Of a stretch of 64,000 bases of DNA, positions 1 to 64,000 are shown in pieces. The DNA comes from a virus: IMG/VR virus record IMGVR_UViG_3300032291_003063, positions 5,963 through 69,962 of that record; one strand, 5' to 3'. The translations under genes were made by a program, and so were the position numbers. Each line of letters starts with the position of its first letter. The stretch's first letter is position 1. Under the pieces are notes generated by a model. It was not told where the DNA came from. It did not search any database and worked only from the letters and a program-made list of their open reading frames with translations.

Positions 1-1220
1 GCGGAGGAGGTGCTGGTGCTGGGGGAGGAAACGCATCTTCTAGCATTGGAGGCGCTGGAGGCAGTGGTACTGTAATAAATATAACAGGATCCCCTATGAA
101 TTTTGGAGGCGGAGGAGGCGGAGGCTCTGGTGGTACTGGAGGTTCCGCATCATCTGGCGGTGGGGCAGGTGGCTCAGTCGAAAGTTTTGGCAACAATGGG
201 GCTGGGGGGTCAGGTAGTGGGGGCGGTGGGGCCGTTACACTAGGTAATGTTATTAGTACGAAGGGAGGTAATGGGGGGGCCGGTTTAGTAGTTATTAAAT
301 ACCTAACTGGGGCCTACAAAGCTAACGGCGGTCGAGTAACTACAGATGGCTTATACACCCTGCACATCTTTACCCGCAGTGGAAACTTTGTAATAACTTC
401 AAATCCTACTTTTGCCTTTGAATATCTACTAGTTGGAGGAGGTGGTGGAGGCGGCGGACCAAACGGATTTGACAACTATGGTGGGGGCGGTGGTGGTGCT
501 GGTGGTTTGCTTACTGGAGCACAGTTACTTCTTACAGCTGGTTCTTATTCAATAACAGTTGGTGCTGGGGGAACTGGAGGAAACGTGAACGTCTTCGGAG
601 GGGATGGCACCAACAGTAGTATCGCATCTATTTTAGCCGCAATTGGTGGAGGCGGTGGGGGTCGTGTCAACGATGGTGTAAACTCTGCTGGTAGAGCTGG
701 TGGTTCTGGTGGTGGTGGTACCATGGCTCCTGGTCCTGTACACACACCTGGTGGTGCCGCAACATTTGGCCAAGGTAATATTGGGGGCGCCCCGTTTAAT
801 AATGCAGGTGGAGGAACCCCTGCTGGAGGGGGTGGTGCTGGTGCGGTAGGTGAAAACGGTCAGACTACTAGAGGAGGCAATGGGGGAGCTGGACTGGCCT
901 CTTCTATATCGGGCTCTTCTATTACGTATGCTGGAGGAGGTGGTGGAGGCGCTAGAAGACAAAATACTCCGGGTACTGGAGGAACCGGAGGCGGGGGTAC
1001 TGGAAGTGGGGGTGGAAGTGGTACGGCAGCAGCAGGCACTGCAAACAGGGGTGGCGGAGGCGGGGGCGGAAGCTTTAGTGCTGGCGCAAATGGTGGTTCG
1101 GGTATCGTTATTGTACGATACTTAACCGGAACAGCTAGCTGCACTGGCGGTGACGTGACAACAAGCGGTGGCTACACCATACATACTTTTAATAGCTCTG
1201 GAACTTTTACAGTTTCGTAA
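1..1220 (+). CDS. Glycine-rich virion/tail-fibre-like protein, 5'-truncated by the window edge
   Basis: Frame is open from position 3 upstream of the tracked ATG at 96. GGGGG-rich repeats with YLLVGGGGGGG and GGSGIVIVRY...HTFNSSGTF modules typical of phage Gly-rich proteins. Confidence 0.7.
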   Translation, partial: GGGAGAGGGNASSSIGGAGGSGTVINITGSPMNFGGGGGGGSGGTGGSASSGGGAGGSVESFGNNGAGGSGSGGGGAVTLGNVISTKGGNGGAGLVVIKYLTGAYKANGGRVTTDGLYTLHIFTRSGNFVITSNPTFAFEYLLVGGGGGGGGPNGFDNYGGGGGGAGGLLTGAQLLLTAGSYSITVGAGGTGGNVNVFGGDGTNSSIASILAAIGGGGGGRVNDGVNSAGRAGGSGGGGTMAPGPVHTPGGAATFGQGNIGGAPFNNAGGGTPAGGGGAGAVGENGQTTRGGNGGAGLASSISGSSITYAGGGGGGARRQNTPGTGGTGGGGTGSGGGSGTAAAGTANRGGGGGGGSFSAGANGGSGIVIVRYLTGTASCTGGDVTTSGGYTIHTFNSSGTFTVS

Positions 1221-1235
1221 TAGATTGGAAACACT

Positions 1236-1592
1236 ATGGCACACTTTGCCGAAATAAATGAAAACAACGTAGTTACAAGAGTAATAGTAGTAGCTAATAC
1301 TGATATAATCGACAATGAAGTTGAGTCGGAAGCTAAAGGTATTGAGTTTTGTAAAAACTTACTAGGGCAAGACACAACCTGGGTACAAACTAGCTATAAT
1401 GGTACGTTTCGTAAAAGGTATGCTGGCGAAGGCTTTACTTATAATGTAGAGTTTGATGCTTTTATACCCCCTAAGCCGTATTCTAGTTGGTCCTTAAACC
1501 CGACTACACTACTCTACGACCCTCCGGTACCTAGGCCTTCAGAAGGGGTCTACATTTGGGATGAGCCAACTCTATCCTGGGTAGAAGTATAA
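1236..1592 (+). CDS. Conserved phage protein usually found next to Gly-rich fibre genes
   Basis: MAHFAEIN..NVVTRVIVV / WVQTSYN..FRKRYAG motif; GGA upstream. Confidence 0.6.
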   Translation: MAHFAEINENNVVTRVIVVANTDIIDNEVESEAKGIEFCKNLLGQDTTWVQTSYNGTFRKRYAGEGFTYNVEFDAFIPPKPYSSWSLNPTTLLYDPPVPRPSEGVYIWDEPTLSWVEV

Positions 1593-2176
1593 TGTATCAA
1601 CTAGCCCCTTCTCCTTCTATTGCTACCAAAGACTCTACTCACGCTTTTTGGCATCAAGCATTTACTGATGAAGAAATAGATAGAATAGTGAGCATAGGTA
1701 ACTCTATGCCTACTAACAACTCTATAATTTCCGGTGGAGAACTAGAGCCTACCATTAGAAACAGTAGAAATTCGTGGTTAGGGCATATGTCAGAAACAGA
1801 CTTTATCTATTCTAAGCTGGCCCATATGGCTAGACAGTTAAATGGAGAGTTTTTTGACTTTGAACTAACTGGGTTCTTTGAGCAGCTACAATTTACAGTT
1901 TATGATGAAACGGGGTCTCACTATGACTGGCATCTTGATAAGATGCTATCAGATCTTCCCCCAAGAAAGCTTAGCCTAGTCTTGCAACTAAGTGACCCTT
2001 CGGAATATGAGGGGGGCGACTTAGAACTATTTGTATCTTCTATTCCTACTAAAGTAGAAAGAAAGAAAGGTCTATTAACGGCATTTCCATCTTTTACTTT
2101 ACATAGAGTAACTCCGGTTACTTCTGGAATACGAAAAAGTTTAGTTGCATGGGTAGGAGGTCCTAAGTTTAAATAG
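1592..2176 (+). CDS. 2OG-Fe(II) oxygenase (prolyl-4-hydroxylase-like)
   Basis: YDWHLD (HxD), RKLSLVLQL, YEGGDL, LHRVTPVTSGIRKSLV. Confidence 0.9.
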   Translation: MYQLAPSPSIATKDSTHAFWHQAFTDEEIDRIVSIGNSMPTNNSIISGGELEPTIRNSRNSWLGHMSETDFIYSKLAHMARQLNGEFFDFELTGFFEQLQFTVYDETGSHYDWHLDKMLSDLPPRKLSLVLQLSDPSEYEGGDLELFVSSIPTKVERKKGLLTAFPSFTLHRVTPVTSGIRKSLVAWVGGPKFK

Positions 2177-2182
2177 GAAAAC

Positions 2183-2428
2183 ATGGACGATCAAACTCCC
2201 CCCGAAAGAGGCTGGTTTTACAGGCGGTGGTACACATTTATCAGTGCTATATTTTACGCGGCAGCCCTAACTACAATCATACTAAAGGTAGAAGACAATG
2301 ACGTACTAAAATGGATAGCTCTTGCACTTATTGGCGCCAAGATCATTGTTGACACATTGTATATGGCAGGAGCCTCAGTACTTGACTACGCTAAGTTAGC
2401 GGCAGGATGGAAAGGAAAAAGTGAGTGA
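2183..2428 (+). CDS. Putative holin
   Basis: 81 aa, two hydrophobic segments, directly before the endolysin. Confidence 0.6.
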   Translation: MDDQTPPERGWFYRRWYTFISAIFYAAALTTIILKVEDNDVLKWIALALIGAKIIVDTLYMAGASVLDYAKLAAGWKGKSE

Positions 2429-2939
2429 TTATAACTGGTTATCTGATTTAAGTCTCCCAAAGACTATTCTCGAAGGAGTAAAGCTGCTTGGAACACTAGA
2501 AACTCCGGGGCCTAGAAGCAACAAAGTTATTCTAGACTGGGCAAAAGAAGTGGGTGTGACTAAAACCTACTCAGACGATAGTATTCCTTGGTGTGGCTTG
2601 TTTGCTGCAGTAGTCGTCAAAAGAGCTGGAAAAGATGTAGTAGAAAACCCACTATGGGCTAGAAACTGGGCTAAGTTTGGCACTGTGTCTAGTACACCGG
2701 GTTTAGGCGATGTTTTAGTTTTTGTGAGAAATGGTGGGGGTCACGTTGGCTTTTACGTGGCAGAAGACGCTACTGCTTATCACGTACTCGGAGGAAATCA
2801 ATCTGACGCAGTAACTATAACTAGAATATCCAAGACTAGATTTATGGCAGCTAGAAGGCCTTTCTACACAAATAAACCCAGCTCAGTTAAGCCATACATA
2901 GTTAAGGCGACAGGCAGACTATCGGAGAATGAAGAATGA
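2421..2939 (+). CDS. Endolysin, TIGR02594/NlpC-P60-like peptidoglycan peptidase
   Basis: DDSIPWCGLF, GGGHVGFY and LGGNQSD motifs. Confidence 0.85.
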   Translation: MSDYNWLSDLSLPKTILEGVKLLGTLETPGPRSNKVILDWAKEVGVTKTYSDDSIPWCGLFAAVVVKRAGKDVVENPLWARNWAKFGTVSSTPGLGDVLVFVRNGGGHVGFYVAEDATAYHVLGGNQSDAVTITRISKTRFMAARRPFYTNKPSSVKPYIVKATGRLSENEE

Positions 2940-3298
2940 ATTATATTAGAATAGCGGCTGGAATTTTACTAGTAATTGGTATTATTGTGGTTGGAGGATG
3001 GCTCTACGATCCTTTTGGGTGGAAAGAGAGTAGGCTAGAAAAAGCGGAGGTAGCAGCGGCTTTAAGCAGAGGAGAGGCTGTAAAAGCACAACAAGAGACT
3101 GGCCTTGCTAGGGATACAGTAAAAATTATCACTGCCTCTAAGGCAAGAGACTCTAAGATAGAAGGGATCAATAATACAAATGTTTCATCAATTAAAAACA
3201 GTACAGGGGCTAATGATAAGCTTACTCCTGAGCTCGTCGCTAGTATTAACCGCGGGTTGTGCAAGTACGAATCAACGCCTAGCTGCTCTGGCAATTGA
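2936..3298 (+). CDS. Inner-membrane spanin (Rz-like)
   Basis: N-terminal TM helix, helical periplasmic part, C-terminal Cys; follows the endolysin. Confidence 0.7.
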   Translation: MNYIRIAAGILLVIGIIVVGGWLYDPFGWKESRLEKAEVAAALSRGEAVKAQQETGLARDTVKIITASKARDSKIEGINNTNVSSIKNSTGANDKLTPELVASINRGLCKYESTPSCSGN

Positions 3299-3509
3299 GT
3301 GCTCTTCTTCTATTCCAGCACAAACTAGGGCTAAAGTTCCGGGAGTTAAGCCTCTCGCACCGGGGTCCACTGTTGGAGACTTAGGGGCTGCATTAGACTC
3401 TCAAACAGCTAATTTAGATAAGGCCAACGGCAACACAGCCGACGCAATTTCTATCGTAGAAATGTGCGATAAAAGAAATAAAGAAGTTATTAAGTTACTT
3501 TCTAAATGA
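3213..3509 (+). CDS. Outer-membrane spanin lipoprotein (Rz1-like)
   Basis: Overlaps the i-spanin in another frame; signal peptide MISLLLSSSLVLTAG-C with lipobox. ATG 3213 preferred over 3180. Confidence 0.75.
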   Translation: MISLLLSSSLVLTAGCASTNQRLAALAIECSSSIPAQTRAKVPGVKPLAPGSTVGDLGAALDSQTANLDKANGNTADAISIVEMCDKRNKEVIKLLSK

Positions 3510-3546
3510 GAAAAACCCCCGCAGTTGCCTGCGGGGGTTTATTTTT
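3510..3546. terminator. Bidirectional intrinsic terminator
   Basis: aaaaacccccgcag-ttgc-ctgcgggggtttatttt between convergent genes. Confidence 0.85.
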
Positions 3547-4501
3547 ACTTAAACAGCTCGGACCAATTGCCAGAAGTCGATGCTCTAGCATACTCTGTTG
3601 ATCTGTTCTCAAAGAAGTTTGTGTGCTCTACTCCATTAAGAATATAGTCAAGCCAATCTAGTGGATTTTTATCACTGTTAAAGATTTTCTTTAGGCCAAG
3701 CCCTAGAAGTCGTCTATCAGCAATATACCTAATATACTGTTTTACTTCTTCGGGTGTTAGCCCAGGCACTTCGGCTTCTTCAAAGCATGTGTCGATGAAA
3801 GCATCTTCTAGCTCTACACAGCGCTCCGCCCCACAGTAGATATCGTACTTTAGGCTATCAGTCCATATCTCTGGGTTTTCTGAGATATACTCTCTAAACA
3901 GACGGCTCATTCCTTCCACATGTAAAGACTCATCTCGAACGGACCACGTAATAATCTGGCCCATGCCCTTCATCAGGTTATGTCTAGGAAAGTTAAGCAA
4001 AATAGCAAAACTGGAGAATAGCTGAACTCCCTCGGTAAATCCACTGTAAATTGCCAATGTCTTAGCAATATTTTCTTTAGTGTCCATACCAAAGTTGCTT
4101 AGGTACTCGTGCTTTTCCATCATGGCTTTAATTTCCATGAATTTCTTATACTCGTCATCGGGAAGCCCGAGAGTCTCTAGTAGTAGAGAGTATGCTTCTT
4201 GGTGCACTCCTTCCATAGAGGCAAAAGCTGAAAGCATCATTCTTACTTCAGGAGGCTTAAATGTTGGAAGGTAGTGATCAGCATAACCTCCCGCAACATC
4301 ACTATCCGCTTGAGTGAAGAACCTAAATAGCTTCTTAACAAGATTTTGGCTACCTGGAGATAGCTTATCTCTGAAATCTTTTAGGTCATCTGCAACCGGG
4401 ACTTCCTGAGGAAGCCAATGCATGTGTTGCTGGGTTTTATAGTATTCAAATGCCCAAGGGTATTCGAATGGTTTAAAGTATTCTCTGCTCTCTGTTAACA
4501 T
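3545..4501 (-). CDS. nrdB: Ribonucleotide reductase class Ia beta subunit
   Basis: FFTQAD, EGVH, EGVQLFSSF, RDESLH, NFFE. Confidence 0.95.
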   Translation of the reverse strand: MLTESREYFKPFEYPWAFEYYKTQQHMHWLPQEVPVADDLKDFRDKLSPGSQNLVKKLFRFFTQADSDVAGGYADHYLPTFKPPEVRMMLSAFASMEGVHQEAYSLLLETLGLPDDEYKKFMEIKAMMEKHEYLSNFGMDTKENIAKTLAIYSGFTEGVQLFSSFAILLNFPRHNLMKGMGQIITWSVRDESLHVEGMSRLFREYISENPEIWTDSLKYDIYCGAERCVELEDAFIDTCFEEAEVPGLTPEEVKQYIRYIADRRLLGLGLKKIFNSDKNPLDWLDYILNGVEHTNFFENRSTEYARASTSGNWSELFK

Positions 4502-6262
4502 TTAGCCCTCACAAGCAACGCAATCGTTTTCAGTAGGAAACTGACTCTTTTGCACCTCTACAGAGATATTCTCTGCACGTTTCATAGCTTTACTTCTAAT
4601 ATAGTAGAGGGTCTTCATTCCTCTACTCCAAGCAGCTAAATGATCATCATGTAGCTTCTTTTTATTTACTTCAGGGGAATAAAATAAGTTTACGCTTTGT
4701 GATTGACAGATATCTTCTGTTCTATCCGCAGCTAACTCAATTACCCATCTTTGGTCTATTTCTTGTGCAGTCTTAAATACATCCTTGTCATGCTGACTAA
4801 GAAAATCTAAGTGCTGTACACTGCCCTCACTAGTAATAATATCCTTCCAAACTTCATCAGTATCCATATCATACTCTTGAAGTAGGTGCTCCAGGTACTC
4901 GTTCTTTAGAAGAGCTGTCCCTGATTTGGTCTTTTGAGTAAAGGCATTAGCAGTATAAGGATCATTACTGGGACTAGTATTACCACAAATAATACTACTA
5001 CTAGCATTGGGAGCAGGAGCAAGAAGATGGCTGAAGCGCCTATTATAACCCACTGCATCAGGAGCTGGACCACGTTCAGCACAAAGAATACTATCGGCTC
5101 TAAGAGCTTCCTTCTTAATGTGCCTGTAAATGTCCTTATTAAGTTTCTTAGCGAAAACGCTTTCAAATGCGACATTGTTCCTCTGGAAATATGCGTGGAG
5201 CCCCATTGCTCCTAGCCCGATACTACGCTCTCTTTCAGCACTATACTTTGCTTTATGTAGCTCAGGTGGGGCATTTTTAATAAAGTGAGTCAGAACGTTA
5301 TCCAGCATTCTGATAATGTCTGGAATAAAGTCTTCGTTGTCTTTCCAACTGGCATACTCTTCCACATTGACACTAGAAAGGCAGCATACTGCGGTTCTGT
5401 CTTCGTTTGAAGGAAGAACAATTTCAGTACATAGATTAGAGTGATGTACTTCGAGCCCTAGTTTTGTAAGCCACTCAGGCACTGCTCTATCTACAGCGTC
5501 CTTAAACATAATGTAGGGCTCGCCGGTCTCAACTCTGTTTTCCAGAATTTTAACCCAGATTACCTTAGCTGGAATTACTTTAACAACTTTTCCACTGTTA
5601 GGGTCAATTAGAGGCCAACTGTCGTCAAAGCCCGGAATTTCAGCAGCATTCTTTATGAGCTGCATAAACTTATCGGGAATAATTACAGCGTGATGAAGAT
5701 TAGTAGACTTTCTATTAATGTCTCCACCAGTCGGCTTTCTTATATCGAGAAACTCTTCAATCTCCGGATGGCTCACATCGAGGTACGTTGCGTAGCTGCC
5801 ACGGCGTGTAACTCCCTGAGAAAACGCTAGCATTTCAGCGTCTACTACCTTTATAAAGGGAATTACTCCTGTGGACTCTGACCCATGAGAAGTCTTAGAC
5901 CCAACACCACGAACGTCTCCCCAGTACCCTCCAATACCTCCACCAACGGAGCTTAGATAAGCATTTTCTTCGTAATGTCCTGTAATACCCTTTCGGCTAT
6001 CTGGTACATAATTTAGAAAACAACTAATCGGCAAGCCTCTTGTGGTTCCCCCATTGGAAAGAATAGGCGTGCTAAACATAAACCACAGATTACTAGCGTA
6101 ATCGTAAAGCCTTTGTGCGTGAGCATCATCGTCCGCAAAAGCCTTAGCGGCTCTTGCAAATGCGTCTTGGGGAGAAGTCTCTCCTGCTACTAGATACCTA
6201 TCCTTGACAGTTGCTATTCCAAAAGGAGATAGCAACTTATCCCTGTTGTAATCTATATTCAT
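4502..6262 (-). CDS. nrdA: Ribonucleotide reductase class Ia alpha subunit
   Basis: PISCF, SNLCTEI, CCLSS, APNASSS, C-terminal CVACEG. Confidence 0.95.
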   Translation of the reverse strand: MNIDYNRDKLLSPFGIATVKDRYLVAGETSPQDAFARAAKAFADDDAHAQRLYDYASNLWFMFSTPILSNGGTTRGLPISCFLNYVPDSRKGITGHYEENAYLSSVGGGIGGYWGDVRGVGSKTSHGSESTGVIPFIKVVDAEMLAFSQGVTRRGSYATYLDVSHPEIEEFLDIRKPTGGDINRKSTNLHHAVIIPDKFMQLIKNAAEIPGFDDSWPLIDPNSGKVVKVIPAKVIWVKILENRVETGEPYIMFKDAVDRAVPEWLTKLGLEVHHSNLCTEIVLPSNEDRTAVCCLSSVNVEEYASWKDNEDFIPDIIRMLDNVLTHFIKNAPPELHKAKYSAERERSIGLGAMGLHAYFQRNNVAFESVFAKKLNKDIYRHIKKEALRADSILCAERGPAPDAVGYNRRFSHLLAPAPNASSSIICGNTSPSNDPYTANAFTQKTKSGTALLKNEYLEHLLQEYDMDTDEVWKDIITSEGSVQHLDFLSQHDKDVFKTAQEIDQRWVIELAADRTEDICQSQSVNLFYSPEVNKKKLHDDHLAAWSRGMKTLYYIRSKAMKRAENISVEVQKSQFPTENDCVACEG

Positions 6263-7079
6263 TTAGTCTCCATTGTAAGTCCAGTACGTTGGACTGACCA
6301 ATTGCTTCTTCACAATAAGTTATTAAATCCATTAGCTCATAATTAACTAATAGTTGGTCTTTGTATTCGTTCAAAGTCTGGATATACTTGTAAGAACTAG
6401 GAATAGGACAAGCCGCATGAATATCGAAGGCGTCTCCATACTCCTCAATTAGCTTTACAGCTTTCTTGGGTCCAATACCTGTAATCCCTGGAATATTGTC
6501 TCCCTTGTCTCCAATCAAGCATTTATATGAGATATAGTGCTCCGGAGGTACATCGTAGTCCCAAGTCTCTAGAGTAGTCTCTTTTCTAGTAATATAAGAA
6601 AATCTACTCACATTCTCTCTAATAAGAAGGTCCCAGTCTCGGTCAGAACTAATAAGCCAGATAGTATCATAAGCAAACTTGTCATTGCTTCTAACAATCC
6701 AAGCTGCGATATCATCGGCCTCTACTCCCTTATATCTGAATACGGGAAACTCCTCGGAAAGCACCTCTAGAGTGCGCTCGTACTCTTCGAAAAATAGTTC
6801 GGCCTCTCGCTTTTCTTCTTCTGATTGAGCGTTAACTAGATCTTGTCTATTTGCCTTATATTCGGGAAAGATTTCTCGTCTAAAAGTGCTTCTGCCCCAA
6901 TCTGCTGCAATTACTATTGAGCCGCAGTTATAAGACTTTGCTAGTGACTTGACCGTATCTTTATACTCGGTAGCAAAAACTAGCTTCTTGCTATGCTTAT
7001 ACCTAAATGCTAGGTTTAAAGCATCTACAACCATCAAATTTCCTGAAGGTCTCTCTTTCATTGCATTTGCAAACTTCAT
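6237..7079 (-). CDS. 5'-3' flap exonuclease (T5 D15-like)
   Basis: VDALNLAFR, EYKANR, EADD, SSDRDW, GDKGDNIPGITGIGPK. Confidence 0.9.
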   Translation of the reverse strand: MKFANAMKERPSGNLMVVDALNLAFRYKHSKKLVFATEYKDTVKSLAKSYNCGSIVIAADWGRSTFRREIFPEYKANRQDLVNAQSEEEKREAELFFEEYERTLEVLSEEFPVFRYKGVEADDIAAWIVRSNDKFAYDTIWLISSDRDWDLLIRENVSRFSYITRKETTLETWDYDVPPEHYISYKCLIGDKGDNIPGITGIGPKKAVKLIEEYGDAFDIHAACPIPSSYKYIQTLNEYKDQLLVNYELMDLITYCEEAIGQSNVLDLQWRLNEYRLQQG

Positions 7080-7516
7080 TTTATAAACTCAACCTTCTCT
7101 TTGTCTAACCACTCTTCGGCCAGTATAATATAACACAATAACCAGCCAATGTAAAGAAACTTTTCAGTATTCTCTGGCTTTTTCGCTGTAGCAACAAATA
7201 CCTTAGACCTGTCATACTTAAAAAACAGCAAGGGTTCTTGAGATGCATTTGATGCTTGATGGCGTATCTTTATCCACCATTTAACTAGATTATTAGTCTT
7301 TTCTTGTGTAAACAACTTGTCTGTCAATGGTGAATCAGCGTAGTTCTTTACTTCTATACAAAAAACGTTATTTCTATTAGGAACGTATAAGTCCCCTTTT
7401 AAGTATTCAAGAGCCCCGGATAAAGGGACTCTCTCAAATTGTAACCCGGTACGGTCTCTAAGTAAATCTCTTACTAGATATTCCCCACGCGCTCCTTTTG
7501 CTCGTGAATCTACCAT
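7076..7516 (-). CDS. D14-like Holliday-junction resolvase (PD-D/ExK)
   Basis: SRAKGARGE, KGDL, IEVK; T5 synteny. Confidence 0.8.
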   Translation of the reverse strand: MVDSRAKGARGEYLVRDLLRDRTGLQFERVPLSGALEYLKGDLYVPNRNNVFCIEVKNYADSPLTDKLFTQEKTNNLVKWWIKIRHQASNASQEPLLFFKYDRSKVFVATAKKPENTEKFLYIGWLLCYIILAEEWLDKEKVEFIK

Positions 7517-7517
7517 T

Positions 7518-9320
7518 CTACCTTTCTATTCGACTTACACCGTTCTCGTCTTTGATCACTTCGATCTTTGCGAGTAATGGGTGTGTCCAGTTATGTGAAA
7601 CAATAAAGGTATTTAAATCCTCATTTAATAGCACTTCTACTAGTTTCTCTTTACCGGTTTCATCTAATACGTTAATAACTTCATCTAAAAACAGCACATT
7701 TAACTTTGACTTAGATATGCTATTCATTAGCTTTCTAAGTGCAAGTAGAGTGGCTGTGTTAACTCTTGCCAACTCTCCGCTAGACAATGCTAGAATATCC
7801 ACTGTTTTTCCGAAGTCGGTAACTTCTACGTTTAGCTTATCGTTAGAGACCACAAACTCAATTGTAAATCTACCATCAGATAGTTCAGCGAGATATTTAT
7901 TTGTTAGCTCTTCAAGTTCTTTGATCAGGTTCTCGATCTTGTAGGCAATAAGGCCATTAGAACTAAAAGCCTTTTTAAGCACTTCTAGCTTTGATAGCTT
8001 ATCTGACTCAATATCTAGGCTCTTTCTGGCGCTCTCAAGTTCTAGAATAAACTTGTCTGTTTGTTCCTGAATTACTTGAATACGAGTATTTTGTTTGGTT
8101 CTATCCTCATTAGTCTTTATAATTGCAGTAATTTTAGCTTTAGTCTGGGCTATCGTAGTTTTTAGCCCAGCTATTTTTGTCTCGTATTCTTGCCTGTCAA
8201 GAAGCGTTGTGGGTAGAGACTTATCTACTGACCTTAAAGCATCTTCGTAGTCTTTTTGTAGCTTTACCTTTTTGTTGAAGGCGTTGTTATTGGTTTGAAT
8301 AGAGGATATTTTACTCTCTAGATCAGTAATGTCTGCTTCTAGTGTAGTAAGGTTTACTCTGTCTTCCTCTATTAGTCTTTGCTTGAAGTCGGGAGCAATA
8401 TCTTGCTCACAAGTAGGGCACTGGTCCCCAAGCCCCTCAAGCTTAGCTATAGACTTCTTTACAGTAACTATCTGAGCCTTTTTTGCCCCAAGTTCTTGCT
8501 GCTCCAAATCGTAGGGTAGAACCTCAAAAGCTTGTATTCTAGAATATTCGGAAAAATCAATCTTTGCTAGTCGGTCGATATTGTCATTATTTATAGATAT
8601 TTTTCGATTTTTATCCGAGATATTTTCAAGTTCCTTCGTTAAAGAACCCAATGCAACCTCTTCTTTTTCCGACGAAATATCTAAATTTAGCAGGGGGAGT
8701 ACTTCCGTAGCCTCCAATTTATTTGTGGCCAACCATTTTTCTATGGTAGTTACACGTGCTTCTTCCCCAGAAACTACAATAGCGCTTTCTTTTACGGCCT
8801 CTCTAAATACTTCAAATAACTCTACGTATCCTTCTAAGTGCAGTAGATCAATAAGAAACTTTTTTCTATTGGTGTCGGTAGCAGTTAGGAATTGTAGACT
8901 AGCATTTGTATTTTGGTAGAATAACTGGGACATTGTTTTAAAGTCCATGCCCAGTAGATCAAGCACTGTTTTTAGAGTATTGGTAGCTGTGTGGCTAGAA
9001 ACATCTTCTCCATTTTCTAGTAAAGTAACTTTTAAGGTTGATCCTCTAGTTACTCTTAGTACGTACTCGGTATCAGATATATCAAATGATAGCGATATTG
9101 TGTAAGATTCTCCATTGGAGTTTCTATTTGCTATCTCTGACTTTTTGATGCCCTTGGAGTTCTTGCTAAATAAAACTTCCTCGATAATAAGCGGAATAGA
9201 AGACTTGCCCGCCCCATTTAACCCAATAATCTGTGTTATTGTATTTTCGTCTAGGTCTAGGTAGTTGTCTTTGCCGTAACTAAAACAATTATCCCATGTC
9301 AGTCTTTTTAATTTTATCAT
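7518..9320 (-). CDS. SbcC/Rad50-like recombination ATPase (D13)
   Basis: GLNGAGKS, CPTC zinc hook, LSSGE, LFLDE. Confidence 0.9.
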   Translation of the reverse strand: MIKLKRLTWDNCFSYGKDNYLDLDENTITQIIGLNGAGKSSIPLIIEEVLFSKNSKGIKKSEIANRNSNGESYTISLSFDISDTEYVLRVTRGSTLKVTLLENGEDVSSHTATNTLKTVLDLLGMDFKTMSQLFYQNTNASLQFLTATDTNRKKFLIDLLHLEGYVELFEVFREAVKESAIVVSGEEARVTTIEKWLATNKLEATEVLPLLNLDISSEKEEVALGSLTKELENISDKNRKISINNDNIDRLAKIDFSEYSRIQAFEVLPYDLEQQELGAKKAQIVTVKKSIAKLEGLGDQCPTCEQDIAPDFKQRLIEEDRVNLTTLEADITDLESKISSIQTNNNAFNKKVKLQKDYEDALRSVDKSLPTTLLDRQEYETKIAGLKTTIAQTKAKITAIIKTNEDRTKQNTRIQVIQEQTDKFILELESARKSLDIESDKLSKLEVLKKAFSSNGLIAYKIENLIKELEELTNKYLAELSDGRFTIEFVVSNDKLNVEVTDFGKTVDILALSSGELARVNTATLLALRKLMNSISKSKLNVLFLDEVINVLDETGKEKLVEVLLNEDLNTFIVSHNWTHPLLAKIEVIKDENGVSRIER

Positions 9321-10224
9321 GGTATACTCCTACTAGTTCTGGCACCTTTTCTTCGGGTAGTTCCAGAATGTATAATAAATATTCTACTAACTCTTGCTCC
9401 ACAGTCATTTCTTTTGTAAGAACTAGTGCAGTGTCTGAACTTTTCTTCACTAGCTTTTTGTCTAGTAAGTCGTTAGCTTTTACATTTGATAAGTCTACTA
9501 AGTCACCCTCAAGCTCATAGATCGTGTGGTGGTAATCACTAGCAACCATGTCTGCTTGGTTTGAAACAGTCTTTCGGAGTAACTGGGGTAGGTCAAAGCT
9601 ATGCCAAGTCCAATTAACCCCATCTATAAGAAGATACCCAGTATCTACTAGGTTTCTGTGGAAAGATGTGGTCATCGGGCTGCCGGGATAGATTATATTT
9701 CTTTGTGTATTACCATGGGAATGTAAGTCTCCGGCATAAACTATAGGAAATCTATCAAGTAGCTCTAAGTTTATCTCTGGTTTGACGTGCGGCGGAATCT
9801 CTCCGCGAACGTGAGTGTATATAGGATGTTGGGGAAGACTAGCCCAGTCCACTGTGTGTATAAATTCGTACGGTACAATTGAGAAATCCTCTGTTGTTAG
9901 TACCTCGTCCACTATCTGTACCAAAGGGTTGATCTGATTTGTGGCTTCTTTTAGAAAGCTCATAAAAGACTTACCGCGCTTAGTAGATTCGTGGTTCCCA
10001 CTATAGATATATGTAGGAATAGAGATTCCCTTAACAAAGGAAAAGTATAGCTCAAGTTCTTCCATGCTTGGCAATCTATCAAATATATCGCCTCCTAAAA
10101 TCATTTTAGAAGCTGTTATATTGTACACTTGCTGAAAGAAGGAATGATACCTTTGCTTAGCCCACTCTACTGGAACATTCTTTTGCCCTAGTTTTATATG
10201 TATATCCGCAATAAAGAGAATCAT
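9289..10224 (-). CDS. SbcD/Mre11-like nuclease (D12)
   Basis: ADIH, GGDIFD, GNHE, GDLH. Confidence 0.9.
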   Translation of the reverse strand: MILFIADIHIKLGQKNVPVEWAKQRYHSFFQQVYNITASKMILGGDIFDRLPSMEELELYFSFVKGISIPTYIYSGNHESTKRGKSFMSFLKEATNQINPLVQIVDEVLTTEDFSIVPYEFIHTVDWASLPQHPIYTHVRGEIPPHVKPEINLELLDRFPIVYAGDLHSHGNTQRNIIYPGSPMTTSFHRNLVDTGYLLIDGVNWTWHSFDLPQLLRKTVSNQADMVASDYHHTIYELEGDLVDLSNVKANDLLDKKLVKKSSDTALVLTKEMTVEQELVEYLLYILELPEEKVPELVGVYHDKIKKTDMG

Positions 10225-10236
10225 AATACTCCTGAT

Positions 10237-10265
10237 AAAAATGCGGGGGCAGTTACGCCCCCGCT
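10237..10265 (-). terminator. Intrinsic terminator
   Basis: gcgggggc-agttac-gcccccgc hairpin followed by a U-tract on the minus strand. Confidence 0.7.
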
Positions 10266-10272
10266 GTATATA

Positions 10273-10905
10273 TTAGTCTACTGAGAATTCTTCGTCGATA
10301 GACTCATTATCGGTGTTCCCACCGTTAGCTCCTTGGCGAATACGGTCAAGAAGAGTCTTTTGCGCCTCTGGTGTAGAGCGGGGGATAACTTCTTCCATAG
10401 ACTTAAGACCATCAACTAGAGCACGCTCTTCAGCGTTCAAAGCACGATTCTTACAACGAAGAACCTTTAGTGTGTACTCTACGTTGATAGGACGAGGACC
10501 AGTCTTCTTCTTTTCGAAGACAACATCCCAACCCGTATCGGGGTCAGTAGGGTCTCCAAGGTCTTCGGCGGCAGTAATAATCTGCTCCCAAAGCTTCTTC
10601 TTTAGATTAAACACAGCGATCTTGCCATCGGCAATACACTGTACGGCGTACGCCCACCCGCACTTAATGTCTGGGTAGTACTCCTTTACGTAATCCTGCT
10701 CAGCACGGTCAAATGTTTCGGTGTCACGGTTGAATTCAAGGCACTCAAAAGGAATATCCTTATTGTTTTCGCCCTTGACCCAGTAGACGTAACGAGCGAG
10801 AATGTCGCCAACGATACGAATAGTCTGTTCACCGTCCTTAATCTTGTAAGTGTTAAGGCTGCTCTTCTGAGCAGAACCCTTTTGATTTGCAAATCCTAAA
10901 GCCAT
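10273..10905 (-). CDS. D11-like ssDNA-binding protein
   Basis: RYVYWVKG..PFECL, GDPTDPDTGWDV, acidic C-terminus; T5 synteny. Confidence 0.75.
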   Translation of the reverse strand: MALGFANQKGSAQKSSLNTYKIKDGEQTIRIVGDILARYVYWVKGENNKDIPFECLEFNRDTETFDRAEQDYVKEYYPDIKCGWAYAVQCIADGKIAVFNLKKKLWEQIITAAEDLGDPTDPDTGWDVVFEKKKTGPRPINVEYTLKVLRCKNRALNAEERALVDGLKSMEEVIPRSTPEAQKTLLDRIRQGANGGNTDNESIDEEFSVD

Positions 10906-11325
10906 CTATATCTCCTTTATTTCTTCGTACAGAAATTTAATGCTGTTGTCAATCTGTAGCAAGCGGTTGTTTTCAATTAGTTTAATCGGTACTGGGTTTT
11001 TTATTAGACTCAAGCTTTTATTCCCAGTCATTACAAATTCTGCATGACTTCTAAAGCTAGCTAGAGCTATATACTGAGCCACTTCTTTGTTTGTGTAGCT
11101 ACCTCTATCCTCTAGTAGTTCTTTTGGATTAAGTAAATACGATAGACCGCTAAAGTCGCGCCCGTAAAATTTACATCTTGAGTCTTTAGAGCTTCGAGGC
11201 TTTCTGTTATACGTTATCATATCCAGTATAGTTATGATATCTTTTATCTGCCTATTAGCGGCTCTATTTATCTTATTCCAATCGTACAGAATAGTCATTC
11301 TATCACACAAAACGTTGAAAGTCAA
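10906..11325 (-). CDS. Conserved T5-like hypothetical protein (start probably near 11298)
   Basis: ORF upstream of D11 with AQYIALASFR motif. Confidence 0.5.
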   Translation of the reverse strand: MTFNVLCDRMTILYDWNKINRAANRQIKDIITILDMITYNRKPRSSKDSRCKFYGRDFSGLSYLLNPKELLEDRGSYTNKEVAQYIALASFRSHAEFVMTGNKSLSLIKNPVPIKLIENNRLLQIDNSIKFLYEEIKEI

Positions 11326-12055
11326 GCTTTATTTTGTGTAAGGTATCCGGCATATACTGTTCCATGAAGTTGACGAGAGCAATCTTATATTTGTTGCCGC
11401 TTTCAAGTTCCTGGGCAATTTCAGCAATATTTGGGAAGTGTTCCTTAATAATATCCCAACAATCTGATGCGATTTTACTATGCTCTTTTTGAGTCCCATT
11501 TCCCATTCTAAGTAGGCAATAATGAACCCAGGAACGTAGGGTTCCATTCATATACATTAGAGTATACGTATTGCCTTCTGGGAGTACGACTCTAGCCTGC
11601 TCTTTGGCTATACCATGCTCTATAGCCCAGCTATACTTTTCTTTTGCTAGGTTATAAACCTGTGCTTGATGCATATTCCAAGACTCATTAAGATTAGCGT
11701 CTTGGCTGTCAACACTATTTTGCCTATTTTTAGTATCTTGCAGTCTCGCTTCTCTAAGTATGGGTGGATTATCCACTACTGCATACCGTTGAGAAAACTC
11801 CTGAAAAGAAAAGCTTCTGTGTCTAACAATTTGCCGACTAATATCTCTAGTAGTTTCGATTTCGATTACTAGATTTACCATTTCGAGAGGGCTCCAGTGG
11901 GCATCTCGCACAAGGCTCTTAAGAAGCTTTTTGGCTGTCTTAGTGTTGCCTTGATTTTTAGGATTAGATACTCGGGCCATATAGGCCACAAGGTCCGCAC
12001 TAGTAGCAATCTCAAGTCCGGGAACTGGCTGTGTTAAACCTATTAGCTTTACCAC
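11303..12055 (-). CDS. thyX: Flavin-dependent thymidylate synthase
   Basis: HWSPLEM, RHRSFSFQEFSQRY. Confidence 0.95.
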   Translation of the reverse strand: MVKLIGLTQPVPGLEIATSADLVAYMARVSNPKNQGNTKTAKKLLKSLVRDAHWSPLEMVNLVIEIETTRDISRQIVRHRSFSFQEFSQRYAVVDNPPILREARLQDTKNRQNSVDSQDANLNESWNMHQAQVYNLAKEKYSWAIEHGIAKEQARVVLPEGNTYTLMYMNGTLRSWVHYCLLRMGNGTQKEHSKIASDCWDIIKEHFPNIAEIAQELESGNKYKIALVNFMEQYMPDTLHKIKLDFQRFV

Positions 12056-12444
12056 TTTTTACCCCCTTCTGCAACTCTATTAGAGAGCTTATGGTCGGCT
12101 CGGGTAGCATTATACTCTAGTTTATCAAGAATAGCCCCAGAGAGGTCAAGGTTAAACCCACCACAAAAATCAGCAATTCTAATAACAGCATCAGCAAGCT
12201 CTTCCTCGACACCTAAATAGTCTGGAAGCTTATCACTTTCAAGATTTCTACGGCAGGCTTCCATGGCTTCTGCAATCTCAGATACAATTAGCATCAGCAT
12301 CTCGCCCTGATTTCTTTCTTTTGGGTTGCCAGCTAGGTCGGACCACCATCCTGCCTTATCAGAAGCATTAAAGCACTTCTCTATCAGACAATTGATACCA
12401 TCTTCAATCAGCAGTTCTTTGTTAATATTATTGAGTTCTCTCAT
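12049..12444 (-). CDS. MazG-like nucleotide pyrophosphohydrolase
   Basis: SEIAEAMEA, EEELADAVIRI. Confidence 0.8.
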   Translation of the reverse strand: MRELNNINKELLIEDGINCLIEKCFNASDKAGWWSDLAGNPKERNQGEMLMLIVSEIAEAMEACRRNLESDKLPDYLGVEEELADAVIRIADFCGGFNLDLSGAILDKLEYNATRADHKLSNRVAEGGKKW

Positions 12445-13709
12445 ATGTACTTTACCTTATACCCTTCCTTTATGTAAATGCCAAGCCTACTATTAAATTG
12501 CCTATTAGCGGTTTTTCCGTCTAACTTTATGTCTACAATTACTGGCGTTTTCTTGCCAGCTTTTTCTCTAACTACTCGCCCAATTAACTGAGTCAATAAG
12601 GATTCATTGTTTACAGGAGTTCCAAGAATTAAGCAACTTAGTGCGTCTTCAGAAATTCCTTCAGAAAACAGGGATTGAGTCCCACAGATTACATTTTTAT
12701 TTCCGCTAATAGAATTTAGCAGTTGTTCCCTGTCTTTAACCTTTCCGGTAATTACTACCGCAGAGTCCCCTATTAGTTTTCCTACCATATTGAGAAAGTG
12801 GACCCTATCTGATAGAGCAAGCACTTTATGCCCTTCAGAAGAGTACTTAGAAGCAATTACTGCTATTAGTCTTTGGTACTCTTCCATCTCTACTAGTTTG
12901 TTGACTCGAGTAGCCCAAGGCAGTCCGTCTAGAAAACGTATTCCGGGCTCTACTACGTGAATTTCGGGAATCATATAGTTTTCTTTTTCTGGCTTAAATA
13001 TTTTATTGCCAAAATAGTCTCTAAAAACTACATGTTTTCCGTCTTTTCTGAGAATCGTACCACTAAGCCCAATTTTATACCTAGCATAACTACTATCTAT
13101 AATCTTGGAAAAAGTTGGGCTTGATACGTGGTGCATTTCATCAAGTATAATCGTACCGAATTCTCTAGATACTTTAGGAATGTTTCTATACAGAGATTGT
13201 ATATTTGACACAGTAATAGGCTTACTAGTATCAAATGACCCACTACCAATAATAGAGGGAGTAAATCCATAGACCTTTTCGGTCTGCTGGGCCCACTGAT
13301 TTCTCAGGGGTATGGTGTGCGTAACTATAAGAGTTTTTTGCTTGAGCTTTCCGGCAATTGCAAGACCGGTAAAGGTCTTTCCCCAAGAAACCCACGCATT
13401 AATTATCGCGTTGTCTTCAAGCTCATCATAGACAGCTTTTTGGCTCGGTCGAAGAGTAAACTTAAAGTCGGGAAACTTAACTGGGGCAAGAACTCTTTTG
13501 TCAACTATTTCGTGGTTTTTAGGTATTAGATCGGTTCGTCCTATTGGAATAGATACTATACCTGGACGAATTAACCCCATGTTCTTTATGATCTCCGGGG
13601 GAGCTTCTTCATTCCAGGAAGGAATCCTATACGTGAGTTCCTTATCTAGCTCCGATTGGATTTCAGGAGTTACGTCCAGATAAATTCTATTGCTTAGAAC
13701 GGCTTTCAT
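12441..13709 (-). CDS. SF2 DNA helicase (D10)
   Basis: VSWGKT, ILDEMHH, LSGT, QLIGRV. Confidence 0.9.
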   Translation of the reverse strand: MKAVLSNRIYLDVTPEIQSELDKELTYRIPSWNEEAPPEIIKNMGLIRPGIVSIPIGRTDLIPKNHEIVDKRVLAPVKFPDFKFTLRPSQKAVYDELEDNAIINAWVSWGKTFTGLAIAGKLKQKTLIVTHTIPLRNQWAQQTEKVYGFTPSIIGSGSFDTSKPITVSNIQSLYRNIPKVSREFGTIILDEMHHVSSPTFSKIIDSSYARYKIGLSGTILRKDGKHVVFRDYFGNKIFKPEKENYMIPEIHVVEPGIRFLDGLPWATRVNKLVEMEEYQRLIAVIASKYSSEGHKVLALSDRVHFLNMVGKLIGDSAVVITGKVKDREQLLNSISGNKNVICGTQSLFSEGISEDALSCLILGTPVNNESLLTQLIGRVVREKAGKKTPVIVDIKLDGKTANRQFNSRLGIYIKEGYKVKYI

Positions 13710-14361
13710 ACTTGTTTTTTGCCTTTATGTAGCTTTTAACGAGGCCACTTCTTACTATGTCATCTACAGTAAACTCAACGTAGTCAAATTCTCCCATGCT
13801 CGAAAGAATAGCGAAGAAGTCTTTTAGGCCATTAGACTTGAGGTCTGATTGTCTAAAATCACCAGAGAAGATAACTCTACAGTTATCTCCTACTCTAGTC
13901 ATGATTGAGTCGAGTTCGTGCATAGTCATGTTTTGACATTCGTCTACAATTATAACAGAGTCTCTAATTGTAGTGCCTCTTATAAAAGAGGTTGTGCGAA
14001 AGTCTACTTGGTTGTTAGCTTTTAGTATTTGGTAAGCATCGCCTCTGCTAAATAATTCTTGGCATATATCCCTATAAGGGCTCTCATAAATTTCTGCCTT
14101 GTCCTTATCATTGCCAGGTAGAAAGCCTATGTCCCTAGTAGGTACAGCACTTCTTACTAAAACGATCTTATCGCATTCACCTTCAAATAAATGTTTAAGC
14201 CCAAGGTATAGGCTCAGAAAGGTTTTTCCAGTTCCTGCAACACCATGTAAAACAAGGTGCCCGTCAGAGTCGAAAACTTTTCGCTGATTATCGGTCTTTG
14301 GAACGACTGATACTAGCTCCAAGTTTTGTTGTGGTATGCCTCTCTTTCGTGGTTTACTCAT
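13687..14361 (-). CDS. phoH: PhoH-family ATPase
   Basis: GVAGTGKT, GFLPG, RGTT, VDECQN, GDFRQSD. Confidence 0.92.
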   Translation of the reverse strand: MSKPRKRGIPQQNLELVSVVPKTDNQRKVFDSDGHLVLHGVAGTGKTFLSLYLGLKHLFEGECDKIVLVRSAVPTRDIGFLPGNDKDKAEIYESPYRDICQELFSRGDAYQILKANNQVDFRTTSFIRGTTIRDSVIIVDECQNMTMHELDSIMTRVGDNCRVIFSGDFRQSDLKSNGLKDFFAILSSMGEFDYVEFTVDDIVRSGLVKSYIKAKNKYESRSKQ

Positions 14362-14846
14362 ATTTTCCTCTTAGTGTCCTTACCCTTCTCTAGGGTAAAT
14401 TCATACACAAACCAAGGGTGGCCGTTAAGACAGAGAATCCTGGCAAAAGGATATTTTTCGTCAGGCGGCCTTGTAGCCTCAATTGGAAACGGGATATCAA
14501 AAAACCATAGTAGTGATTTAATATCTTTCTTCTCTACTAGCTTTAACTTATAATACTTTAAATCTTGTCTAGAAGTCTTTTCGTATGTAAAGACTTTTCC
14601 AGAGGAATCAATAAAGTGCTTATATTTAAATAAGTACTCTAAGTCATAAGACCCTTTTGACAGCTTGTATAAGCCGCCAAAAGGAGTCTGTAGCCTTCTG
14701 CGCCCTAGATTTTCTCCGGGCATGTTTGTATCATCTAGAATTTCTCCCTCTATAAATAAAATCCCATCTCCTAAACTAACATTGTCTGTATGCAGTCGAT
14801 AGATGGGAAATACTATATTAGGAATATTTCTATAAGTATAAATCAT
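14358..14846 (-). CDS. Conserved T5-like hypothetical protein
   Basis: Immediately downstream of polA as in T5; LGRRRL and FIDSSGKVF motifs. Confidence 0.55.
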   Translation of the reverse strand: MIYTYRNIPNIVFPIYRLHTDNVSLGDGILFIEGEILDDTNMPGENLGRRRLQTPFGGLYKLSKGSYDLEYLFKYKHFIDSSGKVFTYEKTSRQDLKYYKLKLVEKKDIKSLLWFFDIPFPIEATRPPDEKYPFARILCLNGHPWFVYEFTLEKGKDTKRKI

Positions 14847-17110
14847 ACAAGGTCTTCGTAAGTCTTTTCAAACTTTCCTGTGGAGTAGTCTTCTCCAATT
14901 TCAAAGTCACACATAATTGGTACTCCAGGAATACTCACACCTCTATCCACTTGAATAAAGTGTTCGAGCTTACTCTTGTACTCCTCAATCTCGTCGTCAG
15001 GAACTTCTGCTAGAATAGAGTCATGCACAAGAGCAAATATACGAGATTTCATTCCCTTAGCATCAATATAGGCTTGCATATCAATAGCTCCAAGCACATT
15101 TACGTCACTAGAGGGAGACTGCACTAGAAAGTTAATTCCAGACCTAACAGTATGCGCTACTGTTGCCCTGTCTTCGGAGAAGACGTTGGCTAGTCTGCGC
15201 TTTCTGCCAAAGAAGCTATAGATAAACCCGTTCTCAAGAATAAACTTCTTGTTCCCGTCGATCCACTTCTTTAGTTTCTTGAAGGTATTAAAGTAATCAG
15301 TAATAACTTCTTCGGCCTCAGAAACAGAGAACAGAGTCCCGGTTTCTTTAGTTACCTCAGAACTGATCTTATCAGCGCCAGCTCCGTACAGAATACCAAA
15401 GGTAACTGCCTTAACAGCACTTCTTTTTTCAGGGAAAAGAGTCTTAATCTCTTCTACTTTACATGGTAGGGCAAACACTCTTTTTGCAATACTTGAGTGG
15501 AAGTCTTCCTTGTTACGGAATACATCCATAAGAGCTTCGTCTTTAGACACTACGGCTGCAATGTATACTTCCGCAGTCTTCAAGTCCATTGATACAATCT
15601 TATGCCCAGGAGCTGCTTTAATACAGCCTTTAACAATAGGATTGTCTCTAGGAAGCTGCTGCATGTTAAGCTTACCACTGGAAGAAAGACGACCACTAGT
15701 AGTACTATGCAGATTAAAGTTGGTACGAAGACGACTATCTTTATCCAGTTGAGGAATAATCTTGTCTAGGTATGTGTTCTTGATCTTTGCCTTTTGGCGA
15801 ATTGCAAGAATTAGCCTTGGAATTTCATGCTGAGTGCTAAGCTGCTCTAGAACTTCGGCATCAGTAGAGCTTGCACCCTTCTTGGTCTTCTTGCTAGGCC
15901 TGAGCTTTAGGAAGTCGAAGAGTAGTACTCTTAGCTGATTAACACTATTGGGGTTGAATTTCTTTCCTTGAAACTGCTCAAATTCAGCAACAACTTGATG
16001 GGTATATAGTTCTGCAATAGCCTTATCAATATCTTCCTGCATAAGAGCTTGGGCCTTAACGAGACGATCCTTGTCAAAAGGAACTCCGTTATTTTCCATC
16101 TTAATAAGAAAGTTTGAGCCCGGCATTAGAATATTATTATATACATGCGCGAGTTTCTTATTCTTATCAATAACAGGCTTAAACTTCTGGAATATGGCTA
16201 GAGTAACCACTGAGTCGATTGCCGCATAAGGAACCATAATATCAAAAGGAATAAACGAGTACGAGAGGTCTTCCTTTAAAATACCATGAGTTTTGCAGTA
16301 GTTATTCTTCCACTCCTCTAGGTCTCTTTCGTAGTCGCCAAACTTGGTGTACTTAAGTGCAAGTTGCTTAAGCCCATGAGTACCCGGAGTTTCATCAATA
16401 AGATAGTGTAGAAGCATGGTATCATCTGAGCGAGGAAACTTCCAGCCAAAATGATAAATAAACCAAGACTTGTCGAACTTAGCGTTATGAAACACTACGT
16501 TCTTCTTATTGAAAAGCTCCTGAAGCTTAGCTTCGACTTCTTCAGTAAAACAATCAGTGCTAATATAAGCACCAAAGTCTTCCTTATAGGAAATACTAAT
16601 GCCAAGAATATGCCCGTTACGGGGGTAAAGCGCAGAAGTTTCTGAGTCTAGAGCAATATTGTTTTCGGGGTGATCTATAGCTGCTTGAATGTACTCCAAG
16701 GCTTTTTCGGTGTCGTCGATGCCCACGTAATATGAGCTGTCTAGGGTAAATCCTGTATCGGCGCCCGATACCAGGTCGTTGATCTTTTGCTTTGACTCGT
16801 CAAAAAGGGTCTTAGACTCTGGCTTGAATGCAAGCATTGCCGGATTGATTATCGGAATAAACTTTTCCTGAACAACCTTACCAGAATACTCAGTTACAGA
16901 AGTAACCTTAGTGAAAAACTTCAAGGGTTCGCTACCAACCAGAATAACCCAGTCGTAGTTGTCCATGTTGATATCAATATCAACATCTTTCTTAAGAATC
17001 TTCTTAAGGGAGGCATCAGAAGCTAGTACATATTGGTCAAACTCAAAATCAAAATGAGACTTGTAGTCTGTTCTGCTTTTCTTTGTTTCAATAATTGCTA
17101 CTTTAGCCAT
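14843..17110 (-). CDS. polA: Family A DNA polymerase with 3'-5' exonuclease
   Basis: LDSET, FHNAKFD, TSGRLSS, KAVTFGILYG, VHDS. Confidence 0.95.
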   Translation of the reverse strand: MAKVAIIETKKSRTDYKSHFDFEFDQYVLASDASLKKILKKDVDIDINMDNYDWVILVGSEPLKFFTKVTSVTEYSGKVVQEKFIPIINPAMLAFKPESKTLFDESKQKINDLVSGADTGFTLDSSYYVGIDDTEKALEYIQAAIDHPENNIALDSETSALYPRNGHILGISISYKEDFGAYISTDCFTEEVEAKLQELFNKKNVVFHNAKFDKSWFIYHFGWKFPRSDDTMLLHYLIDETPGTHGLKQLALKYTKFGDYERDLEEWKNNYCKTHGILKEDLSYSFIPFDIMVPYAAIDSVVTLAIFQKFKPVIDKNKKLAHVYNNILMPGSNFLIKMENNGVPFDKDRLVKAQALMQEDIDKAIAELYTHQVVAEFEQFQGKKFNPNSVNQLRVLLFDFLKLRPSKKTKKGASSTDAEVLEQLSTQHEIPRLILAIRQKAKIKNTYLDKIIPQLDKDSRLRTNFNLHSTTSGRLSSSGKLNMQQLPRDNPIVKGCIKAAPGHKIVSMDLKTAEVYIAAVVSKDEALMDVFRNKEDFHSSIAKRVFALPCKVEEIKTLFPEKRSAVKAVTFGILYGAGADKISSEVTKETGTLFSVSEAEEVITDYFNTFKKLKKWIDGNKKFILENGFIYSFFGRKRRLANVFSEDRATVAHTVRSGINFLVQSPSSDVNVLGAIDMQAYIDAKGMKSRIFALVHDSILAEVPDDEIEEYKSKLEHFIQVDRGVSIPGVPIMCDFEIGEDYSTGKFEKTYEDLV

Positions 17111-17933
17111 ACAATTTCCTTTTTAAGTTAAGCACTGTAGTCTCCGGTAGAGACCCAGGGTCATTCTGTTTCAATTCGATGTTTCTGTAAGATAAGTCTA
17201 ACTTATCACAAAGTTCTTTGACTCTAAGTGCAGCGGACTGTCCCGCCTCATCGGCATCAAAAAATATATCTACACCTTCTATGCCCTGTACCTTGAGTAT
17301 TTCTAGCTTTTCTAGCGTTAGCGTTCGTGTACCAAAAGTACACACAGCATTAGTCAGCCCTTTATCGTGCAAATTAAGTACGTCAAATATGCCTTCTACT
17401 AGAATAACTTTCCCTTCTATAGGAGTTACTACCGGGTACAGAGGTATCTTTGCTTCTCTAGGCGAAATTAGGTACTTAGGAGTATGCATCATGTTGGTAT
17501 GCCTAGCTATAAAAGCCACCGTCCTACCACTAATATCGTTAATAGGAAAGACAATTCTACTAGCAAACTCAGGTAAAGCACTTTGAAAAGCACCAAATGC
17601 TTTGTAAGTCTTACCAGAAATACCTCTCCAGTCTCCTTCGTAGTCTTCGGCATCGGAAGGCTTTAGCATTCCGATACTTTCTACTAGCTTTTGGTTTATC
17701 TTCTTTTTTAGAAGCTCTCGCCTAATCTGTCCTGCATTGGGTTTGGCATTAAAGTATGTAAATACGTTACCCTTAAAGCCACAAGAAAAGCAGTGGTATA
17801 TACCAGTAATTCGATCAACCCGCATACTTGGGTTGCTATCATCATGGTCTGGGTTAAGACAAGAAAGAATATAGTCATTCCCTCTTTGCTGAAACGCTAT
17901 ATTCTTCTTGTTAAGTAGTTCTTCCACTCTCAT
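17103..17933 (-). CDS. DNA primase (Zn finger plus TOPRIM)
   Basis: CLNPDH...HCFSC, VEGIFD, FDADEAG. Confidence 0.9.
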   Translation of the reverse strand: MRVEELLNKKNIAFQQRGNDYILSCLNPDHDDSNPSMRVDRITGIYHCFSCGFKGNVFTYFNAKPNAGQIRRELLKKKINQKLVESIGMLKPSDAEDYEGDWRGISGKTYKAFGAFQSALPEFASRIVFPINDISGRTVAFIARHTNMMHTPKYLISPREAKIPLYPVVTPIEGKVILVEGIFDVLNLHDKGLTNAVCTFGTRTLTLEKLEILKVQGIEGVDIFFDADEAGQSAALRVKELCDKLDLSYRNIELKQNDPGSLPETTVLNLKRKLYG

Positions 17934-19276
17934 TAGAATACCTCATTTGGTTCTTCTGACGATGACTTTTTAGAGGCTTCTTTTTCTTTTGGAGTAAGTG
18001 CCGTGTTAGGCCCAATCTTAAGGCTGGACCAGTCTACTTCTGATGTAAATGATTTTAACTCGTTATTTCTCATCTTCACACAATCAAAAGTAATGCAGTT
18101 ATCCCCGTGGCTCCAAGTATTCATAGTAAAAGCAGCATCACACGAGTCAAGAACACCCTTAGCAAACCTAGCTTCTCCAGAAGCATCAATTTGATAAGGG
18201 CTAATAACAGGAACATTATATTCCTGGGCCATTGCCTTTAGAGCTTTGGCTATCTCAATCTGCTCAGTCCACTCATACTGGCCGTTTTTACTACCAGTGT
18301 TACGCTTTACTTGGTTTAGGTAATCTACAATAATAATTCCTAAGTCCTGAGTCTTGTATATCTTGTCCACTTCACTCTGGATTTTACCCAAAGTGAGGTA
18401 TGGGTCATATATAATTTCTATCTGATTTGATACCATAGGCTCTTTGGTGAGACCCAGGTGCAGTTTAGTAAAATCTCGATGCTCTAGGTAATTTTCATAG
18501 TGAAAACTACTGTGCTCTTTTCTATCGCACCACCACTTAGCCACTACTTCCCACTCTTGAACAGAAAGGTTCTTAGTTCTAAGTCTACCGAAAGGAATTC
18601 CTGTATCTACAGAGCAAAAGCGCTGTAGAATGTTTCGGCTGTCCATTTCAATAGTAAAATAAATCGCAGCTCTACCACTGTTTTTGATGTTTACAGCTAG
18701 ATTGGCACAAGTAACTGACTTACCAGCCCCACGCTTACCACCGATAAGAATAAGGTCTCTAGGAGAGAACTTTATCTCATGGTCGTAGTTTGTATTTAGC
18801 CCTAGTGCAATATACTTTGACAACTCTTCGTCAGACTCAAATAGAGTAATTCGCTCCATAGACTCGGCAGGGTCTTTAATCTCTACCTGTGTCTCTACGT
18901 CTAGAACTATTTGATGAAGATGTGCTAAGGTTTCTTCAGCGGTCTCAAAAGAGATAGACGTATCAATGTACGTCTCTAGTTTTGTTAGAATCTCTCTTTG
19001 TGCATATTCATTTTTTAGGAATTCGAGCAGGAGCGAAGGATCGGCGTCAACTTCAAGAGCCTCAACTGCAAATAATTTGGCACGAGTTTGCGCATCGCGT
19101 ATCCCTAGCTTTAGTTCCTCAAACGAGGGCAAACTGTGCTGAGATTCGCAATGTTTTGTAATAACGCTAAATAGCGTATGATATTCGGGAGGAAGATAAT
19201 GCTTACGTACATTAGACCATGTATCTAAATCACTTTCTTCCAGAACTTTCTTTAGTAGCGCGCTGGCTATATTCAA
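17933..19276 (-). CDS. DnaB-like replicative helicase (D6)
   Basis: GKRGAGKS, FTIEM, VDYLNQ. Confidence 0.88.
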   Translation of the reverse strand: MNIASALLKKVLEESDLDTWSNVRKHYLPPEYHTLFSVITKHCESQHSLPSFEELKLGIRDAQTRAKLFAVEALEVDADPSLLLEFLKNEYAQREILTKLETYIDTSISFETAEETLAHLHQIVLDVETQVEIKDPAESMERITLFESDEELSKYIALGLNTNYDHEIKFSPRDLILIGGKRGAGKSVTCANLAVNIKNSGRAAIYFTIEMDSRNILQRFCSVDTGIPFGRLRTKNLSVQEWEVVAKWWCDRKEHSSFHYENYLEHRDFTKLHLGLTKEPMVSNQIEIIYDPYLTLGKIQSEVDKIYKTQDLGIIIVDYLNQVKRNTGSKNGQYEWTEQIEIAKALKAMAQEYNVPVISPYQIDASGEARFAKGVLDSCDAAFTMNTWSHGDNCITFDCVKMRNNELKSFTSEVDWSSLKIGPNTALTPKEKEASKKSSSEEPNEVF

Positions 19277-19346
19277 ATGCTTTTCCCTAAAATAAAGGCG
19301 GGAGCATGATCTCCACGCTCCCGCCCAATCAGCTTAAAGGAAAAGT

Positions 19347-20081
19347 TTAGACTGCTGCTGCAGCCTTTTCCTTCTTGGTAGCACCATCATAGTCGGCAAC
19401 CTTGATGCCCCTACGAGTTAGCATGGTCTTAACCCCGCGAACAGTCTTGCCAAGCTTATCAGCAATGTCTTGGACAGTCATGTCAGCAACGTCACCAAGG
19501 TCGTCCAAGGCGTCCGTCTTAGCAACGGCCTTGTTAGCTTGATACGGAATGGCCTCAATCTGACCAGCGCGAAGAAGGCTGAGAGCCTTACCACGAACGC
19601 TGTTAATGGCCTTTCCGAGACGCTCGGCGATGGCTTCTAGCGAAGCTCCACCAGTTGCAAGCTGGACAAATACACCTTCTTCTTCTTCGGTGTAGGTACG
19701 TACAGCCTCTACCTTAGGGGTAGGACGCACGTGAGCGGTAAGTTCCATAGAAAGGATCTTACCTTGAATAGACTTAGGCGAGAAGCTTCCGCCCTCAAAA
19801 ACCTCAGCAATTTCCCCGTAGGTATAAGTGCCAGAGTTTGAAGTAACGAAGCTAGCAAGAGCGGCTTCTTGGTCATCGCTATAAGCCTTTACAGCGGCCT
19901 TGTCGGCAGCCGATTGAACTTCATAACCTTCCTTACGCAGCTTGCTGGCTACAGAGCGAGAAGTAGTACCCAGAGCTTCCGCAGCACTCGCTACGGTTTC
20001 AACGGATACGGGGGTCTCACCACCGACTAGGTCGGCAAGTTGGTTAGTACGGTCTTCAGTCCACTTAGGTAAAGCAGTCAA
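19347..20081 (-). CDS. D5-like DNA-binding protein
   Basis: Repeated HTH-like units (RSVASKLRK, SIQGKILS, SVRGKALSL, RGVKTMLTRRG); T5 synteny. Confidence 0.8.
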   Translation of the reverse strand: MTALPKWTEDRTNQLADLVGGETPVSVETVASAAEALGTTSRSVASKLRKEGYEVQSAADKAAVKAYSDDQEAALASFVTSNSGTYTYGEIAEVFEGGSFSPKSIQGKILSMELTAHVRPTPKVEAVRTYTEEEEGVFVQLATGGASLEAIAERLGKAINSVRGKALSLLRAGQIEAIPYQANKAVAKTDALDDLGDVADMTVQDIADKLGKTVRGVKTMLTRRGIKVADYDGATKKEKAAAAV

Positions 20082-20090
20082 TTTAGTCTC

Positions 20091-20807
20091 CTATAATATT
20101 TCTGTTAAGTTATTTACAATACGAACGCCAGACTCTCTGGCCTTCACGGTTTTAGCGGACTCAATGCCGCTCTCATTTACTAGTATAGTCACATCCTTTG
20201 TGATACTAGCTTTTACAGTATACCCCTTGGCCTCTAGAACCTTCTTGGCTTCATCTTTATTCTTGAAGCTAGTAAGTTTCCCGGAAATACATACAACACC
20301 GTTAGTGGCCGACTTCTTAGCAAACATATAGCTAAAAGGAAGATCATAAGAAAATCTTTGTAAAAATTCCATTAGATTATTAGTTGCTTTTTCGCCAATC
20401 CCGGCTTCTTTACAGACTTCCGCAGTAACCTCAGATAGAGAGTCAACATGAAAGGCTAGTTTGTCCGCGACAGAAGCGCCCACTAGTGGGACTCCAAGCG
20501 CAGGAAGCACAAGATTTAGGGGGGCTGCCTTTGATTTTTCGATTTCTTCGTTTAGCTTGGCAGCTAGCTTATGTCCGAGAGGGCTAGTGTCAACAGTGTA
20601 AACATCATAGAAAGTACGAATGTCTAACTTACGGACAGCAGCAGGCCCCAAACCCTTGATCTTTAGAGTAGAAGCAAAGTGCTCCACTTTTTTATACTGC
20701 CGGTCCCCACATTCTGTGTTAGTGCAGTATAGCTGATCTTTTACTAGGGTTAGTTGGCCCTCACATGATGGGCAATTACTCGGTGGTTTGATCATTCGCC
20801 CTCTCAT
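20091..20807 (-). CDS. NAD-dependent DNA ligase subunit B (Zn finger, HhH, BRCT)
   Basis: CPSC..CTNTEC, IKGLG, BRCT segment CISGKL. Confidence 0.88.
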   Translation of the reverse strand: MRGRMIKPPSNCPSCEGQLTLVKDQLYCTNTECGDRQYKKVEHFASTLKIKGLGPAAVRKLDIRTFYDVYTVDTSPLGHKLAAKLNEEIEKSKAAPLNLVLPALGVPLVGASVADKLAFHVDSLSEVTAEVCKEAGIGEKATNNLMEFLQRFSYDLPFSYMFAKKSATNGVVCISGKLTSFKNKDEAKKVLEAKGYTVKASITKDVTILVNESGIESAKTVKARESGVRIVNNLTEIL

Positions 20808-20843
20808 TTAATATAGTGATTATAGCCCAGATAACCACGAAAG

Positions 20844-21209
20844 TCAAGAGTTATTTTTTGGAATGCTAGCAATAATTTCGGGGCAAATCTCAAAGCACTC
20901 CGTGTAGCCTCCAAATGCAACACTAGGAACTTTCTTTTTATGTTTCCATTTTTGATGCAATTCTTGCTCAAGGCTCCATACTTCATACAAAGTCGCACAA
21001 TAAATCTTCTGAATTCTTAGGTCATAACCTTTGAACCCAAAAGAGCGTTTTACTGCATCTTTATAGCTTCTACCTTTTGCAATTCCAATTTTAAGAACTT
21101 CTCTTTCGAGAGTTCTTTTGTTTACTAGAATTACACAGTACAGAATACCGGGCTGATTTGCTATTTCGGGGCGTGTAGAAAAGTAGGTTTCGTTGTATAC
21201 TCCACTCAT
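20844..21209 (-). CDS. T5orf172/GIY-YIG-like putative endonuclease
   Basis: ILYCV...LKIGIAK...EQELH...GGYTECF; ATG 21209 overlaps the ligase A stop (ATGA). Confidence 0.6.
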   Translation of the reverse strand: MSGVYNETYFSTRPEIANQPGILYCVILVNKRTLEREVLKIGIAKGRSYKDAVKRSFGFKGYDLRIQKIYCATLYEVWSLEQELHQKWKHKKKVPSVAFGGYTECFEICPEIIASIPKNNS

Positions 21210-22108
21210 ACACGCCTCACAATTCGGGGAATAATCTCTCCGGACCGAATTACCTCGACTTTGCACCCAAGCTCTAGACCCAGCGCATTGATATACGCAA
21301 TGTTATGAAGAGTGGCTCTTGAAACAAGGGCGTCTCCAACAAGAACGGGCTCTAGAATAGCCGTGGGGGCTACTACACCAGACCGGCCTACATTCCACTC
21401 TACATCAAGCAAAGTAGTAATAGAACCACTAGTCTGCTCTTTGAGAGCGTAGGCACCGCGAGGATGCTTAGCGGTATAACCTAGAGACTCGAAATCGCTC
21501 TGATTATTGATACGAATAACTAGCCCGTCAGACGGAAAGATATCGAGGTCTTGACAGAGCACCGTAGTAAAGCCAACGCTTTCTAGAAACTCCATAGACT
21601 CGGTGTAACTTGCTGTGGTTGGATTAAGGCCATAAGCAATAAAGTATAGTTCTCGCTGTAGAAACTCATCGGTACTCTTAAGATTAAGAGCACCCGCGGC
21701 GTAGTTACGAGAGTTTTTTATCTGCTTCGGCGCTACCACTTCTCCGACGACCTGAAATGTTCCCGAGCTTAGCTCAGGAACGAGACACCGCATCTTATCG
21801 GTAATGACCAGGCCTTCTTTACCATTGCCGCGAGTAGCAGCAACAGTAAGTTCGCCATCGACAAACTCTAGAGACACGGCTGCTCCGTCCAACTTAACAG
21901 TTGTGACAAGATCACCAGTATAATTAGCAAGGGGGTTTTCGTCGTTATAAGCTTTTTGAAGAGACCACATAGGGTACTTGTGGGAGTGCTTTTCTCCCTC
22001 TACCGCATATCCGATAACATCGTAGTTATCTGAGATTGCGTCGAACTCCTCATCAGTGAGAATTGGAGCACCTTCATAATAGGCTTTACTGGCTTGTTCT
22101 AAAATCAT
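21206..22108 (-). CDS. NAD-dependent DNA ligase subunit A
   Basis: YYEG, KLDG, TRGNG, DGLV, RATLHN. Confidence 0.92.
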   Translation of the reverse strand: MILEQASKAYYEGAPILTDEEFDAISDNYDVIGYAVEGEKHSHKYPMWSLQKAYNDENPLANYTGDLVTTVKLDGAAVSLEFVDGELTVAATRGNGKEGLVITDKMRCLVPELSSGTFQVVGEVVAPKQIKNSRNYAAGALNLKSTDEFLQRELYFIAYGLNPTTASYTESMEFLESVGFTTVLCQDLDIFPSDGLVIRINNQSDFESLGYTAKHPRGAYALKEQTSGSITTLLDVEWNVGRSGVVAPTAILEPVLVGDALVSRATLHNIAYINALGLELGCKVEVIRSGEIIPRIVRRV

Positions 22109-22145
22109 AATATATGATACCCCATAAAACCTTAAAAGTCAAGAA

Positions 22146-22445
22146 TTATTGAAACGTAAGTTTAATTAAATCTTCAAAGTGGGAAACTATAATATCTCTA
22201 CTTTCTGCTAGAGATAGAATTTCTACTAAACCCGCAAATAGTTCTCTAGAGTTTTCTAGGTCTATAGGCATAGCAACCCCTTCACTACTTGGCTTCCATG
22301 ACTCATCAAAATCTTGGTAGTACTTTCTTAGGTGTAGGTATTCTACTCCACGAAAAGTATTAACAGTAAGACGTATTTGATGGTCTTTTACTGGATCATA
22401 GTGTATAATTCGTTCATATGCTGTAGGAGCTTCATGGATTTCCAC
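22146..22445 (-). CDS. PC4/p15-like ssDNA-binding protein
   Basis: FRGVEYLHLRKYY...WKPSSEG; T5 synteny. Confidence 0.75.
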   Translation of the reverse strand: MEIHEAPTAYERIIHYDPVKDHQIRLTVNTFRGVEYLHLRKYYQDFDESWKPSSEGVAMPIDLENSRELFAGLVEILSLAESRDIIVSHFEDLIKLTFQ

Positions 22446-22722
22446 GGTTACTCCTGTCTAAGCTACGTTGCAAAGCTACTGATAGTGGCTCTACCTTCTG
22501 CACGTTAGCTACTTTAATTAATCGGTAAGAATCAGTATCCCAGCAAAATAGTAGGATTGTATCTTCTGACTCTTTAGCTCTATTTTGCTTGGATGCGATG
22601 TACGGCGTGGAAAAATCTAGGGTGCATACATTGTACTTTAGCTTCTGTGATTCAGCGCTTCTATAGTCAATAATACAGTCCCCATGCTCCAGCAATACTG
22701 CTCGCAAATCTTCTTTTCTCAA
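22432..22722 (-). CDS. Conserved T5-like hypothetical protein
   Basis: YNVCTLDF..YI and FCWDTDSYR motifs. Confidence 0.55.
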   Translation of the reverse strand: MRKEDLRAVLLEHGDCIIDYRSAESQKLKYNVCTLDFSTPYIASKQNRAKESEDTILLFCWDTDSYRLIKVANVQKVEPLSVALQRSLDRSNRGNP

Positions 22723-22821
22723 AGTGTTACTCCTTATCAGTAGGTTGGCAAACCTCTTTGCTCCTTACATGCTTCGGATACACTAATGCCCGCTCAGCCA
22801 AAGACTGAGCGGGCGATTAAC

Positions 22822-23259
22822 TTACTTGCTAGAAATGACTTCTGCAAGGTAGAGCGCGGCCTTACCAGTCAGCTTAGAAACAACTTCTTCGTTGACTTCC
22901 GCTCCAATACCAGTAATTGCTGCCCGAAGCTTTTCAAAGGCAGCTTCCTTACTGACGCGAGCGCCCGCACCTTCGGCCTTGGGGGCCTTAGACGATCCGG
23001 CTGCGGCAGACTTAGCGATATATACGCCAGCCTTAGTAAGGATCATACGAACGCCGTTGGGGCTTTCGTCTAGGTCGTCTGCAATTTCCTTAACAATTTC
23101 TACAGAAGTCTCAGCAGTAGGGTTTGCATCTTGATACATATCTACAGCGCGCTTCTTCTTGTTATCGTCCCATGCCATTCGCTTTTTCTTTCCTTTTCCA
23201 ATGTAACCTGGGCAGGTACCCAGTGTTTTAATTTGCTCTTGATAAAAACGGTCGCCCAT
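22822..23259 (-). CDS. D3-like DNA-binding protein
   Basis: SPNGVRMILTKAGVY and KLTGKAA match recalled T5 D3. Confidence 0.8.
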   Translation of the reverse strand: MGDRFYQEQIKTLGTCPGYIGKGKKKRMAWDDNKKKRAVDMYQDANPTAETSVEIVKEIADDLDESPNGVRMILTKAGVYIAKSAAAGSSKAPKAEGAGARVSKEAAFEKLRAAITGIGAEVNEEVVSKLTGKAALYLAEVISSK

Positions 23260-23314
23260 TAGTACCTCTCCGATGAAAAGATATAATACTATAAGTGACC
23301 GAAAAAGTCAAGAA

Positions 23315-23764
23315 CTATATTTTTTTACCCCTAGCTAAATGGTCAGCGCAGTGTGCCGCAGCAAATGCAAAGGGTTTGATTCTAGTTTCAACATAAGGAA
23401 GCGCGCTCTTAACATAAGATAAAGCCTCCTTTACGGCAACATTAGACTTGTGCCGAGGGTTTTGGTTTAAGTCAAGGTGAATTTCTAGGTGTCGAGTGTC
23501 AATCGAGTCTAGCAGTTCTAGCGCCACATTGACCGTATTCATAACTTCGGTTAATAGTCGCTGTTTCATATTACCATAGTCCGGTAATACTACAGTTTCG
23601 TAGAATAACTGACACCCTTTGTTAGAGTCTACGTGAAGCACTACCACCGTAGAGTACCTGGCGTACCAGCGGTTTTGCTTCTTAAATCTTACAGAATCGC
23701 ATCCAATATAAACAGAGCTTTCTTTGGAGCTTTGTTCAATGGCTTTCTTGGCTAGTTCTAACAT
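23315..23764 (-). CDS. RNase H-like YkuK-family protein
   Basis: YIGCDS, EIHLDLN, AAHCAD. Confidence 0.75.
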   Translation of the reverse strand: MLELAKKAIEQSSKESSVYIGCDSVRFKKQNRWYARYSTVVVLHVDSNKGCQLFYETVVLPDYGNMKQRLLTEVMNTVNVALELLDSIDTRHLEIHLDLNQNPRHKSNVAVKEALSYVKSALPYVETRIKPFAFAAAHCADHLARGKKI

Positions 23765-23799
23765 GATTTTTCCTATAAAAATAGCCCCAAAATGGGGCT

Positions 23800-25087
23800 A
23801 ATAAGTACCTACCCTGAGATTACGGGAGGTAAATGATGAGCCTTAAGTGCCTTATGGTTTAGCACCTTATCCAGTGAAGTTATATCACTATCTCATCAGA
23901 GCCGCACAATTTATATAGCGCAGGCTATAGCGCTTTAACACTTAGATACTCGACTAGCTCTACCACCACCTGTCTCCCGACAGTTCAAAGCCGCTAAGCT
24001 CTTATGATGTGCCTTCTAATCAACACTCTTTGGCTTTCGGCCTAGGAATGACTCCATTCTTTAGTGGAGTATTTGGCTCCTTACTCTAAGTGTAGGACAA
24101 GGCTTTTGATTTTTAAACGATTAGCCGAAGCATTTCTTTTTTCCAATAAAAAGCGTCTTGTGATAGACTATAATCTGCACTTAGGACACGCTCGTCCAGT
24201 AGCTTTCAGCTCTTTTGAAGCCAAAAATGCTACGCGCCCTGAATATCGTTCGGTTTTGCATCCCTACTAGAATGTTTGATGGCTCGATGTGCTATTGCCC
24301 ACCAACCCACTAAACTGGTACCCGCCCTAACCTGCTAAGCTCGGACTGAAGTACACTCGACAAGAACACTATATACCCTCAACTTATTGCAATCCATAAT
24401 TTGACCTTGCGGAGTCAAAAATCATAATCTGCCCGAGTATGACTGTCTGGTAAGCTATTGGGCTTTTACCCTCCTAAGAGAGCAGGGAGTTATTAGCTCC
24501 ACGCCTTGTCTGCGTGCTTAACCCTCTTACGAGGTCGAAACAGTTAGTGCAACCGTTTCTGTCACTGTATCACTACAGCTTTCGCCGCACGCGGCAATTA
24601 GACTTTTTAAGGCACAACGGAGAATTGTGACCAAAGAAGCCTAATTAATTAGGAACTTCCCGCAAGTAGTTTTCTATTCGCTGATACCGGATATAAAGAG
24701 CCGGCCGAGTCGAACAATAAAGAGTTACCACCAGCGTTTTCCTACTAACCGGAACTGGGGAAGAGCTCATCTAAGCATACTTACTAGAACAGTAGGTTCA
24801 TTAGCCAAACTGGTCGTTAGTGTGTAGAAATACTTTTACAAGCAGTTGCTAAACCACGGTAATGTGCCTTTGGCGGGATACCGGTCTTGGAAAGCCTATT
24901 GTTTTTCATCTACTTCAATAGTGGAGTAGTTTACTGTGGTCAAGTCCCGGATAAAGGCCTTACAGAGCCGGGGGTATATTACACAAGGTCCGCTTATGCA
25001 ATTCGCGGGCGAGCTACTCTAAATAGGTATTTATTAGATTTGCCTATTTATTACCGAGAGATTGGCTTTGCAGTCCTCACTCTCAAT
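23800..25087 (-). ncRNA. Candidate giant structured ncRNA (GOLLD/ROOL-class-like), about 1.3 kb
   Basis: Own sigma70 promoter and downstream hairpin terminator, no minus-strand ORF of 60 aa or more, many GNRA-capped hairpins. Confidence 0.7.
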
Positions 25088-25089
25088 AT

Positions 25090-25256
25090 AAGTATTATAT
25101 CCGATATTTCGGAAAAGTCAAGAACTTTTTTAGCTGTACCTCACGTATTCGGTACGAATGAATTCTAGAATTGCGACGACTTCGAGAGCCGGTTGGAAGT
25201 CGTATCCAGATCTTCAAGTATTATATCCGATATTTCGGAAAAGTCAAGAACTTTTT
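25090..25256 (-). promoter_or_regulatory. Two identical ~40-bp promoters (TTGACT-17-TATAAT) flanking a small structured spacer
   Basis: aagtattatatccgatatttcggaaaagtcaagaacttttt occurs at about 25090 and 25216. Confidence 0.85.
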
Positions 25257-25551
25257 AAAATTGAATTGGAATGATACTAAGAGTACCACCTGCTGAGTTC
25301 TGAATTACTGCAACAAAACTATTCATAGGAATCCTAATATTTAGTTTTTCGTTCGCTGCCATAGGCATTGAACCTGCTCCGTTAGTAGCCACAACAGTAG
25401 AATTACCTACTCGAATAAAACAAGCTGTGCTAGAGACTACTTGAATTTCCTCAAAAGGAATAGCTGTAGATCGAGCACTAGTCGCTCCAACTGTTAGAAC
25501 TTGTGCAGTACTAAAGTCATACTGGCGTGTATTATGTTCGAGATTACTCAT
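25255..25551 (-). CDS. Hypothetical beta-rich protein
   Basis: ORF with GGAG RBS before ATG 25551. Confidence 0.55.
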   Translation of the reverse strand: MSNLEHNTRQYDFSTAQVLTVGATSARSTAIPFEEIQVVSSTACFIRVGNSTVVATNGAGSMPMAANEKLNIRIPMNSFVAVIQNSAGGTLSIIPIQF

Positions 25552-25590
25552 TTTTGTCTCCATAAATCTTGAGACAAATGTCTCGTTAAT

Positions 25591-25667
25591 TGGTCGGGCA
25601 TGTAAGATTCAAACTTACGACCCTCGCATCCCAAATGCGATGCTCTATCAAGCTGAGCTAATGCCCG
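25591..25667 (-). tRNA. tRNA-Pro(TGG)
   Basis: Cloverleaf with encoded CCA. Confidence 0.9.
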
Positions 25668-25674
25668 TAATTAT

Positions 25675-25749
25675 TGGCACTCCCTGAAGGAATCGAACCC
25701 TCATCAACAGGGTAGAAACCTGATGCTCTTTCCATTGAGCTAAGGGAGC
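25675..25749 (-). tRNA. tRNA-Arg(TCT)
   Basis: Cloverleaf with CCA. Confidence 0.88.
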
Positions 25750-25750
25750 G

Positions 25751-25774
25751 TGGTATGCCGAGAGGGACTCGAAC
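25751..25774 (-). pseudogene. 3' fragment of a disrupted tRNA (T loop, acceptor strand, ACCA)
   Basis: gttcgagtccctc-tcggcat-acca; pairs with the 5' fragment at 26461-26486. Confidence 0.8.
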
Positions 25775-25779
25775 TTACC

Positions 25780-25854
25780 TGGTAGGCACGGCTGGAATTG
25801 AACCAGCATTAAATCAGTTATGAGCTGATGACTTTACCATTAAGTTACGCGCCT
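25780..25854 (-). tRNA. tRNA with CAT anticodon (elongator Met or Ile2)
   Basis: Cloverleaf atcag-ctCATaa-ctgat with CCA; 5' end overlaps the HNH stop codon. Confidence 0.85.
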
Positions 25855-26404
25855 AAAATCTATTGCTTTTACTTAGGTTATCTTTTTTAGCTAAATACTG
25901 TAAATTTTCCAAAACATGTAGCCCAGATACATTCTTCCCATTTAATGGTACTACATGATCCACTTGCATACCCTCTGGGCAGTTTCTATAAAATTCCTTA
26001 ATAGCCTCTAAGTTAGCCCAAGATACTGTTTTTAATTCTATAGAAGCTCGATACTCAGCTGATCTTGCTGGCTGCGTTTTCTTTGTTTGTGCATACTGGC
26101 AATTTTTACATTGACTATTTATACCCTGCCTGTTGGCTTGGTTTTTATGGAAATTATCAAAAGATATTACATTGTCGCACCCTGCGCAATATCTATCGTT
26201 GAATATTTCTGGTATGAATACTCTTAAATGCACACCCTTTGGTTTTCCTGGAAAATACTTACTAGTAAAAGAAGAGTAGGTACTTGCACTCCAAGAGTGT
26301 GCTCTGTACCCGTTAATTATAGCGCCAACGACACTTTTTTCTAAATATGTTGTTGGTACTGATAATTGTTCTAATTTTGATATAATATACTCTTCTAGTT
26401 TCAT
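25853..26404 (-). CDS. HNH homing endonuclease
   Basis: CAGC/CKNC, VDHVVPL..VSGLHVLENLQ..N; own promoter TTTACA-17-TATAAT, leaderless. Confidence 0.88.
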   Translation of the reverse strand: MKLEEYIISKLEQLSVPTTYLEKSVVGAIINGYRAHSWSASTYSSFTSKYFPGKPKGVHLRVFIPEIFNDRYCAGCDNVISFDNFHKNQANRQGINSQCKNCQYAQTKKTQPARSAEYRASIELKTVSWANLEAIKEFYRNCPEGMQVDHVVPLNGKNVSGLHVLENLQYLAKKDNLSKSNRF

Positions 26405-26460
26405 AAATATATTATACCAAGGTTAGAGTAGCTTGTAAAGAAAAATTTTTATAAATGGTT

Positions 26461-26486
26461 GGCTCTGACCGTTGAGCTACCGGCAT
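26461..26486 (-). pseudogene. 5' fragment of a disrupted tRNA (acceptor strand and D arm)
   Basis: atgccgg-ta-gctcaacggtcagagc. Confidence 0.8.
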
Positions 26487-26606
26487 AAAATTGGGAGTCG
26501 CTAGGTGGATCGAATAATTTCCGTCCGGCCCTGGCCGATTTTACGGCTCACGCTTCCGACTATATCCCATTGAAGGGCCTAGTTAGAGCAATCGCTCCGT
26601 TTTTAA

Positions 26607-26682
26607 TGGCTGGGGAGGTAGGGCTCGAACCTACTACCTTCTGATTCAAAGTCAGATGTTCAACCAGTTAAACTGCTCCCCA
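26607..26682 (-). tRNA. tRNA-Gln(TTG)
   Basis: Cloverleaf with CCA. Confidence 0.88.
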
Positions 26683-26683
26683 A

Positions 26684-26766
26684 TGGTGGGAAGCGGTGGT
26701 TACGCTCCACTCCCGCTAAGATGGGTTTTACAGACCCACTGCTGAAACTATCAGCTTTCACTTCCC
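26684..26766 (-). tRNA. tRNA-Tyr(GTA), atypical D and T loops
   Basis: tgggt-ctGTAaa-accca, CCA; T loop reads AGCGTAA. Confidence 0.75.
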
Positions 26767-26774
26767 ATAAACAA

Positions 26775-27227
26775 TGGCAAGGGCCGAGGCCTTCCCCGGC
26801 CCTCGAACGGCCAGCACGCTGACCGCGGGTAGTACTGCTATACTCCCTTTCGGGAAACGGACACCATAAAGGGCCGCAAGTACTACAGGCCGGAACCTGT
26901 AGGGGGCCGCAAGTAAACTTGGAGCGCGAATTGTTAGACGGTTAAAGCTCTTTCATCACCGTAAGTTTTATAACACAGAGCACTTTGGTCAGTCATTAAA
27001 TCGCCGTTCGTCAGACTGACAATTGAGAACGAGCGAAGCAAGAGCTGAGTCTGACTCGCGAGGCGGCGATTCAGCCCTGCCCCTCACGCCCGAAGCCGTG
27101 AGGGGGGTTATTTAAAAGGACGTGCCCGAAGACACGTCCCAACCAATCCGATCCGGGACTTTTGGCCCCGCGCGCTCGTTTGGTTATCCGAACCCTTGCG
27201 GGCCGGGAATTTCCGCTGCAGTGGCGC
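26775..27227 (-). ncRNA. Candidate structured ncRNA(s), about 450 nt
   Basis: No ORF; GC-rich hairpins with UUCG/GCAA/GAAA loops; ends in GCCA. Confidence 0.6.
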
Positions 27228-27301
27228 TGGAGCTGGCTAGGGGAATCGAACCCCTGTCGTCAGGTTGGAAGCCTGTAATAATACCATTATACTAAACCAG
27301 C
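27228..27301 (-). tRNA. tRNA-Gly(TCC)
   Basis: Cloverleaf with CCA. Confidence 0.88.
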
Positions 27302-27483
27302 AAATCTTTAAATACGTACTTAGGGTACTCTACCTTATTAGTCAGTGGAGACTCCTTAATCATAGCATAAACCACATCGGTAGGAGCTGCTTCAATCAAA
27401 CGAATAGCATCAGCAGCCGTTAAGTTCTTCTCAACAACGCTGCCTACTTGCTCTAGTCGAACAACTGTGTATTTATCAATCAA
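27292..27483 (-). CDS. Small hypothetical protein (leaderless, TTG start)
   Basis: ORF begins just downstream of TTGACT-17-TATAAT. Confidence 0.45.
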   Translation of the reverse strand: MIDKYTVVRLEQVGSVVEKNLTAADAIRLIEAAPTDVVYAMIKESPLTNKVEYPKYVFKDLLV

Positions 27484-27522
27484 GTATTATACTCCAAATT
27501 TTGAAAAAGTCAAGAACTTTTT

Positions 27523-27607
27523 TGGCGGAAGGTATGGGAATCGAACCCATTCTACTTATAGTAGTACAGATTAGCAATCTGCTGCATTACCGGCCTGCCC
27601 ACCTTCC
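27523..27607 (-). tRNA. tRNA-Ser(GCT)
   Basis: Long variable arm, CCA. Confidence 0.9.
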
Positions 27608-27679
27608 GTACCCAAGAAAAGAATCGAACTTTTATGTGCGCATCCACAATGCGCTGCTTTACCATTAAGCTACTCAGGC
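27608..27679 (-). tRNA. tRNA-His(GTG), A73, no G-1, incomplete CCA
   Basis: gcgca-ttGTGga-tgcgc. Confidence 0.8.
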
Positions 27680-27680
27680 A

Positions 27681-27756
27681 TGGCACTTCGGGAAAGACTC
27701 AAACTCTCATCTCTACGTTCGTAGCGTAGTGTTCTATTCTATTGAACTACCGAAGC
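27681..27756 (-). tRNA. tRNA-Arg(ACG)
   Basis: Cloverleaf with CCA. Confidence 0.88.
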
Positions 27757-27759
27757 ATC

Positions 27760-27835
27760 TGGAGGGCCTAATGGGATTTGAACCCAAAGCGAGGTGATTA
27801 AAAGTCACCTGCCATTCCCAGATGGCCCTAGGCCC
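27760..27835 (-). tRNA. tRNA-Lys(TTT)
   Basis: Cloverleaf with CCA. Confidence 0.85.
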
Positions 27836-27839
27836 GTAT

Positions 27840-27931
27840 TGGTTGTCCTACCCGGACTTGAACCGGGATCGTGCAGTCATCTACTGCTCATGCCTTATAA
27901 GGACACCGCTCTACCATTGAGCTATAGGACG
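27840..27931 (-). tRNA. tRNA with TAT anticodon (nominally Ile) and a long variable arm
   Basis: gtgtc-ctTATaa-ggcat; V-arm gcagt-agatg-actgc; CCA. Confidence 0.8.
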
Positions 27932-27935
27932 TTGT

Positions 27936-28011
27936 TGGTGCATTCCCGGGGAATTGAACCCCAACCTCATGCTTTTCAGACACATGTGCCGACCACGTAC
28001 ACCAGAAATGC
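27936..28011 (-). tRNA. tRNA-Phe(GAA)
   Basis: Cloverleaf with CCA. Confidence 0.85.
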
Positions 28012-28016
28012 GTAAA

Positions 28017-28070
28017 ATAGGGGCCAAGATTCGAACTTGGATAGTGCACTAGCGTCCCTTACGCCCCCTA
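28017..28070 (-). ncRNA. Mini tRNA-like element (acceptor stem plus T arm, no canonical anticodon arm)
   Basis: tagggg...ccaag-ttcgaat-cttgg-ccccta. Confidence 0.55.
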
Positions 28071-28073
28071 AAT

Positions 28074-28149
28074 TGGCGAACCTAACGGGAGTTGAACCCG
28101 CACAAACTAAATCGACAGTTTAGTGCTCTACCAGTTAAGCTATAGGTCC
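28074..28149 (-). tRNA. tRNA-Asp(GTC)
   Basis: Cloverleaf with CCA. Confidence 0.88.
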
Positions 28150-28278
28150 ATTGTTTAGGAAGATACATAAAATACCATTGATTGTTGGAGCAATCAGTTT
28201 CGCCCTCCTCCAAGAGGACCGACGCTATTCTAGCACGCTCGAAGTGAGTAGCGCCGTCTTATGTACCTACGTAAACAA

Positions 28279-28353
28279 TGGAGGGTGATCTCGGGATTGA
28301 ACCGAGGACACACGGATTAAGAGCCCGTTGCTCTACCTCTGAGCTAATCACCC
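28279..28353 (-). tRNA. tRNA-Lys(CTT)
   Basis: Cloverleaf with CCA. Confidence 0.9.
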
Positions 28354-28354
28354 C

Positions 28355-28431
28355 TGGAACACGCAATGGGACTCGAACCCATATCTACACATTGAAAGTG
28401 TGTTATCCTAGGCCAGCTAGACGATGCGTGC
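28355..28431 (-). tRNA. tRNA-Glu(TTC)
   Basis: Cloverleaf with CCA. Confidence 0.88.
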
Positions 28432-28432
28432 T

Positions 28433-28507
28433 TGGTGATAGGGGGTGGAGTCGAACCAACACAGCCCGGCGTATGAGACCGATGCACTACCGTTATGCTA
28501 CCCTATC
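28433..28507 (-). tRNA. tRNA-Met(CAT)
   Basis: tcggt-ctCATac-gccgg, CCA. Confidence 0.8.
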
Positions 28508-28509
28508 AT

Positions 28510-28587
28510 TGGAGTTGCGGGAGGGATTCGAACCCCCGGTTTTAGGGATTTGCAGTCCCTTGCATTGGGCCACTCTGCCACCGCAAC
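28510..28587 (-). tRNA. tRNA-Cys(GCA)
   Basis: Cloverleaf, U73, CCA. Confidence 0.9.
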
Positions 28588-28588
28588 A

Positions 28589-28663
28589 TGGTAGTTTCAC
28601 CAAGAATCGAACTTGGATCTAACGATTATCAGTCGTTTGCACTAGCCATTGTGCTATGAAACC
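28589..28663 (-). tRNA. tRNA-Ile(GAT)
   Basis: Cloverleaf with CCA. Confidence 0.9.
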
Positions 28664-28679
28664 ATACATCCAGCACCAA

Positions 28680-28871
28680 TTAGTCACCTCCTAGGCGGTG
28701 CTGGATTTCATTAATTCGTTGGTTAAAATACTTGAGCACATCTTCTAGTGCCCACCGCTCGTCATCAGCTAGATTGTTATCTGTCTGATTATCATAGTCA
28801 GCTTGCAAAAGCTGAGTAATTTTAAAAGCAATCTGCGCTCGTTCGTGAACAAAGACGTTTAGAGTTACCAT
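28680..28871 (-). CDS. Hypothetical protein
   Basis: ORF co-oriented with the tRNA array. Confidence 0.5.
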   Translation of the reverse strand: MVTLNVFVHERAQIAFKITQLLQADYDNQTDNNLADDERWALEDVLKYFNQRINEIQHRLGGD

Positions 28872-28873
28872 GT

Positions 28874-29104
28874 CTACGCTACTGATTGTGAATTCCCCTT
28901 ATGGGTATAAATACCATTGACAAGAAAACCAAGTAATCTTAGGTCTCTATGATTTTTAAATACCTGAGACTTTAGCGGTCCCCTCAAACGAGCGTATGCT
29001 TTGTCGAAGTCTACAACTTCCTCATCCCAATAGCCATAGAAATACTTAAGTCTATGGTTGGTATGCTCTCTAAGCAATGCGTTTTTCTCAATTTGAGAAT
29101 CCAT
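28874..29104 (-). CDS. Hypothetical protein
   Basis: ORF directly downstream of TTGACT-17-TATAAT. Confidence 0.45.
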   Translation of the reverse strand: MDSQIEKNALLREHTNHRLKYFYGYWDEEVVDFDKAYARLRGPLKSQVFKNHRDLRLLGFLVNGIYTHKGNSQSVA

Positions 29105-29138
29105 TATACTTTACTTTCCGAAAAAGTCAAGAACTATT

Positions 29139-29228
29139 TGGAGGAAGGCTGGTAGTGTCGATCTCCATACCGGTTAAAGTACCACCTGTTTTCAAGACAG
29201 GGCTGAGGGCCGCCTCAGTTAACCTTCC
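29139..29228 (-). tRNA. tRNA-Ser(TGA), atypical D and T arms
   Basis: cctgt-ctTGAaa-acagg, long V arm, CCA. Confidence 0.7.
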
Positions 29229-29364
29229 ATATTTAGTGTGGAACAGTCCCCGCTGCTCTGTATTACTGTTTGGTCACTGGGGTTTCATAGAGGTCGCGCC
29301 CGCATTCCAGGGTGGCCGACGTCGATCAGCCTCTATCTCTTCACTATCCAAACAAACCACAAAT

Positions 29365-29439
29365 TGGCACAAGTGGTAGGAATTGAACCTACTTCTCAAG
29401 GTTTTGGAGACCCGCGGATTTCCGTTTTCCTTCACTTGT
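29365..29439 (-). tRNA. tRNA-Trp(CCA)
   Basis: Cloverleaf with CCA. Confidence 0.82.
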
Positions 29440-29440
29440 A

Positions 29441-29515
29441 TGGCTGGCTAGGTAGGAATCGAACCTACAACCACTCGGTTAACAGCCGAGAGCTCTACCG
29501 TTAAGCTACTAACCA
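29441..29515 (-). tRNA. tRNA-Asn(GTT)
   Basis: Cloverleaf with CCA. Confidence 0.9.
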
Positions 29516-29522
29516 AAAAACT

Positions 29523-29604
29523 TGGTGCGGGTGAGAGGATTCGAACCTCCACGGTCGCCCGCCAGATTCTAAGTCTGGTGCGTCTACCATTTCGCCACAC
29601 CCGC
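29523..29604 (-). tRNA. tRNA-Leu(TAG)
   Basis: Cloverleaf with V arm, CCA. Confidence 0.92.
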
Positions 29605-29880
29605 ATAATATATATTTACTCGCCGTAACTTGTATCTCATATAAAGTTACTGATACTAACTGAATTAGTACTGCTACAGACATCGGACTCGATAGCTCGG
29701 ATTGAGAATAAAGACTATCTTTAGGGTCACTGTACACACACGAGTAAAACTGTAAGGGGTAGTATATTTATATGTAACTGCGCCCCAAACCTCGCGCTAT
29801 GTTACTAGCCAAGCCTATAGCTTGTCTCCCTCAAGAAAAAACATACTACCACATTAGAGCATGAAAGTCAAGAACTTTTT

Positions 29881-29956
29881 TGGTGGAGACTGCCGGGATC
29901 GAACCGGCCGCCTTCTGCGTGCAAAGCAGACGCTCTACCAAATGAGCTAAATCCCC
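29881..29956 (-). tRNA. tRNA-Ala(TGC)
   Basis: G3:U70 acceptor pair, CCA. Confidence 0.92.
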
Positions 29957-30092
29957 ATATCAGGAACTGGATACTTAGGCTTTCGTGAGGGGGCAGGCAT
30001 AAACCTAACCTGCCTCCGCCTCTTAAAAGCCTTCTTGTCTTCTAGAATTGTGGTAAAGACATAAATACCAGAGTTAGTAAAACTAATGTAAG

Positions 30093-30326
30093 TCACTTCT
30101 TCCAATTTCCCCAGTATTCATTGGCACGAACACGGATAAACGGCTTATTCTTTGCAGTCGTAGGAACAGTAAGCCAAGGATTTTGACCGTTGCGCCAAGC
30201 GTCAATCTTGTTGCCTAGAACAGATACCGTAGACCGCTCGGCACGAAGCGCTTGCCTCATTCCGTTGGTCATAGCCGAGTGAATCCCAGCAGACTTATAC
30301 TTCTTCCTTGTTCTCTTCTTACCCAT
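30093..30326 (-). CDS. Small basic hypothetical protein
   Basis: Strong AAGGAGA RBS. Confidence 0.6.
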   Translation of the reverse strand: MGKKRTRKKYKSAGIHSAMTNGMRQALRAERSTVSVLGNKIDAWRNGQNPWLTVPTTAKNKPFIRVRANEYWGNWKK

Positions 30327-30336
30327 CAGTCTCTCC

Positions 30337-30492
30337 TTACGAAATTGAGTCTTGTATTTTTACTATACCAAAAACAGTTAGTGCATATAGTAATATCATT
30401 GGTATTACTATAGGAAAAGTATAAATAAAATACCCTAGACAAACTACAAAGGGCGAAACACAAGCTAGTCCAATTAAAAGATTCTTATTCAT
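30337..30492 (-). CDS. Small membrane protein
   Basis: GGAG RBS before ATG 30492; two hydrophobic segments. Confidence 0.5.
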   Translation of the reverse strand: MNKNLLIGLACVSPFVVCLGYFIYTFPIVIPMILLYALTVFGIVKIQDSIS

Positions 30493-30507
30493 TTTTGCTC
30501 CAAAAAG

Positions 30508-30582
30508 TGGTACCCGAAGACGGGATCGAACCGCCGACATTCTCGGTGTAAACGAGACGCTCTACCTCTGAGCTATTCGGGC
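30508..30582 (-). tRNA. tRNA-Val(TAC)
   Basis: Cloverleaf with CCA. Confidence 0.92.
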
Positions 30583-30781
30583 ATTTCAAGAAATATACTC
30601 AGGACCCTTATACTACATGACCTGTGCCAAGTTGGTTCCCCGCTACGCCAAATCTCCAAGTTCAATCTCGGGATATTATTTTCTATTCGTCAAAATAGAG
30701 CGCGGTAGTCTTTTCGTTACCTAAATCTTGTTGACGCAAGTTTAAGCACTAGAGTATATTTCTAAAAATGCCATAAAAAAT

Positions 30782-30863
30782 TGGTACGGGCAGCCGGGGT
30801 CGAACCGGCACTCCTAAGAAGCGGATTTTAAGTCCGCCGCGTCTGCCTTTCCGCCATGCCCGC
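30782..30863 (-). tRNA. tRNA-Leu(TAA)
   Basis: Cloverleaf with V arm, CCA. Confidence 0.9.
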
Positions 30864-31061
30864 TTAATATGCTTTAAACCAGTCAATCACTTCACTAATA
30901 GAATTAAGAAAATAAGCTTTCTGCCTCGTTTCTTCTGCTGGGTTAAAAGACCAGATTGCAGTATTTTCCTCAATAACCATTCTTCGCGCATTACGAAGGG
31001 CCTGCAGGACGATCTGGTCCGTAATATCGTCGTTGATTTCAATTTGCATTTTGTTCCCCAT
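30864..31061 (-). CDS. Hypothetical protein
   Basis: Co-oriented ORF. Confidence 0.45.
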   Translation of the reverse strand: MGNKMQIEINDDITDQIVLQALRNARRMVIEENTAIWSFNPAEETRQKAYFLNSISEVIDWFKAY

Positions 31062-31350
31062 TTACAGGCGTCCAACCAAGGTAAGCACTAGCCAAAATCC
31101 ACAAGTATCCTTCGGCAAGAGCCGCATCATAACCCGCTTGGTAGCCTTCTGCTCGGTAGCGAATGGCGGGGCTATAGTCTGCATGGCCGGCATCAATTCC
31201 GGCTTGCGAGTAAATTCTATGAAGATGCGGGTCTTGGCTTCTAGCCCACACATAGGCGGGAGTTTCTACTGGATTATAACAATATTGCAACATCGCTCGA
31301 CTCCCTTATTGTCTAAATATTATAGGGGAGCCGGGCGCAAAAGTCAAGAA

Positions 31351-31718
31351 CTAAATTTCTTCAATTAGACCATATTCTCGGTCAAGAAATTTCCAGGACA
31401 CATTGGTCGGCTCAAGACACTCCAGCTCGCTAAAGATAAGAGACTTATCAAAGTGCCCACAGGTGTATACGTCAAGCTGCATAAGTCCGGTTTCTTCCCA
31501 GAAGTGCACCGCAATGTGTGAAGTCTCGATAATGACCACACCAGTGCACCCAATGTTGCCCTCTACGTTGTCAACGCGAGCAACGTGTGGTCCGCTAAGA
31601 ATTCGCATTCCGATAACATTTACCAGATGACGAAGCCACTCCTTAACCCACGCCGGGTTGTCGGGGCAGTAGCCGAGTTCGGCTCGAACAATAAGATGCT
31701 TATGAACTAAGTTTGTCA
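31351..31718 (-). CDS. speD: S-adenosylmethionine decarboxylase proenzyme (start uncertain)
   Basis: KHLIV, GCTGVVIIETSHIAVH, QLDVYTC. Confidence 0.85.
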
Positions 31719-32392
31719 AGTTTGATTCCATATTCTTGAAGGTGAGTGAGTTTACCAAGATCGTATGCGTAGGCGTAGGCAAAATGCCCACCAGTCTGAA
31801 TACCCGCAAAACGGGGCGGAACATCTTCCATTCGTTCCGTTACAAAAACTCTATAACAAGGAGTTTCATAGTTCCCGGAAATACCGGGATTTTTAGCTAG
31901 ATAGGCCTCGTCTAGCACAGCCTCAATTCGGCAAGGTGCATGGTACTTTGCAGACCAAGCAATTTCACCCTTCTCAAATGAGTCCGAAATACAATTATCA
32001 GGAAGAAGGGACTTTCTAAAGCGTTCGTCTCCAGTGGGACGACGAGGAACACCAATACGCTCCAGAATGTGACTAACAAATGCTCCGCCTCTGTACAGAC
32101 GCTGAGCAATTTCTGTGACACCTTCTCCGGCCAGATAAAGCTCAATAATGCTTTGAATCTCGGTCGGGTCCGCAGGCTTACCACGGTTCTTTTCACGACG
32201 CATAGCCTCATAGGCCTTTTCGGCCTTATGTTCCTCGATAATTCTAGCCAGTCGAGAAGGGTTCTCGTTGATGTTTAGAATTCCATAGGCTTCCTTCTTG
32301 GTGATCGGCTTTGGGCCTTCGAGCAGTTTAATAACGTGCTCGATATTAGCTTTCGTCAGCTTTTCGTGTGCTTGTACCTTGATCTTTTTCAA
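31700..32392 (-). CDS. T5 D2-like protein
   Basis: VIKLLE..TKKEA..LNI, IELYLAGE..EIAQRLYR and LTHLQEYGI match recalled T5 D2. Confidence 0.7.
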   Translation of the reverse strand: MKKIKVQAHEKLTKANIEHVIKLLEGPKPITKKEAYGILNINENPSRLARIIEEHKAEKAYEAMRREKNRGKPADPTEIQSIIELYLAGEGVTEIAQRLYRGGAFVSHILERIGVPRRPTGDERFRKSLLPDNCISDSFEKGEIAWSAKYHAPCRIEAVLDEAYLAKNPGISGNYETPCYRVFVTERMEDVPPRFAGIQTGGHFAYAYAYDLGKLTHLQEYGIKLDKLSS

Positions 32393-32861
32393 GTTTATCT
32401 TCCAATTTAAACATCAAACAGCAAATAGCGTGCGCTAGTGTATCAATATGCGACTCTTCATCGACTGCATTTTGATCAATCATATGATCGGCAATATGCC
32501 TAAGAGCAGCAGCGGTATACCGCGCTTGAAGATCACTGACTCGTTTCCAGTTACCAGGAGCATACTTTGAGGCCCCAAAACTTAGCACCTTAGCAACCTC
32601 AACTAAAGCACGCGGAGGCAGTAAATCCATGCGAGGCTTTTCGGAATCATACTTAACCCCTGCAACGCCTCCGGAACCTCCCCCGCCCACATACCCGGGC
32701 GTAGCCTGGGCAGGGCCTGTAATCCCAGAATTACTATGCACTGGCAAGGTTTGGGCGTTCAGATAGCCGGCCCACAATCGCTCTGCGTTCATGCCCAGGC
32801 GGTCGCAGGCCGCCCGCACGTCTGCTGGTATTGGTTGTACTACTTGTATCATTGCCACCAC
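32346..32861 (-). CDS. dATP/dGTP diphosphohydrolase-domain (DUF5664-like) protein
   Basis: GVKYDSEKPRMDLLPP, FGASKYAPGNW, AALRH, LAHAICC. Confidence 0.75.
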   Translation of the reverse strand: MVAMIQVVQPIPADVRAACDRLGMNAERLWAGYLNAQTLPVHSNSGITGPAQATPGYVGGGGSGGVAGVKYDSEKPRMDLLPPRALVEVAKVLSFGASKYAPGNWKRVSDLQARYTAAALRHIADHMIDQNAVDEESHIDTLAHAICCLMFKLEDKLEKDQGTSTRKADES

Positions 32862-33310
32862 ACTACTAGGGACTCTCTGATCCCGGTTAATACAGGTTGA
32901 ACTCTATGCTCAACATTAGGAAAGAATACGGCACGCCCAGCTCTCTTTTTCAGATGCGAGTCCCGAAACTCTAGTCTACCACCAGTAAAATTATCATTGA
33001 GTAATAGAGAGCAGGACATAAGCCGTCCATCTGTGTGCCACCCGTAAAAGTCCCCTGGGTGGTACGTAGAGAGCTGTATATGGTCATTGATACGGAGAAC
33101 ACGATCAATGCCAAGTTGGGCCTGTGATTGGCGGCCGTATTCTTGCATAATCCTGAACACATTCGGAAACTCGTCACGCTTGATAAAGCGTACTTCGCCT
33201 CTTCGAAGGTCTGGAATTTCAACTGGCTTGCCGTCCTTTAGGACGGCAGCACGTTGCGGTTGGATTTTATCCTTAAGGGCTAGAAAGTCCCGATACTCCG
33301 GAATATTCAT
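32849..33310 (-). CDS. 2OG-Fe(II) oxygenase
   Basis: YGWHTD, FTGGRL, EHRVQPVLTGIRESLV. Confidence 0.85.
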   Translation of the reverse strand: MNIPEYRDFLALKDKIQPQRAAVLKDGKPVEIPDLRRGEVRFIKRDEFPNVFRIMQEYGRQSQAQLGIDRVLRINDHIQLSTYHPGDFYGWHTDGRLMSCSLLLNDNFTGGRLEFRDSHLKKRAGRAVFFPNVEHRVQPVLTGIRESLVVWWQ

Positions 33311-33864
33311 CTACTGATCCTTCCATTTTGAGCCTCCACTAGTGAATCGTCCCACCAGAAAGGCTTGTCTCGGTACTTCCAAGTTGCAAAGGGACCTTTG
33401 TCTAGCATATAGAACAATCTATACGAGGCAATGTGATCATCGGACTTAAGTTCGTCTGGCATAGCCTGTGCAAATGGAGTAAGCCCGAGCCGCGGAATAT
33501 TGGGCTCGGGAAGACGATTTACCACTTCCAGGGATTTGTGAGACTTGCCACCATAACGATAGCCATACTCAGAATTAAGGGCATTAGCATAGCAATGAAG
33601 CCACTCGAAGTTGTCTAGACTAGCACGTGCCCAGATGGCACAAGGATGGTTGTAGTGAGTAATGCCGTAGAAATCTTTGGTGATAAGCTCTTGCGTCTGC
33701 TTTTTTTCGTCTGGAGTAATCTTGCGAGGAAAAAAACCTACTTGACTAATCCAGTGTGCAGAGCAAAGAAGCTGTGCGGCTTCTAGTGGCATCTTGACAA
33801 TATGCTTGTCGATGTGATACTCTGCACAGGTATCGAAATCTTCGTCTAGTACAAAAATATTCAT
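33307..33864 (-). CDS. Pyrimidine-dimer DNA glycosylase-like (DenV family)
   Basis: MNIFVLD..DKHIVKMPLE.AQLL, HYNHPC, FAQAMPD. Confidence 0.8.
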   Translation of the reverse strand: MNIFVLDEDFDTCAEYHIDKHIVKMPLEAAQLLCSAHWISQVGFFPRKITPDEKKQTQELITKDFYGITHYNHPCAIWARASLDNFEWLHCYANALNSEYGYRYGGKSHKSLEVVNRLPEPNIPRLGLTPFAQAMPDELKSDDHIASYRLFYMLDKGPFATWKYRDKPFWWDDSLVEAQNGRISR

Positions 33865-33934
33865 AATGTATTATACATCAAAAGCTGAAAATGTCAAGGA
33901 ATAAAATAGGGCTCCCTATGCGGAAGCCCTAATA

Positions 33935-34010
33935 TGGTGCTGGTTGCAGGAATCGAACCCACGGCATCCACGTTACAAAGGTGGCGCTCTACCTACTGAG
34001 CTAAACCAGC
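33935..34010 (-). tRNA. tRNA-Thr(TGT)
   Basis: Cloverleaf with CCA. Confidence 0.88.
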
Positions 34011-34011
34011 A

Positions 34012-34314
34012 TTAAGTATTAGTTGCTTCGCAAGCTTTATATACGGCAGCGCTGAATTCCGTAACCATCTTTTGCTTATCAGTTACGATAGGAATTCTAT
34101 ATGCAGCTACCTGAATAGTTAGCATGTTAGCAATAGTAGTCCCCGACATGCTTCTTGAAAAGCTAGTGGTAAATGCGTCAATCATGTCTAGAAATGACGT
34201 ACCACTTTGACGTTCTGCCATAACAAAGTCAGCGTAAGCTGCCTGTGCTCTACACACCGGGTTTGCCGCTGCTGGAGTTGCAAAAAGAACAGCGGCTAGA
34301 ATATACTTTAGCAT
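34012..34314 (-). CDS. Secreted hypothetical protein
   Basis: Signal peptide MLKYILAAVLFATPAAA. Confidence 0.6.
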   Translation of the reverse strand: MLKYILAAVLFATPAAANPVCRAQAAYADFVMAERQSGTSFLDMIDAFTTSFSRSMSGTTIANMLTIQVAAYRIPIVTDKQKMVTEFSAAVYKACEATNT

Positions 34315-34315
34315 T

Positions 34316-35128
34316 TTAAATCTCGATAAGTTGAAGTGAAAAGTTTTTATGGTTAGGATCGAAGCCAGAGTAGCCACGAGGGTTACAAGCTACAATTGTA
34401 TTTCCCATGGTGTAAGTTACGGGATCGTGCATGTGCCCATGAGTCCACAAAGCAATCTGTGGGTGATCTAGAATGAATTCCGACAGGTCACTATGGTATC
34501 CGCCATTCATAATAGTTTCGTTGGCGTATGCAGCATTAATACTAAGTGCTGTAGGTGCATGATGCGTAACTACAACGTACTTTCCGGGAGCCTCAAGAGC
34601 CTTTGTAAAGTACTCTAGAGTCTTCTCATGTTCTGCCACTGCATCGTGAGGAGAGAAGGCTCCCTCTTGCGTCTTAATTCGCCTAAAATCATTCATCATG
34701 TTTTTGATGGCGTAAATAGTGTGCGGGTCTCTCTTATTCATGTCAGTCCAAAGTGTGGCCCCTAGAAAAGTAATCCCATCAATCACAACGCTACTGTTTT
34801 GTAGAAAGTGAATATTTGGGTACCTAGAAGCTTCTTCGGCTAGCCAGTCATAAGCGTCTGGAAATACACCCCCATAAAACTCATGGTTGCCAGCAACCAA
34901 AATTACATGTCGATACATATAACTGACACGCTTTAGAAAGTCTATAAAGCGAACATAATGTCCTTGATCTTTACCACCGTAAAGGGTAGCGTGTCCTCCT
35001 GGCTTCCAATCGTTTAAAGGACGAGCAACCATAATATCTCCAGATAGAATGAGAACGTCAGCCTCCAGCTTAGGAAGCACAATATCTCCAAACTCTAGGT
35101 GAAAGTCTGAACCTAATGCAATTTTCAT
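34316..35128 (-). CDS. Calcineurin-like metallophosphoesterase
   Basis: SDFHLE, GD, GNHE, THHAP, HGHMH. Confidence 0.9.
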   Translation of the reverse strand: MKIALGSDFHLEFGDIVLPKLEADVLILSGDIMVARPLNDWKPGGHATLYGGKDQGHYVRFIDFLKRVSYMYRHVILVAGNHEFYGGVFPDAYDWLAEEASRYPNIHFLQNSSVVIDGITFLGATLWTDMNKRDPHTIYAIKNMMNDFRRIKTQEGAFSPHDAVAEHEKTLEYFTKALEAPGKYVVVTHHAPTALSINAAYANETIMNGGYHSDLSEFILDHPQIALWTHGHMHDPVTYTMGNTIVACNPRGYSGFDPNHKNFSLQLIEI

Positions 35129-35144
35129 TTTTCTACCCTGTCAA

Positions 35145-35488
35145 AAATAGCCCTTAGCCGGGAAGGCTAAGGGCTTGCACTTCTGTTTCGAGGCGTGCCC
35201 GCCCAAGAGAATTAAGCCGCTAGGGCTAATTCTACAAATGCTTCGTTATCGTTAGCATTTATAAGTTTGAACTGATTAGCGGTCGTTTCTTACCGTGTTC
35301 TCCACTATCCTATATGCCAGTCGAAATCTGGTCGCCCCCATCAAATACACCTAGGCCCGAAATCTGGCTATCCATGATCCCTTAGTCTTTCACGTTACCG
35401 CATGGCGCACGCCTAGATGTATATGGTGGAGGCGGGGAGAATTGCACTCCCGTCCTGAACACTTTACTTTCGTATCACCGAACAGTCA
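35145..35488 (-). ncRNA. ssrA: Two-piece (circularly permuted) tmRNA, tag ANDNEAFVELALAA
   Basis: A segment ending ctccACCA (35424) precedes an intervening hairpin and the gggggcg 5' arm (35339). Tag reading frame 35256-35212 follows taaat. Upstream promoter and downstream terminator. Confidence 0.92.
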
Positions 35489-35544
35489 TAAGTATAGCAC
35501 AATATGACCAAAAGTCAAGAACTATTTTTCAAATAGTTATACGT

Positions 35545-35913
35545 TTAATCTCCTCTATGTTTGTCACAACGAACCTTCCACCAATCACCTTTAATAAGCT
35601 CGCCTGAGTACCCACAAACTTCGCAGGTCGTAAGACTTAGCTGTTGTGTATATGTGCTAAGAAACTTAATATGGTCGTCTCCGCCTATGTAGTAAAAAGC
35701 TAGGCCCCCAAACTTTTCTTTTACTTGAGTTGCTTTTATTTGATGGGCTGGCCCAGAGTCAATATATGCTTGAGTCGCGTCAATATATGCTTGAGTCGCA
35801 CGACAAAAGTCGTTTAAAAGGATGTACCACCCATCCCGACACTCAATCCTATTGACATTAGTAAAAATTTTAGGGTAATTTTTAATTAGTGTGTCTTGTA
35901 GGTCTTTCCGCAT
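35545..35913 (-). CDS. Hypothetical phage protein
   Basis: QVKEKFGGL.FY and CEVCG motifs. Confidence 0.6.
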   Translation of the reverse strand: MRKDLQDTLIKNYPKIFTNVNRIECRDGWYILLNDFCRATQAYIDATQAYIDSGPAHQIKATQVKEKFGGLAFYYIGGDDHIKFLSTYTQQLSLTTCEVCGYSGELIKGDWWKVRCDKHRGD

Positions 35914-36371
35914 TATGCAGTCCTCCACTCAATCTCAGACTCTGCAACAATACACTCTCCGCCATCATCACAATGAATATAGTATCTAGTACCCATAGGA
36001 AGCTCTCTGACCCCCATCAAAACACCCCAGCTATCGTGAACATCACTCCGCTGAATGTTTTTGATTCCTCCTAGCTTGTCAATAATGCGAAAAACTTCTG
36101 GGTCATCTCGGGAGCGCTCAGTAAAGCGATGCCCTCTCCTACTAAAGTAGAGATTATGAAACTCTTCACTAAGACTATCCTCTAAAAAAGTTCCCGAGTT
36201 TCTATTAAACAAAATTCTAGTCATCATTATGCTATAATCGTTAACGCTTTCTCCAGCATCGCCAGACTTTTGTTGCGCAGCATCCCACACTTTCTGACCA
36301 AAACGAACAAGCTGGTCACTCATAATAGGTTGAGTCTTTAAAAAGTCATTGTACATGTCGCTTCCTTTCAT
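35913..36371 (-). CDS. Hypothetical protein
   Basis: ORF downstream of a promoter; RDDP motif. Confidence 0.55.
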   Translation of the reverse strand: MKGSDMYNDFLKTQPIMSDQLVRFGQKVWDAAQQKSGDAGESVNDYSIMMTRILFNRNSGTFLEDSLSEEFHNLYFSRRGHRFTERSRDDPEVFRIIDKLGGIKNIQRSDVHDSWGVLMGVRELPMGTRYYIHCDDGGECIVAESEIEWRTA

Positions 36372-36469
36372 GACGACTATATTACCATAAAAAGCCCAAA
36401 AGTCAAGGGTTATTTTGACCGAAGGTATTTTAATCCTTGACTTTTTTCATAATTATGATATAATTGCCT

Positions 36470-36622
36470 ATGCGTTGGACCTGGGAAGAAAAGTGTAGGC
36501 TTAAAAAGCTTTATGGAACTATGCCTATGCACGAGTTGCTGGGGCATTTTCCGGGTAAAACAGAGCGTTCTATTACTAATCAGGTTTACTACCTAAGAAA
36601 GAGAAAGTGGACTTTTAGATGA
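36470..36622 (+). CDS. 50-aa Myb/SANT-like HTH protein (not in the ORF track)
   Basis: [13 protein letters not shown]...FPGKTERSI; leaderless after TTGACT..TATAAT; ATGA overlap with the next gene. Confidence 0.65.
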
Positions 36623-37710
36623 TTCACGTTTTAGGCCTTCCGCATACTGTTACTTCTAAGGAGTATTCGGCGTGTGCCTACACACAAAAAGTTGTTAAGT
36701 TCTGCCAGATGTTTGAGTGTACTCACTATGGGCATGAAGACAGCACCGTGCCAAACAACGTACCTGTTACCACCAACGCGGACCTAGAGAAAGCGTATAG
36801 TTATGACTGGCGCAGCAACTTTTTCCAGTTTGATATGAACGACCACGCTTATCAGACTTTCTTTGCAAACGCAATTCGAGAGATTGGGCTTAGAAAGCAG
36901 CCTGGTGATATCATTCTTCCGTTTTGGGGCGCCGGAGTGCGCCCGGTGTGTGACGCTCATCCTGACCTGATTACAATTGAGCCCGGAATTGGATACGCTA
37001 GAGGACACTGGGCTCGGTTTAAGGTATTTGAGTCATACGCAATCTATCATGCATACTATGGCCTAGAGGCCGTAGAAACGTGCAAACAAGATTGGTATGA
37101 CACTGTAATTCCGAATTACTTTGATGTAAATGACTTTGAGGTTGCCCCTAAAGAAGACTACTTTCTATTTCTGGGACGTGTATACGAAGGCAAGGGCGTA
37201 AATATTGCTATTCAGGCGGCTAAAGAGGCCGGAGTTAAGCTAAAGATAGCGGGACAAGGCTCTCTGGAGGCTATGGGCTATACGGATATTCCGAGCCACG
37301 TAGAGTTCGTTGGGTACGCTGATGTAGAAACTCGAAAGCGTTTAATGAGCAGAGCTATAGCAGCTTTTGTTCCGAGCTTATACAACGAGCCTTTTGGCGG
37401 TGTGCAGGTTGAGTGCCTTCTTAGTGGAACACCCACAATAACTACAGACTGGGGCGCTTTTACTGAGAACAATATTCATGGGGTTACAGGCTATAGATGC
37501 CGTAACTTTGGGGAGTTTGTTTGGGCAGCTAAAAATATATCGAGTATAGATTCAAATGTCTGCCGCAAGTTTGCTGTAGATAACTTTAGTCTTGAGGCAG
37601 TAAAGCCGAAGTATGAAGACTATTTTGAGTCTGTGAGAAACTTAACCGGAGAAGGTTGGTATACTCTAAGGAATAAACCAATTGTAAATAAAAAAGTATT
37701 TGACTTTTAG
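36619..37710 (+). CDS. GT-B glycosyltransferase (GT4-like)
   Basis: [25 protein letters not shown]. Confidence 0.88.
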
Positions 37711-37718
37711 GCTAGGAT

Positions 37719-37955
37719 ATGATAATGTTTGAGATATATACGGTACCCAATTGTAAGTGGTGCGATAAAGCTAAGGAGTTAGCTACTCGGCTAGGTTATG
37801 ACATTGTAGAAAATGACTTTTATGCCCCGAGTACGTGGGAATGGTTAGAGTGGACAGGAAGTGTGCCGCAGACTGCTCCGCAGATTTTTGTTGATGGAGA
37901 CCACATTGGTGGTTGCCAGGATTTTATGGAATTTATAGATGCAAGTGCAAGTTAA
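37719..37955 (+). CDS. Glutaredoxin
   Basis: CKWC, TAPQIFVDG.HIGG. Confidence 0.85.
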   Translation: MIMFEIYTVPNCKWCDKAKELATRLGYDIVENDFYAPSTWEWLEWTGSVPQTAPQIFVDGDHIGGCQDFMEFIDASAS

Positions 37956-38130
37956 GAATAACAACGTTGACCGGGCTATTCGTAGCCTAAAGCGTAAGCT
38001 AGCTGATGATGGAATGTTTATTAAGCTGGCTCAAAAAGAATACTATGAGAAGCCCTCAGAAAAGCGCAGGCGTAAGCTAAAGTCGGCCATGGTTCGAGAG
38101 CGCAAGCGACAAGAAGAACTGTGCAACTAG
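37939..38130 (+). CDS. rpsU: Ribosomal protein bS21
   Basis: VQVKNNNVDRAIRSLKRK...YYEKPSEKRRRK. Confidence 0.9.
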   Translation: MQVQVKNNNVDRAIRSLKRKLADDGMFIKLAQKEYYEKPSEKRRRKLKSAMVRERKRQEELCN

Positions 38131-38456
38131 ATTGTTTAGCACAGGCCGTATACTATGAGGCTCGTGGAGAGTCTACACTAGGCCAAAAAGCCGTTGCATA
38201 TGTTGTAATCAATCGGGGTAAGCCCTGTAAGGTTATTAAATGCGGCGCTTTCAGCTGGAAATGTAAGCCCCAAAAAGCTCCATATGGAGAGGCTTGGATT
38301 GCTGCGCAATCTGTTGCTAAATATGTTTGGAATAACCCTGAGTTAGATGTAACTCAGGGAGCTACACATTTTCATTCGGGTAAAAAACCTTACTGGGTAA
38401 GAAGTATGGACTTCACAATTAAAATTGGAAGACACTACTTTTATAGGGACAAATGA
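38121..38456 (+). CDS. SleB-like cell wall hydrolase
   Basis: CLAQAVYYEARGE, VVINR, GATHFH, IGRHYFY. Confidence 0.85.
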   Translation: MQLDCLAQAVYYEARGESTLGQKAVAYVVINRGKPCKVIKCGAFSWKCKPQKAPYGEAWIAAQSVAKYVWNNPELDVTQGATHFHSGKKPYWVRSMDFTIKIGRHYFYRDK

Positions 38457-38815
38457 ACGTAATATTCTTTGATGTGATGGGGGTACTTATTACTGGAGCC
38501 CCCGATTTGTTTATTGACGCTTCTAGTATAGAAAGCTGGAATTGTATTGTACTTAGAAATCTGGCAACAGACACAGGGTCTACTTTAGTTGCTAGAAATT
38601 CTCCGGTGACTGCGGCTGAATTGACTGCTGCGGTTGGATTACCAGTTATTATTGCCGATCCCGCGGAGTATTTAGACAATCACACTGTGAATAACTTTGT
38701 GCTAATTATTTCAAGTGACGAGCCCGGCAGAAACTATATGACTGATTGGAAGTTTGGAATTACTCCCACAGATGCTGTAAAGGTAAAGAAATGGTTAGAT
38801 ACTGGAACCCTTTAA
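38453..38815 (+). CDS. Degenerate HAD-like domain protein
   Basis: VIFFDVMGVL N-terminus. Confidence 0.45.
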   Translation: MNVIFFDVMGVLITGAPDLFIDASSIESWNCIVLRNLATDTGSTLVARNSPVTAAELTAAVGLPVIIADPAEYLDNHTVNNFVLIISSDEPGRNYMTDWKFGITPTDAVKVKKWLDTGTL

Positions 38816-39244
38816 TGAATAGGTCTTACTCCAAAGAGGATCTAATTAAAGATTTCTGGCCCTGGTGGTCGGAAAAAATGATTGAAAGATACGGAGAAGA
38901 TTCTCCGATTATTACACACGACAATTGTATTGAAGATTGGTTGATGGTGAATTATGGACATAAGATTGAGTCAGATGACAGAAATAGAGCTAATTAATAA
39001 GCTAGAAGGTATTCTAGTGCACATTAGAAACTCTGCGGCTCCAAGTGGTTACATCTATAGACTTGCGGAAAAAACTGTCGAGGATATAGAGGATTGGAAG
39101 AATGGACGGGAGTGAGTTTTACACAGCAGTTATACTCGCACTGCTAATATATGCGGGATTGGCTGTTTTTAACCCCCTATTTGCGTTTATTGGTATTGCA
39201 TACACTGTATTTATGTGTTTGATAGCCTACGGGGCTAGTGAGTA

Positions 39245-39934
39245 ATGAGGTACTTAATTCTGGGTGGAAAAGGCTTTATTGGCTCCGTGCTACAGGAATT
39301 TATTGAGGCCGATATTGTAGATCAAGGTGACGTCGTTACTAAGTCTTACGACGTAGTGTTTGACTTAGCGGCCTATCATTCAGTAACTGAGTCAGTCAAG
39401 AACCCGCAGATGTATATTCAAAATAATACTTACTGGCCTGGAAAAGTGGAGACAGATCACTATGTGTTTGCCAGTAGTGCGGCGGTTTATGGAGAAGGAA
39501 ATGGTCCTATCAATCCTTACGGAGTCAGTAAGGCTATGGCCGAAAACTTGGTCAACCAATATGCCCGCAAGACTATTTTTCGGTTATTTAATGTAGCTGG
39601 TGGGACTAAGGTTAAGGACCATAACAGGCGAATTATTCCTATTTTTAAGCGGGAACCTAATCCTGTTATTTTCGGAAAAGACTACCCTACTCCCGATGGT
39701 ACAGCAATTAGAACATATATTCATGTAGTTGATGTATGCAAAGCACTGCTTAAAAAGCCCGAGGGTACTTACGATCTTGGCCTGCACATTGCCAGCAATA
39801 AGGATATTGCTGACCTGTGCGGAGTTATTCCGACGTATGCAGATGCTAGACCTGGAGAGCCGGCTCGATTAGTCGGCGGAAACTATATGGTAGACAGCCC
39901 TAAAACATTAGAGGAGATTATTGATGATTCTTAG
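39245..39934 (+). CDS. NAD-dependent epimerase/dehydratase (GalE-like)
   Basis: GGKGFIG, ASSAAVYG, YGVSK, TPDGTAIRTYIHV. Confidence 0.85.
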   Translation: MRYLILGGKGFIGSVLQEFIEADIVDQGDVVTKSYDVVFDLAAYHSVTESVKNPQMYIQNNTYWPGKVETDHYVFASSAAVYGEGNGPINPYGVSKAMAENLVNQYARKTIFRLFNVAGGTKVKDHNRRIIPIFKREPNPVIFGKDYPTPDGTAIRTYIHVVDVCKALLKKPEGTYDLGLHIASNKDIADLCGVIPTYADARPGEPARLVGGNYMVDSPKTLEEIIDDS

Positions 39935-40226
39935 GGAACTTTCAGACGACGCACTAGTTAAACTTGCTGGTGACTTTATAGAGTATAAGTACGGAAACGT
40001 ACCATTGCTTCACCGGTTTAGAGCGGGCGAAATGATTGATCACTGGTCTAGTTTGGGAGCAATTCTCACTATTAGGAATAGTGAGCATAAGGATATGAAG
40101 CTTTTAGCTGCTATGGATAACCTTAGTGAACGTGACTGGCTTTTTCACCGTGCTCACGAATTATTTCTCGACCCAGACAACAGAAGGTGGTACTATGATG
40201 GTAATGGAAATAAGCGCTGCACTTAG
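39921..40226 (+). CDS. Hypothetical protein
   Basis: GAGGAG RBS. Confidence 0.55.
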   Translation: MMILRELSDDALVKLAGDFIEYKYGNVPLLHRFRAGEMIDHWSSLGAILTIRNSEHKDMKLLAAMDNLSERDWLFHRAHELFLDPDNRRWYYDGNGNKRCT

Positions 40227-40435
40227 CGCATACTTTATGGCCCAGCTTCTTCTTCCCGGGTCGGGCCTTTTGGTTATTCTAGTAATTACTTGGTTGGTTG
40301 TTTCTCATCACTTTGGGTATGACCCTCGATGATAACGGTAAAAGTAATTACTATAATTATACAGTTAATAACTATAATCATAAATTTAGTAGTCATATTT
40401 AGTATGGACTCACTGATAAAAAGGATTGAAAAACT

Positions 40436-40699
40436 ATGAGACCACATTATAACCTTTTGATTAAAGAAGTGGTGCGTCGATTTCCTTATGAAGATCTGTC
40501 AGCAGAAGTGCTTGTTGAAAGGGTTGTAGCTCTAGAGCGTGGGGGCTGGGTTCCGTTTGTTCCGCCCGAACTTCAAAAAGCTCGCGAAAAGTATGCGGAA
40601 CTATACCCCGTTGTCGGACATGAGGCTATTGTTGGGGCGTTTGATGATCGGGATACTATGCAACTATTGGTAAAAATGATTAAGAGAGGTGATTTTTGA
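40436..40699 (+). CDS. Hypothetical protein (GW.P..P family)
   Basis: Motif shared with the ORFs at 40696 and 42001. Confidence 0.55.
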   Translation: MRPHYNLLIKEVVRRFPYEDLSAEVLVERVVALERGGWVPFVPPELQKAREKYAELYPVVGHEAIVGAFDDRDTMQLLVKMIKRGDF

Positions 40700-40974
40700 A
40701 TACGATGTCTGACTACAAAATTGTGCTAGAGGCTGTGCGACTATACAACGAAAAGCCGTCGCCTATTTATAATAAAGACCCCATCTTTGATATTGCTTTA
40801 ATTGCAATTCAGCTTGTTCGTGAAGGTTGGAAGCCTGTAGACCCTGACCTGCTGGTGGTACAAAAACTTTTGGCTGAATGTCACCCAGAGCTTAAAGAAG
40901 GTTACTTAGACGGCTGGCTCGATGTTGAGGATGCTGTTATCGCCTACAAAGCTGGAAAGGCTGTCAATGCTTGA
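40696..40974 (+). CDS. Hypothetical protein (REGW.PVDPD family)
   Basis: VREGWKPVDPDLL...AYKAG. Confidence 0.55.
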   Translation: MNTMSDYKIVLEAVRLYNEKPSPIYNKDPIFDIALIAIQLVREGWKPVDPDLLVVQKLLAECHPELKEGYLDGWLDVEDAVIAYKAGKAVNA

Positions 40975-41482
40975 GTTTATTTCACTTGCAGCAATACCAC
41001 TGTTTAGTTGGGCTGACCGCCGTGTAGGCTCCGGAGGCCCCAACGTTATTGGGCCTTTTGGGGGCCGAAGTGTTGGTTTTATTACTGCCGGAGTTATTGG
41101 GGCGGGCCTTGGCTATGTTGCTCTCGGCCCGGCAGGAGCGATTCTGGGGCCTTTCTGGTCTGTATATCGCTCGCTGGATTTTAAGCATGGAGCCCTCATT
41201 CCGGTTAACACCAAAGAACGAATTAACGCCGCTTTAAGGCACCTACTCTCGATGTTAGTTGCAGTACCGATGTTTTTCCTAGGAGGACCTTGGCTGGCTG
41301 CTGCTATCGTTATGGCGGTGTTCGCAGTTGTAGCTATTTCACTAGCTTATTGGTTGGGAGGAAAGCTAATTGGCTGCCGTGAGCAGGGGCTAGCCTGGAA
41401 TGACAGTTGGCATGTTAAATCTGAACACCTACGAGGCGCCGCTTATGGTGTTGCTTTTGCGGCGATTTGCCTGATCGGTTAA
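40967..41482 (+). CDS. Multi-pass membrane protein
   Basis: Several hydrophobic helices. Confidence 0.6.
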   Translation: MLEFISLAAIPLFSWADRRVGSGGPNVIGPFGGRSVGFITAGVIGAGLGYVALGPAGAILGPFWSVYRSLDFKHGALIPVNTKERINAALRHLLSMLVAVPMFFLGGPWLAAAIVMAVFAVVAISLAYWLGGKLIGCREQGLAWNDSWHVKSEHLRGAAYGVAFAAICLIG

Positions 41483-41540
41483 AATAACTCTTGACTTTTA
41501 CGGTTTTTGATATATAATAGAGACTTAATTGGAAAATATT

Positions 41541-43656
41541 ATGACTGACTGGAAAGAACACGACGGCGGGCTCATTGCTCTGCGTCTGGAGTGCATGAAG
41601 ATGGCGGTAGAACTCGTAGCTTCAAGCAGTTCACCCTCTGGACGAGTATCCGACGTAGAGAGACTAGCCGACACCCTCCTCACTTATGTCACCAAGGAAT
41701 GGAACTAATGATTGACTGGAAAGAACACGACGGCGGACCCCAGCCGGTTGCGGATGATGTGTGGGTGGCAATCCGCTACACGTATGATGGCCCCGCAGAC
41801 CAAACCTATTGGTGGAAGCAGTTGGAATACCGCATCCTCAACCAACACCTGATCGACGCCGCCCGGCTGGAAGGCATCCGGCTAGGGCTGGAGGCTGCTG
41901 CGAATGAGGCTAACGTTGACTGGTTTGATCCAGCGAGCCGCAGTCAGGCTAGGCTGACCGTCGCCAACATCCCCGCCACCATCGCAAAGGAGAATGCACG
42001 ATGACCGCGACGTATGAACAGATCGAAGATGAGGCGCATCGCCGCTTTGACGAAAACCAATGCTCCACGCACACCTTAACCTACTACATCATCGACGTGA
42101 CCCGCGAAGGCTGGACCCCGCCGCCGCCGGTTGACCCGGATGTGCTGGCGGTGCGCGAAGTGCTGGCCCGGCCTGAAGTTGGGGGCGCGATTAACAGCAC
42201 CAGTTATCTCGAAGGCTACTACGACAACGAAAGAAGCTTCAAACTGGCCCTCGCCGCATACAAAGCCGGAAGGGCTGCACGATGAGCGAGCCCGACGAGG
42301 CCCTGCTGTGGGCGAGATCGCAAGTCCCCGAATATTGGTATGAAGACCCGGGCGACATTGAGTGGCGAGCGCGAGCCTACCGCGCCGGGCAGGCCGCATC
42401 CGCCGAGCGGATTAAGGCGCTGGAGGAAGTGGGTGGTCTGTTGGCTTGGCTGGCAGAACACCCGGAGATCGAACTTTCGTGGGGCGTTTCCGGGGACGCG
42501 AGCGAATGTCTTTGGCGCGTTCACTCTGTCAGCGGCGGGATCAACGACCGTGAATGGCGACTGGTGGACGTGGGGCACACGCCGACCGAAGCCCTAACTA
42601 ACGCCCGCAACTTGCTCAAGGAGGCTGACCAGTGAGTAGCTACGAAATCTTTTTGGGGTTCGGAATTATTACCGCCTTCAACGCCTTTATTGCCATTGTC
42701 GTAGTGTATCAGCAACTTGTGATTATGCGACTGAACGCGGCTGTTCGTTACTTGCTACGCAAGGAGGCTGACCAGTGAGTGATGATGAACGCATTGAGGC
42801 GCTAGAGGCTGAACTTGTTAGACACATGGCAGAACTTCGCTGGAGGATTGTGGTCTTCGGTCTGTTCTGCGCTGCGTGGGGTGGAGCGGTTGTTTGGGCG
42901 CTGCACCAATGAACCCCGCATGGCTGATCAACGAAATCCTCCGCGCCATCTTCGGTCCGCCTAAACCCCGCCGTCCGCCGCTGCAAATGCCCGATGACCG
43001 CAACTATGGCGGGCCTGAGCGGCGGTTCAACGGCTGGCCTAACACGACACGAAAGGACCCTTGGTCATGATGACGGCTCAAATAACTTGCCTGTGTTTTA
43101 TGTCCCTTATCGGCACAGGTTGCCTTGGTTGGGTCACAGAGTGGGACCGCATGTCCCGCCGCAAGCAATTTCTCATCGCCGCATGGCTGGCTTTCTGGCT
43201 TGGCCCGCCGCTGTATTTTATTTGGACAAAGGGAGTATTAGGGTAATGGTGACCGTGATAATTTTACTATTTATAGTTTGGCTCTGGACTGGAATGAGAA
43301 AACCCTACTAATGGAAAGATATAGACAAGCATACGACGATTTTATGGATTTGGAACGGCTTGCGTATGGACGTTCAAGCGAGGGCTCCTTTTGGGCAGCT
43401 CTAAGACCCTATTGGGAGGAGGCACGAAATCACTACCGAAGCGCATACTTTGACTGTTTTGGACACTTACCTGGTTAAAAACACGGTCATTAAAGACTTT
43501 AAGAAAAATTTATACGCCGGAGACAGTGTAGTGCTTATCGCATATTCTGAGACCGAAGCGGTTGTATTTAAGGATGGGTTCTGGGTCACACACATTACTA
43601 ATCTAGAAACTGCAGATTTTGCCAGATGTTGGATGGAGGCTCTAGGGGAAACCTAG
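41541..43656 (+). other. Tightly coupled run of small hypothetical genes (41541, 41708, 42001, 42282, 42632, 42775, 42909, 43067, 43246, 43311, 43450)
   Basis: ATGA/GTGA overlaps and AAGGAGG RBSs; promoter at about 41491-41519. Confidence 0.55.
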
Positions 43657-44197
43657 AGCCTTTATTTTTGTATCCATGACAAAAAATAGATTAAAAATGT
43701 TCTTGCATTTTCTAGAAAGTTGTGATACAATCATAACAATTGTGAAGAGAAAGAAATGACAATGCAGCAATTAATCAGACCCGAAGCGAAGTCGTTCAAC
43801 TGGGGGTTATTTGTCATTTGGGTTGGGGGCGTAGCACAAAGCGAAGCCCCCTAACCACATAGACACATATGCCCCAGTGTTGAACGGGTTCGCAGCTAGA
43901 ATATGTAACTTCGTTACCGACGAAGATTTACCTCTGATAACCGCTGAAATAAGTCATGGACTAAGAACGACCAAAGCGAGTCGTGCACAATTCGATCAAT
44001 GTTGTTAAGAAATTTACAAACGTGAATCAAAAATAGCATTGATCTAAGGCTCGAAGTGTGTCTTTACAAATTGTAACGAAGTAAAATTTTCTGGTGAAAG
44101 AGGTTCTTGGTTATGAACTGCTGTTTATGCTTTTATTAAGAAACAAAAGTAAGAGGGACCGCGCCGCGATTTTTCTCAATCCGACACAATTGTCACA

Positions 44198-44234
44198 AAA
44201 ATACCCTCTGGCTCACACCAGAGGGTTTCTTTTT
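44198..44234. terminator. Bidirectional terminator
   Basis: aaaataccctctgg-ctcaca-ccagagggtttctttt. Confidence 0.75.
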
Positions 44235-44523
44235 ATTCGTAGCTCAAATATTCCACTAGCTTTCGAAGGTCTTCTTTTCCAGCTTTTACTAGTGTCGGTA
44301 GTTCAATTCCGAAACGATCCTCGATCTGGCTGACTAGTGCTGCCTTACTGACAATCTCTTGACCCGTCTTGTCTAGGCGAGCCTTTTTGTAGATTCCCAT
44401 TTTCGCTAGCTTTGCTATAACGCTTCGAGTGCTCCGGTTTAATTCAAGGCTTAGCTCCTCGACAGTCTTGCCAGGGTACGCCTCAAGTGCTTCGACCTCT
44501 TCTTTTGTGTACATTTTCCCCAC
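44233..44523 (-). CDS. A2-like DNA-binding protein (paralogue)
   Basis: RSVIAKL..GIY...KTG...KAALV..I...L.KA.K..L pattern. Confidence 0.6.
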   Translation of the reverse strand: MGKMYTKEEVEALEAYPGKTVEELSLELNRSTRSVIAKLAKMGIYKKARLDKTGQEIVSKAALVSQIEDRFGIELPTLVKAGKEDLRKLVEYLSYE

Positions 44524-45125
44524 TCATGCAAAATTGCTTCTTCCATTCCACGTGCTTCGATTTCCCAAGGTGCCCACCAATATTGCGACTTGGTACCAAT
44601 AGGATATTCCTCTCCTCTGTAGAAACCCTTGTCTCCAAGGATCACTAGTCCGGACTGAAACTGCATCTGATGAGCCATTTCGTGGAAAATAACTCGAGGC
44701 AGCTCATCTGCTGGGCAGTTAACGACGATCTCTCCGGGCGTTGCCTCAGCGTAGTGATTAAAGTAACCTCGCTTTAGCCTTGGCTCGGGCACCTTAAGCA
44801 GCTTAGCGGCCCATGTTACTAGATCGGGCTTGCCTCGTTCGATGACGGGTTCTTCCTCGGCATCTTCGGGCACCCACACTGCTCCTGGGATCAACTCATC
44901 TAGAATAACTACGTCGGCCGTTTTTCCTACTAAATCATCAAACGACTTTCCTCTAGATGAGGCATTTTTTTCTTCTGGTCCGTCAGGTAGCCTGCTTCTC
45001 CAGAATTTTTCGATCTCGTCCAACTTATTTCCTACTGGTTCTTGTTCTAGCCAAGCTTGAGACTCAGCGTAGTCGTCTCCGGATCGTAAGCGTTCCTTGT
45101 TCAGTTCGGTAAGGTCAAAGTCCAT
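44451..45125 (-). CDS. Putative zinc metallopeptidase-domain protein
   Basis: FHEMAHQMQ (HExxH) and PWEIEA; AGGAG RBS before ATG 45125. Confidence 0.6.
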   Translation of the reverse strand: MDFDLTELNKERLRSGDDYAESQAWLEQEPVGNKLDEIEKFWRSRLPDGPEEKNASSRGKSFDDLVGKTADVVILDELIPGAVWVPEDAEEEPVIERGKPDLVTWAAKLLKVPEPRLKRGYFNHYAEATPGEIVVNCPADELPRVIFHEMAHQMQFQSGLVILGDKGFYRGEEYPIGTKSQYWWAPWEIEARGMEEAILHEWGKCTQKKRSKHLRRTLARLSRS

Positions 45126-45825
45126 CAAACCAGCTCCTAATTTGGCGGTTTGATTCAAACCACACCCACACTATAATCAATACAAATACTCCAGATAATA
45201 TCATTTTTTGGCGCCACGCGTAACTTCCATGCGACAATTATAGCATATTTGCGTAAAATGTCAAGTTCTATTTCAACTTGACCTAATTTGCTCCCGGCAA
45301 CTCACATCTGGGGCGACTTGCCCCGACCTGAGGTAAAATAGGACTTGACACGCGTGCTGGCCCATGGTATACTTTGAATGCCGTAGCTCATGCACTGGCG
45401 CGGCCAGCTAATAAAAATATGTCAACCACTGGCGCTACCAGTTTGGCTAAAATATGACTTGACATGGCCGCTGTTTGGCCTTATAATGGTGTGATGCCTC
45501 AAAACTTCAGCACGCGGTACACAACGGCCGTATACCACGCACTGGCGCGGAGCACTTAAAGACCATAGCTCGCGCACTGGCGCAGGGAGCTGCGCTGGGT
45601 GAGGTTGCGACTCATTCGCACAAACAAAGGGCTTGACAGGGTTTCTAGTGCGTGGTATACTGGAGTGATGGGCCAAATTTTTGGCGCGTGGGGTGTTGCA
45701 ATTTTGCAACACCCCTATTGATCTAGGCGACAACCTCTTGATAGGGGCGTCCACTGGCCGTAGGCCGGGGCCAAGTTCCGCGACGCGCCTCATAAGCTTG
45801 CGGGGTTGTGTCCTAGATCAAAGGC

Positions 45826-46256
45826 CTATTCGGGATCGATAGTCAGGAAAACAAAAGACACTTCTCCACACTCTTCCATGTGTTCGAGGTTCTCAAAGTC
45901 CCCTTGCTCATCTTCAGTGGTAAAAAGGCCTTCGACCTCTCCATAAAGCTTTGTAGCATATTCCCGCGCCTTGTCAAGAGTAGAAAAAACAACTCCCTCA
46001 AAATAACCGTTCGGGTCGAAATTGTCAATGATCTGATACATTAAAAATTCTCCGGTTCGGGGTCTAGATACATTTCCGAAAAAACCACAACCCCCGCCAT
46101 TTCCATATGAGCGAGGCTTTCCCATTGGCGCATAATATCGTCAGCCCCAATGCTTCCGTCTTCGGTGAAATACTTTGTAGCATATTCCCGCGCCTTGTCA
46201 ATAGTAGAAAAGACAAGATGCTGAAACATGTAATCCGGGTCAAAAATCTGATACAT
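45826..46256 (-). other. Two tandem paralogous small acidic genes (45826-46041 and 46041-46256)
   Basis: Both MYQI...VFST.DKAREYATK...L.HME..G.V.F....DPE, with shared DNA sequence. Confidence 0.7.
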
Positions 46257-46313
46257 GATATCCCTCTCTGTAATCCCGGCTAGATTACTCTAGCCGGGAC
46301 ACATTGTCAAGCC

Positions 46314-46625
46314 TTACTCTTCCGAGATAATCAGGCGAGCCAGAACGGCTTGAAGGCTATTCTTGCTGGCCTTTTCCAAGCCGTCAAGATTGCCCGGAAC
46401 AAACTTAGCGATTTCTTCGACAAGGGTTTCCTTGCGAATAACCGCTTCGCCCGTCTTAGACACGTTAGCCTTGCGCTCATAAGGCACATTCATGCGAATA
46501 GCCTTAGCGGTAATAGACCGCGCCGACTTTCCAAGGGTTGCGCCAAGGGCTTCTGCCTTAGCTTGATTAAGGGGAGCCGCCGCGCGAATAGCGGCTTCCA
46601 TTTCAGGGGTGAACTTAACTTCCAT
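46314..46625 (-). CDS. T5 A2-like pre-early DNA-binding protein
   Basis: SARSITAK...Y.RK...IRKETLV..IAK...LDGLEKA resembles recalled T5 A2; GGAG RBS and own promoter. Confidence 0.65.
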   Translation of the reverse strand: MEVKFTPEMEAAIRAAAPLNQAKAEALGATLGKSARSITAKAIRMNVPYERKANVSKTGEAVIRKETLVEEIAKFVPGNLDGLEKASKNSLQAVLARLIISEE

Positions 46626-47239
46626 TTGTCTTTTTCTCCGTTGCTTTGATGATGTATAATACGACACACACAAGAGTTTGTCAAGAACTTTTTTAGCGGA
46701 GTTTGTTTCCCCCGCCTCTTGAAAATGAATATAGGGCATTCTTAGTCAGGGGTCAAGAACTTTTTTAGAAAAAGATGGGGTTGACAGGGGTGACATACGT
46801 GTGGTATAATTAGTGGGGTGTGCCAATTTTTGGCGCATCGGGTGTTGCATTTCTGCAACACCCTTCGATTTAGTCCCAAAGCTCTCCGGGGCTATACTCT
46901 ACAGTATAGCTAACCCTAGCATACACCTCAATATCTGTAAATTCGAGGGAAAAAATTTCCTCTAGCGTAGCGGAAAAACTTACGTCGTCCACATTAAAGT
47001 GTTGCCAAAAGCCGCCTTCGTCCCGCGCCTTAATGATATACATTAGTCGACCTCCCTTGTGATGCTCAACTTATGGGGAATGATAGCAGCAAATTGCATG
47101 TCTGTCAACCTACAATCGAGATATTGCAATTCGTTTTCTACAAACCTAGCACAAAAATCTCCGAAGCTTTCCCCGTCTTCACTCTGACTTAGCACGTTGC
47201 CCCCGTCAGCGTCAATCGCAATATACATTTTATTTTCCT

Positions 47240-47953
47240 TTATTTGGGTTGATACCAGTCTTTAACCTGAACGTCGCGCCATGTGACCGGCTGAGGATTA
47301 AGATAGACCTTTGGGGACGTTGTGTCAATAAGTTTTTTCAGAATTGGCAATTCATAAAACTTTGCATCTTCTAGGGCTGTATGCGGTTCATCTTCTAGGT
47401 TAGGGTCATTTAGAACAAACCGCGCCATGATTTCGGCTTTAGTCTGAAAAGACATGTTACCGTGCTTAGTAGGATTGTTAAACGCTACGTTATCCAGAAC
47501 AAATTGACGATATGGCTTAGTATGCATCCACCGATTAGCAGAAGCATACCAAAGGCAGAATTGCGTTTCAAAAATTGAAAGGTCAATTCCACTATTCCGA
47601 CATTTGCCTAAGTCAAAGTTTAGGTTATATGCAGTAAGCGCGGGCTTATACTTAGCAAGCGCCTTTGCTAGCCAGCCGTTAACAGCCGGAACACTAGCAA
47701 GCATACGCGATCCGTTAGCTAACATTGCGTCATAAGCGGCGTATCGCTTAGGGAGGTTTTTCTTGCTCCAAAGCGGGTCAGCGTCGCCAATATGGAACAA
47801 CGGATGTTGCTCCCTGTCAAGATAATATTCGCGCACCAAAACGCCACATTCCGCCGCAATATTCCCTTGCCTATCGGCAATAACCGCGCCAAAATCCGCG
47901 ACCATATCGCTTTGCGTCGTTTCTGTATCGACGATTAGAAAATATTTCTTCAT
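47240..47953 (-). CDS. DEDDh 3'-5' exonuclease
   Basis: IVDTETT, AYNLNFD, HTALED. Confidence 0.8.
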   Translation of the reverse strand: MKKYFLIVDTETTQSDMVADFGAVIADRQGNIAAECGVLVREYYLDREQHPLFHIGDADPLWSKKNLPKRYAAYDAMLANGSRMLASVPAVNGWLAKALAKYKPALTAYNLNFDLGKCRNSGIDLSIFETQFCLWYASANRWMHTKPYRQFVLDNVAFNNPTKHGNMSFQTKAEIMARFVLNDPNLEDEPHTALEDAKFYELPILKKLIDTTSPKVYLNPQPVTWRDVQVKDWYQPK

Positions 47954-48149
47954 GGGTTCCCCTTAGTGAAGCTAGATAATACTCTATTTTTAGGCGATTG
48001 CAAGCGAAATGTTTGCTTGACAACCTAGGGCCACACGTGTTATAATTAGTGGGGTGTGCCAATTTTTTGGCGCAAATTTAGGGGGTTGACACGTGTTCTA
48101 GCGCGTGTTATAATTAGTGGGGTTCTCCGAATTTTTGGCGCGGCGGGTG

Positions 48150-51100
48150 TTACATTTCTGTAACACCCTTTTGCTCTAACTGCTCCAATTCGTATTCTAG
48201 GTCCTCTATAATATTCTCTACCACATTAATTTCAGCGTGGCAATAGTATAGGGCGTCTGCTACACTGTTAATGTCTGCATCATTGTTGGTTTGAATTGCT
48301 TCTAGCAAATCCTTAATAAAAATCGCTCTATCTTCTAGCAAGTTTGCTAGAACCCACTTTTCATCTTCTATGGCTTGCAGAATTTCCTCTTGGGCACTAG
48401 ACATTAATGATCCTCGTTTCATCATTATACGTCAGACTTTCTAGAAGGTCTTCAATCTCCCCCGTCTCTTGATCTGTAAGCGGGTAATGTTCCAGTAGGC
48501 TTGTCAATTCAATACAAATAAGCCTCAAAGTGCTAGAACTAATACTTACAATTCCAATATGTGCCATTATCGTTTTCCTTTCGCGTCAATACATCTTACA
48601 CCGAAATTGTTCATCGCGTCAATAACTTTGTCGTTGTCATCCCACATAGTTACACGATTAACAGGCACTTTAATTCGGGACAGTAGCCGTGCCAATTGCT
48701 CAACTTTTAGCTTTCCGTCCTCTGTCATACAACCTTTAGGCCGACTAAGAACATAATGGAAAGGGACATTGTTGTCAAGAAAAAACTTGTAGTCAGCGCG
48801 ACTAAGAATTCGCGCCGTGCAAATCACGACAATTCTTGACTTATAGAATTTCCGCATAGTATGCACTAGCGGCAAAAGCTTATCTTGTGCAATCTTTTGC
48901 GGAGTGTTATTTTCTAGCCAATGCTCCAAATCAATAGAGCCATCAGGCTTACTAGCGTGACGGTGGCGGCTATCAATCACGGTTCCGTCAAGGTCAAAAA
49001 CAGCAACTTTCATGTGTCCCTCCGTTGATGCTGTATAGTAGCACACAAAAAGAGCCTGTCAACGCAATTGTTTTGTTGACAGGCTGATATGCACGTGTTA
49101 TAATTAGTGGGGTTCTCCGAATTTTTGGCGCTGAAGGTGTTGCATTTCTGCAACACCCTTCCTACTAGTCATTCTGAGGCGTCCTGCCCCCCGAGCCAAT
49201 AACCTTCGCTATAGCCTTCGCTATACCCATCGGAATAAGCGTCACTTTCGCCCTCCTCCAAGAGGGTGTCAACCTCTTTTCGCAGTTCTTTACTAGTAAG
49301 TTGCCCGGTCTCAAATTCGGCAAAAATTGTTTCAATACTACGCATCTTCGCTCCCTTGCATTCCGTCATCATGACCGGCCCCATAGCCGTCATCATAACC
49401 GTAGTTATATCCATCATTATAGTTGCTTAGAGCAACATCGTCAATGTAATTTTGGAATTCCGTAGACATAATAGATTTTTGCGAGGCTGTCATCAAGTCA
49501 AAAGTGACGCCTGCCTCGCAAAGTATATCCACAAACTCACCCCAGGTTGCTGTATATTTCATATGTGTCTCCCTGTCTGTAGTAACCATAATAGGCCGAT
49601 TGTAGGGCCTTGTCAACTAGTTTATCCAACTTTTCGGGGTTTAATTCTCCGCCGAATTCCACTAAAAACAAAATATCCTTAGTTAACTGGTGCATTTTAC
49701 CTCCATGGAAAAATAATAAGGGCTAGCATAACACTTTGCATTAGAAAGCCAAAGGAATTTGAAATAATATACAGGCGGTCACTTTGTGCAATAGCCCGAA
49801 CAAGAAACAGGCCAAGCCCCGCCCATACTAGCAGGACCATTGACAATGGGGGCAAAGTAGGATTTGCACCAGCCAAAACGCCAATAGTCGCCGGAAGTGT
49901 TGCGGAATGAATAAGGGCCATTCCGACGTAGCCGCCGATCTCTGTCTTTTTCATGCTTGTATATTAGCATAAAAAAAGCATCTGTAAAGCGAATTGTTTT
50001 GTTGACAGCCTGAGCGCCGCGTGCTATAATAAGTGGGGCACTCCAAAATTTTGGCGCAAGTGGCTGTCGTTAGACAGCCGGAGTCTCGCTTACTTCGTAT
50101 AGGAGGAAGTCATATGCGCTCGCTTCCCACATATCGTCAAAGCGGTCTGATTTTCCTTCCTTAGCCATGATTTGATTGGCAACTTTCAGCGCGTGATCCT
50201 CACTAGTGCAAATATACGCCTCGCAGCTAGATCCGTCAATTAGAACAAACATCAGTCATTTCTTCATCCTAAAAAGAGCATACTCGATAATATCGAAAAT
50301 GTCAAACGATTGACATTCGATACCATGACAATCCATTTTTCGAAGTGTATTGGCATGGTCATAGTCCTCCATTACCTGCTTCTTAATTAGATATCTAGCA
50401 GCATCATTCAATGAAAAACCCGTCCCAGACTCATATAGTTCTCGCACTGCTTCCGTAGTAACATCAGGCTTATACATCTTCTAATTCCTCCGGTTTACAT
50501 TGGTCACAAACGGGCCCGCAGTCTGTATCTACAGCTTCGGACATTTCGCACCACCAGCCACAACAATCGCACTCAAAAATGCGATTGTCAAGCTCAAATA
50601 GAATAGCTGTTTCGTTTTCATAGAAAAAAGTTTCCTCAGCTTCTTCTAGGCTATCCATATGCCCATAAAGACTTTTGCAAGTGCCTTGCAGTTCGTGCAC
50701 TAGCCTTTCTGAAAAGTCTTCAATATTCATTTCATTCTTTCCTTAATTTCAGGGCAACTCTCGGTTAGGCCGGACTCATTTTCTCGATATAAGTCTTTCC
50801 CATCCCAATAGTCAAAGCTATAATAGCTGCAATAATACCCCTCGTCAATAGAATATTCTTTATGGGGGCAATTATCACAACTAGATACAGTAACTTGAAA
50901 AAATAGTTGTGTCACTGCTTCACCTCATACCAAATGTCCTCAACGTCAAGGTTATGCTCTAACGCCTCGTAGGCGGCTCGCATCACTCCGGCATTAGGAT
51001 TACCATTCCAAGTGAAGGCTGTCAACACTTCATTTGTCTTTAGGCGAATATAAATGGTATACATAGCCGTTCTCCGATTGAGTCCCTATTATATATGAAA

Positions 51101-54100
51101 TTCTTTGAAAGTCAAGTGCTTTTTTCGGTTGACTCGCGCACACGCACGTGTTATAATAAGTGGGGCACTCTAAAATTTTGGCGCAAGGGTGGGTCAGGTA
51201 TACGAACCTGACCCTTTGTTGCAGTTTGCGGCCACCCGAGTAGCAAGCTCGGACCCGTATTACTGTCTACAGAAAGTAAACCTCTTGCTTGTTGGCCGGG
51301 CTGAGTCGCGCGCGGCAAAAGAACTTTCTATAGTAAACACAAAAGATTTTTCTACCGCTGCTCAACCACCCGGTATACTTTGCTTTTTGTGCTCCAACAA
51401 CCTTGCTAGTCGCGAGCCATTCCCTTCCAGGCTGTCTCCACTAGCTCTAGGAATTCTTGCCCCCAGCTAACTCTGTAATACTAACACACCGCCTAGGCTT
51501 GTCAAGCGGTTATTTCGGCGGCCCACTCTTCCGGGGTAATTCCAGTCATCAGAAATTCCCGATCATCCGCGCTAAGATAGGAAAGCGTGTTCTGAATAAG
51601 CCCGTCACCATACCACCACTTGCGATAGTCTCGAATATCGAGAGCGATTTCTCGCTTGTGCGTCTTTCCGGTTAGCTTAGACACTCGCACAAAAATATAC
51701 GTCTGCATGTCTGTCCCTCCGTTGATGATTATTTATAGCACGAAAAAACATAAAAACAAGCGAAATGTTTGCTTGACTCTCGCACTCGTATGTGTTACAC
51801 TAGGCTGATCACTTCAATTTTTTGGCGCAGGGGGTGTGGCAGAAATGCCACACCCCGCCCCTCAGTCGTCAAACCCGCAGGTCTGCATAACTAGAGAGTA
51901 GATTTCATTTGCAATTTCGTTGTCGCTAAAATCAGCAATCAACTCTTCACCATCCGAGGCGTTGCCCCAAACCAGCAGAAACGACGCGACGGTTCCTCCG
52001 TTTAGGTCCTTAGCCCAAACCGTTTGCTCGTCCGTGCACCCGAGTTCCTCGTCTTCAATGACAGCCTCAAGTCGGGCAGCATTGATGATCCTTACCAACG
52101 TCTCGGCAACTGTAGTCTCTCGCATGTCTGTCTCCCTGTTGATGATTTATAATAACCCATTTTTATATAAAAACAAGCGAAATGTTTGCTTGACAGCACC
52201 CGATTATTCGTGGTATAATGGTCTGATGCCCGAAAATTTTTGGCGCCTGGGGTGTCTCAAATTGAGACACCCCTTTCATTATGCCGCGTTGCGGTCCCGG
52301 TAGTCTTGCATTTCCGTAATGTTGTCCCAGCCTTCCGGGACGTTTCCGATAAACGGGTCCGGCATGTCTTCCCGCCCCAGCGCGGCGGCAACCGCACCGA
52401 TCGCCAGAATGACTTGCTGAAGCTGTTCAGAAAATGCCGGAATGTTCCATTCCGGAAAAGCGGCGGAAACTTCATCGCGGGCGATGTTGGCGATGATCAG
52501 GTCTTGCGCGGTCAGGTTCATTTGTCGTCTCCGATTGATGATTTATAATACCCTATTATGGAGCGCAGTCAATAGCTAATTCGAGGCTATCGGCAAATTC
52601 TTGCATAAGAATTGCAATCGCCCGAATTTCGGCCGCATCGCGGTGCATAGCCGTAGGGTTATTAAAAATGCCCTTAAGATAATACTTATCCACAAAAGGA
52701 GCATACCGCGCATCAATTTCACGAAACTTTGCGGCGTTTGTATTGCTATAAGAAATTTGCATGGCTCGTTCTCCGTTGATGACCCATACTAGCGCAAAAA
52801 AAGCATTTGTAAAGCGAATTGTTTTGTTGACAGCCATTCTCTAGCGTGTTACAATGGGGTGATGCCTAAAATTTTTGGCGCTGGGGCTGTTGCAATTTTG
52901 CAACAGCCCGCCCGTCAGGAAATCTTAATGTTGAAGGCTTCCAGACCTGCCGCCCCATACTCTCCCTCTATGGTCTGAATAACCGCCTCGATAGGGTCAA
53001 GCTCTTCATCCCACATATCCCAGTAACATTGATCCGGCCAGTCCTCTCGGCCAAGGCCGGTAATCTTGATAAAGCAAGCATCCACGCGATCCATCCAAAC
53101 TTCGAACGTGTCCATGTCTGTCTCCCGGTTGATGATTTATAATAACCCATTTTTATATAAAAACAAGCGAATTGTTTTGTTGACAGCTATTCTCTAGCAT
53201 GTTACAATGGGCTGATGCTTGAAATTTTCGGCGCTGGGGCTGTTGCAATTTTGCAACAGCCCGCCCGTCAGTTGTAACTCTTCATAAACGCTTTCTTTGC
53301 CAACTTGTCTGCCCATACCAGCAAAAATGCTGGAACTGCAAAAAGAACAATAGGCCCCCAAAAAAACGAGAAGACGAAGCCCGAGACTGCTAGTCCGCGA
53401 AGGTGTTCATATTGTGCGTCAGATGTAATTACATCTGACCACCAGTATTTGGCCTCCCTACGCACGGCAATAATGACAAGTCCCCAAGAGATGACTATGC
53501 CTATGGCATAGAGGCGCACTATGTCCCACTCTTCAAAAACCATTAGTCTGTCTCCCTGTTGATGACCTATAATAACCCATTCCTAGCAGTAGTCAAGAAA
53601 TCTTTTCGCTTGACAGGCTGAAAAAATGTGCTAAAATCGGCGCGAGTTAGGCTCGCTTGTTGCGCTTAAACGAGCCTTTGCCCTTTTTGGGCTTGACAGT
53701 CGCGGGCTTATTAAACTTGCCCATGTATCTAGCGACGGGGTTTCTCATTCTGGACCCTTCGGAACCACCCGGCGACTATCCTCAATTTTAGTCGTATCAC
53801 GGATAGTCTGCTCAAGTTTCTCAATCTCGTTAAGGAAATCATCGCGCTTTTGGCGAAGAACTCGGATGGTGGCATTGGCCTTCTTCAAATCAGCCGTAGC
53901 CTCTTCCGCAAGGGCGGTTGCCTGATTAGCAAGCTTCTGCCACGTTTCCGCAGTCTCGCGCCATTGCTTAGCAAGTTCCAGCGCCCACTTATATGCTTCC
54001 GTATAGTTCATGTCGTTTCTCCGATTTTGAGTATACATCAAGCCTCTGGCTTGTCAAGTCTCTTTAATCGTGACTTCTGCAGTAAAAGTGCTAATCTTTT

Positions 54101-55397
54101 GCGCTACAAAAACCTCAACTTCCGGCATATTCTTAGCGCGAATTTGAGCGTTAGACCGAGCAAGCTCTAGCGTTCCGTAGCCCTCGAAAGCCGGTTCATC
54201 ATCGTTTGGGTTGTGGTAATAAACAACATAGTTCATGTGTGTTCTCCGATTGAGCCTTTATTATATATGAAATTCTTTGAAAGTCAAGTGCTTTTTTCGG
54301 TTGACTTGTTTTGCGACACGTGTTAAAATATGTAGCGCACTCACTTTTTCTGGCGCAAGCGCCGCACTTAGTTATCGCACTCACTTTGGCGCAGGCCGCT
54401 GGGGGTTCGTGTCAGATCGACACGAACCCCTTTTGCTCCAAATGAGCAAAACCCCCTTTTGCTCCAAGTGAGCAAAAGCCCTAGTGCTAATGCGACTCAT
54501 TCGCAACTAGGCTGAAAAAGAAAGCCCGGCTCTAAGGCCGGGCTTTGGGCTTAGTGGTCCCGCCGGGCGTCGGCGAAGGCACATACGTAGCCAAAGATGA
54601 TGGCCCAAAAGGCCATGGCGACAAGTGCGTGGGTTGGGGTCATGCTCTTCCCCCTAGCAGTGCGCCAGCGCCAATCACAATACCCGACAACCCTTCTGGC
54701 CCGCCCACGAGTAGGTTAGCAAGTCCGAGAATGATAAGCCCGCCCGGAAGGAAGCTCACGAGACGGCCACCCTTTAGGGGAGCGTTAGAGCGCGTGCGAC
54801 AGAACATGAATTGAAAGCGGCCGATTTTCAGAAAGTGAAAGCCACCGTGCTTTTTGACGCTGATCATTGCGAAGCCTTTCAGGAAGGAAAGGGGAGCCTT
54901 GCGACTCCCCTAGGATTTCAGTCTCGCAGAATAACCGTTCGAAAATCGCCGGGGTTGCCCTCACTGTAGGATGCATAAGCAATCGTGGTGTCTTTCGTGA
55001 AATGCGCGTTTGCGACGTTGATTTCGCAGAGGGGAAATTCCGCCAGCATTTCTGCTAGAACAGTGCGAACTTGCGAAGGATTTTCGCAGATGCGAACGCC
55101 TATCAATTCATGATCGGAATTGAAGGCAGAAACAGCGTAGTAAGTTTGATAGGGAGACAGGGACATTTGAATTCCTTTCGGAAGGGGAAGGGAAGGGGAG
55201 CCCGTCGGGCTCCCCTAGTTTTCAGGCAGCGCGGTAGAAAATGCGCGTCGGCAGATTGTGCCGACGGGACCAAGCGCGAGCGAAAGCGCGGGCTTCACTG
55301 ACAGAGAGCCAGCCTGTCAGATTGTGGGCACCCTTGAGGTTTCCCTTTTCGTCCATCGAATGAAAGCCTTCGATCCGAGCAACAAGCGAATTCATGT
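48150..55397 (-). other. Many small, mostly acidic pre-early-type hypothetical genes, each cassette with its own promoter
   Basis: ORFs at 48150, 49169, 49338, 49697, 50070, 50256, 50470, 50727, 51502, 51862, 52279, 52556, 52915, 53268, 53745, 54054, 54640, 54918 and 55222, most preceded by GGAG or GGAGAC RBS. Confidence 0.6.
48567..49013 (-). CDS. HAD-family phosphatase (polynucleotide 3'-phosphatase or nucleotidase-like)
   Basis: FDLDGT, CTAR, K, WDDN; GGAGG RBS. Confidence 0.8.
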   Translation of the reverse strand: MKVAVFDLDGTVIDSRHRHASKPDGSIDLEHWLENNTPQKIAQDKLLPLVHTMRKFYKSRIVVICTARILSRADYKFFLDNNVPFHYVLSRPKGCMTEDGKLKVEQLARLLSRIKVPVNRVTMWDDNDKVIDAMNNFGVRCIDAKGKR

Positions 55398-55526
55398 TGT
55401 ATTCCTTTAAGGTGGCCCGCAGGCCGTGGCCGCAGCGACTCGCTACCCCCAATATATGCGCCTTTTTCCGAATTGCTACAATAGGTTTATTATCACGAAT
55501 TGTAACAGCGTGCTGTTAGAAAGCCT

Positions 55527-55578
55527 TTACTTGCGAGGGCAAAACGATTACTTGCGCGGGCAAAACGATTACTTGCGA
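55527..55578. repeat. 21-bp tandem repeat, about 2.5 copies
   Basis: ttacttgcg(a/c)gggcaaaacga. Confidence 0.85.
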
Positions 55579-55702
55579 ATACTTGTAGGACAGGGGCGGT
55601 TATTAGACTACTACTTATAGCCCTGCTGCGGGCTCCCCCGCACGTGTAACTTTAAAAAAAATAATTCTTGACAACGTAGGTCACACACATCATAATGAAC
55701 AC

Positions 55703-56107
55703 ATGAATTTAGTACCACAACCCGAATGGCTCGAAGTAGCCAACACCTATCTATATACAGGCTGCTCCATTCCAGACACAGCGGCCCAGTTACAGATACC
55801 CGCGCACTCCGTGACGGAAATTCTAGCGAAACGAGACGTTAAGGCGTACGTTGACTCAGTCTTTCTAGATCTGGGCTACCGAAACAAAGCCAAGCTAGGC
55901 CAGTTACTTGACACGATTATCGACTCCAAAATTGCCGAAGCCGAAGAATCGGGACTCTACACTAGTAAAGACCTAGTGGACCTAATTGCCCTGGCTCACA
56001 AGATGCGTATGGATGAGATAAAGTCTCAAACACCAAATCAAACGAATATTCAGATTAACAACTATGACAATCTGATGGGGAGGCTCCTTGGAAGTAAGCC
56101 GTCTTGA
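55703..56107 (+). CDS. Terminase small subunit
   Basis: Precedes and overlaps terL; leaderless after TTGACA-17-CATAAT; T5-like QTNIQIN tail. Confidence 0.75.
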   Translation: MNLVPQPEWLEVANTYLYTGCSIPDTAAQLQIPAHSVTEILAKRDVKAYVDSVFLDLGYRNKAKLGQLLDTIIDSKIAEAEESGLYTSKDLVDLIALAHKMRMDEIKSQTPNQTNIQINNYDNLMGRLLGSKPS

Positions 56108-57362
56108 TATTCCGACCCACGAAATAGTCGAATACCCAAACGGCTTTTTTAAGGTCCCCCCAAAAGCATACCTTGATCTTCTAGAAATCGAGCCCATTCC
56201 TAGCCAAATCGCTATGGTCAATGCGGTCAACAACCCAAAGTACCGTTTCATTTGCGGAGCTCTTTCTAGGCGTCAAGGTAAAACATTTATCGCCAATATA
56301 ATTGGCCAGCTAGTAATTTTAGTCCCGGGCTGCAACGTCCTGATAATGTCTCCCAACTACAGCCTTAGCCAAATCTCGTTTGATCTGCAAAGGCAGCTAA
56401 TCAAGAAGTTTTCGCTAGAAGTAGTTCGAGATAACTCCAAGGACAAAATTATTGAAATCTCCAATGGCAGCACTGTTCGAATGGGCTCAGTGAACCAAGT
56501 TGACTCAGCTGTCGGAAGATCGTATGACCTTATCATATTTGACGAGGCTGCTCTAGCCGATGGAGAAGAAGCATTTAACGTGGCCCTTCGACCCACACTA
56601 GACAAGCCAAACTCAAAGGCTATATTTATTTCAACGCCCCGCGGCAAAGAAAACTGGTTCTCCAAGTTCTTTCAGCGCGGATTTTCTAGCGACTTTCCGA
56701 ACTGGTGTTCAATCAAAGCCACCTACCTCGACAATCCTAGAGCAAGTGAGTCCGACATTGAGGAAGCACGACGCTCGATGAGTAAAGCCGAATTTGAGCA
56801 GGAGTACATGGCGTCGTTTAACACTTATCAGGGCCAAGTATGGCACTTTGATGATAAGAATATTCTAGACGAGTTTGATATTTCCGGAATGGACGTTTTT
56901 GCCGGACTCGACGTCGGATTTAAAGATCCAACAGCTTTTGTAGTAATTGCAACGGACTACGAAAAGTTCTATGTCATAGACGAGTACTACGCCGCCGAAA
57001 AAACCACCGAAGAACACGCTAGATCAATCAAGGAACTAGTCAATAAGTATGGCATCGAAATGATCTTTATTGACTCAGCGGCGCAGCAAACTCGGTTCGA
57101 TCTTGCACAGAACTATGACATAAGCACTAACAACGCTAAGAAGTCTGTACTCGATGGTATCGCTAGCGTTGGAGCTATCGTCGAAAACCATAGGCTTATC
57201 GTGTCCTCGTCCTGTAAAGAAGTACTGCGTTCGCTAGACCAGTATAAATGGGACCCAGCAGCAATTGCTAAAGAGCGCCCCAAACATGACGATGCATCAC
57301 ACATGGCAGACGCCCTTCGGTATGCTCTTTATACGTTCGAGGTTATGGGGACCTCGTTTTAA
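56088..57362 (+). CDS. terL: Terminase large subunit
   Basis: SRRQGKT, IIFDEAA, ISTPRG, GLDVG, HMADALRY. Confidence 0.95.
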   Translation: MEVSRLDIPTHEIVEYPNGFFKVPPKAYLDLLEIEPIPSQIAMVNAVNNPKYRFICGALSRRQGKTFIANIIGQLVILVPGCNVLIMSPNYSLSQISFDLQRQLIKKFSLEVVRDNSKDKIIEISNGSTVRMGSVNQVDSAVGRSYDLIIFDEAALADGEEAFNVALRPTLDKPNSKAIFISTPRGKENWFSKFFQRGFSSDFPNWCSIKATYLDNPRASESDIEEARRSMSKAEFEQEYMASFNTYQGQVWHFDDKNILDEFDISGMDVFAGLDVGFKDPTAFVVIATDYEKFYVIDEYYAAEKTTEEHARSIKELVNKYGIEMIFIDSAAQQTRFDLAQNYDISTNNAKKSVLDGIASVGAIVENHRLIVSSSCKEVLRSLDQYKWDPAAIAKERPKHDDASHMADALRYALYTFEVMGTSF

Positions 57363-57403
57363 ATAGTTCTTGACAAGCAAGCTTAATGAAAGTAGAATGA
57401 ACA

Positions 57404-57769
57404 ATGAAACGTGACCCCATAAAATGGATTAGAGATGCAGCGAAATCTCGGTATAACAAAGGTTCGGCTTGCGAAATTTGCGGAGCCACTACCTCGTTAG
57501 ACTTTCACCACTACAATAGCATGACTCCACTTCTAAACAAGTGGCTAAAGGAAAAGCGCATCGTCATACGGGATGATGAGTCAATTGTAGCTATCAGAGA
57601 TCAGTTTATTAGTGAGCACTCTCATGAGGTATTTGATGCGACGGTGACGCTTTGTCACCCGCATCATGTCAAGCTTCACTCCGTATATGGAAGAAACCCA
57701 ACACTAGCGACAGCTAAAAAGCAGGAAAATTGGGTTAAGATCCAAAGGGAGAAACATGGCTTGGTATAA
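57404..57769 (+). CDS. HNH nicking endonuclease (T5-type, between terL and portal)
   Basis: CEICG..LDFHH...TLCHPHH..LH; T5 synteny. Confidence 0.75.
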   Translation: MKRDPIKWIRDAAKSRYNKGSACEICGATTSLDFHHYNSMTPLLNKWLKEKRIVIRDDESIVAIRDQFISEHSHEVFDATVTLCHPHHVKLHSVYGRNPTLATAKKQENWVKIQREKHGLV

Positions 57770-58928
57770 CTTCTTTTTAAAGGCTAATACTTCCCAGCCT
57801 ATGATTGTTATGCGAGAAGGCACTAGTATTGATAGTGCTGAGCCCATACACACATATAAGCAGTACTATGAAAAGCTAGAAATAGTTAATCGGGCTATCA
57901 ATATGATAGTAGATGACGTGGCCGAAGTCCGTGCTAAAGTTGGTGAGCCAACGACTGCTACACGTAGAATTAATCGCACCAAGAAAGTAGCTGTTGACAG
58001 GCTTTTAAATGTGGAGCCTAATCCGTACCAGGATGTAAATACCTTTTTTAGAAATCTAATTCTAGACTATCTTATTGAGGGAAACATCTTTATTTACTAC
58101 GATGGTATGCACATGTACCATTTACCGGCCGATGACGTAACTATTCACCCAGACGAAAGAACATACGTGTTAAAGTATGAGTTTGCGGGGCGAATTGACT
58201 ACAAGCCGGAAGAGATTATTCATATCAAGGAAAATAGCTTTGAGTCTATCTACAGAGGAACGCCTCGGCTAAGAGCTTGTCTACGTAGCATGAAGCTACT
58301 AGACTCTATGAGAAATTTTCAGGATAACTTCTTCAAGAATGGAGCTGTTCCCGGTCTAGTAATTAAAACTCCGGCAACTCTGTCGAACAATATCAAGCAG
58401 CGAATGCTTGAGGATTGGGCTCAGAAGTACCGTCCCGGAGCAGGGGGTCGTCGCCCCCTAATTTTAGATGGCGGAATGGAACTTGAGGACATTAGCAAGC
58501 TAAACTTTAGAGACCTGGACTTTGAGGCCTCAATTGTCTCGAATGAGGAGACCATTTTAAAGGCTATTGGTGTTCCACCGATTCTTCTAAACAGTGGCAA
58601 CAATGCTAATCTTCGTCCTAATCACCGAATCTACTACCTAGAAACAATCATTCCAATCGTTAGAAAGCTAAACTTTGCTTTTGAGCGTTTCTTTGGGTTT
58701 AAAATTACCGAGGACGTTGCAAATGTTCCGGCACTTCAACCCGAACTTCAGGATCAAGCATCCTTTCTGAGTAGCCTAGTGAACGCCGGTATTCTAACGG
58801 CAAACGAAGCCCGCGAAGTTCTGGGACGTGACAACCTAGAGGGACATGATGATCTAAGAATTCCAGCCAATATTGCTGGTAGCGCCGCTAACCCGTCAGT
58901 GGGTGGGAGACCATCTAGTGGAGATTGA
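57756..58928 (+). CDS. Portal protein (HK97 type)
   Basis: FFKNGAVPG, IGVPPILL, TANEAR. Confidence 0.92.
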   Translation: MAWYNFFLKANTSQPMIVMREGTSIDSAEPIHTYKQYYEKLEIVNRAINMIVDDVAEVRAKVGEPTTATRRINRTKKVAVDRLLNVEPNPYQDVNTFFRNLILDYLIEGNIFIYYDGMHMYHLPADDVTIHPDERTYVLKYEFAGRIDYKPEEIIHIKENSFESIYRGTPRLRACLRSMKLLDSMRNFQDNFFKNGAVPGLVIKTPATLSNNIKQRMLEDWAQKYRPGAGGRRPLILDGGMELEDISKLNFRDLDFEASIVSNEETILKAIGVPPILLNSGNNANLRPNHRIYYLETIIPIVRKLNFAFERFFGFKITEDVANVPALQPELQDQASFLSSLVNAGILTANEAREVLGRDNLEGHDDLRIPANIAGSAANPSVGGRPSSGD

Positions 58929-61629
58929 TCTAAAACCGACAGAAGGCATGGCCCGAGAGGCTCAACGCGCCATCGACTGGCGTAAAGAAGGACACCCCGG
59001 AGGAACTCCGGTGGGCTGGGCCAGAGCCAGGCAACTAGTAAACCGACAGCAACTATCCCCTCGAACAGTCAAGCGTATGCACAGCTTTTTTAGCCGTCAC
59101 GAAGTTGATAAACAGGGAGAGGGCTTTTCTAGCGGACCAAACTACCCATCTAAAGGCCGAGTTGCCTGGGGACTTTGGGGTGGAGACCCCGGACAGACCT
59201 GGGCTCGCGCTAAATGTGCGGCACTAGACAAGTCCCTGAACGATTATGGAGTTTCATGCCCCACAGTTACTCATAATGCTGAACTTAACCTTGCTAATCA
59301 TTTAATTGCTATTGAGGAAGCTGGACTAGGTCCTGCAAATCCGAATGCTCCTGAGAATGAGTTCTGGGCTGAAAAAGCCTCCGAATGGAATATCTCTGAG
59401 CCCGAAGCACGCAATAGGCAATGCCAAAACTGTGAGTACTATAAAAATACCCCAAAGATGCTAGAATGTTTGAGGTCTTCAACGTTGAAGGCTTCTGATC
59501 TTCCAGTAACCCCAAAGTGGACCGATGTTAGTACCCCAGCTGGATACTGCACACAATTTGATATTACTTGTACAGCTACTAGAACCTGCTCTGAGTGGGA
59601 CCCTCAGGAGTTTGTCGAGGACGATATGGAGAAACTTATGAACAAAGTATTTACTTTGGACTCCACAATCAAGGCCATAGAAGATACTAGTACTGAGCTT
59701 CGAATTGAAGGGTATGCTAGTACAGATGCTCTTGATAGGGCTTCGGATAAAATTCTTCCATCGGCTTGGACTAAAGGAGGCCTAAACAATTATAAAAATA
59801 ATCCTATTCTTCTGTTTAATCACAATTATAGTGAACCTATTGGCAGAGTAACAGAAATTGCCACAGATGCAACGGGACTAAAGATCAAGGGTGTTATCAG
59901 CAAAAGCGCTGGAAGAGTTTATGACCTTGTAAAAGAGCGTATTCTTACAACTTTCTCGGTTGGATTTAAGATTAAAGACGCCGATTATGATAAGAGCAAC
60001 GATGGTTTAATCGTTAAGGATGCCGAACTTCTAGAGGTATCCGTAGTTACAATCCCATGTAATCAAGACGCAGTATTTTCTATTGCCAAGTCTTTTGACA
60101 ATATAGCGGATTACGAACAATATAAAAGTGTATTTGTTAACAACGAAGTAAAGACTTCCGCAGTAGCTACTACACAGAGCGGTGCCAAGGCACCAATGGA
60201 GAGAATAAAAATGGATTCTGTTGATTTCGCAGCTCTAGTTGAAAAGACTGCTAAAGACACTGCCGAAAGAATTGTAACTGCCCAAGCCGAAAAGGCTGCC
60301 GCAGAAAAGGCAATTGTTGACGCTGCTAATGCTAAGGCTGCTGAAGAAGCTGCTGCTACCGAAAAGCTTCTAACCGCAGTTACATCGGGCATGAAGAGCG
60401 GTGCTGAACGCCTTATCTCTGACATGGAGTCAAAGCTGGCTTCCAAGGAAGCCGACCTTTCTAGTATCATTGACGAAAAGATCAATGCTCTAAAGGAAGC
60501 TAGCGACGAAATGATGAAGATGCGTGATTCTAAGCGTGTATTTGCCGACCGTGGTCGTGGCAATGGCGACTGGAAGAGCGACAAGGGTCTCTACAATGAA
60601 GTAGAAGACGCTTATATTCTAGGTGTAGCTACCAACAAGGGTTGGAATACAGACTACGGTAAGGAAGTAATGGAAAAGGCCAACACTCAGTCGGGTGTTG
60701 TAGTTCCTACTGATGACTACGAGCGTGAAGTTTCGACAAATATTGAGCGTGATATTCAGTTGGGTCTCGTACTAGCCCCTCTATTCCGTGAGATTCAACT
60801 ACGTAGCGCAAACCTGATCGTTCCGATCCTACCTGACGCTGGTTACGCTGAAATCACTGCCAACCAAACTGGCTCTGGCTCAAGCCCAAATGGTAACTTA
60901 GAGGCCCGTGGTGCTGCCTTCGGTTCTCCGTACGGTGGTGTTACAATGTCTTCGGTGACTCTTAGCACTGTAAAGCTAGTAGCACACAGCTTCCTTGGAA
61001 ACGAAACAGAAGAAGATGCGATCATTCCTATTCTTCCTCTTATTCGTGAGTCCCTAATTCGTGCGCATGTTCGTGGTGTTGAAAACGCCATGCTGCTAGG
61101 AAACCACACTACTGGTGTTTACACCTCTGGCGCTTTCAACGGTCTGGTTCAGATTGCTTCGACCAGCTCACGCAACCTTCAATCTGCAACTGCACAAGCT
61201 TCCGAGTCTCTAACAGGGACTCAGCTGCTAAATGCACGTAAGAACATGGGTAAGTACGGCGTAAACCCACGTGACGTTATTTACATCGTATCACTAGGTG
61301 AGTACTACAACCTACTTAAGGATACTGCTTTCCAGGACTGGAACCAAGTTCAAAATGACGCAATCAAGATGACTGGTGAAGTAGGCATGATCTACGGCTC
61401 TAAGGTTATTGTTTGTGACGAGTTTGCAAGCCCGGCCGTTTCGAGGCACTATGCTGTTGCTGTTAATCCTCGTAACTTTGTTGTTCCTCGTCTACGTGGT
61501 GTAACCATTGAGAACGACTATCAGCCAAGAAACCAAAATACGGCAATTATTACAACTCAGCGTATTGGATTCTCTGAGGTAATTGCTGGTGCTACAGCGC
61601 TAACCAGCCTACAATACAAGGCTACTTAA
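58918..61629 (+). CDS. Single ORF: N-terminal accessory domains, HK97 prohead protease and major capsid protein
   Basis: Protease motifs IEGYAST, LFNHN, FSVGF, LLEVSVV from about 59638; coiled delta domain and HK97 capsid from about 60211; no in-frame stop. Confidence 0.85.
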   Translation: MEIDLKPTEGMAREAQRAIDWRKEGHPGGTPVGWARARQLVNRQQLSPRTVKRMHSFFSRHEVDKQGEGFSSGPNYPSKGRVAWGLWGGDPGQTWARAKCAALDKSLNDYGVSCPTVTHNAELNLANHLIAIEEAGLGPANPNAPENEFWAEKASEWNISEPEARNRQCQNCEYYKNTPKMLECLRSSTLKASDLPVTPKWTDVSTPAGYCTQFDITCTATRTCSEWDPQEFVEDDMEKLMNKVFTLDSTIKAIEDTSTELRIEGYASTDALDRASDKILPSAWTKGGLNNYKNNPILLFNHNYSEPIGRVTEIATDATGLKIKGVISKSAGRVYDLVKERILTTFSVGFKIKDADYDKSNDGLIVKDAELLEVSVVTIPCNQDAVFSIAKSFDNIADYEQYKSVFVNNEVKTSAVATTQSGAKAPMERIKMDSVDFAALVEKTAKDTAERIVTAQAEKAAAEKAIVDAANAKAAEEAAATEKLLTAVTSGMKSGAERLISDMESKLASKEADLSSIIDEKINALKEASDEMMKMRDSKRVFADRGRGNGDWKSDKGLYNEVEDAYILGVATNKGWNTDYGKEVMEKANTQSGVVVPTDDYEREVSTNIERDIQLGLVLAPLFREIQLRSANLIVPILPDAGYAEITANQTGSGSSPNGNLEARGAAFGSPYGGVTMSSVTLSTVKLVAHSFLGNETEEDAIIPILPLIRESLIRAHVRGVENAMLLGNHTTGVYTSGAFNGLVQIASTSSRNLQSATAQASESLTGTQLLNARKNMGKYGVNPRDVIYIVSLGEYYNLLKDTAFQDWNQVQNDAIKMTGEVGMIYGSKVIVCDEFASPAVSRHYAVAVNPRNFVVPRLRGVTIENDYQPRNQNTAIITTQRIGFSEVIAGATALTSLQYKAT

Positions 61630-61635
61630 TAGTTA

Positions 61636-61671
61636 AGAGGGGGAGTTTAAACGAACTCCCCCTCGTTTTTT
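61636..61671 (+). terminator. Intrinsic terminator after the capsid gene
   Basis: gagggggagtt-taaacg-aactccccctc followed by gtttttt. Confidence 0.8.
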
Positions 61672-61680
61672 AGGAGTGAC

Positions 61681-62259
61681 ATGAATTTAATTAGTTTAGA
61701 AGACTATAAAACCTATAAGGGTATTGCTGGGTTTACAGAGGACTCTAAAATCACTCCTTTGATTGCCTCAGTAAGCCAACTGATTAAGACCTACTGCAAT
61801 AGGCAGTTTTTGGACTATTACGCTGTAGACCTAACTGAGTTCTTTACCGTAACATGGGAAAGTACCGTACTTAGACTAAAGGAAGTTCCCGTAGTATCTA
61901 TTACAAGCGTTGCTGAACGTGAGAATGTTTCTAGCGCCTATGTGACATTAGATGCATCTGAGTTCTATTTAGACCCTTTTACAGACAGTATCTATAGAGT
62001 AGACGGCTCGGAGTTTAAGCCTTTTAAGATGGGCCCAGGGGCAGTCAGAGTTATTTATAAGGCGGGCTATGCAACTTGCCCAGAAGATTTAAAACTAGCG
62101 ACCATTGATATGGTAAACTACTATTTTAAAGAGGACTATAAGACAGCTAGGTCTATTGGAACCGCTTCTATGCAGGGGCCGAGTACAAATAGAAATATAG
62201 TTGGTAGTGCTGCTTTTCCGGACCATATTAAGCGAGTTCTTGATCTATATAGGTTATAA
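61681..62259 (+). CDS. Head completion / head-tail adaptor (T5 p144-like)
   Basis: YKAGY..PEDLKLA, FPDHIKRVLDLYR; synteny. Confidence 0.8.
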   Translation: MNLISLEDYKTYKGIAGFTEDSKITPLIASVSQLIKTYCNRQFLDYYAVDLTEFFTVTWESTVLRLKEVPVVSITSVAERENVSSAYVTLDASEFYLDPFTDSIYRVDGSEFKPFKMGPGAVRVIYKAGYATCPEDLKLATIDMVNYYFKEDYKTARSIGTASMQGPSTNRNIVGSAAFPDHIKRVLDLYRL

Positions 62260-63446
62260 TGGCTAAAGCCGACTTACAGAGACTTCTAGCGGAGTTAGAA
62301 ACGGATGTTGAGGAATATAGAGTGGAAACAGACAAGTTTCCACACGTGCTTAGAGTAAGTCCGGGAGACGTTTATAAGCAAATACTTGCTCAGTTAAAAC
62401 TATCCAAGGTTGTACCCACTGGGGGCCAGTTTGCTAGAATAGGTCGACTGTCTTTAGATGCATACTCTATGATTAAAAAAGATGCAAGCCGTACAGTTAT
62501 GAAGAACACTGTAGTTGAAGAGATAGGAGATGTGTTATACGTACACACTAGCGGCTTAGGGAACAACTTTAGAAGTATTAAAAAGGCTGTAACTGCTAAG
62601 GCTCGAAACTACCTACTAACAGAACTAAACAAAACGTTTTCTACTAATATTATAGCGGACGACTTTTTAGATACCGGGCACCATAAGTCTGTAGGAGAAC
62701 TACAGGTAGCAGTTGGTATAGATAATAATGCTACGGCTCAAAGTATGAGATCGACATTAATGAGAGAAATACCAGACTTAGTTGATATCTACAGTATTAA
62801 GAGTTATTTTAATACTAAAGGGGACAAAGTCTTTGAAGTTTACGTAGAGCTAGAGTCTGCTAAAGCTAACAGAGGAAAGCTTGAGGATAGGGCTAAAAAA
62901 GCGAGAATAGTTGCCGGGGTACAGAAGTTTATTGCTTCTCACCCATGGGCCTATCAGGAAGCTTCGGACTCCAAGGTGCGGCAGGTCGTAAAAACTATTA
63001 ATTTAGCTTTTAATGAAAACGCTCCTAAGCCGAATACCACACCCTCTTCTGCAACTACGAAAAGAACCACCAAAGTCAAAACTAGCAATATCGGGTTAGA
63101 TCTTACACTAAAAGGCATAAAGCCTAAAAAATCCTCGATTAATCTAGTCAGCATAATAAATCAAAAACTCCCCGAAGAGATTCGCAGAAGAATGACGTAT
63201 CCTCGACTAGTTTATAGAACGGGCAGATTTGCTAATAGTGCAAGAGTTGTATCACAAGTACAGAATGACACTAGCATAACTTTTGCGTATACGTACCAAA
63301 AGAACCCCTACCAGATATTTGAGATGGGGGCAGGCGCCGCACCTTGGGCTACGCCAGATAGAGACCCAAGAAGAATAATTGATGATTCTATTAGATCCAT
63401 TGCTAGAAGCCAAATGGAAGGTAGATTTTATACTAGGAGAATTTAA
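62259..63446 (+). CDS. Tail completion protein (T5 p143-like)
   Basis: L.YRTGRFANS, Y.K.PY..FE, RDPR.II..SIR.IA. Confidence 0.75.
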   Translation: MAKADLQRLLAELETDVEEYRVETDKFPHVLRVSPGDVYKQILAQLKLSKVVPTGGQFARIGRLSLDAYSMIKKDASRTVMKNTVVEEIGDVLYVHTSGLGNNFRSIKKAVTAKARNYLLTELNKTFSTNIIADDFLDTGHHKSVGELQVAVGIDNNATAQSMRSTLMREIPDLVDIYSIKSYFNTKGDKVFEVYVELESAKANRGKLEDRAKKARIVAGVQKFIASHPWAYQEASDSKVRQVVKTINLAFNENAPKPNTTPSSATTKRTTKVKTSNIGLDLTLKGIKPKKSSINLVSIINQKLPEEIRRRMTYPRLVYRTGRFANSARVVSQVQNDTSITFAYTYQKNPYQIFEMGAGAAPWATPDRDPRRIIDDSIRSIARSQMEGRFYTRRI

Positions 63447-63889
63447 TGAGAGAGTATACATCTAGAAGAATGGCTATTGTAAATGCTTTAGCAGAACAAA
63501 TAGCCAAGATAGATGGCTCTGGAGAGTACAGAACGATAATTTCTAATGTATCTCCTAGACTTAAATTCTGGGATGAAATTCAGGAATTCCCCGCAGTTCA
63601 CTTAAATCCAGGGGCAGAAACTAGGCAGTATCAAGGCGGTGGTTATAAAGATAGATTTATGACTGTTACGGTTAGGTGCTACGTAAGAGAAGAAAATTCT
63701 CTAGAAGCCTTGGAAGCGCTCCTTGAAGATGTTGAAACTGTAATTGAAGAAAACAGTAGGTTGGCATACTTTGACTCTCAGGGAGCGCAACAATATACAC
63801 AACAAATAACCATAGTCGGTATTGATACCGATGAAGGTGCCTTAGAACCTCTAGGAGTCGGAGAAATCCAACTAGAGGTTAGATATTAG
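63446..63889 (+). CDS. Tail terminator (T5 p142-like)
   Basis: RLKFWDEIQEFP, TDEG.L.PLG.GE. Confidence 0.75.
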   Translation: MREYTSRRMAIVNALAEQIAKIDGSGEYRTIISNVSPRLKFWDEIQEFPAVHLNPGAETRQYQGGGYKDRFMTVTVRCYVREENSLEALEALLEDVETVIEENSRLAYFDSQGAQQYTQQITIVGIDTDEGALEPLGVGEIQLEVRY

Positions 63890-63953
63890 AAAATTCCTAA
63901 CCACGAACAAAGGTTCAAGAGTTACGACTTTTCAGGTCTTATAGGAGAAGCCC

Positions 63954-64000
63954 ATGCCAATTGCAGAAGGCGCTAGCAATCTATTTTTCAACAGAGATAC
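63954..64000 (+). CDS. Start of probable major tail tube protein (truncated by the window edge)
   Basis: AGGAG RBS; position after p142; LFFNRD start. Confidence 0.5.
   Translation, partial: MPIAEGASNLFFNRD

What the first reader, a model, noticed from the sequence alone, without database searches (positions are those of the whole stretch)
23800..25087. ~1.3 kb ornate non-coding RNA downstream of the tRNA array
Seen: a near-consensus promoter at about 25093-25121 fires leftward across 1.3 kb with no minus-strand ORF of 60 aa or more, ending at a hairpin (23781-23800). Minus-strand hairpins are repeatedly GNRA-capped: cc-GCAA-gg at ~24405, cctc-GTAA-gagg at ~24525, ctgtc-GGGA-gacag at ~23975, and GAAA loops at ~24035 and ~24203. 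A long-range helix pairs acacttaga (23938) with tctaagtgt (24085). The 3' end reads GUAAUCUCAGGGUAGG. Knowledge: GOLLD and ROOL giant RNAs occur beside tRNAs in phages, are typically about 600-900 nt and have no known function. Inference: this is an unusually long GOLLD-like RNA or a new giant-RNA class.
Basis: partly seen in the sequence, partly recalled or inferred. Interest (0 to 1): 0.82.

Follow-up and report, generated by a model that had tools for sequence, protein, structure and literature searches.

The report
Ordinary GOLLD RNA with extra leader
The 1.3 kb gene-free stretch is a normal-sized GOLLD RNA (a known phage RNA that builds hollow RNA cages) joined behind one promoter to a 478-base, highly conserved, abundantly transcribed RNA module of unknown kind.

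Summary
A near-consensus promoter (25121-25094, minus strand) is followed by about 1.3 kb with no conserved ORF, ending at a terminator (23800-23782).

The 3' 432 nt (24242-23811) pass Rfam's GOLLD model (174.6 bits against a cut-off of 150). Two covariance models built here from 8-9 other GOLLD loci place the family's usual 5' domain at 24609-24243. They also find it in a cultured Vibrio phage used as a positive control. The GOLLD RNA proper is therefore 24609-23811, 799 nt, which is ordinary size (786-873 nt in nine comparators). It is not unusually long.

The remaining 478 nt (25087-24610, "module A") are extra:
- no Rfam family matches them;
- ten other GOLLD loci have no counterpart;
- only one homologue was found, a related IMG/VR phage (L002);
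- they are 86% identical to that homologue, against 63% for GOLLD itself;
- all 21 varying predicted pairs stay paired.

Metatranscriptome contigs from two studies cover the locus. In one study both parts have mean depth 82-136, against 3-7 on flanking genes. One RNA contig, 23815-24589, carries adapter letters at both ends. This hints that GOLLD is released from the primary transcript.

Verdict: known family, new architectural variant, moderate interest.

The parts
25220..25247 (-). Upstream copy of the promoter (TTGACT-16-TATAAT). It is part of an exact 41-nt duplication, 25256-25216 = 25130-25090. The relative L002 lacks this copy.
25131..25215 (-). 85-nt insert between the two promoter copies. 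It contains a hairpin whose loop shows the motif CCGGCUCU. L002 lacks the insert. RNA contigs over it have only low depth (3.6-4.9).
25094..25121 (-). Proximal sigma-70-type promoter, 11 of 12 to consensus, conserved in position in L002. The inferred start of transcription is near 25087.
24610..25087 (-). Module A: 478 nt with no conserved ORF and no Rfam match. It is 85.9% identical to L002 (385 of 448 aligned positions), including a 76-nt identical block. RNAalifold predicts 127-138 pairs, with 8 double and 13 one-sided compatible changes and none broken.
24243..24609 (-). Canonical GOLLD 5' domain, 367 nt. Model R2 matches 24609-24497 (24.8 bits, E 8.7e-6). Model R1 matches 24433-24243 (14.1 bits, E 0.0011) and abuts the Rfam match.
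23811..24242 (-). GOLLD 3' domain (Rfam RF02032, full model 1-416, 174.6 bits against cut-off 150). It includes the variable linker at about 24183-24095, which holds no tRNA here.
23937..24094 (-). Conserved long-range helix of the GOLLD 3' domain: 24094-24085 paired with 23946-23937.
23782..23800 (-). Intrinsic terminator hairpin followed by a T-run. It is 19 of 19 identical in L002.
23315..23764 (-). Downstream gene for an RNase H-like protein (PF04308). It sits in the same position in L002. It is context, not part of the RNA.

Best explanation
The locus is one transcription unit in the tRNA island of a distant T5-like (Demerecviridae-like) freshwater phage. A strong sigma-70-type promoter (25121-25094) drives a primary transcript of about 1.3 kb that ends at the terminator 23800-23782. 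Its 3' 799 nt (24609-23811) are a canonical GOLLD RNA of ordinary size, with a 367-nt 5' domain and a 432-nt 3' domain.

By family membership (inferred, not tested here) this RNA should assemble into an RNA-only, multi-copy hollow cage, as solved for GOLLD env-38 (14 copies) and the S. agalactiae GOLLD (12 copies).

The first 478 nt (25087-24610, module A) are a lineage-specific, non-coding, probably structured RNA module. It is under stronger sequence constraint than GOLLD itself.

The more likely fate, at roughly even odds, is that the primary transcript is cut near 24600. This would give a mature GOLLD of about 0.8 kb and a separate stable A RNA of about 0.4-0.5 kb. Otherwise A stays attached as a 5' appendage of each cage subunit. 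What A does is not shown. My working guess is a partner or passenger of the cage, by analogy with the tRNAs that many GOLLD genes carry in their internal linker.
For: GOLLD membership:
- Rfam RF02032 scores 174.6 bits against a cut-off of 150, over the full model, E 2.3e-47. It is the only GOLLD in the 69,962-b record.

Canonical 5' domain:
- Model R1 was built from 9 other loci. A search of the whole window plus L002 gave only two matches. Both abut the Rfam start: window 24433-24243 (E 0.0011) and L002 3344-3553 (E 9.4e-10).
- Model R2 was built from 8 other loci and run with filters off. It matches window 24609-24497 (24.8 bits, E 8.7e-6) and L002 3203-3311 (E 0.015).
- Positive control outside the training set: in Vibrio phage 70E37.1, R2, R1 and Rfam lie head to tail (21.9 bits, 41.2 bits, 176.4 bits).

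Size:
- The window's GOLLD is 799 nt. Nine comparators measure 786-873 nt.

One transcription unit:
- No promoter of the phage's own type lies upstream of 24609.
- No minus-strand terminator lies between 25094 and 23800.
- L002 has the same promoter-A-GOLLD-terminator order.

Module A is non-coding:
- Its ORFs are 30-41 aa on the minus strand.
- Their L002 counterparts are cut by stops or frameshifts, while two real flanking genes align end to end.
- Indels are 1, 1, 1, 4 and 26 nt.

Module A is constrained:
- Identity to L002 is 85.9%, against 62.6% for GOLLD.
- 100%-identical stretches lie beside hairpin tips at 38-75% identity.
- All 21 varying predicted pairs remain standard pairs, 8 of them changed on both sides. 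Slid controls give 0-1.

Module A is extra:
- No Rfam family matches it.
- A profile of the window+L002 5' region found nothing at E below 0.38 in 94 loci totalling 584 kb.
- At least six of the nine comparators I looked at leave no room for such a module upstream of the GOLLD start. In L056 an ORF ends 8 nt upstream of it. L041, L096 and L068 have a terminator-like hairpin within 75 nt. L062 has a promoter about 60 nt upstream. The Vibrio phage has a gene 143 nt upstream.

RNA evidence (contigs only):
- In RNA libraries X4 and X6, contigs cover 23815-24589 and 24709-25050 (X4), and 23837-24567 and 24687-24956 (X6). Their mean word depth is 82-136.
- Contigs on the flanking genes have depth 3-7.
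- The DNA run of the same study is flat at 14-17 across 22074-25119.
- A second study (X7) has an RNA contig at 23900-24514.

Processing hint:
- The X4 contig 23815-24589 carries adapter letters at both ends (tables 7 and 8).
- It therefore matches the canonical GOLLD short of about 20 nt at the 5' end and 4 nt at the 3' end.
Against: - Module A rests on two sequences only. The structure counted was predicted from the same alignment, so the count leans towards it.
- A test with a structure from the window alone was weak. It gave 15 of 29 double changes kept, against about 40% in slid controls. That is no better than the same test gives for the proven 3' domain.
- Folding energies do not separate RNA from coding sequence: z = -1.84 (A), -1.86, -1.85, against -1.76 for a coding control.
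- High identity of A could partly reflect a recent exchange between the two phages. Identity drops sharply at about 24555, which is 55 nt inside GOLLD and not at the A/GOLLD border.
- Contigs cannot show ends, strand or level of an RNA (statement).
- The adapter-marked end 24589 lies inside the 5' strand of the first long-range GOLLD helix (24592-24587 with 24517-24512). It may be a reverse-transcription or library effect rather than a true end.
- R1's match in the window is modest (14.1 bits), and its first ~90 model positions align poorly.
- R2 was missed with default filters.
- Cage formation is inferred from family membership alone.
Confidence: 0.68

Rival explanations
1. A single mature RNA of about 1.28 kb. 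Module A stays covalently attached to GOLLD and forms an extra domain of the particle, on the cap or inside the cage. This would be an enlarged GOLLD variant, possibly with a different copy number.
For: - One promoter and one terminator serve the unit, and the same order is conserved in L002.
- A and GOLLD contigs have similar depth within each of X4 and X6: 125 against 114, and 136 against 82.
- High conservation runs across the A/GOLLD border to about 24555.
- Published structures show that the 5' domain sets the copy number: 12 copies for the 700-nt S. agalactiae GOLLD and 14 for the 833-nt env-38 (PMC12990946, passages read).
Against: - No RNA contig in the three RNA runs joins A to GOLLD (table 8).
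- One contig ends with adapter letters at 24589 (table 7).
- In the consensus prediction A folds on itself, with no pairs to the GOLLD 5' domain.
Confidence: 0.3
2. Module A is only a long 5' leader or a conserved DNA-level element, such as a regulatory or replication-related site, with no function of its own as RNA. It is transcribed merely because it lies behind the promoter.
For: - Only two sequences are known.
- Thermodynamic z-scores are no different from coding sequence.
- No homologue was found elsewhere.
- Conservation could come from DNA-binding sites or from recent exchange between the phages.
Against: - RNA contigs over A are as deep as those over GOLLD and about 20-40 times deeper than those over flanking genes in X4 and X6. 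A discarded leader would be expected to decay.
- All 21 varying predicted pairs keep pairing, and the changes cluster in hairpin tips.
Confidence: 0.15
3. The upstream 478 nt encode one or more small proteins.
For: Small ORFs exist: 41, 35 and 30 aa on the minus strand and 93 aa on the plus strand.
Against: - None is kept intact in L002. The 93-aa frame has 4 stops and a frame change. The 41-aa and 30-aa frames lose their starts or are split. Two control genes align over 149 of 149 and 98 of 102 residues.
- Indels are not multiples of three.
Confidence: 0.03

Closest known systems
GOLLD RNA (Rfam RF02032), e.g. env-38 (833 nt, 14-copy cage) and S. agalactiae GOLLD (700 nt, 12-copy cage)
   Same: - The full 3' domain scores above Rfam's cut-off.
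- The canonical 5' domain is found by models R1 and R2.
- It has a variable linker.
- It lies in a phage tRNA island.
- It is 799 nt long.
- Published sizes and cage forms come from passages read.
   Different: - It is preceded in the same transcription unit by a 478-nt conserved non-coding module. That module is absent from ten other GOLLD loci examined here.
- The linker holds no tRNA.
- Assembly into a cage was not tested.
GOLLD of Vibrio phage 70E37.1 (MW824425.1, Demerecviridae), annotated ncRNA 67803-68223
   Same: - The phage type is the same: large terminase 50.6% identical.
- GOLLD lies in the tRNA array.
- R2, R1 and the Rfam match are contiguous, about 827 nt in all.
   Different: - The next upstream gene ends 143 nt before the GOLLD start, so there is no room for an A-like module.
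- blastn found no DNA similarity to the window's locus.
GOLLD genes with a tRNA embedded in the linker (L056, L068, L096, L079, L085, L083 here; Mycolicibacterium GOLLD in the literature)
   Same: A GOLLD RNA is physically joined to another structured RNA in one transcript (literature passage).
   Different: There the passenger is a tRNA inside the internal linker. Here it is a 478-nt module of unknown kind at the 5' end.
ROOL RNA (Rfam RF03087; accession and name recalled, not from a call)
   Same: It is a large ornate phage-associated RNA near tRNAs that also forms cages.
   Different: No Rfam family other than GOLLD matched 23300-25600 at E up to 1, and none matched module A alone at E below 7.

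Membership tests
GOLLD (RF02032) | Match to the curated covariance model at or above the gathering score | tested here: met
   174.6 bits against 150, model positions 1-416 of 416, window 24242-23811 minus strand
GOLLD (RF02032) | Conserved long-range helix of the 3' domain and the terminal hairpin with loop GUAAUCUCA | tested here: met
   24094-24085 pairs with 23946-23937, 9 of 10 standard pairs. The terminal loop is at 23823-23815.
GOLLD (RF02032) | The family's less conserved 5' domain lies directly upstream of the 3' domain | tested here: met
   R2 matches 24609-24497 (E 8.7e-6, filters off, 951-nt search). R1 matches 24433-24243 (E 0.0011, search of window plus L002). The same order is seen in L002 and in a phage outside the training set. 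R2 was missed with default filters.
GOLLD (RF02032) | Phage or prophage location, usually beside or within tRNA genes | tested here: met
   23 minus-strand tRNA genes lie at 25591-34010, directly upstream. Phage genes are identified. The record is an IMG/VR virus record.
GOLLD (RF02032) | Overall length of about 700-870 nt | tested here: met
   799 nt (24609-23811). Comparators measure 786-873 nt. Published examples are 700 and 833 nt.
GOLLD (RF02032) | Self-assembly into an RNA-only multi-copy cage | not testable with these tools
   Inferred from family membership only (papers read).
GOLLD (RF02032) | Abundant expression, rising during phage lytic growth | tested here: inconclusive
   RNA-library contigs cover the locus in 3 runs of 2 studies. 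Depth is 82-136, against 3-7 on flanking genes, in X4 and X6. These are contigs only, with no time course and no strand.
ROOL and other large ornate RNAs in Rfam | Match to the family model | tested here: not met
   No family other than GOLLD matched at E of 1 or less in 23300-25600. Module A alone gave only one chance-level match, on the opposite strand, E 7.2.

The most novel reading that the evidence does not exclude
Module A (25087-24610) is a new class of structured phage RNA of about 0.45-0.5 kb that works together with GOLLD. It is made from the same transcript. It would either be released as an abundant RNA that the cage binds or encloses, or be kept as a 5' appendage that changes the size or openness of the cage. 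This would be the first natural candidate for a GOLLD partner or cargo other than tRNA.
Probability: 0.3. Interest if true: 0.7.

Novelty: new variant of a known kind. Interest (0 to 1): 0.45.

Why it matters
GOLLD cages were solved in 2025, but their function and contents are unknown. The papers read here propose that they enclose their own linker, tRNAs or other molecules.

This locus gives three useful things:
- Field evidence that a GOLLD gene of an uncultured freshwater T5-like phage is represented by deep contigs in metatranscriptomes.
- Two working covariance models for the GOLLD 5' domain, which Rfam's model does not cover. These let the full extent of GOLLD genes be marked.
- A lineage in which GOLLD is transcriptionally fused to a 478-nt RNA module that is more conserved than GOLLD itself. 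This module is a concrete partner to test in vitro, for co-assembly, copy number and cryo-EM.

If A proves inert, the finding is simply one more GOLLD gene.

Tried and rejected
- No RNA contig covers 24590-24708 in X4 or 24568-24686 in X6, although the DNA run X2 runs through.
- X7 has an RNA contig over 23900-24514 but none over module A.
- I considered these as signs of an excised spacer or of separate A and GOLLD molecules. Contigs cannot show this.

**Searches for more homologues of module A**
- Exact or degenerate patterns in viral contigs found only L002's contig or chance hits. L058-L060 have no flanking similarity.
- Two scans of genome contigs found nothing.
- blastn against 50,697 phage records found nothing.
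- A DNA-polymerase anchor gave one contig that lacks the region.

**Anchor on the RNase H-like neighbour**
- 47 metagenome loci were found and 37 were scanned with Rfam.
- The 10 left out were L012, L013, L018, L023, L035, L039, L040, L044, L047 and L049. They duplicate scanned loci or have under 230 nt upstream.
- GOLLD above the cut-off was found in 1 of 37 (L041), in a different position.
- L032 holds a truncated 3' half.
- L055 was a chance pattern hit.

**Sequence-only tests of the 5' domain**
- nhmmer profiles from 2 or 9 canonical loci found nothing in the window.
- Pairwise alignment z-scores were not convincing: 0.4-3.5, with a coding control at 2.2.
- One local match of A to L056 (z 3.9) needs many gaps, and I did not trust it.
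- Only the covariance models gave clear answers.

**Other dead ends**
- The MAFFT-based consensus fold of four 5' regions was too poorly aligned to use.
- Thermodynamic z-scores were uninformative.
- Intermolecular pairing between A and GOLLD by duplexfold was no better than shuffles: 96 of 100 shuffles scored as low.
- An internal promoter was considered. A -10-like TCTAAT lies at 24602-24597, but it lacks a -35 element and the key A at position 2, and the scan does not call it. It remains unresolved.
- RNAalifold's closing helix for A (about 25007-24997 with 24593-24584) conflicts with the canonical GOLLD helix in the R2 alignment. I give the canonical one priority.

**Tools and papers not available**
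- The genome search could not reach the metagenome loci.
- Weinberg 2009 and Morgado 2020 are not held.
- Supplementary alignments of the cryo-EM paper are closed. They may hold GOLLD variants with 5' extensions.
- A paper search for GOLLD with T5-like, Demerecviridae, freshwater or metatranscriptome terms listed nothing on GOLLD.

Full report
**What is there**

The window is part of an IMG/VR virus record of 69,962 b, about 67% complete. Its genes are DNA polymerase, ribonucleotide reductase, an SbcC-like nuclease, DnaB-like helicase, large terminase, portal and a protease-capsid fusion. The large terminase is 50.6% identical to that of 113-kb Vibrio phages of the Demerecviridae. Together these mark a distant T5-like phage.

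ARAGORN finds 24 tRNA genes. Of these, 23 are on the minus strand between 25591 and 34010. The finding lies directly downstream of that array on the same strand.

**Checking the observation**

- The promoter is real as a pattern: TTGACT-16-TATAAT at 25121-25094, 11 of 12.
- It belongs to a family that the phage uses widely. There are 18 matches to TTGAC-N17-TATAAT with at most one mismatch, against 1.46 expected.
- It is duplicated exactly: 41 nt, 25256-25216 = 25130-25090. An 85-nt insert lies between the copies, and the relative L002 lacks it.
- The only minus-strand terminator-like site is 23800-23782.
- Minus-strand ORFs between the promoter and the terminator are 41, 35 and 30 aa.
The fifth, near 24203, is stem rather than loop in the Rfam alignment.

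**Family**

Rfam's GOLLD model matches 24242-23811 on the minus strand over its full length, at 174.6 bits against a cut-off of 150. No other family matches 23300-25600 at E of 1 or less.

Rfam's model covers only the conserved 3' part of GOLLD. In the solved env-38 RNA, the 5' domain is residues 1-420 of 833. So the question became what the 845 nt between the promoter and the Rfam match are.

**Relatives**

The downstream RNase H-like gene (PF04308) served as an anchor and led to L002. This is an IMG/VR contig with the same layout: one promoter, a homologous upstream region, a GOLLD 3' domain (158.3 bits), the same terminator and the same gene.

The same anchor in metagenomes gave 47 loci. 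Of the 37 scanned, only L041 holds a GOLLD above the cut-off, and it sits elsewhere in the locus.

A pattern from the 3' domain found L056. A pattern shared by the L041 and L056 5' regions gave 39 stretches. A profile kept 7 of them, and all 7 carry an Rfam GOLLD 3' domain abutting the profile match.

These nine loci share a clearly alignable 5' domain.

**Where GOLLD starts in the window**

Sequence-only methods did not connect the window to that 5' domain. Covariance models did.

- R1 models the last 236 positions and was built from 9 loci. Searched over the whole window and L002, it gave exactly two matches. Both end where the Rfam match begins: window 24433-24243 (14.1 bits, E 0.0011) and L002 3344-3553 (31.4 bits, E 9.4e-10).
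- R2 models the first 115 positions and was built from 8 loci. It found nothing with default filters.
- With filters off on 24200-25150, R2 matched 24609-24497 at 24.8 bits (E 8.7e-6). The next best match was at 3.4 bits.
- The homologous place in L002 was also R2's best match there (12.1 bits, E 0.015).

As a control outside the training set I used Vibrio phage 70E37.1. R2 (21.9 bits), R1 (41.2 bits) and Rfam (176.4 bits) lie head to tail there over about 827 nt.

The window's GOLLD is therefore 24609-23811, 799 nt. Measured the same way, the comparators are:

| Locus | Length (nt) |
|---|---|
| L062 | 786 |
| L071 | about 799 |
| Vibrio phage 70E37.1 | 827 |
| L056 | 832 |
| L068 | 856 |
| L083 | 861 |
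| L096 | 862 |
| L085 | 863 |
| L041 | 873 |

Published examples are 700 and 833 nt. The GOLLD here is ordinary in size.

**The extra module**

That leaves 25087-24610, 478 nt, here called module A.

It has no Rfam match. The profile of the 5' region finds nothing in 94 loci totalling 584 kb.

In at least six of the nine other GOLLD loci I looked at, there is no room for such a module:
- In L056 an ORF ends 8 nt upstream of the GOLLD start.
- In L041, L096 and L068 a terminator-like hairpin lies within 75 nt.
- In L062 a promoter lies about 60 nt upstream.
- In the Vibrio phage a gene ends 143 nt upstream.

A is not coding. Its small ORFs are broken in L002, while the two flanking genes align end to end. 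Its indels are 1, 1, 1, 4 and 26 nt.

A is the best conserved part of the locus:
- 385 of 448 aligned positions are identical (85.9%), against 466 of 745 (62.6%) for GOLLD.
- A 76-nt identical block lies beside hairpin tips that have diverged as far as GOLLD has.
- That patchwork argues for selection rather than only a recent exchange. However, the sharp drop in identity at about 24555, which is 55 nt inside GOLLD, leaves room for recombination.

In the consensus fold, 138 pairs are predicted. Of these, 21 vary and all 21 stay standard pairs, 8 through changes on both sides. Slid controls give 0-1 (the fold of A alone is). This count is biased, because the structure came from the same two sequences. 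An unbiased version was weak, and folding energies say nothing.

**Is it RNA?**

Seventeen public runs from 8 studies hold words of the stretch, and six of the runs are RNA libraries. I laid three RNA runs and one DNA run on 22000-27500.

- The organism is present. DNA run X2 gives a 3,046-nt contig with 34 differences. The RNA contigs have 4-10 differences each.
- RNA contigs cover 23815-24589 and 24709-25050 (X4), 23837-24567 and 24687-24956 (X6), and 23900-24514 (X7, a second study).
- In X4 and X6 their mean word depths are 82-136, against 3-7 for contigs on the flanking genes. X2, from the same study, is flat at 14-17.
- The tool warns that contig depth is a poor measure of expression. 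I take this only as good evidence that both A and GOLLD are present as abundant RNA in those samples.
- Contigs over the upstream promoter copy and the insert are shallow (3.6-4.9). This fits the proximal promoter being the main one.

**One RNA or two?**

For a single unit:
- There is one promoter of the phage's type, no terminator in between, and the same order in L002.

For separation after transcription:
- The X4 contig 23815-24589 has adapter letters at both ends, and another contig has them at 25050 (table 7). Such ends arise when many fragments stop at one place.
- 23815 and 24589 fall 4 nt and 20 nt inside the GOLLD limits derived independently from the models.
- Losing the outermost bases of an RNA is usual in such libraries. 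That statement is my knowledge, not a call.

Against this reading:
- 24589 lies inside the 5' strand of the first long-range GOLLD helix, so it may be a reverse-transcription stop.

I put processing at about even odds. The stretches without RNA contigs are listed only under what was tried.

**How it most likely works**

Shown:
- family membership;
- the architecture;
- conservation;
- presence in RNA libraries.

Inferred from the family: the 799-nt RNA assembles into an RNA-only cage, with the 3' domains forming the ring and the 5' domains the caps.

Speculative: A is a partner or passenger. The basis is that six of the nine canonical comparator loci carry a tRNA inside the GOLLD linker. The window, L002, L041, L062, L071 and the Vibrio phage do not. 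The published proposal is that cages enclose such RNAs. A test for direct A-GOLLD pairing was uninformative.

**Novelty**

GOLLD is known. Its variable 5' region, its tRNA neighbourhood and its embedded tRNAs are all in print. GenBank already annotates a GOLLD in a cultured T5-like Vibrio phage.

What I did not find in print is a conserved 5' module fused to a canonical GOLLD. The searches were made, together with the passages read in three papers. Two key papers and all supplements could not be read.

I rate this a new variant of a known kind, of moderate interest.

Noticed in passing
window 35170-35522 (-): The phage carries a permuted (two-piece) tmRNA gene: Rfam tmRNA_permuted 121.1 bits and alpha_tmRNA 80.4 bits. 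A promoter of the phage's type lies at 35518-35491. Similar tmRNA genes turned up in three unrelated phage-like metagenome loci (L050, L053, L043).
   Followed up: partly
window 25853-26404 (-), with 25774-26457: A 183-aa ORF with an HNH-like C-terminal motif sits inside the tRNA array. In DNA run X2 one contig skips 25775-26456 and has 22 other letters in its place. A near-identical strain therefore lacks this ORF, which fits a mobile homing-endonuclease insertion.
   Followed up: partly
window 25256-25090 (-): There is an exact 41-nt promoter duplication around an 85-nt insert that L002 lacks. The motif CCGGCUCU occurs three times on this strand: at 25192 in a hairpin loop of the insert, and at 24971 and 24704 in two similar hairpins of module A. 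A loose end in X2 at 25131 suggests another strain has a tRNA gene directly upstream of the proximal promoter.
   Followed up: partly
L056 8445-8521; L068 2941-3013; L096 6409-6476; L079 824-897; L085 3975-4046; L083 411-485: Six of nine canonical GOLLD loci from IMG/VR and metagenomes have a tRNA gene inside the GOLLD linker. The window's GOLLD has none.
   Followed up: partly
MW824425.1 68374-68568 (+), locus L101 2375-2569: In Vibrio phage 70E37.1 an annotated 'hypothetical protein' on the opposite strand overlaps the GOLLD 5' domain found by models R1 and R2 (68224-68629). The record's GOLLD feature covers only the Rfam 3' part. The CDS is probably a mis-call.
   Followed up: no
loci L008-L054 and window 23315-23764: The RNase H-like gene (PF04308) recurs in phage tRNA islands. 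Most of the 37 metagenome loci scanned have tRNA genes on one or both sides of it. Only the window and L002 have a GOLLD directly upstream of it.
   Followed up: partly
window 27104-27187: RNA and DNA contigs of one study (X2, X4, X6) all skip 82 nt here and carry 6 other letters instead. This is a strain-level indel in the tRNA array, just upstream of tRNA-Gly (27228-27301).
   Followed up: no

What the first reader, a model, noticed from the sequence alone, without database searches (positions are those of the whole stretch)
25751..26486. HNH endonuclease cassette that disrupts a tRNA gene and carries a replacement tRNA
Seen: the 5' part of a tRNA (ATGCCGG plus D arm, 26486-26461) and a matching 3' part (T loop plus TCGGCAT-ACCA, 25774-25751) form a 7-bp acceptor stem but lie about 690 bp apart. 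The anticodon arm and 5' T strand are missing. Between them sit a promoter, a leaderless HNH gene and a complete CAT tRNA whose first 2 nt overlap the HNH stop codon. Inference: a homing unit that cuts in the anticodon region of the resident tRNA and supplies a cleavage-resistant substitute (intronless homing with tRNA replacement).
Basis: partly seen in the sequence, partly recalled or inferred. Interest (0 to 1): 0.72.

Follow-up and report, generated by a model that had tools for sequence, protein, structure and literature searches.

The report
Endonuclease cassette splits phage tRNA gene
In an uncultured T5-like phage, a small mobile endonuclease gene has landed inside a methionine-type tRNA gene, destroyed it, and brought a different tRNA with the same anticodon, while close relatives still carry the intact gene.

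Summary
On the minus strand, window 26486-26457 is tRNA positions 1-30 and 25774-25751 is positions 53-76 of one resident tRNA gene.

Contigs of a near-identical phage in two runs of another study join exactly these two points. They skip 682 nt and carry 22 other letters there, which restore a canonical tRNA with anticodon CAT. A more distant relative (L005) has the intact CAT ortholog at the same place, directly before tRNA-Arg(TCT), and no HNH gene.

The 682-nt insert holds three things:
- a strong sigma-70-type promoter ending 6 nt before the ATG;
- an intact 183-aa gene with a zinc ribbon and an HNH domain;
- a well-formed, unrelated tRNA(CAT) that starts inside the HNH stop codon.

Distant HNH homologs sit inside phage tRNA arrays. 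Four of the six with a close upstream tRNA lie just after a CAT tRNA, and one is followed by a tRNA 3' remnant.

Best reading: a free-standing homing-endonuclease cassette that replaced the core of its probable target and delivers a substitute tRNA. Cleavage, homing and tRNA equivalence are inferred, not shown. It is a new variant of SegB-type intronless homing in tRNA clusters.

The parts
26457..26486 (-). 5' remnant of the resident tRNA(CAT) gene. It covers positions 1-30: acceptor 5' strand ATGCCGG, the D arm, and the first 4 nt of the anticodon stem.
   Evidence: Sequence read. Homology with the HEG-less contigs of X2/X3 ends at 26457. By eye, 23 of 30 bases match the intact ortholog L005 6551-6580.
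25775..26456 (-). The 682-nt inserted cassette as a whole. It stands in place of 22 nt (tRNA positions 31-52).
   Evidence: Joint 'skips 682' with 22 letters between in one contig each of X2 (4989 nt, depth 17.1) and X3 (3198 nt, depth 14.1). G+C is about 0.33-0.39 here against 0.44-0.52 in the tRNA flanks.
26411..26439 (-). Sigma-70-type promoter of the cassette (TTTACA, 17 nt, extended -10 TG-TATAAT), preceded by an A/T-rich stretch. It predicts a leaderless or nearly leaderless HNH mRNA.
   Evidence: 11 of 12 matches, the best of 7 sites (shuffles give a mean of 3.1). The -10 ends 6 nt before the ATG. There is no Shine-Dalgarno sequence before the ATG. The N-terminus MKLEEYI is conserved in homologs P0002-P0006.
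25853..26404 (-). HNH endonuclease gene, 183 aa. It has an N-terminal helical (winged-helix-like) part, a CxxC...CxxC zinc ribbon (C73, C76, C99, C102), and a C-terminal HNH motif (D149-H150 ... N167 ... N176/K179/N181).
   Evidence: ORF. PHROG 1035 'endonuclease VII' E 7.3e-15. Pfam HNH 16.4 bits, below the cut-off of 21.4. It is full length and keeps all 21 invariant columns of 24 homologs. AlphaFold model pLDDT 89. Residues 117-183 align to HNH domains at Z about 3.
25780..25854 (-). Cassette tRNA(CAT), called 'Met prime' here, 75 nt with an encoded CCA. Its first 2 nt overlap the HNH TAG stop codon. It is only about 67% like the resident tRNA.
   Evidence: ARAGORN. Rfam tRNA 64.1 bits. Pairwise identities. 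Nearest named hits are phage genes annotated tRNA-Met.
25775..25779 (-). 5-nt filler (GGTAA) between the CCA end of the cassette tRNA and the 3' remnant.
   Evidence: Sequence; joint position.
25751..25774 (-). 3' remnant of the resident tRNA(CAT), positions 53-76: G53, T loop TTCGAGT, T-stem 3' strand CCCTC, acceptor 3' strand TCGGCAT, A73, CCA.
   Evidence: Homology with the X2/X3 contigs starts at 25774. Identical to L005 6603-6626 except at positions 71 and 72.
25675..25749 (-). tRNA-Arg(TCT). It is the conserved downstream neighbour that anchors the synteny with L005.

Best explanation
The element is a 682-nt free-standing HNH homing-endonuclease cassette. It carries its own promoter, the HNH gene and a tRNA(CAT) gene. 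It lies in the tRNA array of an uncultured T5-like phage, where it has replaced 22 nt (positions 31-52) of a resident tRNA(CAT) gene. Both ends of that gene remain as dead remnants.

Shown:
- the intact state is ancestral and still present in relatives;
- the insert is one discrete unit;
- the HNH gene is intact;
- the cassette tRNA is well formed and has the same anticodon as the gene it destroyed.

Inferred:
- In mixed infection the HNH cuts or nicks the intact tRNA(CAT) allele of cassette-free phages, near the anticodon-arm/T-arm region.
- The break is repaired from the cassette-bearing genome, using the flanking tRNA genes as homology arms, and this copies the cassette in.
- The carrier is immune because its site is split, and because the cassette tRNA differs from the resident at about 11 of 36 positions across the site (by-eye count).
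- The cassette tRNA keeps the phage at two working CAT tRNAs, so the insertion costs little.
- The first insertion into this lineage was probably illegitimate repair from a diverged donor in which the HNH sat between two tRNA genes. The left junction AACC-A may be a microhomology with the ACCA end of the donor's upstream tRNA.
- 5' processing of the cassette tRNA by RNase P would remove the last two bases of the stop codon from the HNH mRNA. That could keep nuclease levels low, as was proposed for T4 segB.
For: Alleles:
- contigs in X2 and X3 (a different study from the probable source sample) are 98.5% and 95.9% identical in the two flanks. They join 25774 to 26457 with 22 letters that restore a canonical tRNA(CAT).
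- L005 (ligase 80% aa identical) has the intact CAT ortholog directly before tRNA-Arg(TCT).
- Changes on both sides of pairs 1-72, 2-71 and 27-43 between the orthologs show that the intact gene is kept as a folding tRNA (by eye).
- no HNH homolog in the 71,343-nt record that holds L005, and only one in the window's record.

The cassette:
- the promoter.
- an intact HNH gene with all family-invariant residues.
- the cassette tRNA scores as well as its neighbours.

Family context:
- 582 of 600 pattern hits in IMG/VR are relatives and the best 80 were kept. Nine of the 12 best loci lie in tRNA arrays on the tRNA strand.
- Six homologs have a called tRNA ending within 100 nt before their ATG, and 4 of these are CAT (L007, L008, L023, L075). 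CAT tRNAs are 10 of 105 tRNAs in these loci plus L005 and the window.
- In L014, L018 and L035 a tRNA starts 0-2 nt after the stop or overlaps it, as here.
- In L017 the stop is followed at once by a tRNA 3' remnant that begins next to GTTCGAGTC, as here.

Precedent: SegB of T4 (PMC2330249, abstract and Discussion read) is a free-standing homing endonuclease in a tRNA cluster. It recognises the T-loop motif, cuts tRNA genes of phage T2L and carries flanking tRNA genes with it.
Against: - No cleavage, homing or tRNA-function data exist for this protein or for any close homolog.
- The cassette was seen in one lineage only. The contexts of the 63-81% identical homologs P0002-P0006 could not be fetched.
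- HNH membership rests on motif and profile hits below Pfam's cut-off and on weak structural scores (no Foldseek match at E <= 0.001; Z <= 4.1).
- In the four homolog loci with CAT neighbours the CAT tRNA is upstream and intact. These tRNAs carry the same TTCGAGTC T loop as the destroyed gene, so a simple 'T loop equals target' rule would make them cleavable.
- L008 and L023 share their leader sequence, so the 4-of-6 count is not made of independent events.
- Only 18 of the 80 loci had their ORF ends examined.
- The shared anticodon could be coincidence, at roughly a 1 in 10 chance.
- Whether each CAT tRNA is Met or Ile2 is unknown. The 'tRNA-Met' names are other people's annotations.
Confidence: 0.6

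Rival explanations
1. Accidental insertion with a hitchhiking tRNA. The HNH is a free-standing homing endonuclease of the tRNA array, but its target lies elsewhere, for example in T loops of several tRNA genes as for SegB, or in a neighbouring gene. The tRNA(CAT) gene was destroyed as collateral damage of one illegitimate repair or recombination event. The cassette tRNA is simply the donor's neighbouring gene that came along by co-conversion. In this reading the shared anticodon is coincidence, or reflects later selection against lethal insertions, and is not a built-in replacement.
For: The tRNA order differs widely between the window and L005: Lys(ctt), Pro(tgg) and Gln(ttg) sit elsewhere, and Ser(tga) and a canonical Tyr are missing. 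The array is therefore a recombination hot spot. Homologs neighbour tRNAs of many anticodons: Ala, Leu, Cys, Ser, Gly and Trp. SegB cuts nine different tRNA genes and drags flanking tRNA genes along (PMC2330249, Discussion). The junctions show loss of 22 nt and 5 filler bases, which is typical of untidy repair.
Against: Four of 6 close upstream tRNA neighbours of homologs are CAT, against 10 of 105 overall. The destroyed gene and the delivered gene have the same anticodon. The phage keeps exactly two working CAT tRNAs, as L005 does.
Confidence: 0.3
2. The HNH is not a mobile element. It is a resident phage nuclease, for example for host DNA breakdown, repair or packaging. The difference from relatives then arose by ordinary recombination or by loss in the relatives.
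For: Many phage HNH proteins serve packaging or other housekeeping roles. The family carries no experimental annotation; the source names are mostly 'hypothetical protein'.
Against: The 22 letters present in X2/X3 are absent from the window, so the cassette-free state cannot derive from the window's state by deletion. The more distant L005 is also intact and has no HNH. The gene has its own promoter, a lower G+C content and a patchy distribution. These are hallmarks of a free-standing homing-endonuclease gene.
Confidence: 0.06
3. The two pieces are exons of a still functional tRNA, rejoined by a group I intron or another kind of splicing, with the HNH as an intron-encoded endonuclease.
For: Group I introns with homing-endonuclease genes are known in bacterial and phage tRNA genes (general knowledge; review PMC3984707 seen only in the listing).
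Against: No intron family matched in 24500-31000 at E <= 1. Joining the pieces leaves out positions 31-52, including the anticodon. The interval is filled by a promoter, an ORF and a complete tRNA, which leaves no room for a ribozyme core.
Confidence: 0.01

Closest known systems
T4 SegB: free-standing GIY-YIG homing endonuclease in the T4 tRNA gene cluster (PMC2330249, abstract and Discussion read; PMC13096335, abstract, section 10 and found passages read)
   Same: It is a free-standing endonuclease gene packed between phage tRNA genes. Its target lies inside tRNA genes of related phages that lack it. Flanking tRNA genes are inherited with it, replacing those of the recipient. The ORF end abuts a tRNA gene, so tRNA processing cuts the mRNA at the stop codon. 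segB homologs are statistically co-localised with tRNA genes.
   Different: The nuclease fold differs (GIY-YIG there, HNH with a zinc ribbon here). SegB sits between intact tRNA genes, whereas here the cassette sits inside a tRNA gene whose two ends remain as remnants. Here the tRNA that comes along has the same anticodon as the gene destroyed. This HNH has not been assayed.
[quoted passage not shown]
   Same: They are endonuclease ORFs inside the tRNA cluster of a T5-type phage. This is the same phage type as here: the window's DNA polymerase is 45% identical to T5-like phages.
   Different: No T5-like phage appeared among the 40 listed tblastn hits of this HNH; 64 records matched and 24 were not listed. 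Sequence relationship is therefore not shown. I know of no report that those genes split a tRNA gene.
T4 MobE and I-HmuI-type phage HNH homing endonucleases (PMC2790892, abstract only, from the listings)
   Same: HNH-family homing endonucleases of phages. MobE is free-standing and mobilises flanking DNA.
   Different: Their targets are protein-coding genes (nrdB region, DNA polymerase). The domain order also differs: here the HNH is C-terminal, after a helical domain and a zinc ribbon.
Integrase-mediated islands and prophages that insert into tRNA genes and restore the 3' end (general knowledge)
   Same: A mobile element lands in a tRNA gene, and tRNA function is kept by sequence that the element brings.
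   Different: There is no integrase and no duplicated att core. The resident gene is not restored; it is replaced in function by a separate, complete and unrelated tRNA gene.

Membership tests
HNH (His-Me finger) endonuclease superfamily | Catalytic beta-beta-alpha-metal motif: the D/H-H general base, a conserved Asn, and a distal Asn/His | tested here: met
   D149-H150 and N167 are invariant, and N176/K179/N181 nearly invariant, in 24 of 24 aligned homologs including the window's protein. The motif reads VDH(I/V)(I/V)PL.G...GLH...NLQYL....N..K.N.
HNH (His-Me finger) endonuclease superfamily | A match to a curated family profile above its cut-off | tested here: inconclusive
   Pfam PF01844 gives 16.4 bits against a cut-off of 21.4, E 0.01. 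Ten of 24 family members match PF01844 at E <= 0.01, best 4.7e-4. PHROG 1035 'endonuclease VII' E 7.3e-15. The profile of the family hits the ZRANB3 HNH domain in PDB at E 6.5e-4.
HNH (His-Me finger) endonuclease superfamily | The HNH fold in a structural comparison | tested here: inconclusive
   The model has pLDDT 89. Foldseek gives no match at E <= 0.001, but most weak rows are HNH domains. With VIA-align, residues 117-183 align to Cas8-HNH, Cas9 HNH, Gme HNH, McrA and colicin E7 at Z 2.0-3.5, rmsd about 3-4 A, 47-58 residues.
Free-standing homing endonuclease gene (intronless homing) | Its own ORF with its own expression signals, not inside an intron or intein | tested here: met
   A promoter lies 6 nt upstream of the ATG. 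No intron family matched at E <= 1 in 24500-31000. The ORF is not in frame with any host gene.
Free-standing homing endonuclease gene (intronless homing) | Presence/absence polymorphism at the same site among close relatives | tested here: met
   It is present in the window and in the X1 contig (the probable source). It is absent, with an intact site, in contigs of X2 and X3 (one other study) and in L005.
Free-standing homing endonuclease gene (intronless homing) | Site-specific cleavage of the allele that lacks the gene | not testable with these tools
   This needs purified protein and DNA substrates.
Free-standing homing endonuclease gene (intronless homing) | Biased (non-reciprocal) inheritance in mixed infection | not testable with these tools
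   This needs phage crosses or a plasmid-to-phage assay. The phage is known only from metagenomes.
SegB / GIY-YIG Seg endonucleases | GIY-YIG catalytic domain | tested here: not met
   No GIY-YIG family appears among the Pfam or PHROG hits of the protein. The catalytic motif is HNH. The element works like SegB but is not a member.
Group I intron in a tRNA gene | A ribozyme core, and exons that rejoin into a complete tRNA | tested here: not met
   No intron model matched at E <= 1. Positions 31-52, including the anticodon, are absent from the window.
Integrase-type insertion into a tRNA gene | A tyrosine or serine recombinase gene, and a duplicated tRNA 3' part that restores the gene | tested here: not met
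   The only ORF of 60 aa or more on the coding strand of the 682 nt is the HNH. No part of the resident tRNA is duplicated.
tRNA replacement (functional substitute) | The delivered tRNA has the same anticodon and a canonical cloverleaf | tested here: met
   Both have CAT. The cassette tRNA scores 64.1 bits with Rfam tRNA.
tRNA replacement (functional substitute) | The same amino-acid identity (elongator Met, or Ile2 with lysidine) and comparable expression | not testable with these tools
   No isotype-specific classifier was at hand. The nearest named phage genes are annotated tRNA-Met for both, which may only restate the anticodon. The resident has C4-G69 and C5-G68, and the cassette tRNA has C4-G69 and G5-U68. 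That such pairs matter to TilS in E. coli is my recollection.

The most novel reading that the evidence does not exclude
This HNH family may be a selfish module specialised in swapping tRNA genes. It would home into tRNA(CAT) genes and other tRNA genes of competing phages, destroy the resident copy, and install its own linked, cleavage-resistant tRNA of the same anticodon. tRNA alleles in phage arrays would then turn over by endonuclease drive rather than by point mutation. Because phage tRNAs can serve as spare parts against host tRNA-cutting defences (PMC13096335; PMC11464382, listing only), such cassettes could spread defence-resistant tRNA variants through phage populations. The remnant after the HNH homolog in L017 would be a second, independent footprint of the same process.
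Probability: 0.3. Interest if true: 0.75.

Novelty: new variant of a known kind. Interest (0 to 1): 0.6.

Why it matters
Free-standing homing endonucleases are thought to avoid harm by sitting between genes or inside self-splicing elements. Here a natural before-and-after pair shows one that knocked out its host gene. It apparently pays for this by bringing a replacement of the same anticodon.

This gives a concrete, testable case in which the target site, both alleles and both junctions are known. It can show how endonuclease drive reshuffles phage tRNA arrays, and how a selfish element can offset the cost of a disruptive insertion. It also extends the SegB paradigm from GIY-YIG enzymes in T4-like phages to an uncharacterised HNH/zinc-ribbon family in T5-like phages.

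The wider interest comes from recent work showing that phage tRNAs counter tRNA-targeting host defences. A mechanism that swaps tRNA alleles between phages would bear on that arms race.

Tried and rejected
Searches that found nothing useful:
- Near and distant DNA searches of 25500-26800 against cultured phages found only short tRNA or HNH-domain matches. No place covered 80% or more of the query.
- Exact scans of IMG/VR for the 5' piece and the 3' piece gave 0 hits each.
- A gapped acceptor-stem pattern gave 3 loci. L002 holds a tRNA-Lys(ctt) with the same acceptor stem. I rejected it as unrelated, because the anticodon differs and its record has no match to the window's polymerase. L003 and L004 hold no tRNA.
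- Single-protein locus searches with the downstream 102-aa ORF and with the HNH found no relatives.
- A pattern for the cassette tRNA gave 0 hits in IMG/VR.
- The two scans of the JGI metagenome collection gave 0 hits and one locus at 29% identity (L087). No second carrier of the cassette was found.

Ideas rejected or left open:
- The group I intron or split-functional-tRNA idea is rejected (22 nt are missing).
- Fold comparison: Foldseek gave no match at E <= 0.001 and VIA-align no Z above 4.1. Residues 1-67 resemble the PerR winged-helix domain at Z 4.1. This is weak, and I make no claim from it.
- Met versus Ile2 identity of the CAT tRNAs is not resolved.
- The T-loop word TTCGAGTC is shared by the destroyed gene, the L017 remnant and the four CAT tRNAs upstream of homologs. 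But it occurs in 24 of 105 tRNAs overall and in 6 of 10 CAT tRNAs, so it is only a lead.

Run X4 (same study as the probable source) has no contig over 25797-26435 and no joint across it. One 376-nt contig leaves the window exactly at 26486, and one 151-nt contig leaves it at 25758. This may be a third allele but shows nothing by itself.

Supplementary files of the SegB papers were not seen. Their lists of segB-tRNA neighbourhoods might hold similar split tRNAs.
Full report
**Setting.** The window is part of a 69,962-nt IMG/VR virus record, with CheckV completeness 67%. Its genes include an NAD-dependent ligase, a family A DNA polymerase, a DnaB-like helicase, SbcCD, ribonucleotide reductase and terminase. 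The polymerase is 45% identical to those of T5-like coliphages and Salmonella phages of 108-118 kb. This is therefore a distant, uncultured T5-like phage. ARAGORN tRNA genes on the minus strand between 25591 and 30863, with one more at 33935. Rfam adds a tRNA-Trp(CCA) at about 29368-29439.

**The observation.**
- On the minus strand, 26486-26461 is ATGCCGG, TA, a D arm, then C.
- 25774-25751 is G, TTCGAGT, CCCTC, TCGGCAT, A, CCA.
- The two ends form a 7-bp acceptor stem with one G-U pair.
- Between them lies a promoter, TTTACA-17-TG-TATAAT at 26439-26411. It matches 11 of 12 positions and is the best of 7 promoter-like sites in 25500-27400, where shuffles give a mean of 3.1. It ends 6 nt before the ATG of a 183-aa ORF at 25853-26404.
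- There is no ribosome-binding site, so a leaderless or nearly leaderless mRNA is predicted.
- The ORF's TAG stop overlaps the first two bases of a complete tRNA(CAT) at 25780-25854 (ARAGORN; Rfam 64.1 bits).
- Five bases (GGTAA) separate the CCA of that tRNA from the 3' piece.

**The two pieces are halves of one gene, and the intact gene has anticodon CAT.** Two lines of evidence show this.

First, public runs that hold near-identical DNA were found and their contigs laid on 25300-27400. X1 holds the whole stretch without a difference and is probably the source sample, so it is not independent. X2 and X3 come from one other study. Each has one contig (4989 nt at depth 17.1; 3198 nt at depth 14.1) that matches 25300-25774 with 7 differences and 26457-26845 with 16 differences and one gap. 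Each contig joins 25774 directly to 26457, skipping 682 nt, with 22 other letters in between. Read on the tRNA strand, these letters are G31, the anticodon loop CTCATAA, the 3' anticodon-stem strand CGGTT, the variable loop TGGTT, and GGGG of the T stem. Together with the window's two pieces they make a canonical 76-nt cloverleaf:
- anticodon stem AACCG/CGGTT;
- T stem GGGGG/CCCTC, with one G-U pair;
- anticodon CAT.

Second, a more distant relative, L005 (ligase 80% identical), has a syntenic tRNA array. At 6551-6626, 1 nt before tRNA-Arg(TCT), it carries an intact tRNA(CAT). By eye, its first 30 bases match the window's 5' piece at 23 positions. Its T loop, T-stem 3' strand and acceptor 3' strand are identical to the 3' piece except at positions 71 and 72. 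Pairs 1-72 and 2-71 differ on both sides between L005 and the window. Pair 27-43 differs on both sides between L005 and the X2/X3 allele. The intact gene has therefore been kept as a folding tRNA.

The record that holds L005 (71,343 nt) has no homolog of the HNH protein, and the window's record has only this one.

The window lacks the 22 letters entirely, and two cassette-free lineages at different distances have the intact gene. The cassette-bearing state is therefore derived: 682 nt replaced 22 nt, tRNA positions 31-52.

**The cassette.** G+C drops to about 0.33-0.39 across it, against 0.44-0.52 in the flanking tRNA genes.

The protein has 218 homologs at E <= 1e-3 among 240 candidates in the large protein collection. 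Five are full-length relatives at 63-81% identity, from ENA or Logan assemblies. In an alignment of 24 homologs the window's protein is full length and keeps all 21 invariant columns:
- four cysteines of a zinc ribbon (C73, C76, C99, C102);
- the C-terminal motif with D149-H150 and N167.

Profile evidence for HNH is mixed. PHROG 1035 'endonuclease VII' gives E 7.3e-15. Pfam HNH gives only 16.4 bits against a cut-off of 21.4. The family profile finds the ZRANB3 HNH domain in PDB at E 6.5e-4. An AlphaFold model (pLDDT 89) gives no Foldseek match at E <= 0.001. With VIA-align, residues 117-183 align to many HNH domains at Z 2.0-3.5 and residues 1-67 to a winged-helix domain at Z 4.1; these scores are weak. 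I accept the protein as an HNH-type nuclease on the motif and the profiles, and mark the fold test as inconclusive.

The cassette tRNA is only 64-68% identical to the other CAT tRNAs examined, and 67% to the resident ortholog. It is a different gene, not a copy.

**Where the family lives.** In IMG/VR, 582 of 600 pattern hits encode relatives, and the best 80 loci were kept. Thirteen of the 80 contain tRNA genes. Among the 12 best-matching loci, 9 lie inside tRNA arrays on the tRNA strand.

I examined the ORF ends in 18 of the 80 loci.
- Six homologs have a called tRNA ending within 100 nt before their ATG, and four of these are CAT (L007, L008, L023, L075). CAT tRNAs are 10 of 105 tRNAs in these loci plus L005 and the window. 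L008 and L023 share their leader sequence and are not independent.
- In L014, L018 and L035 a tRNA begins 0-2 nt after the stop or overlaps it, as in the window.
- Most of these homologs have their own TTGA...TATAAT promoter starting right after the ACCA of the upstream tRNA.
- In L017 the stop codon is followed at once by an orphan tRNA 3' end (T loop, 3' strands, ACCA) with no 5' partner, while an intact tRNA sits upstream of the HNH. This looks like a second case in which a cassette of this family, with a tRNA attached, overwrote part of a resident tRNA gene.

**How it most likely works.**

Shown:
- a discrete cassette of promoter, HNH gene and tRNA stands in place of the core of a tRNA(CAT) gene;
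- relatives keep the intact gene;
- the carrier still has two working CAT tRNAs (25780-25854 and 28433-28507), as L005 has (5151-5225 and 6551-6626).

Inferred, by analogy with SegB:
- The HNH cleaves the intact tRNA(CAT) allele of cassette-free phages during mixed infection.
- Repair from the carrier genome copies the cassette, with the neighbouring tRNA genes as homology arms.
- The carrier is immune because its site is split.
- The cassette tRNA differs from the resident gene at about 11 of 36 positions across positions 27-62 (counted by eye), including the T loop (TTCAATT against TTCGAGT).

The untidy junctions (22 nt lost, 5 filler bases) suggest that the first entry into this lineage was illegitimate repair from a diverged donor. 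The window reads AACC-A followed by an A/T-rich stretch and the -35 box. In homolog loci the same kind of stretch follows the ACCA end of the upstream tRNA. The left junction may therefore be a 3-5-nt microhomology between the resident anticodon stem and the 3' end of a donor tRNA. This is a guess that the contexts of P0002-P0006 could test.

Processing of the cassette tRNA by RNase P would remove the last two bases of the stop codon from the HNH mRNA. The SegB authors proposed the same for segB and tRNA-Arg as a brake on nuclease expression (PMC2330249, Discussion).

**Rivals.**
- The main rival (0.3) accepts the cassette as a homing element. It takes the tRNA disruption as an accident in a recombination-prone array, and the linked tRNA as a hitchhiker. 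The array is indeed heavily rearranged between the window and L005, and homologs neighbour tRNAs of many anticodons.
- A non-mobile, housekeeping HNH (0.06) does not fit the presence/absence pattern, the gene's own promoter or the lower G+C.
- A spliced, still functional tRNA (0.01) is excluded by the missing anticodon arm and the lack of any intron match.

**Comparison with what is known.** The closest system is T4 SegB. It is a free-standing GIY-YIG endonuclease in the tRNA cluster. It recognises 27 bp including the T-loop motif, cuts at the 3' ends of tRNA genes of T2L, and is inherited at nearly 100% together with flanking tRNA genes (PMC2330249, abstract and Discussion). segB homologs are significantly co-localised with tRNA genes (PMC13096335, section 10). 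That paper also mentions T5 endonucleases in the T5 tRNA cluster.

The present element works like these but is not a SegB relative, because the catalytic fold differs. It differs in two further respects: it sits inside a tRNA gene whose ends remain, and it brings a tRNA with the same anticodon as the gene destroyed. Searches for a published case of a tRNA gene split by a homing endonuclease, with or without a substitute, found none. Those searches cover open-access papers and bioRxiv only, and the supplements were closed.

**Verdict.** The structural interpretation is confirmed. The homing mechanism and the functional replacement are plausible but untested. I rate it a new variant of a known kind, with interest 0.6.

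Noticed in passing
window 26771-27227 (-): A 457-nt non-coding stretch lies between tRNA-Gly(TCC) and a Tyr-like tRNA. Its G+C is 0.52-0.60, against about 0.40 for the genome. It is rich in hairpins capped by tetraloops. The MFE is -189 kcal/mol, z -3.4, and 0 of 100 shuffles fold as well. No Rfam family matched at E <= 1 except a far sub-threshold sX12 hit. It is absent from L005, where tRNA-Tyr follows tRNA-Gly directly. It is present with several indels in X2, X3 and X4. It may be an unknown structured RNA.
   Followed up: partly
window 26684-26766 (-): A tRNA-like gene ending in ACCA. Its anticodon arm (loop CTGTAAA, anticodon GTA) resembles that of L005's tRNA-Tyr. It has an 8-bp acceptor stem, a 4-bp T stem with an atypical T loop, and an odd D arm. 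ARAGORN finds it only at a lowered threshold, and then calls it 'Phe(aaa)'. It is not in the Rfam list. The window has no canonical tRNA-Tyr.
   Followed up: partly
window 26487-26606 (-): The spacer between tRNA-Gln and the 5' remnant ends with what looks, by eye, like a decayed tRNA 3' part: TTCGATCC, 12 nt, then CCCA. It may be another dead tRNA in the same hot spot.
   Followed up: no
window 27840-27931 (-); L005 5906-5997; L007 4231-4322; L010 1123-1216: A conserved 92-94-nt tRNA with anticodon TAT and a long variable arm. That is an unusual build for an Ile-reading tRNA.
   Followed up: no
L017 2106-2945: An HNH homolog (37% identical over residues 67-183) has an intact tRNA upstream and an orphan tRNA 3' end directly after its stop codon. 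This may be a second footprint of a cassette of this family overwriting a tRNA gene.
   Followed up: partly
L020 1532-2314; L037 2027-2710: Two HNH-domain homologs lie directly downstream of genes that ARAGORN calls tmRNA.
   Followed up: no
window 25591-30863 versus L005 1638-6702: The tRNA arrays of the two relatives are rearranged: Lys(ctt), Pro(tgg) and Gln(ttg) sit at different places. The window lacks Ser(tga) and a canonical Tyr(gta), both of which L005 has.
   Followed up: partly
window about 25758 and 26486 (run X4): In run X4, from the same study as the probable source, a 376-nt contig stops matching the window exactly at the 5' end of the split tRNA. A 151-nt contig stops matching inside its 3' acceptor strand. 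Each then runs on with unlike sequence. This may be a third allele at this site.
   Followed up: no
window 58873-61629 (+): A 918-aa ORF matches both head-maturation-protease and major-head-protein PHROGs. It appears to be a fused protease and capsid protein.
   Followed up: no

Follow-up and report, generated by a model that had tools for sequence, protein, structure and literature searches.

Gene-less antisense promoter-hairpin units in the early-cassette region of a T5-like phage

The cassette region and its gene-less promoters

We analyzed a window of 64,000 nucleotides (positions 5,963 to 69,962 of IMG/VR record IMGVR_UViG_3300032291_003063). The source contig, which is only 67% complete, belongs to a phage known from metagenomes only and is T5-like as judged by its gene content. 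The features of interest are listed in Table 1. The region may lie on the first-injected DNA, a status suggested solely by synteny with T5; a protein-binding ratchet for DNA entry was among the earlier proposals for it. Among the runs on record as RNA, none contained this DNA.

Table 1. Features of the array and related genes (window coordinates)
Feature	Position	Strand	Description
Strong gene-less promoters, starts (consensus scan)	45345, 45459, 45633, 46781, 48017, 48086, 49076, 50002, 51129, 51773, 52190, 52827, 53180, 53610, 54301	+
Full-length T5 D5-like transcriptional regulator	19347..20081	-
96-aa protein	44233..44523	-	GcrA-DBD / D5-N-like DNA-binding domain
Genes downstream of promoter 45210..45264	44451-45128, 44233-44523	-
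GGCGC-class promoter, the only gene-bearing one	45210..45264	-	TTGACA-N16-TGnTATAAT, GGCGC 21 nt after -10
Left boundary	45345..45587	+	two consensus promoters (45345, 45459)
Left boundary CACTGGCGC copies (four)	GGCGC at 45397, 45431, 45544, 45579	+	no unit-type hairpin
Unit 1	45633..45715	+	promoter, GGCGC 45683, hairpin 45690-45715
Early-type cassettes	45826..54236	-	1-5 small genes
103-aa paralogue of 96-aa protein	46314..46625	-	within array
Unit 2	46781..46863	+	promoter 12/12 with TGn, GGCGC 46832, hairpin 46840-46863
Exonuclease-like gene	47240-47953	-	in cassettes
Unit 3	48017..48073	+	promoter, GGCGC 48069, no hairpin; tandem with unit 4
Unit 4	48086..48168	+	promoter, GGCGC 48137, hairpin 48145-48168
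HAD/PNKP-phosphatase-like gene	48567-49013	-	in cassettes
Unit 5	49076..49157	+	promoter, GGCGC 49127, hairpin 49136-49157
Unit 6	50002..50079	+	promoter, GGCGC 50053, differing 7-bp hairpin 50062-50079
Unit 7	51129..51214	+	promoter, GGCGC 51180, differing 9-bp hairpin 51191-51214
Unit 8	51773..51856	+	-10 TACACT, GGCGC 51824 (matches R/GCGCRGG), hairpin 51831-51856
Unit 9	52190..52273	+	promoter, GGCGCC 52242, hairpin 52249-52273 with U-rich tail
Unit 10	52827..52909	+	promoter, GGCGC 52877, hairpin 52884-52909
Unit 11	53180..53262	+	TTTCGGCGC, paired A>G change upstream, hairpin 53237-53262
Second-type unit	53610..53643	+	TAAAAT then directly CGGCGC, like 98-kb relatives
Right boundary unit	54301..54430	+	promoter; two CACTCACTTT..GGCGC copies (54352, 54388)
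Terminator closing right boundary unit	54402-54430	+	canonical

Every early-type cassette carries a separate - strand promoter together with the conserved leader CATCAAYNGGAG..ATG. The number of genes in a cassette varied from one to five, where single-gene cassettes, or one or a few small genes per promoter, had been predicted. The consensus scan found 56 promoter-like sites at 44.5-55.5 kb, compared with 15.7 +/- 4.5 in shuffled sequences. At 45.2-54.4 kb of the window we counted 15 strong sigma70-type promoters on the + strand that have no gene, in agreement with the original prediction of about 15. The unit promoters match 11-12 of the 12 consensus positions and carry TGn in addition. We also scanned the whole 69,962-bp contig with the composite pattern TTGACN-N16-18-TANNNT-N18-25-YGGCGC, using the reversed pattern as a control. 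The pattern gave 13 forward and 2 reverse matches, all confined to 45.2-54.4 kb of the window, and the control gave none in either direction (0/0). Gene-driving promoters elsewhere have the form TTGACT-N16-TATAAT, without TG or GGCGC. None of the 13 window units listed was followed within 150 nt on its own strand by an ORF of 40 aa or more with an SD before it, which bears out the predicted absence of genes. The same-strand result was 0/6, 0/6, and 0/3 for units of relatives; in relative L003 such ORFs, which are doubtful, occurred in 3 of 13 units.

The design of a unit is a consensus -35, a spacer of 17-18 bp, a TGn-extended -10, the element TGGCGC(C), and a GC-rich hairpin. The unit is located at the 3' end of a cassette, head-on to that cassette; its other side adjoins, back to back, the next cassette's promoter, with which it forms a repeated module of about 150-200 bp. 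All gene-less promoters are antisense to cassettes that have their own promoters, and all are aimed at the terminase. Near-identical units had also been predicted, and indeed 93 of 99 positions were the same in units 10 and 11, and 48 of 48 in another pair.

The layout is kept in relatives. A 71-kb relative has 13 units, on one strand only. Three 98-kb relatives, with about 50% protein identity, have 6 units each (control 0), always on one strand, beside the terminase and pointing at it. One example is the complete genome G003, in which units at 79.0-84.9 kb face the terminase at 76.0-77.3 kb; relative L085 shows the same orientation.

The TGGCGC motif and the hairpins

GGCGC was present downstream of the -10 in 14 of the 15 strong + promoters. 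The distance from the -10 to its first base was 21-23 nt in 12 units and 1 nt at 53610. A conserved AATTTT(T)GGCGC after the -10 had been predicted, and 11 units contain it in full; the boundary units carry CACTGGCGC, TTCTGGCGC, or CGGCGC in its place. When one mismatch was allowed, TTTTGGCGC matched 38 times in the window, compared with 16.2 +/- 4.1 in shuffled sequences, and 0 of 100 shuffles reached 38. Of its 12 exact matches, 11 were on the + strand (45206-52881) and the twelfth, at 47886 on the - strand, was also within the array.

These GGCGC sites could be a one-strand cluster, in the virion DNA, of T5-type single-strand interruption sites (R/GCGC). They resemble the T5 sites in the purine before the GCGC core and in a strict strand bias, the phage itself is T5-like in gene content, and GCGC is enriched about 2-fold in the 44-59 kb bins only. 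A palindrome or terminator is also near in two T5 cases: nick 9748 is A/GCGC followed directly by an 18-bp palindrome, and a bidirectional terminator is about 35 nt away from nick 39746. However, the extended T5 consensus R/GCGCRGG (given in PMC3517423 and in the AY543070 annotation) was found at only 3 of the 21 + strand GGCGC sites of the region, so that the predicted nick sites agree with the minimal sequence but mostly not with the extended one. The base after GCGC is C in the 98-kb clade, where the consensus has R. Moreover, T5's own nicks are not beside promoters, and nicking leaves both the consensus promoter and the palindrome over the -10 unexplained. We therefore consider this explanation decidedly unlikely.

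The 98-kb clade clarified the nature of the motif. The TGGCGC(C) element is embedded in a GCC-A/T-GGC palindrome. In the 98-kb clade GGCGC starts 1-3 nt after the -10, compared with 21-23 nt in the window phage, and TGGCGCC is part of a perfect inverted repeat straddling the -10 in 15 of 18 units (5 of 6 at each of three loci). The arms of 9-13 bp span the spacer, the -10, and GGCG, and they co-vary, with paired changes in the untranscribed arm. Because the arms co-vary although one of them is untranscribed, TGGCGC is a DNA-level element and not an RNA tag; in this clade it cannot be an RNA element, since it lies at or before the start site. The earlier idea of tiny RNAs or antisense timers loses its RNA tag in this clade but retains some probability.

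The discriminator is G-rich in the window clade and GC-rich in the 98-kb clade. Discriminator composition is linked to the lifetime of the promoter complex. We considered whether the units are an RNA polymerase sponge, or purely recombinational repeats in which the antisense promoter is a functionless passenger of a PeSL-like mobile module. This would agree with the consensus form of every promoter element, the G-rich discriminator of the window clade, modules that reach 100% identity over 48 nt, and the varying cassette content of relatives. But the promoter, TGGCGC, and orientation are conserved across clades of about 50% protein identity and the flanks are not, and therefore the antisense promoter itself is under selection. 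The GC-rich discriminator of the second clade is not a trap design, and a sponge has no need for one unit per cassette; the sponge that had been proposed accounts for neither. This was the least probable of the explanations we weighed.

A GC-rich hairpin with a stem of 7-11 bp follows the promoter in 11 of the 15 units, more than the eight copies predicted. The predicted compensatory changes were confirmed: in 20 units from two phages, 93.6% of the stem cells pair, and 7 of the 11 stem pairs have changes on both sides (24 cells). None of 500 shuffles reached this level of covariation, and slid registers gave 37-57% pairing. The hairpins had been predicted to abut the stop of the next gene; most of them, though not every one, lie no more than about 10 nt from a - strand stop codon. 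Among the 10 hairpin units listed, 7 have an opposite-strand stop 8-33 nt past GGCGC. On the gene strand, none of the 11 hairpins has more than 2 T in its tail, and on the unit strand 5 of 11 have at least 4 T. Outside the array there are 7 perfect hairpins with at least 5 T in the 8-nt tail.

Lambda oop is a short RNA that starts from its own promoter, runs towards the 3' end of an early gene from the opposite direction, and ends at a hairpin. The predicted transcripts of the units are similar in all these respects, and they may be abundant hairpin RNAs of 30-55 nt that act early in infection as decoys, oop-like antisense RNAs, or protein-binding RNAs. A maximal promoter followed by a helix with strong covariation points in this direction. 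In addition, the hairpin is the sole part transcribed in both clades, its stem retains GGTGT..ACACC across clades at about 50% protein identity, and the 5' part of the near-identical units 10 and 11 shows U.G pairs and a single paired change from A-U to G-C. On the other hand, in the 98-kb clade TGGCGC, the most conserved element, falls outside the RNA. The 5' hairpin is weak and has no advantage over its reverse complement (mean -3.7 versus -3.3 kcal/mol), the loops are variable, Rfam gave no match, and perfect palindromes carry no strand information. The units also differ from oop in overlapping at most a 3' UTR hairpin, not a coding region, and in being a family of 13 with a putative DNA-level operator. 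Taken together, we regard a role as RNAs as unlikely.

Possible control of the early cassettes

Lambda PR' is a strong sigma70 promoter that meets the terminator tR' almost at once, has a factor site within it or just downstream, and points towards the late genes. The units resemble it in promoter-terminator layout, in a possible DNA site for a phage factor, and in orientation, and they might be promoter-proximal termination switches of the lambdoid PR'-tR' type with Q. The hairpins would hold the units off until a factor at the TGGCGC palindrome makes polymerase terminator-resistant; then 6-13 strong promoters would transcribe antisense across the early cassettes, silencing them, into the terminase/late operon. 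Consistent with this, every unit is aimed at the late module in three clades, a hairpin stands directly behind each promoter, the putative factor site is either part of the core promoter or immediately past the start, and the array encodes DNA-binding proteins. An A/T tract at about +9 to +15 could serve as a -10-like pause element, and the mechanism of the T5 class switch is described as unknown in PMC7472727. Nevertheless, the Q families PF06530 and PF03589 had no match on the 67%-complete contig, and U-rich tails are present on the unit strand in only the 5 hairpins mentioned, many having no U-tract. Three more hairpins and three - strand genes separate the last unit from terS, which has its own promoter at 55668, and T5 and a Vibrio T5-like phage had no such units in the parts scanned. 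Furthermore, lambda has one copy, compared with 6-15 here, and the units run antisense to early genes at a distance of kilobases from the late operon. Such a switch seems quite unlikely.

We infer the 96-aa protein to be a candidate reader of the TGGCGC motif. It belongs to a family of small GcrA/D5-like proteins related to the N-terminus of the D5-like regulator, with 2-4 copies in every array; this co-occurrence is the one observation that points to a link between protein and motif. Pfam GcrA matched 7 of 16 family members, one of them above the curated threshold; a Foldseek search yielded no significant match. GcrA is a sigma70 cofactor of Alphaproteobacteria (PMC4647560, PMC5887438), and its DNA-binding domain is reported in the latter to work from positions on either side of the start site. 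TGGCGC likewise is a short element at variable positions around sigma70 start sites. In contrast to GcrA, the small proteins have no Cys and lack the CCCH zinc-finger sigma-interacting domain, and the motif is not GANTC.

We tentatively favor, as a possibility only, that the units are convergent promoter-hairpin modules under the control of a factor. They would insulate early cassettes or shut them off, and would in addition take part in cassette turnover as repeats. Each unit would be a self-contained, very strong host-sigma70 transcription unit without a gene, and RNA polymerase bound at or starting from it would meet the polymerase leaving the end of the upstream cassette. This encounter would matter because the gene strand lacks a U-tract at the hairpin, whose main role would be to terminate the 30-55 nt transcript of the unit itself. 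Acting as a DNA operator, the TGGCGC palindrome would be the site through which the array-encoded proteins with a GcrA/D5-like domain may switch the unit promoters, determining how cassettes are insulated and when early genes are shut off. A promoter-bound polymerase is usually displaced by an elongating one, and the barrier effect is therefore not assured. Insulation has no obvious need for an operator or for 13 copies of maximal strength, and the boundary units, in which CACTGGCGC is repeated and the hairpin is missing, do not match a simple stopper. The conservation of GGTGT..ACACC across clades hints at a sequence-specific role beyond the stopper model.

As had been stated, no such architecture was found in the open-access literature, and this array of gene-less antisense promoters, with its layout kept in relatives, may represent a new mode of early-gene control. 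A close system is PeSL (promoter-early stem-loop) of T4-type phages, with which Arbiol et al. (2010, PMC2839356) and Comeau et al. (2014, PMC4122927) allow a comparison. In both systems, small repeated cassettes combine a consensus sigma70 promoter with A/T-rich sequence upstream of it and a GC-rich stem-loop. They are concentrated in a hyperplastic region whose early genes are small and non-essential, and their content differs between relatives. However, PeSL promoters are co-oriented with genes and end in SD and a start codon (PMC2839356), whereas in the present units the consensus promoter runs antisense and has no gene, the gene depends on a second, weaker promoter, and a TGGCGC palindrome is added. 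The predicted PeSL-like character was thus retained for the repeated promoter and stem-loop, not for promoter direction. As repeats, the modules would favor gain, loss, and exchange of cassettes, and gene turnover is high: 13 of 31 genes of the region had no counterpart in the 71-kb relative.

The repeated promoter unit and the phage that carries it

The window covers positions 5963-69962 of a viral contig of 69,962 bp. This contig, 67% complete by the CheckV estimate, runs from tail fibre genes at its start to a tail terminator at its end; no overlap was found between the contig ends. The gene set is T5-like and includes a D5-like transcriptional regulator, a split NAD-dependent ligase, SbcCD, a D15-type exonuclease, a family A polymerase, primase, a DnaB-type helicase, RNR, ThyA and PhoH. 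The - strand carries 23 tRNA genes, a permuted tmRNA and a GOLLD RNA, and the + strand from 55.7 kb encodes the small and large terminase, portal, a protease-capsid fusion, a head-tail adaptor, a T5 p143-like protein and the tail terminator. Among deposited phages, the terminase was most like that of 113-kb Demerecviridae of Vibrio (51% identity), and the array gave no DNA-level match in either the near or the distant search mode. Of the sequencing runs listed as containing this DNA, five were DNA runs, one of them possibly the source, and none was an RNA run. The positions of the features are listed in the table.

Coordinates of the features discussed, as window positions unless a relative is named
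Feature	Position	Strand	Remark
D5-like transcriptional regulator	19347-20081	-	full-length
GOLLD RNA	23811-24242	-	full-length; 174.6 bits vs gathering score 150; adjoins tRNA array
Permuted tmRNA	35170-35522	-	two-piece type; tmRNA_permuted and alpha_tmRNA models both match
Small GcrA/D5-like genes	44233-44523; 46314-46625		96 aa; 103 aa
Sole gene-bearing promoter of GGCGC class	45264	-	upstream of 44451-45128 and 44233-44523
Array	45.2-54.4 kb	+	15 strong sigma70-type promoters
Left array end	45397-45579		4 x CACTGGCGC; usual hairpin absent
Tandem paralogous genes	45826-46041; 46041-46256	-	71 aa, both starting MYQI; single related copy in the 71-kb relative
Promoter TTGACA ... TAATCT	46274-46299	-	11-bp stem-loop between -35 and -10
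Unit without hairpin	48017	+	second unit (48086) directly after
tRNA-Ala(GGC) call of ARAGORN	48039-48115	+	straddles units 48017 and 48086
Units with deviating hairpin	50002; 51129	+
Unit with displaced motif	53610	+	CGGCGC immediately after -10
Right array end	54352; 54388		2 x CACTCACTTT..GGCGC; usual hairpin absent
Direct repeat TTTTGCTCCAARTGAGCAAAA	54431-54478	+	2 copies, each a palindrome
Bidirectional terminator	54521-54546
Small terminase promoter	55668-55705	+	TTGACA-N17-CATAAT; ends 6 nt before ATG (55703)
Protease-capsid fusion	58873-61629	+	one 918-aa ORF
Units of the 71-kb relative	2.9-10.8 kb		13 units, one strand only, adjoining terminase
Units of 98-kb relative G003	79.0-84.9 kb		facing terminase at 76.0-77.3 kb
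Face-to-face promoter pairs	L095 1876-1965; L049 1213-1300		-10 hexamers 31-38 nt apart
Tandem copies in L030	1170-1430		3 copies of 80 nt

The original prediction, an array of about 15 consensus promoters without genes, was borne out: 15 were found, and not one of the 13 units that the scan listed had, on the strand of the unit, an ORF of 40 aa or more with an SD in front. A composite pattern, in which the promoter is followed by YGGCGC 18-25 nt after the -10, gave 13 forward and 2 reverse matches on the whole contig, all of them within the array, and the reversed pattern used as the control gave 0 matches on the whole contig. The canonical unit consists of TTGACA, 17-18 nt, TGn-TATAAT, a stretch of 21-23 nt with AAWTTTT(T)GGCGC at its end, 2-6 nt, and a hairpin whose stem measures 7-11 bp (10-11 bp for 7 of the 11). 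The GGCGC tag predicted downstream of the -10 is conserved; the alignment columns that never vary are A, TT and GGCGC. Near-identical units had also been noted, and such copies agreed at 48/48 and 93/99 positions.

The gene-less promoters form a class of their own: TTGACA-N17/18, a TGn, a discriminator rich in G, and GGCGC. Gene-driving promoters of the array and the tRNA/replication region mostly read TTGACT-N16-TATAAT, lack TG, and combine an A/T-rich discriminator with an SD no more than about 20 nt away. T5 promoter classes differ chiefly in the discriminator, according to PMC7472727. In the alignment anchored on the -10, a block upstream of the -35 (AAAAACAAGCGAAATGTTTTG) is conserved too. 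Because this block holds the -35 of a divergent gene-strand promoter, what repeats is a pair of back-to-back promoters together with a hairpin.

Along the array, the - strand is tightly packed with about 28 small genes. The prediction of single-gene cassettes with their own - strand promoters held for the promoters, each cassette having its own together with a conserved short leader, and failed for the gene number, which is 1-5 per cassette. When the array was compared with the locus of the 71-kb relative, 13 of the 31 window genes in or around it had no counterpart there and the remaining genes stood in the same order; some of the indels adjoin a hairpin on one side only.

Several other identities of the unit were rejected. 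The tRNA-Ala(GGC) call had no Rfam support and is most likely a false positive produced by the G-rich start and the palindromes of the units. Micro-ORFs were set aside because the ATG of the GTGATG subfamily lies in varying frames relative to the motif. The spacing of a sigma54 promoter is GG-N10-GC, and here it is GG-N13-GC. Reading the motif as a Chi-like or TerS site leaves the link to a promoter unexplained.

The hairpin, the palindrome and their distribution

In 20 units from the window and the 71-kb relative, 93.6% of the hairpin cells were paired and both-side changes occurred in 7 of 11 pairs (24 cells), a count that took in all 20 units, so that the unrelated hairpins of 50002 and 51129 misalign in it as unpaired cells. 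These values were reached by none of 500 shuffles, and slid registers gave 37-57% pairing. The unit hairpin is a real helix. Since the stems are perfect palindromes, the strand that matters cannot be read from the stems themselves. On the gene strand, more than two T in the next 8 nt were found at 0 of 11 array hairpins, as against 5-6 T at seven hairpins outside the array, and on the unit strand at least four T were found at 5 of 11. These flanks indicate that intrinsic termination at the array hairpins, if any, is that of the unit's own transcript, and that the cassette ends have no canonical gene-strand stop.

The 71-kb relative (record G001, locus L003) has 70-75% nucleotide identity to the window in shared genes, and the control gave 0 matches in it. 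Pattern scans of public viral contigs yielded one true relative among 6 loci and one among 19; those of metagenome contigs (at least 120 loci) and genome contigs (101 loci) yielded nearly all single chance matches. Among the metagenome and genome contig matches listed, L030, L049, L085 and L095 were retained after filtering. They have exonuclease-like, HAD-like or membrane proteins in common with the window, and L085 also the terminase (66%) and portal (53%). Their units read ...GTGCC-A5T5-GGCGC, followed by unrelated hairpins, some of which are canonical terminators, and the GC content of the loci goes down to 33%. The exonuclease-like protein used as a query led to 11 more viral contigs at about 50% identity. 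Three of these 11, the 98-kb relatives G002-G004 (92-100% complete), have 6 units each on a single strand, with 0 control matches. Units of the array class were absent from the first 42 kb of T5 and from the 33 kb scanned around the terminase of Vibrio phage 70E37.6.

Two variants were seen among these loci. The face-to-face promoter pairs of L095 and L049 have between their -10s a GGCGCC...CGGCGC palindrome common to both promoters, and two polymerases could hardly fire there simultaneously. The tandem copies of L030, a relative of 33% GC, carry the motif and hairpin (CGTGCCAAAAATTTTTGGCGC + ACGAATCATTCGT) and lack a consensus -35.

Units of the 98-kb clade read TTGACA-N18-TAAAAT-(T)TGGCGCC and go on to a hairpin. 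Instead of lying at +16 to +20, their GGCGC starts 1-3 nt downstream of the -10, which puts it at the start site or ahead of it. Of the 18 units, 15 contain a perfect inverted repeat whose arms measure 9-13 bp and whose spacer is 3-4 nt (five of the six units at each of three loci, of which two do not differ at these sites), for example GCCAAAATTATA-TGA-TATAATTTTGGC, whose right arm holds the -10 and GGCG. The arms co-vary (CCGA..TCGG vs CCAA..TTGG, with matched A/T-run lengths), and the left arm is untranscribed. The half-sites GCCAAA and TTTGGC are likewise present in the window clade, abutting and downstream of the start. The co-variation with an untranscribed arm, together with the clade-specific position, indicates that the TGGCGC(C) palindrome is a promoter element at the DNA level. 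An operator or a DNA hairpin would fit, a site for a DNA enzyme would be compatible, and readings in which the tag acts in RNA are weakened.

Among the latter, it is rather unlikely that the units serve to make hairpin RNAs: this would cover the promoter strength and the stem conservation but not the DNA-level tag. Between 45.1 and 54.7 kb there was no Rfam 15 match at gathering level, with four sub-threshold hits at E = 0.18-0.87. A candidate RNA hairpin 1 (CCAAA/UUUGG; GUGCC-A/U-GGCGC) was rejected as a general feature, since it is stable in few units only, with a mean of -3.7 vs -3.3 kcal/mol for the reverse complement.

At a late promoter dependent on Q, the lambdoid antiterminator, polymerase makes a sigma-dependent pause close to the promoter and, once the factor is there, passes an intrinsic terminator. 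In the array a hairpin follows the promoter in 11 units, 5 of them with U-rich tails. A Q-like read-through switch would cover the orientation, the operator and the hairpin, but we consider it unlikely, as good terminators are lacking and no Q homologue was found on the 67%-complete contig (0 matches of PF06530 and PF03589).

For a DNA enzyme, the original prediction had offered GCGC sites for a T5-type nickase. The T5 nick sequence is R/GCGC on a single strand, lengthened at major sites to the consensus R/GCGCRGG (PMC3517423). G/GCGC is present at all units and they have the strand bias of such sites; RGG comes next at only 3 of 21 + strand sites between 45.1 and 54.6 kb. The T5 nicks annotated in AY543070, at 9748, 22336 and 39746, lie after a promoter in 0 of 3 cases; one is directly followed by an 18-bp palindrome and one is about 35 nt from a bidirectional terminator. 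Nick sites would account for the GCGC and the strand bias and leave the promoter uncovered, and we regard this reading as quite unlikely.

Small GcrA/D5-like proteins beside the arrays

A family of small proteins has two members in the window and further copies in relatives (two in L003, three in L085, one each in L030 and L095, four each in L252 and L257), all in or beside arrays. The 96-aa window protein matched the N-terminus of PHROG 323, 'D5-like transcriptional regulator', at E = 7.5e-7, and the family profile aligned with the N-terminus of the window's own D5-like protein (hhalign E = 7.6e-5, probability 62%). The Pfam model of GcrA, the sigma70 cofactor of Alphaproteobacteria (PF07750), matched 7 of 16 members, the best at E = 2.1e-6 and one at 29.0 bits against a curated cut-off of 26.9; the 96-aa copy itself fell below this model. 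A PDB profile search gave the GcrA DNA-binding domain (5yiu) over the whole domain length at E = 0.21. In the AlphaFold model (mean pLDDT 85), three helices make up the N-terminal domain, and the C-terminal domain is helical as well; Foldseek found no match to the model at E <= 0.001, and its best weak hits were HTH DNA binders.

The family thus has a GcrA-type N-terminal DNA-binding domain. The C-terminal CCCH zinc-finger domain is absent, the 96-aa protein having no Cys. According to PMC5887438 this domain of GcrA binds sigma70 region 2, and PMC5887438 and PMC4647560 present GcrA as a cofactor of sigma70, its DNA-binding domain recognising sites that lie upstream or downstream of transcription starts. 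Their co-occurrence with the units and their domain type suggest that the small proteins may bind the TGGCGC palindrome.

The full-length D5-like regulator appears to have three HTH-type modules, at residues ~6-53, 136-169 and 198-223; the first is common to the small array proteins and the last matches sigma70 region 4. The permuted tmRNA and the GcrA-like domains hint at a host group with permuted tmRNA.

Comparison with described cassettes and readings of the array

The absence of a prior description, as first stated, held in the open-access literature, where we found no report of antisense gene-less promoters or of a TGGCGC palindrome in T5-like phages; the nearest described element is PeSL, the promoter-early stem-loop cassette of T4-type phages. 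Like PeSLs, the array combines within one small cassette a consensus sigma70 early promoter, an A/T-rich upstream region and a stable stem-loop. In PMC2839356, the PeSL promoter is co-oriented with the genes, and the cassette closes with the SD and the start codon of the gene downstream of it. In contrast, the consensus promoter of the array is antisense and without SD-preceded ORFs, and the PeSL layout is matched just by the module's other promoter, the weaker one on the - strand. PeSL cassettes lie in hyperplastic regions, where they delimit indels and replacements between relatives, and they recombine with one another to give mini-circles. The stem-loop at 46274-46299 is placed like that described for the commonest PeSL subclass. 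We rate the array as belonging with the repeated promoter/stem-loop regulatory cassettes of phages, with a defining PeSL feature missing and the operator-like element distinctive.

The features to be explained are maximal gene-less promoters, one per cassette, antisense to early and facing late genes in three clades; a clade-positioned DNA palindrome; a covarying hairpin without gene-strand U-tracts; high-turnover repeats; and a co-travelling DNA-binding family. We tentatively favour, as a possible reading from sequence, that the units are regulated convergent barrier or shut-off modules, which would cover most of these. A sponge or passive repeat would explain the least of all readings and is very unlikely. 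It is decidedly unlikely, though worth stating, that the array is an early-to-late switch, in which GcrA/D5-like proteins at the palindrome would turn 6-15 stopped antisense units to read-through, silencing the cassettes by collision and antisense RNA and feeding the terminase/late operon.

Such a switch would amount to an antitermination or de-repression circuit present in multiple copies and independent of Q, and would give a lead on how T5-type phages pass from early to late genes. According to PMC7472727, these phages have three temporal gene classes, use unmodified host sigma70 polymerase, and switch by a mechanism stated to be unknown. Protein-less promoters of maximal strength, standing head-on at the ends of all early cassettes, are a conserved cis-architecture of these uncultured relatives, in which the palindrome shifts between the core promoter and +16 by clade and a GcrA/D5-like DNA-binding family co-travels. 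Were the units regulated barriers or switches, phages would be timing their genes by convergent promoters in a way not seen before, and D5-like domains would gain a function; as nick sites or RNA decoys, the units would connect promoters with a long-standing enigma of T5, or with anti-defence RNAs. Apart from this, the module offers a small natural part of the promoter/insulator kind, and it marks hyperplastic early regions in phages other than the T4 group.

Some observations concern the late side of the array. The protease-capsid fusion matches prohead protease (S78) and major capsid protein, which in T5 are separate genes. The small terminase mRNA would be leaderless if the promoter at 55668 is used. 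The direct repeat lies with the last unit on one side and the bidirectional terminator on the other, and this stretch is a possible genome-end or packaging region.
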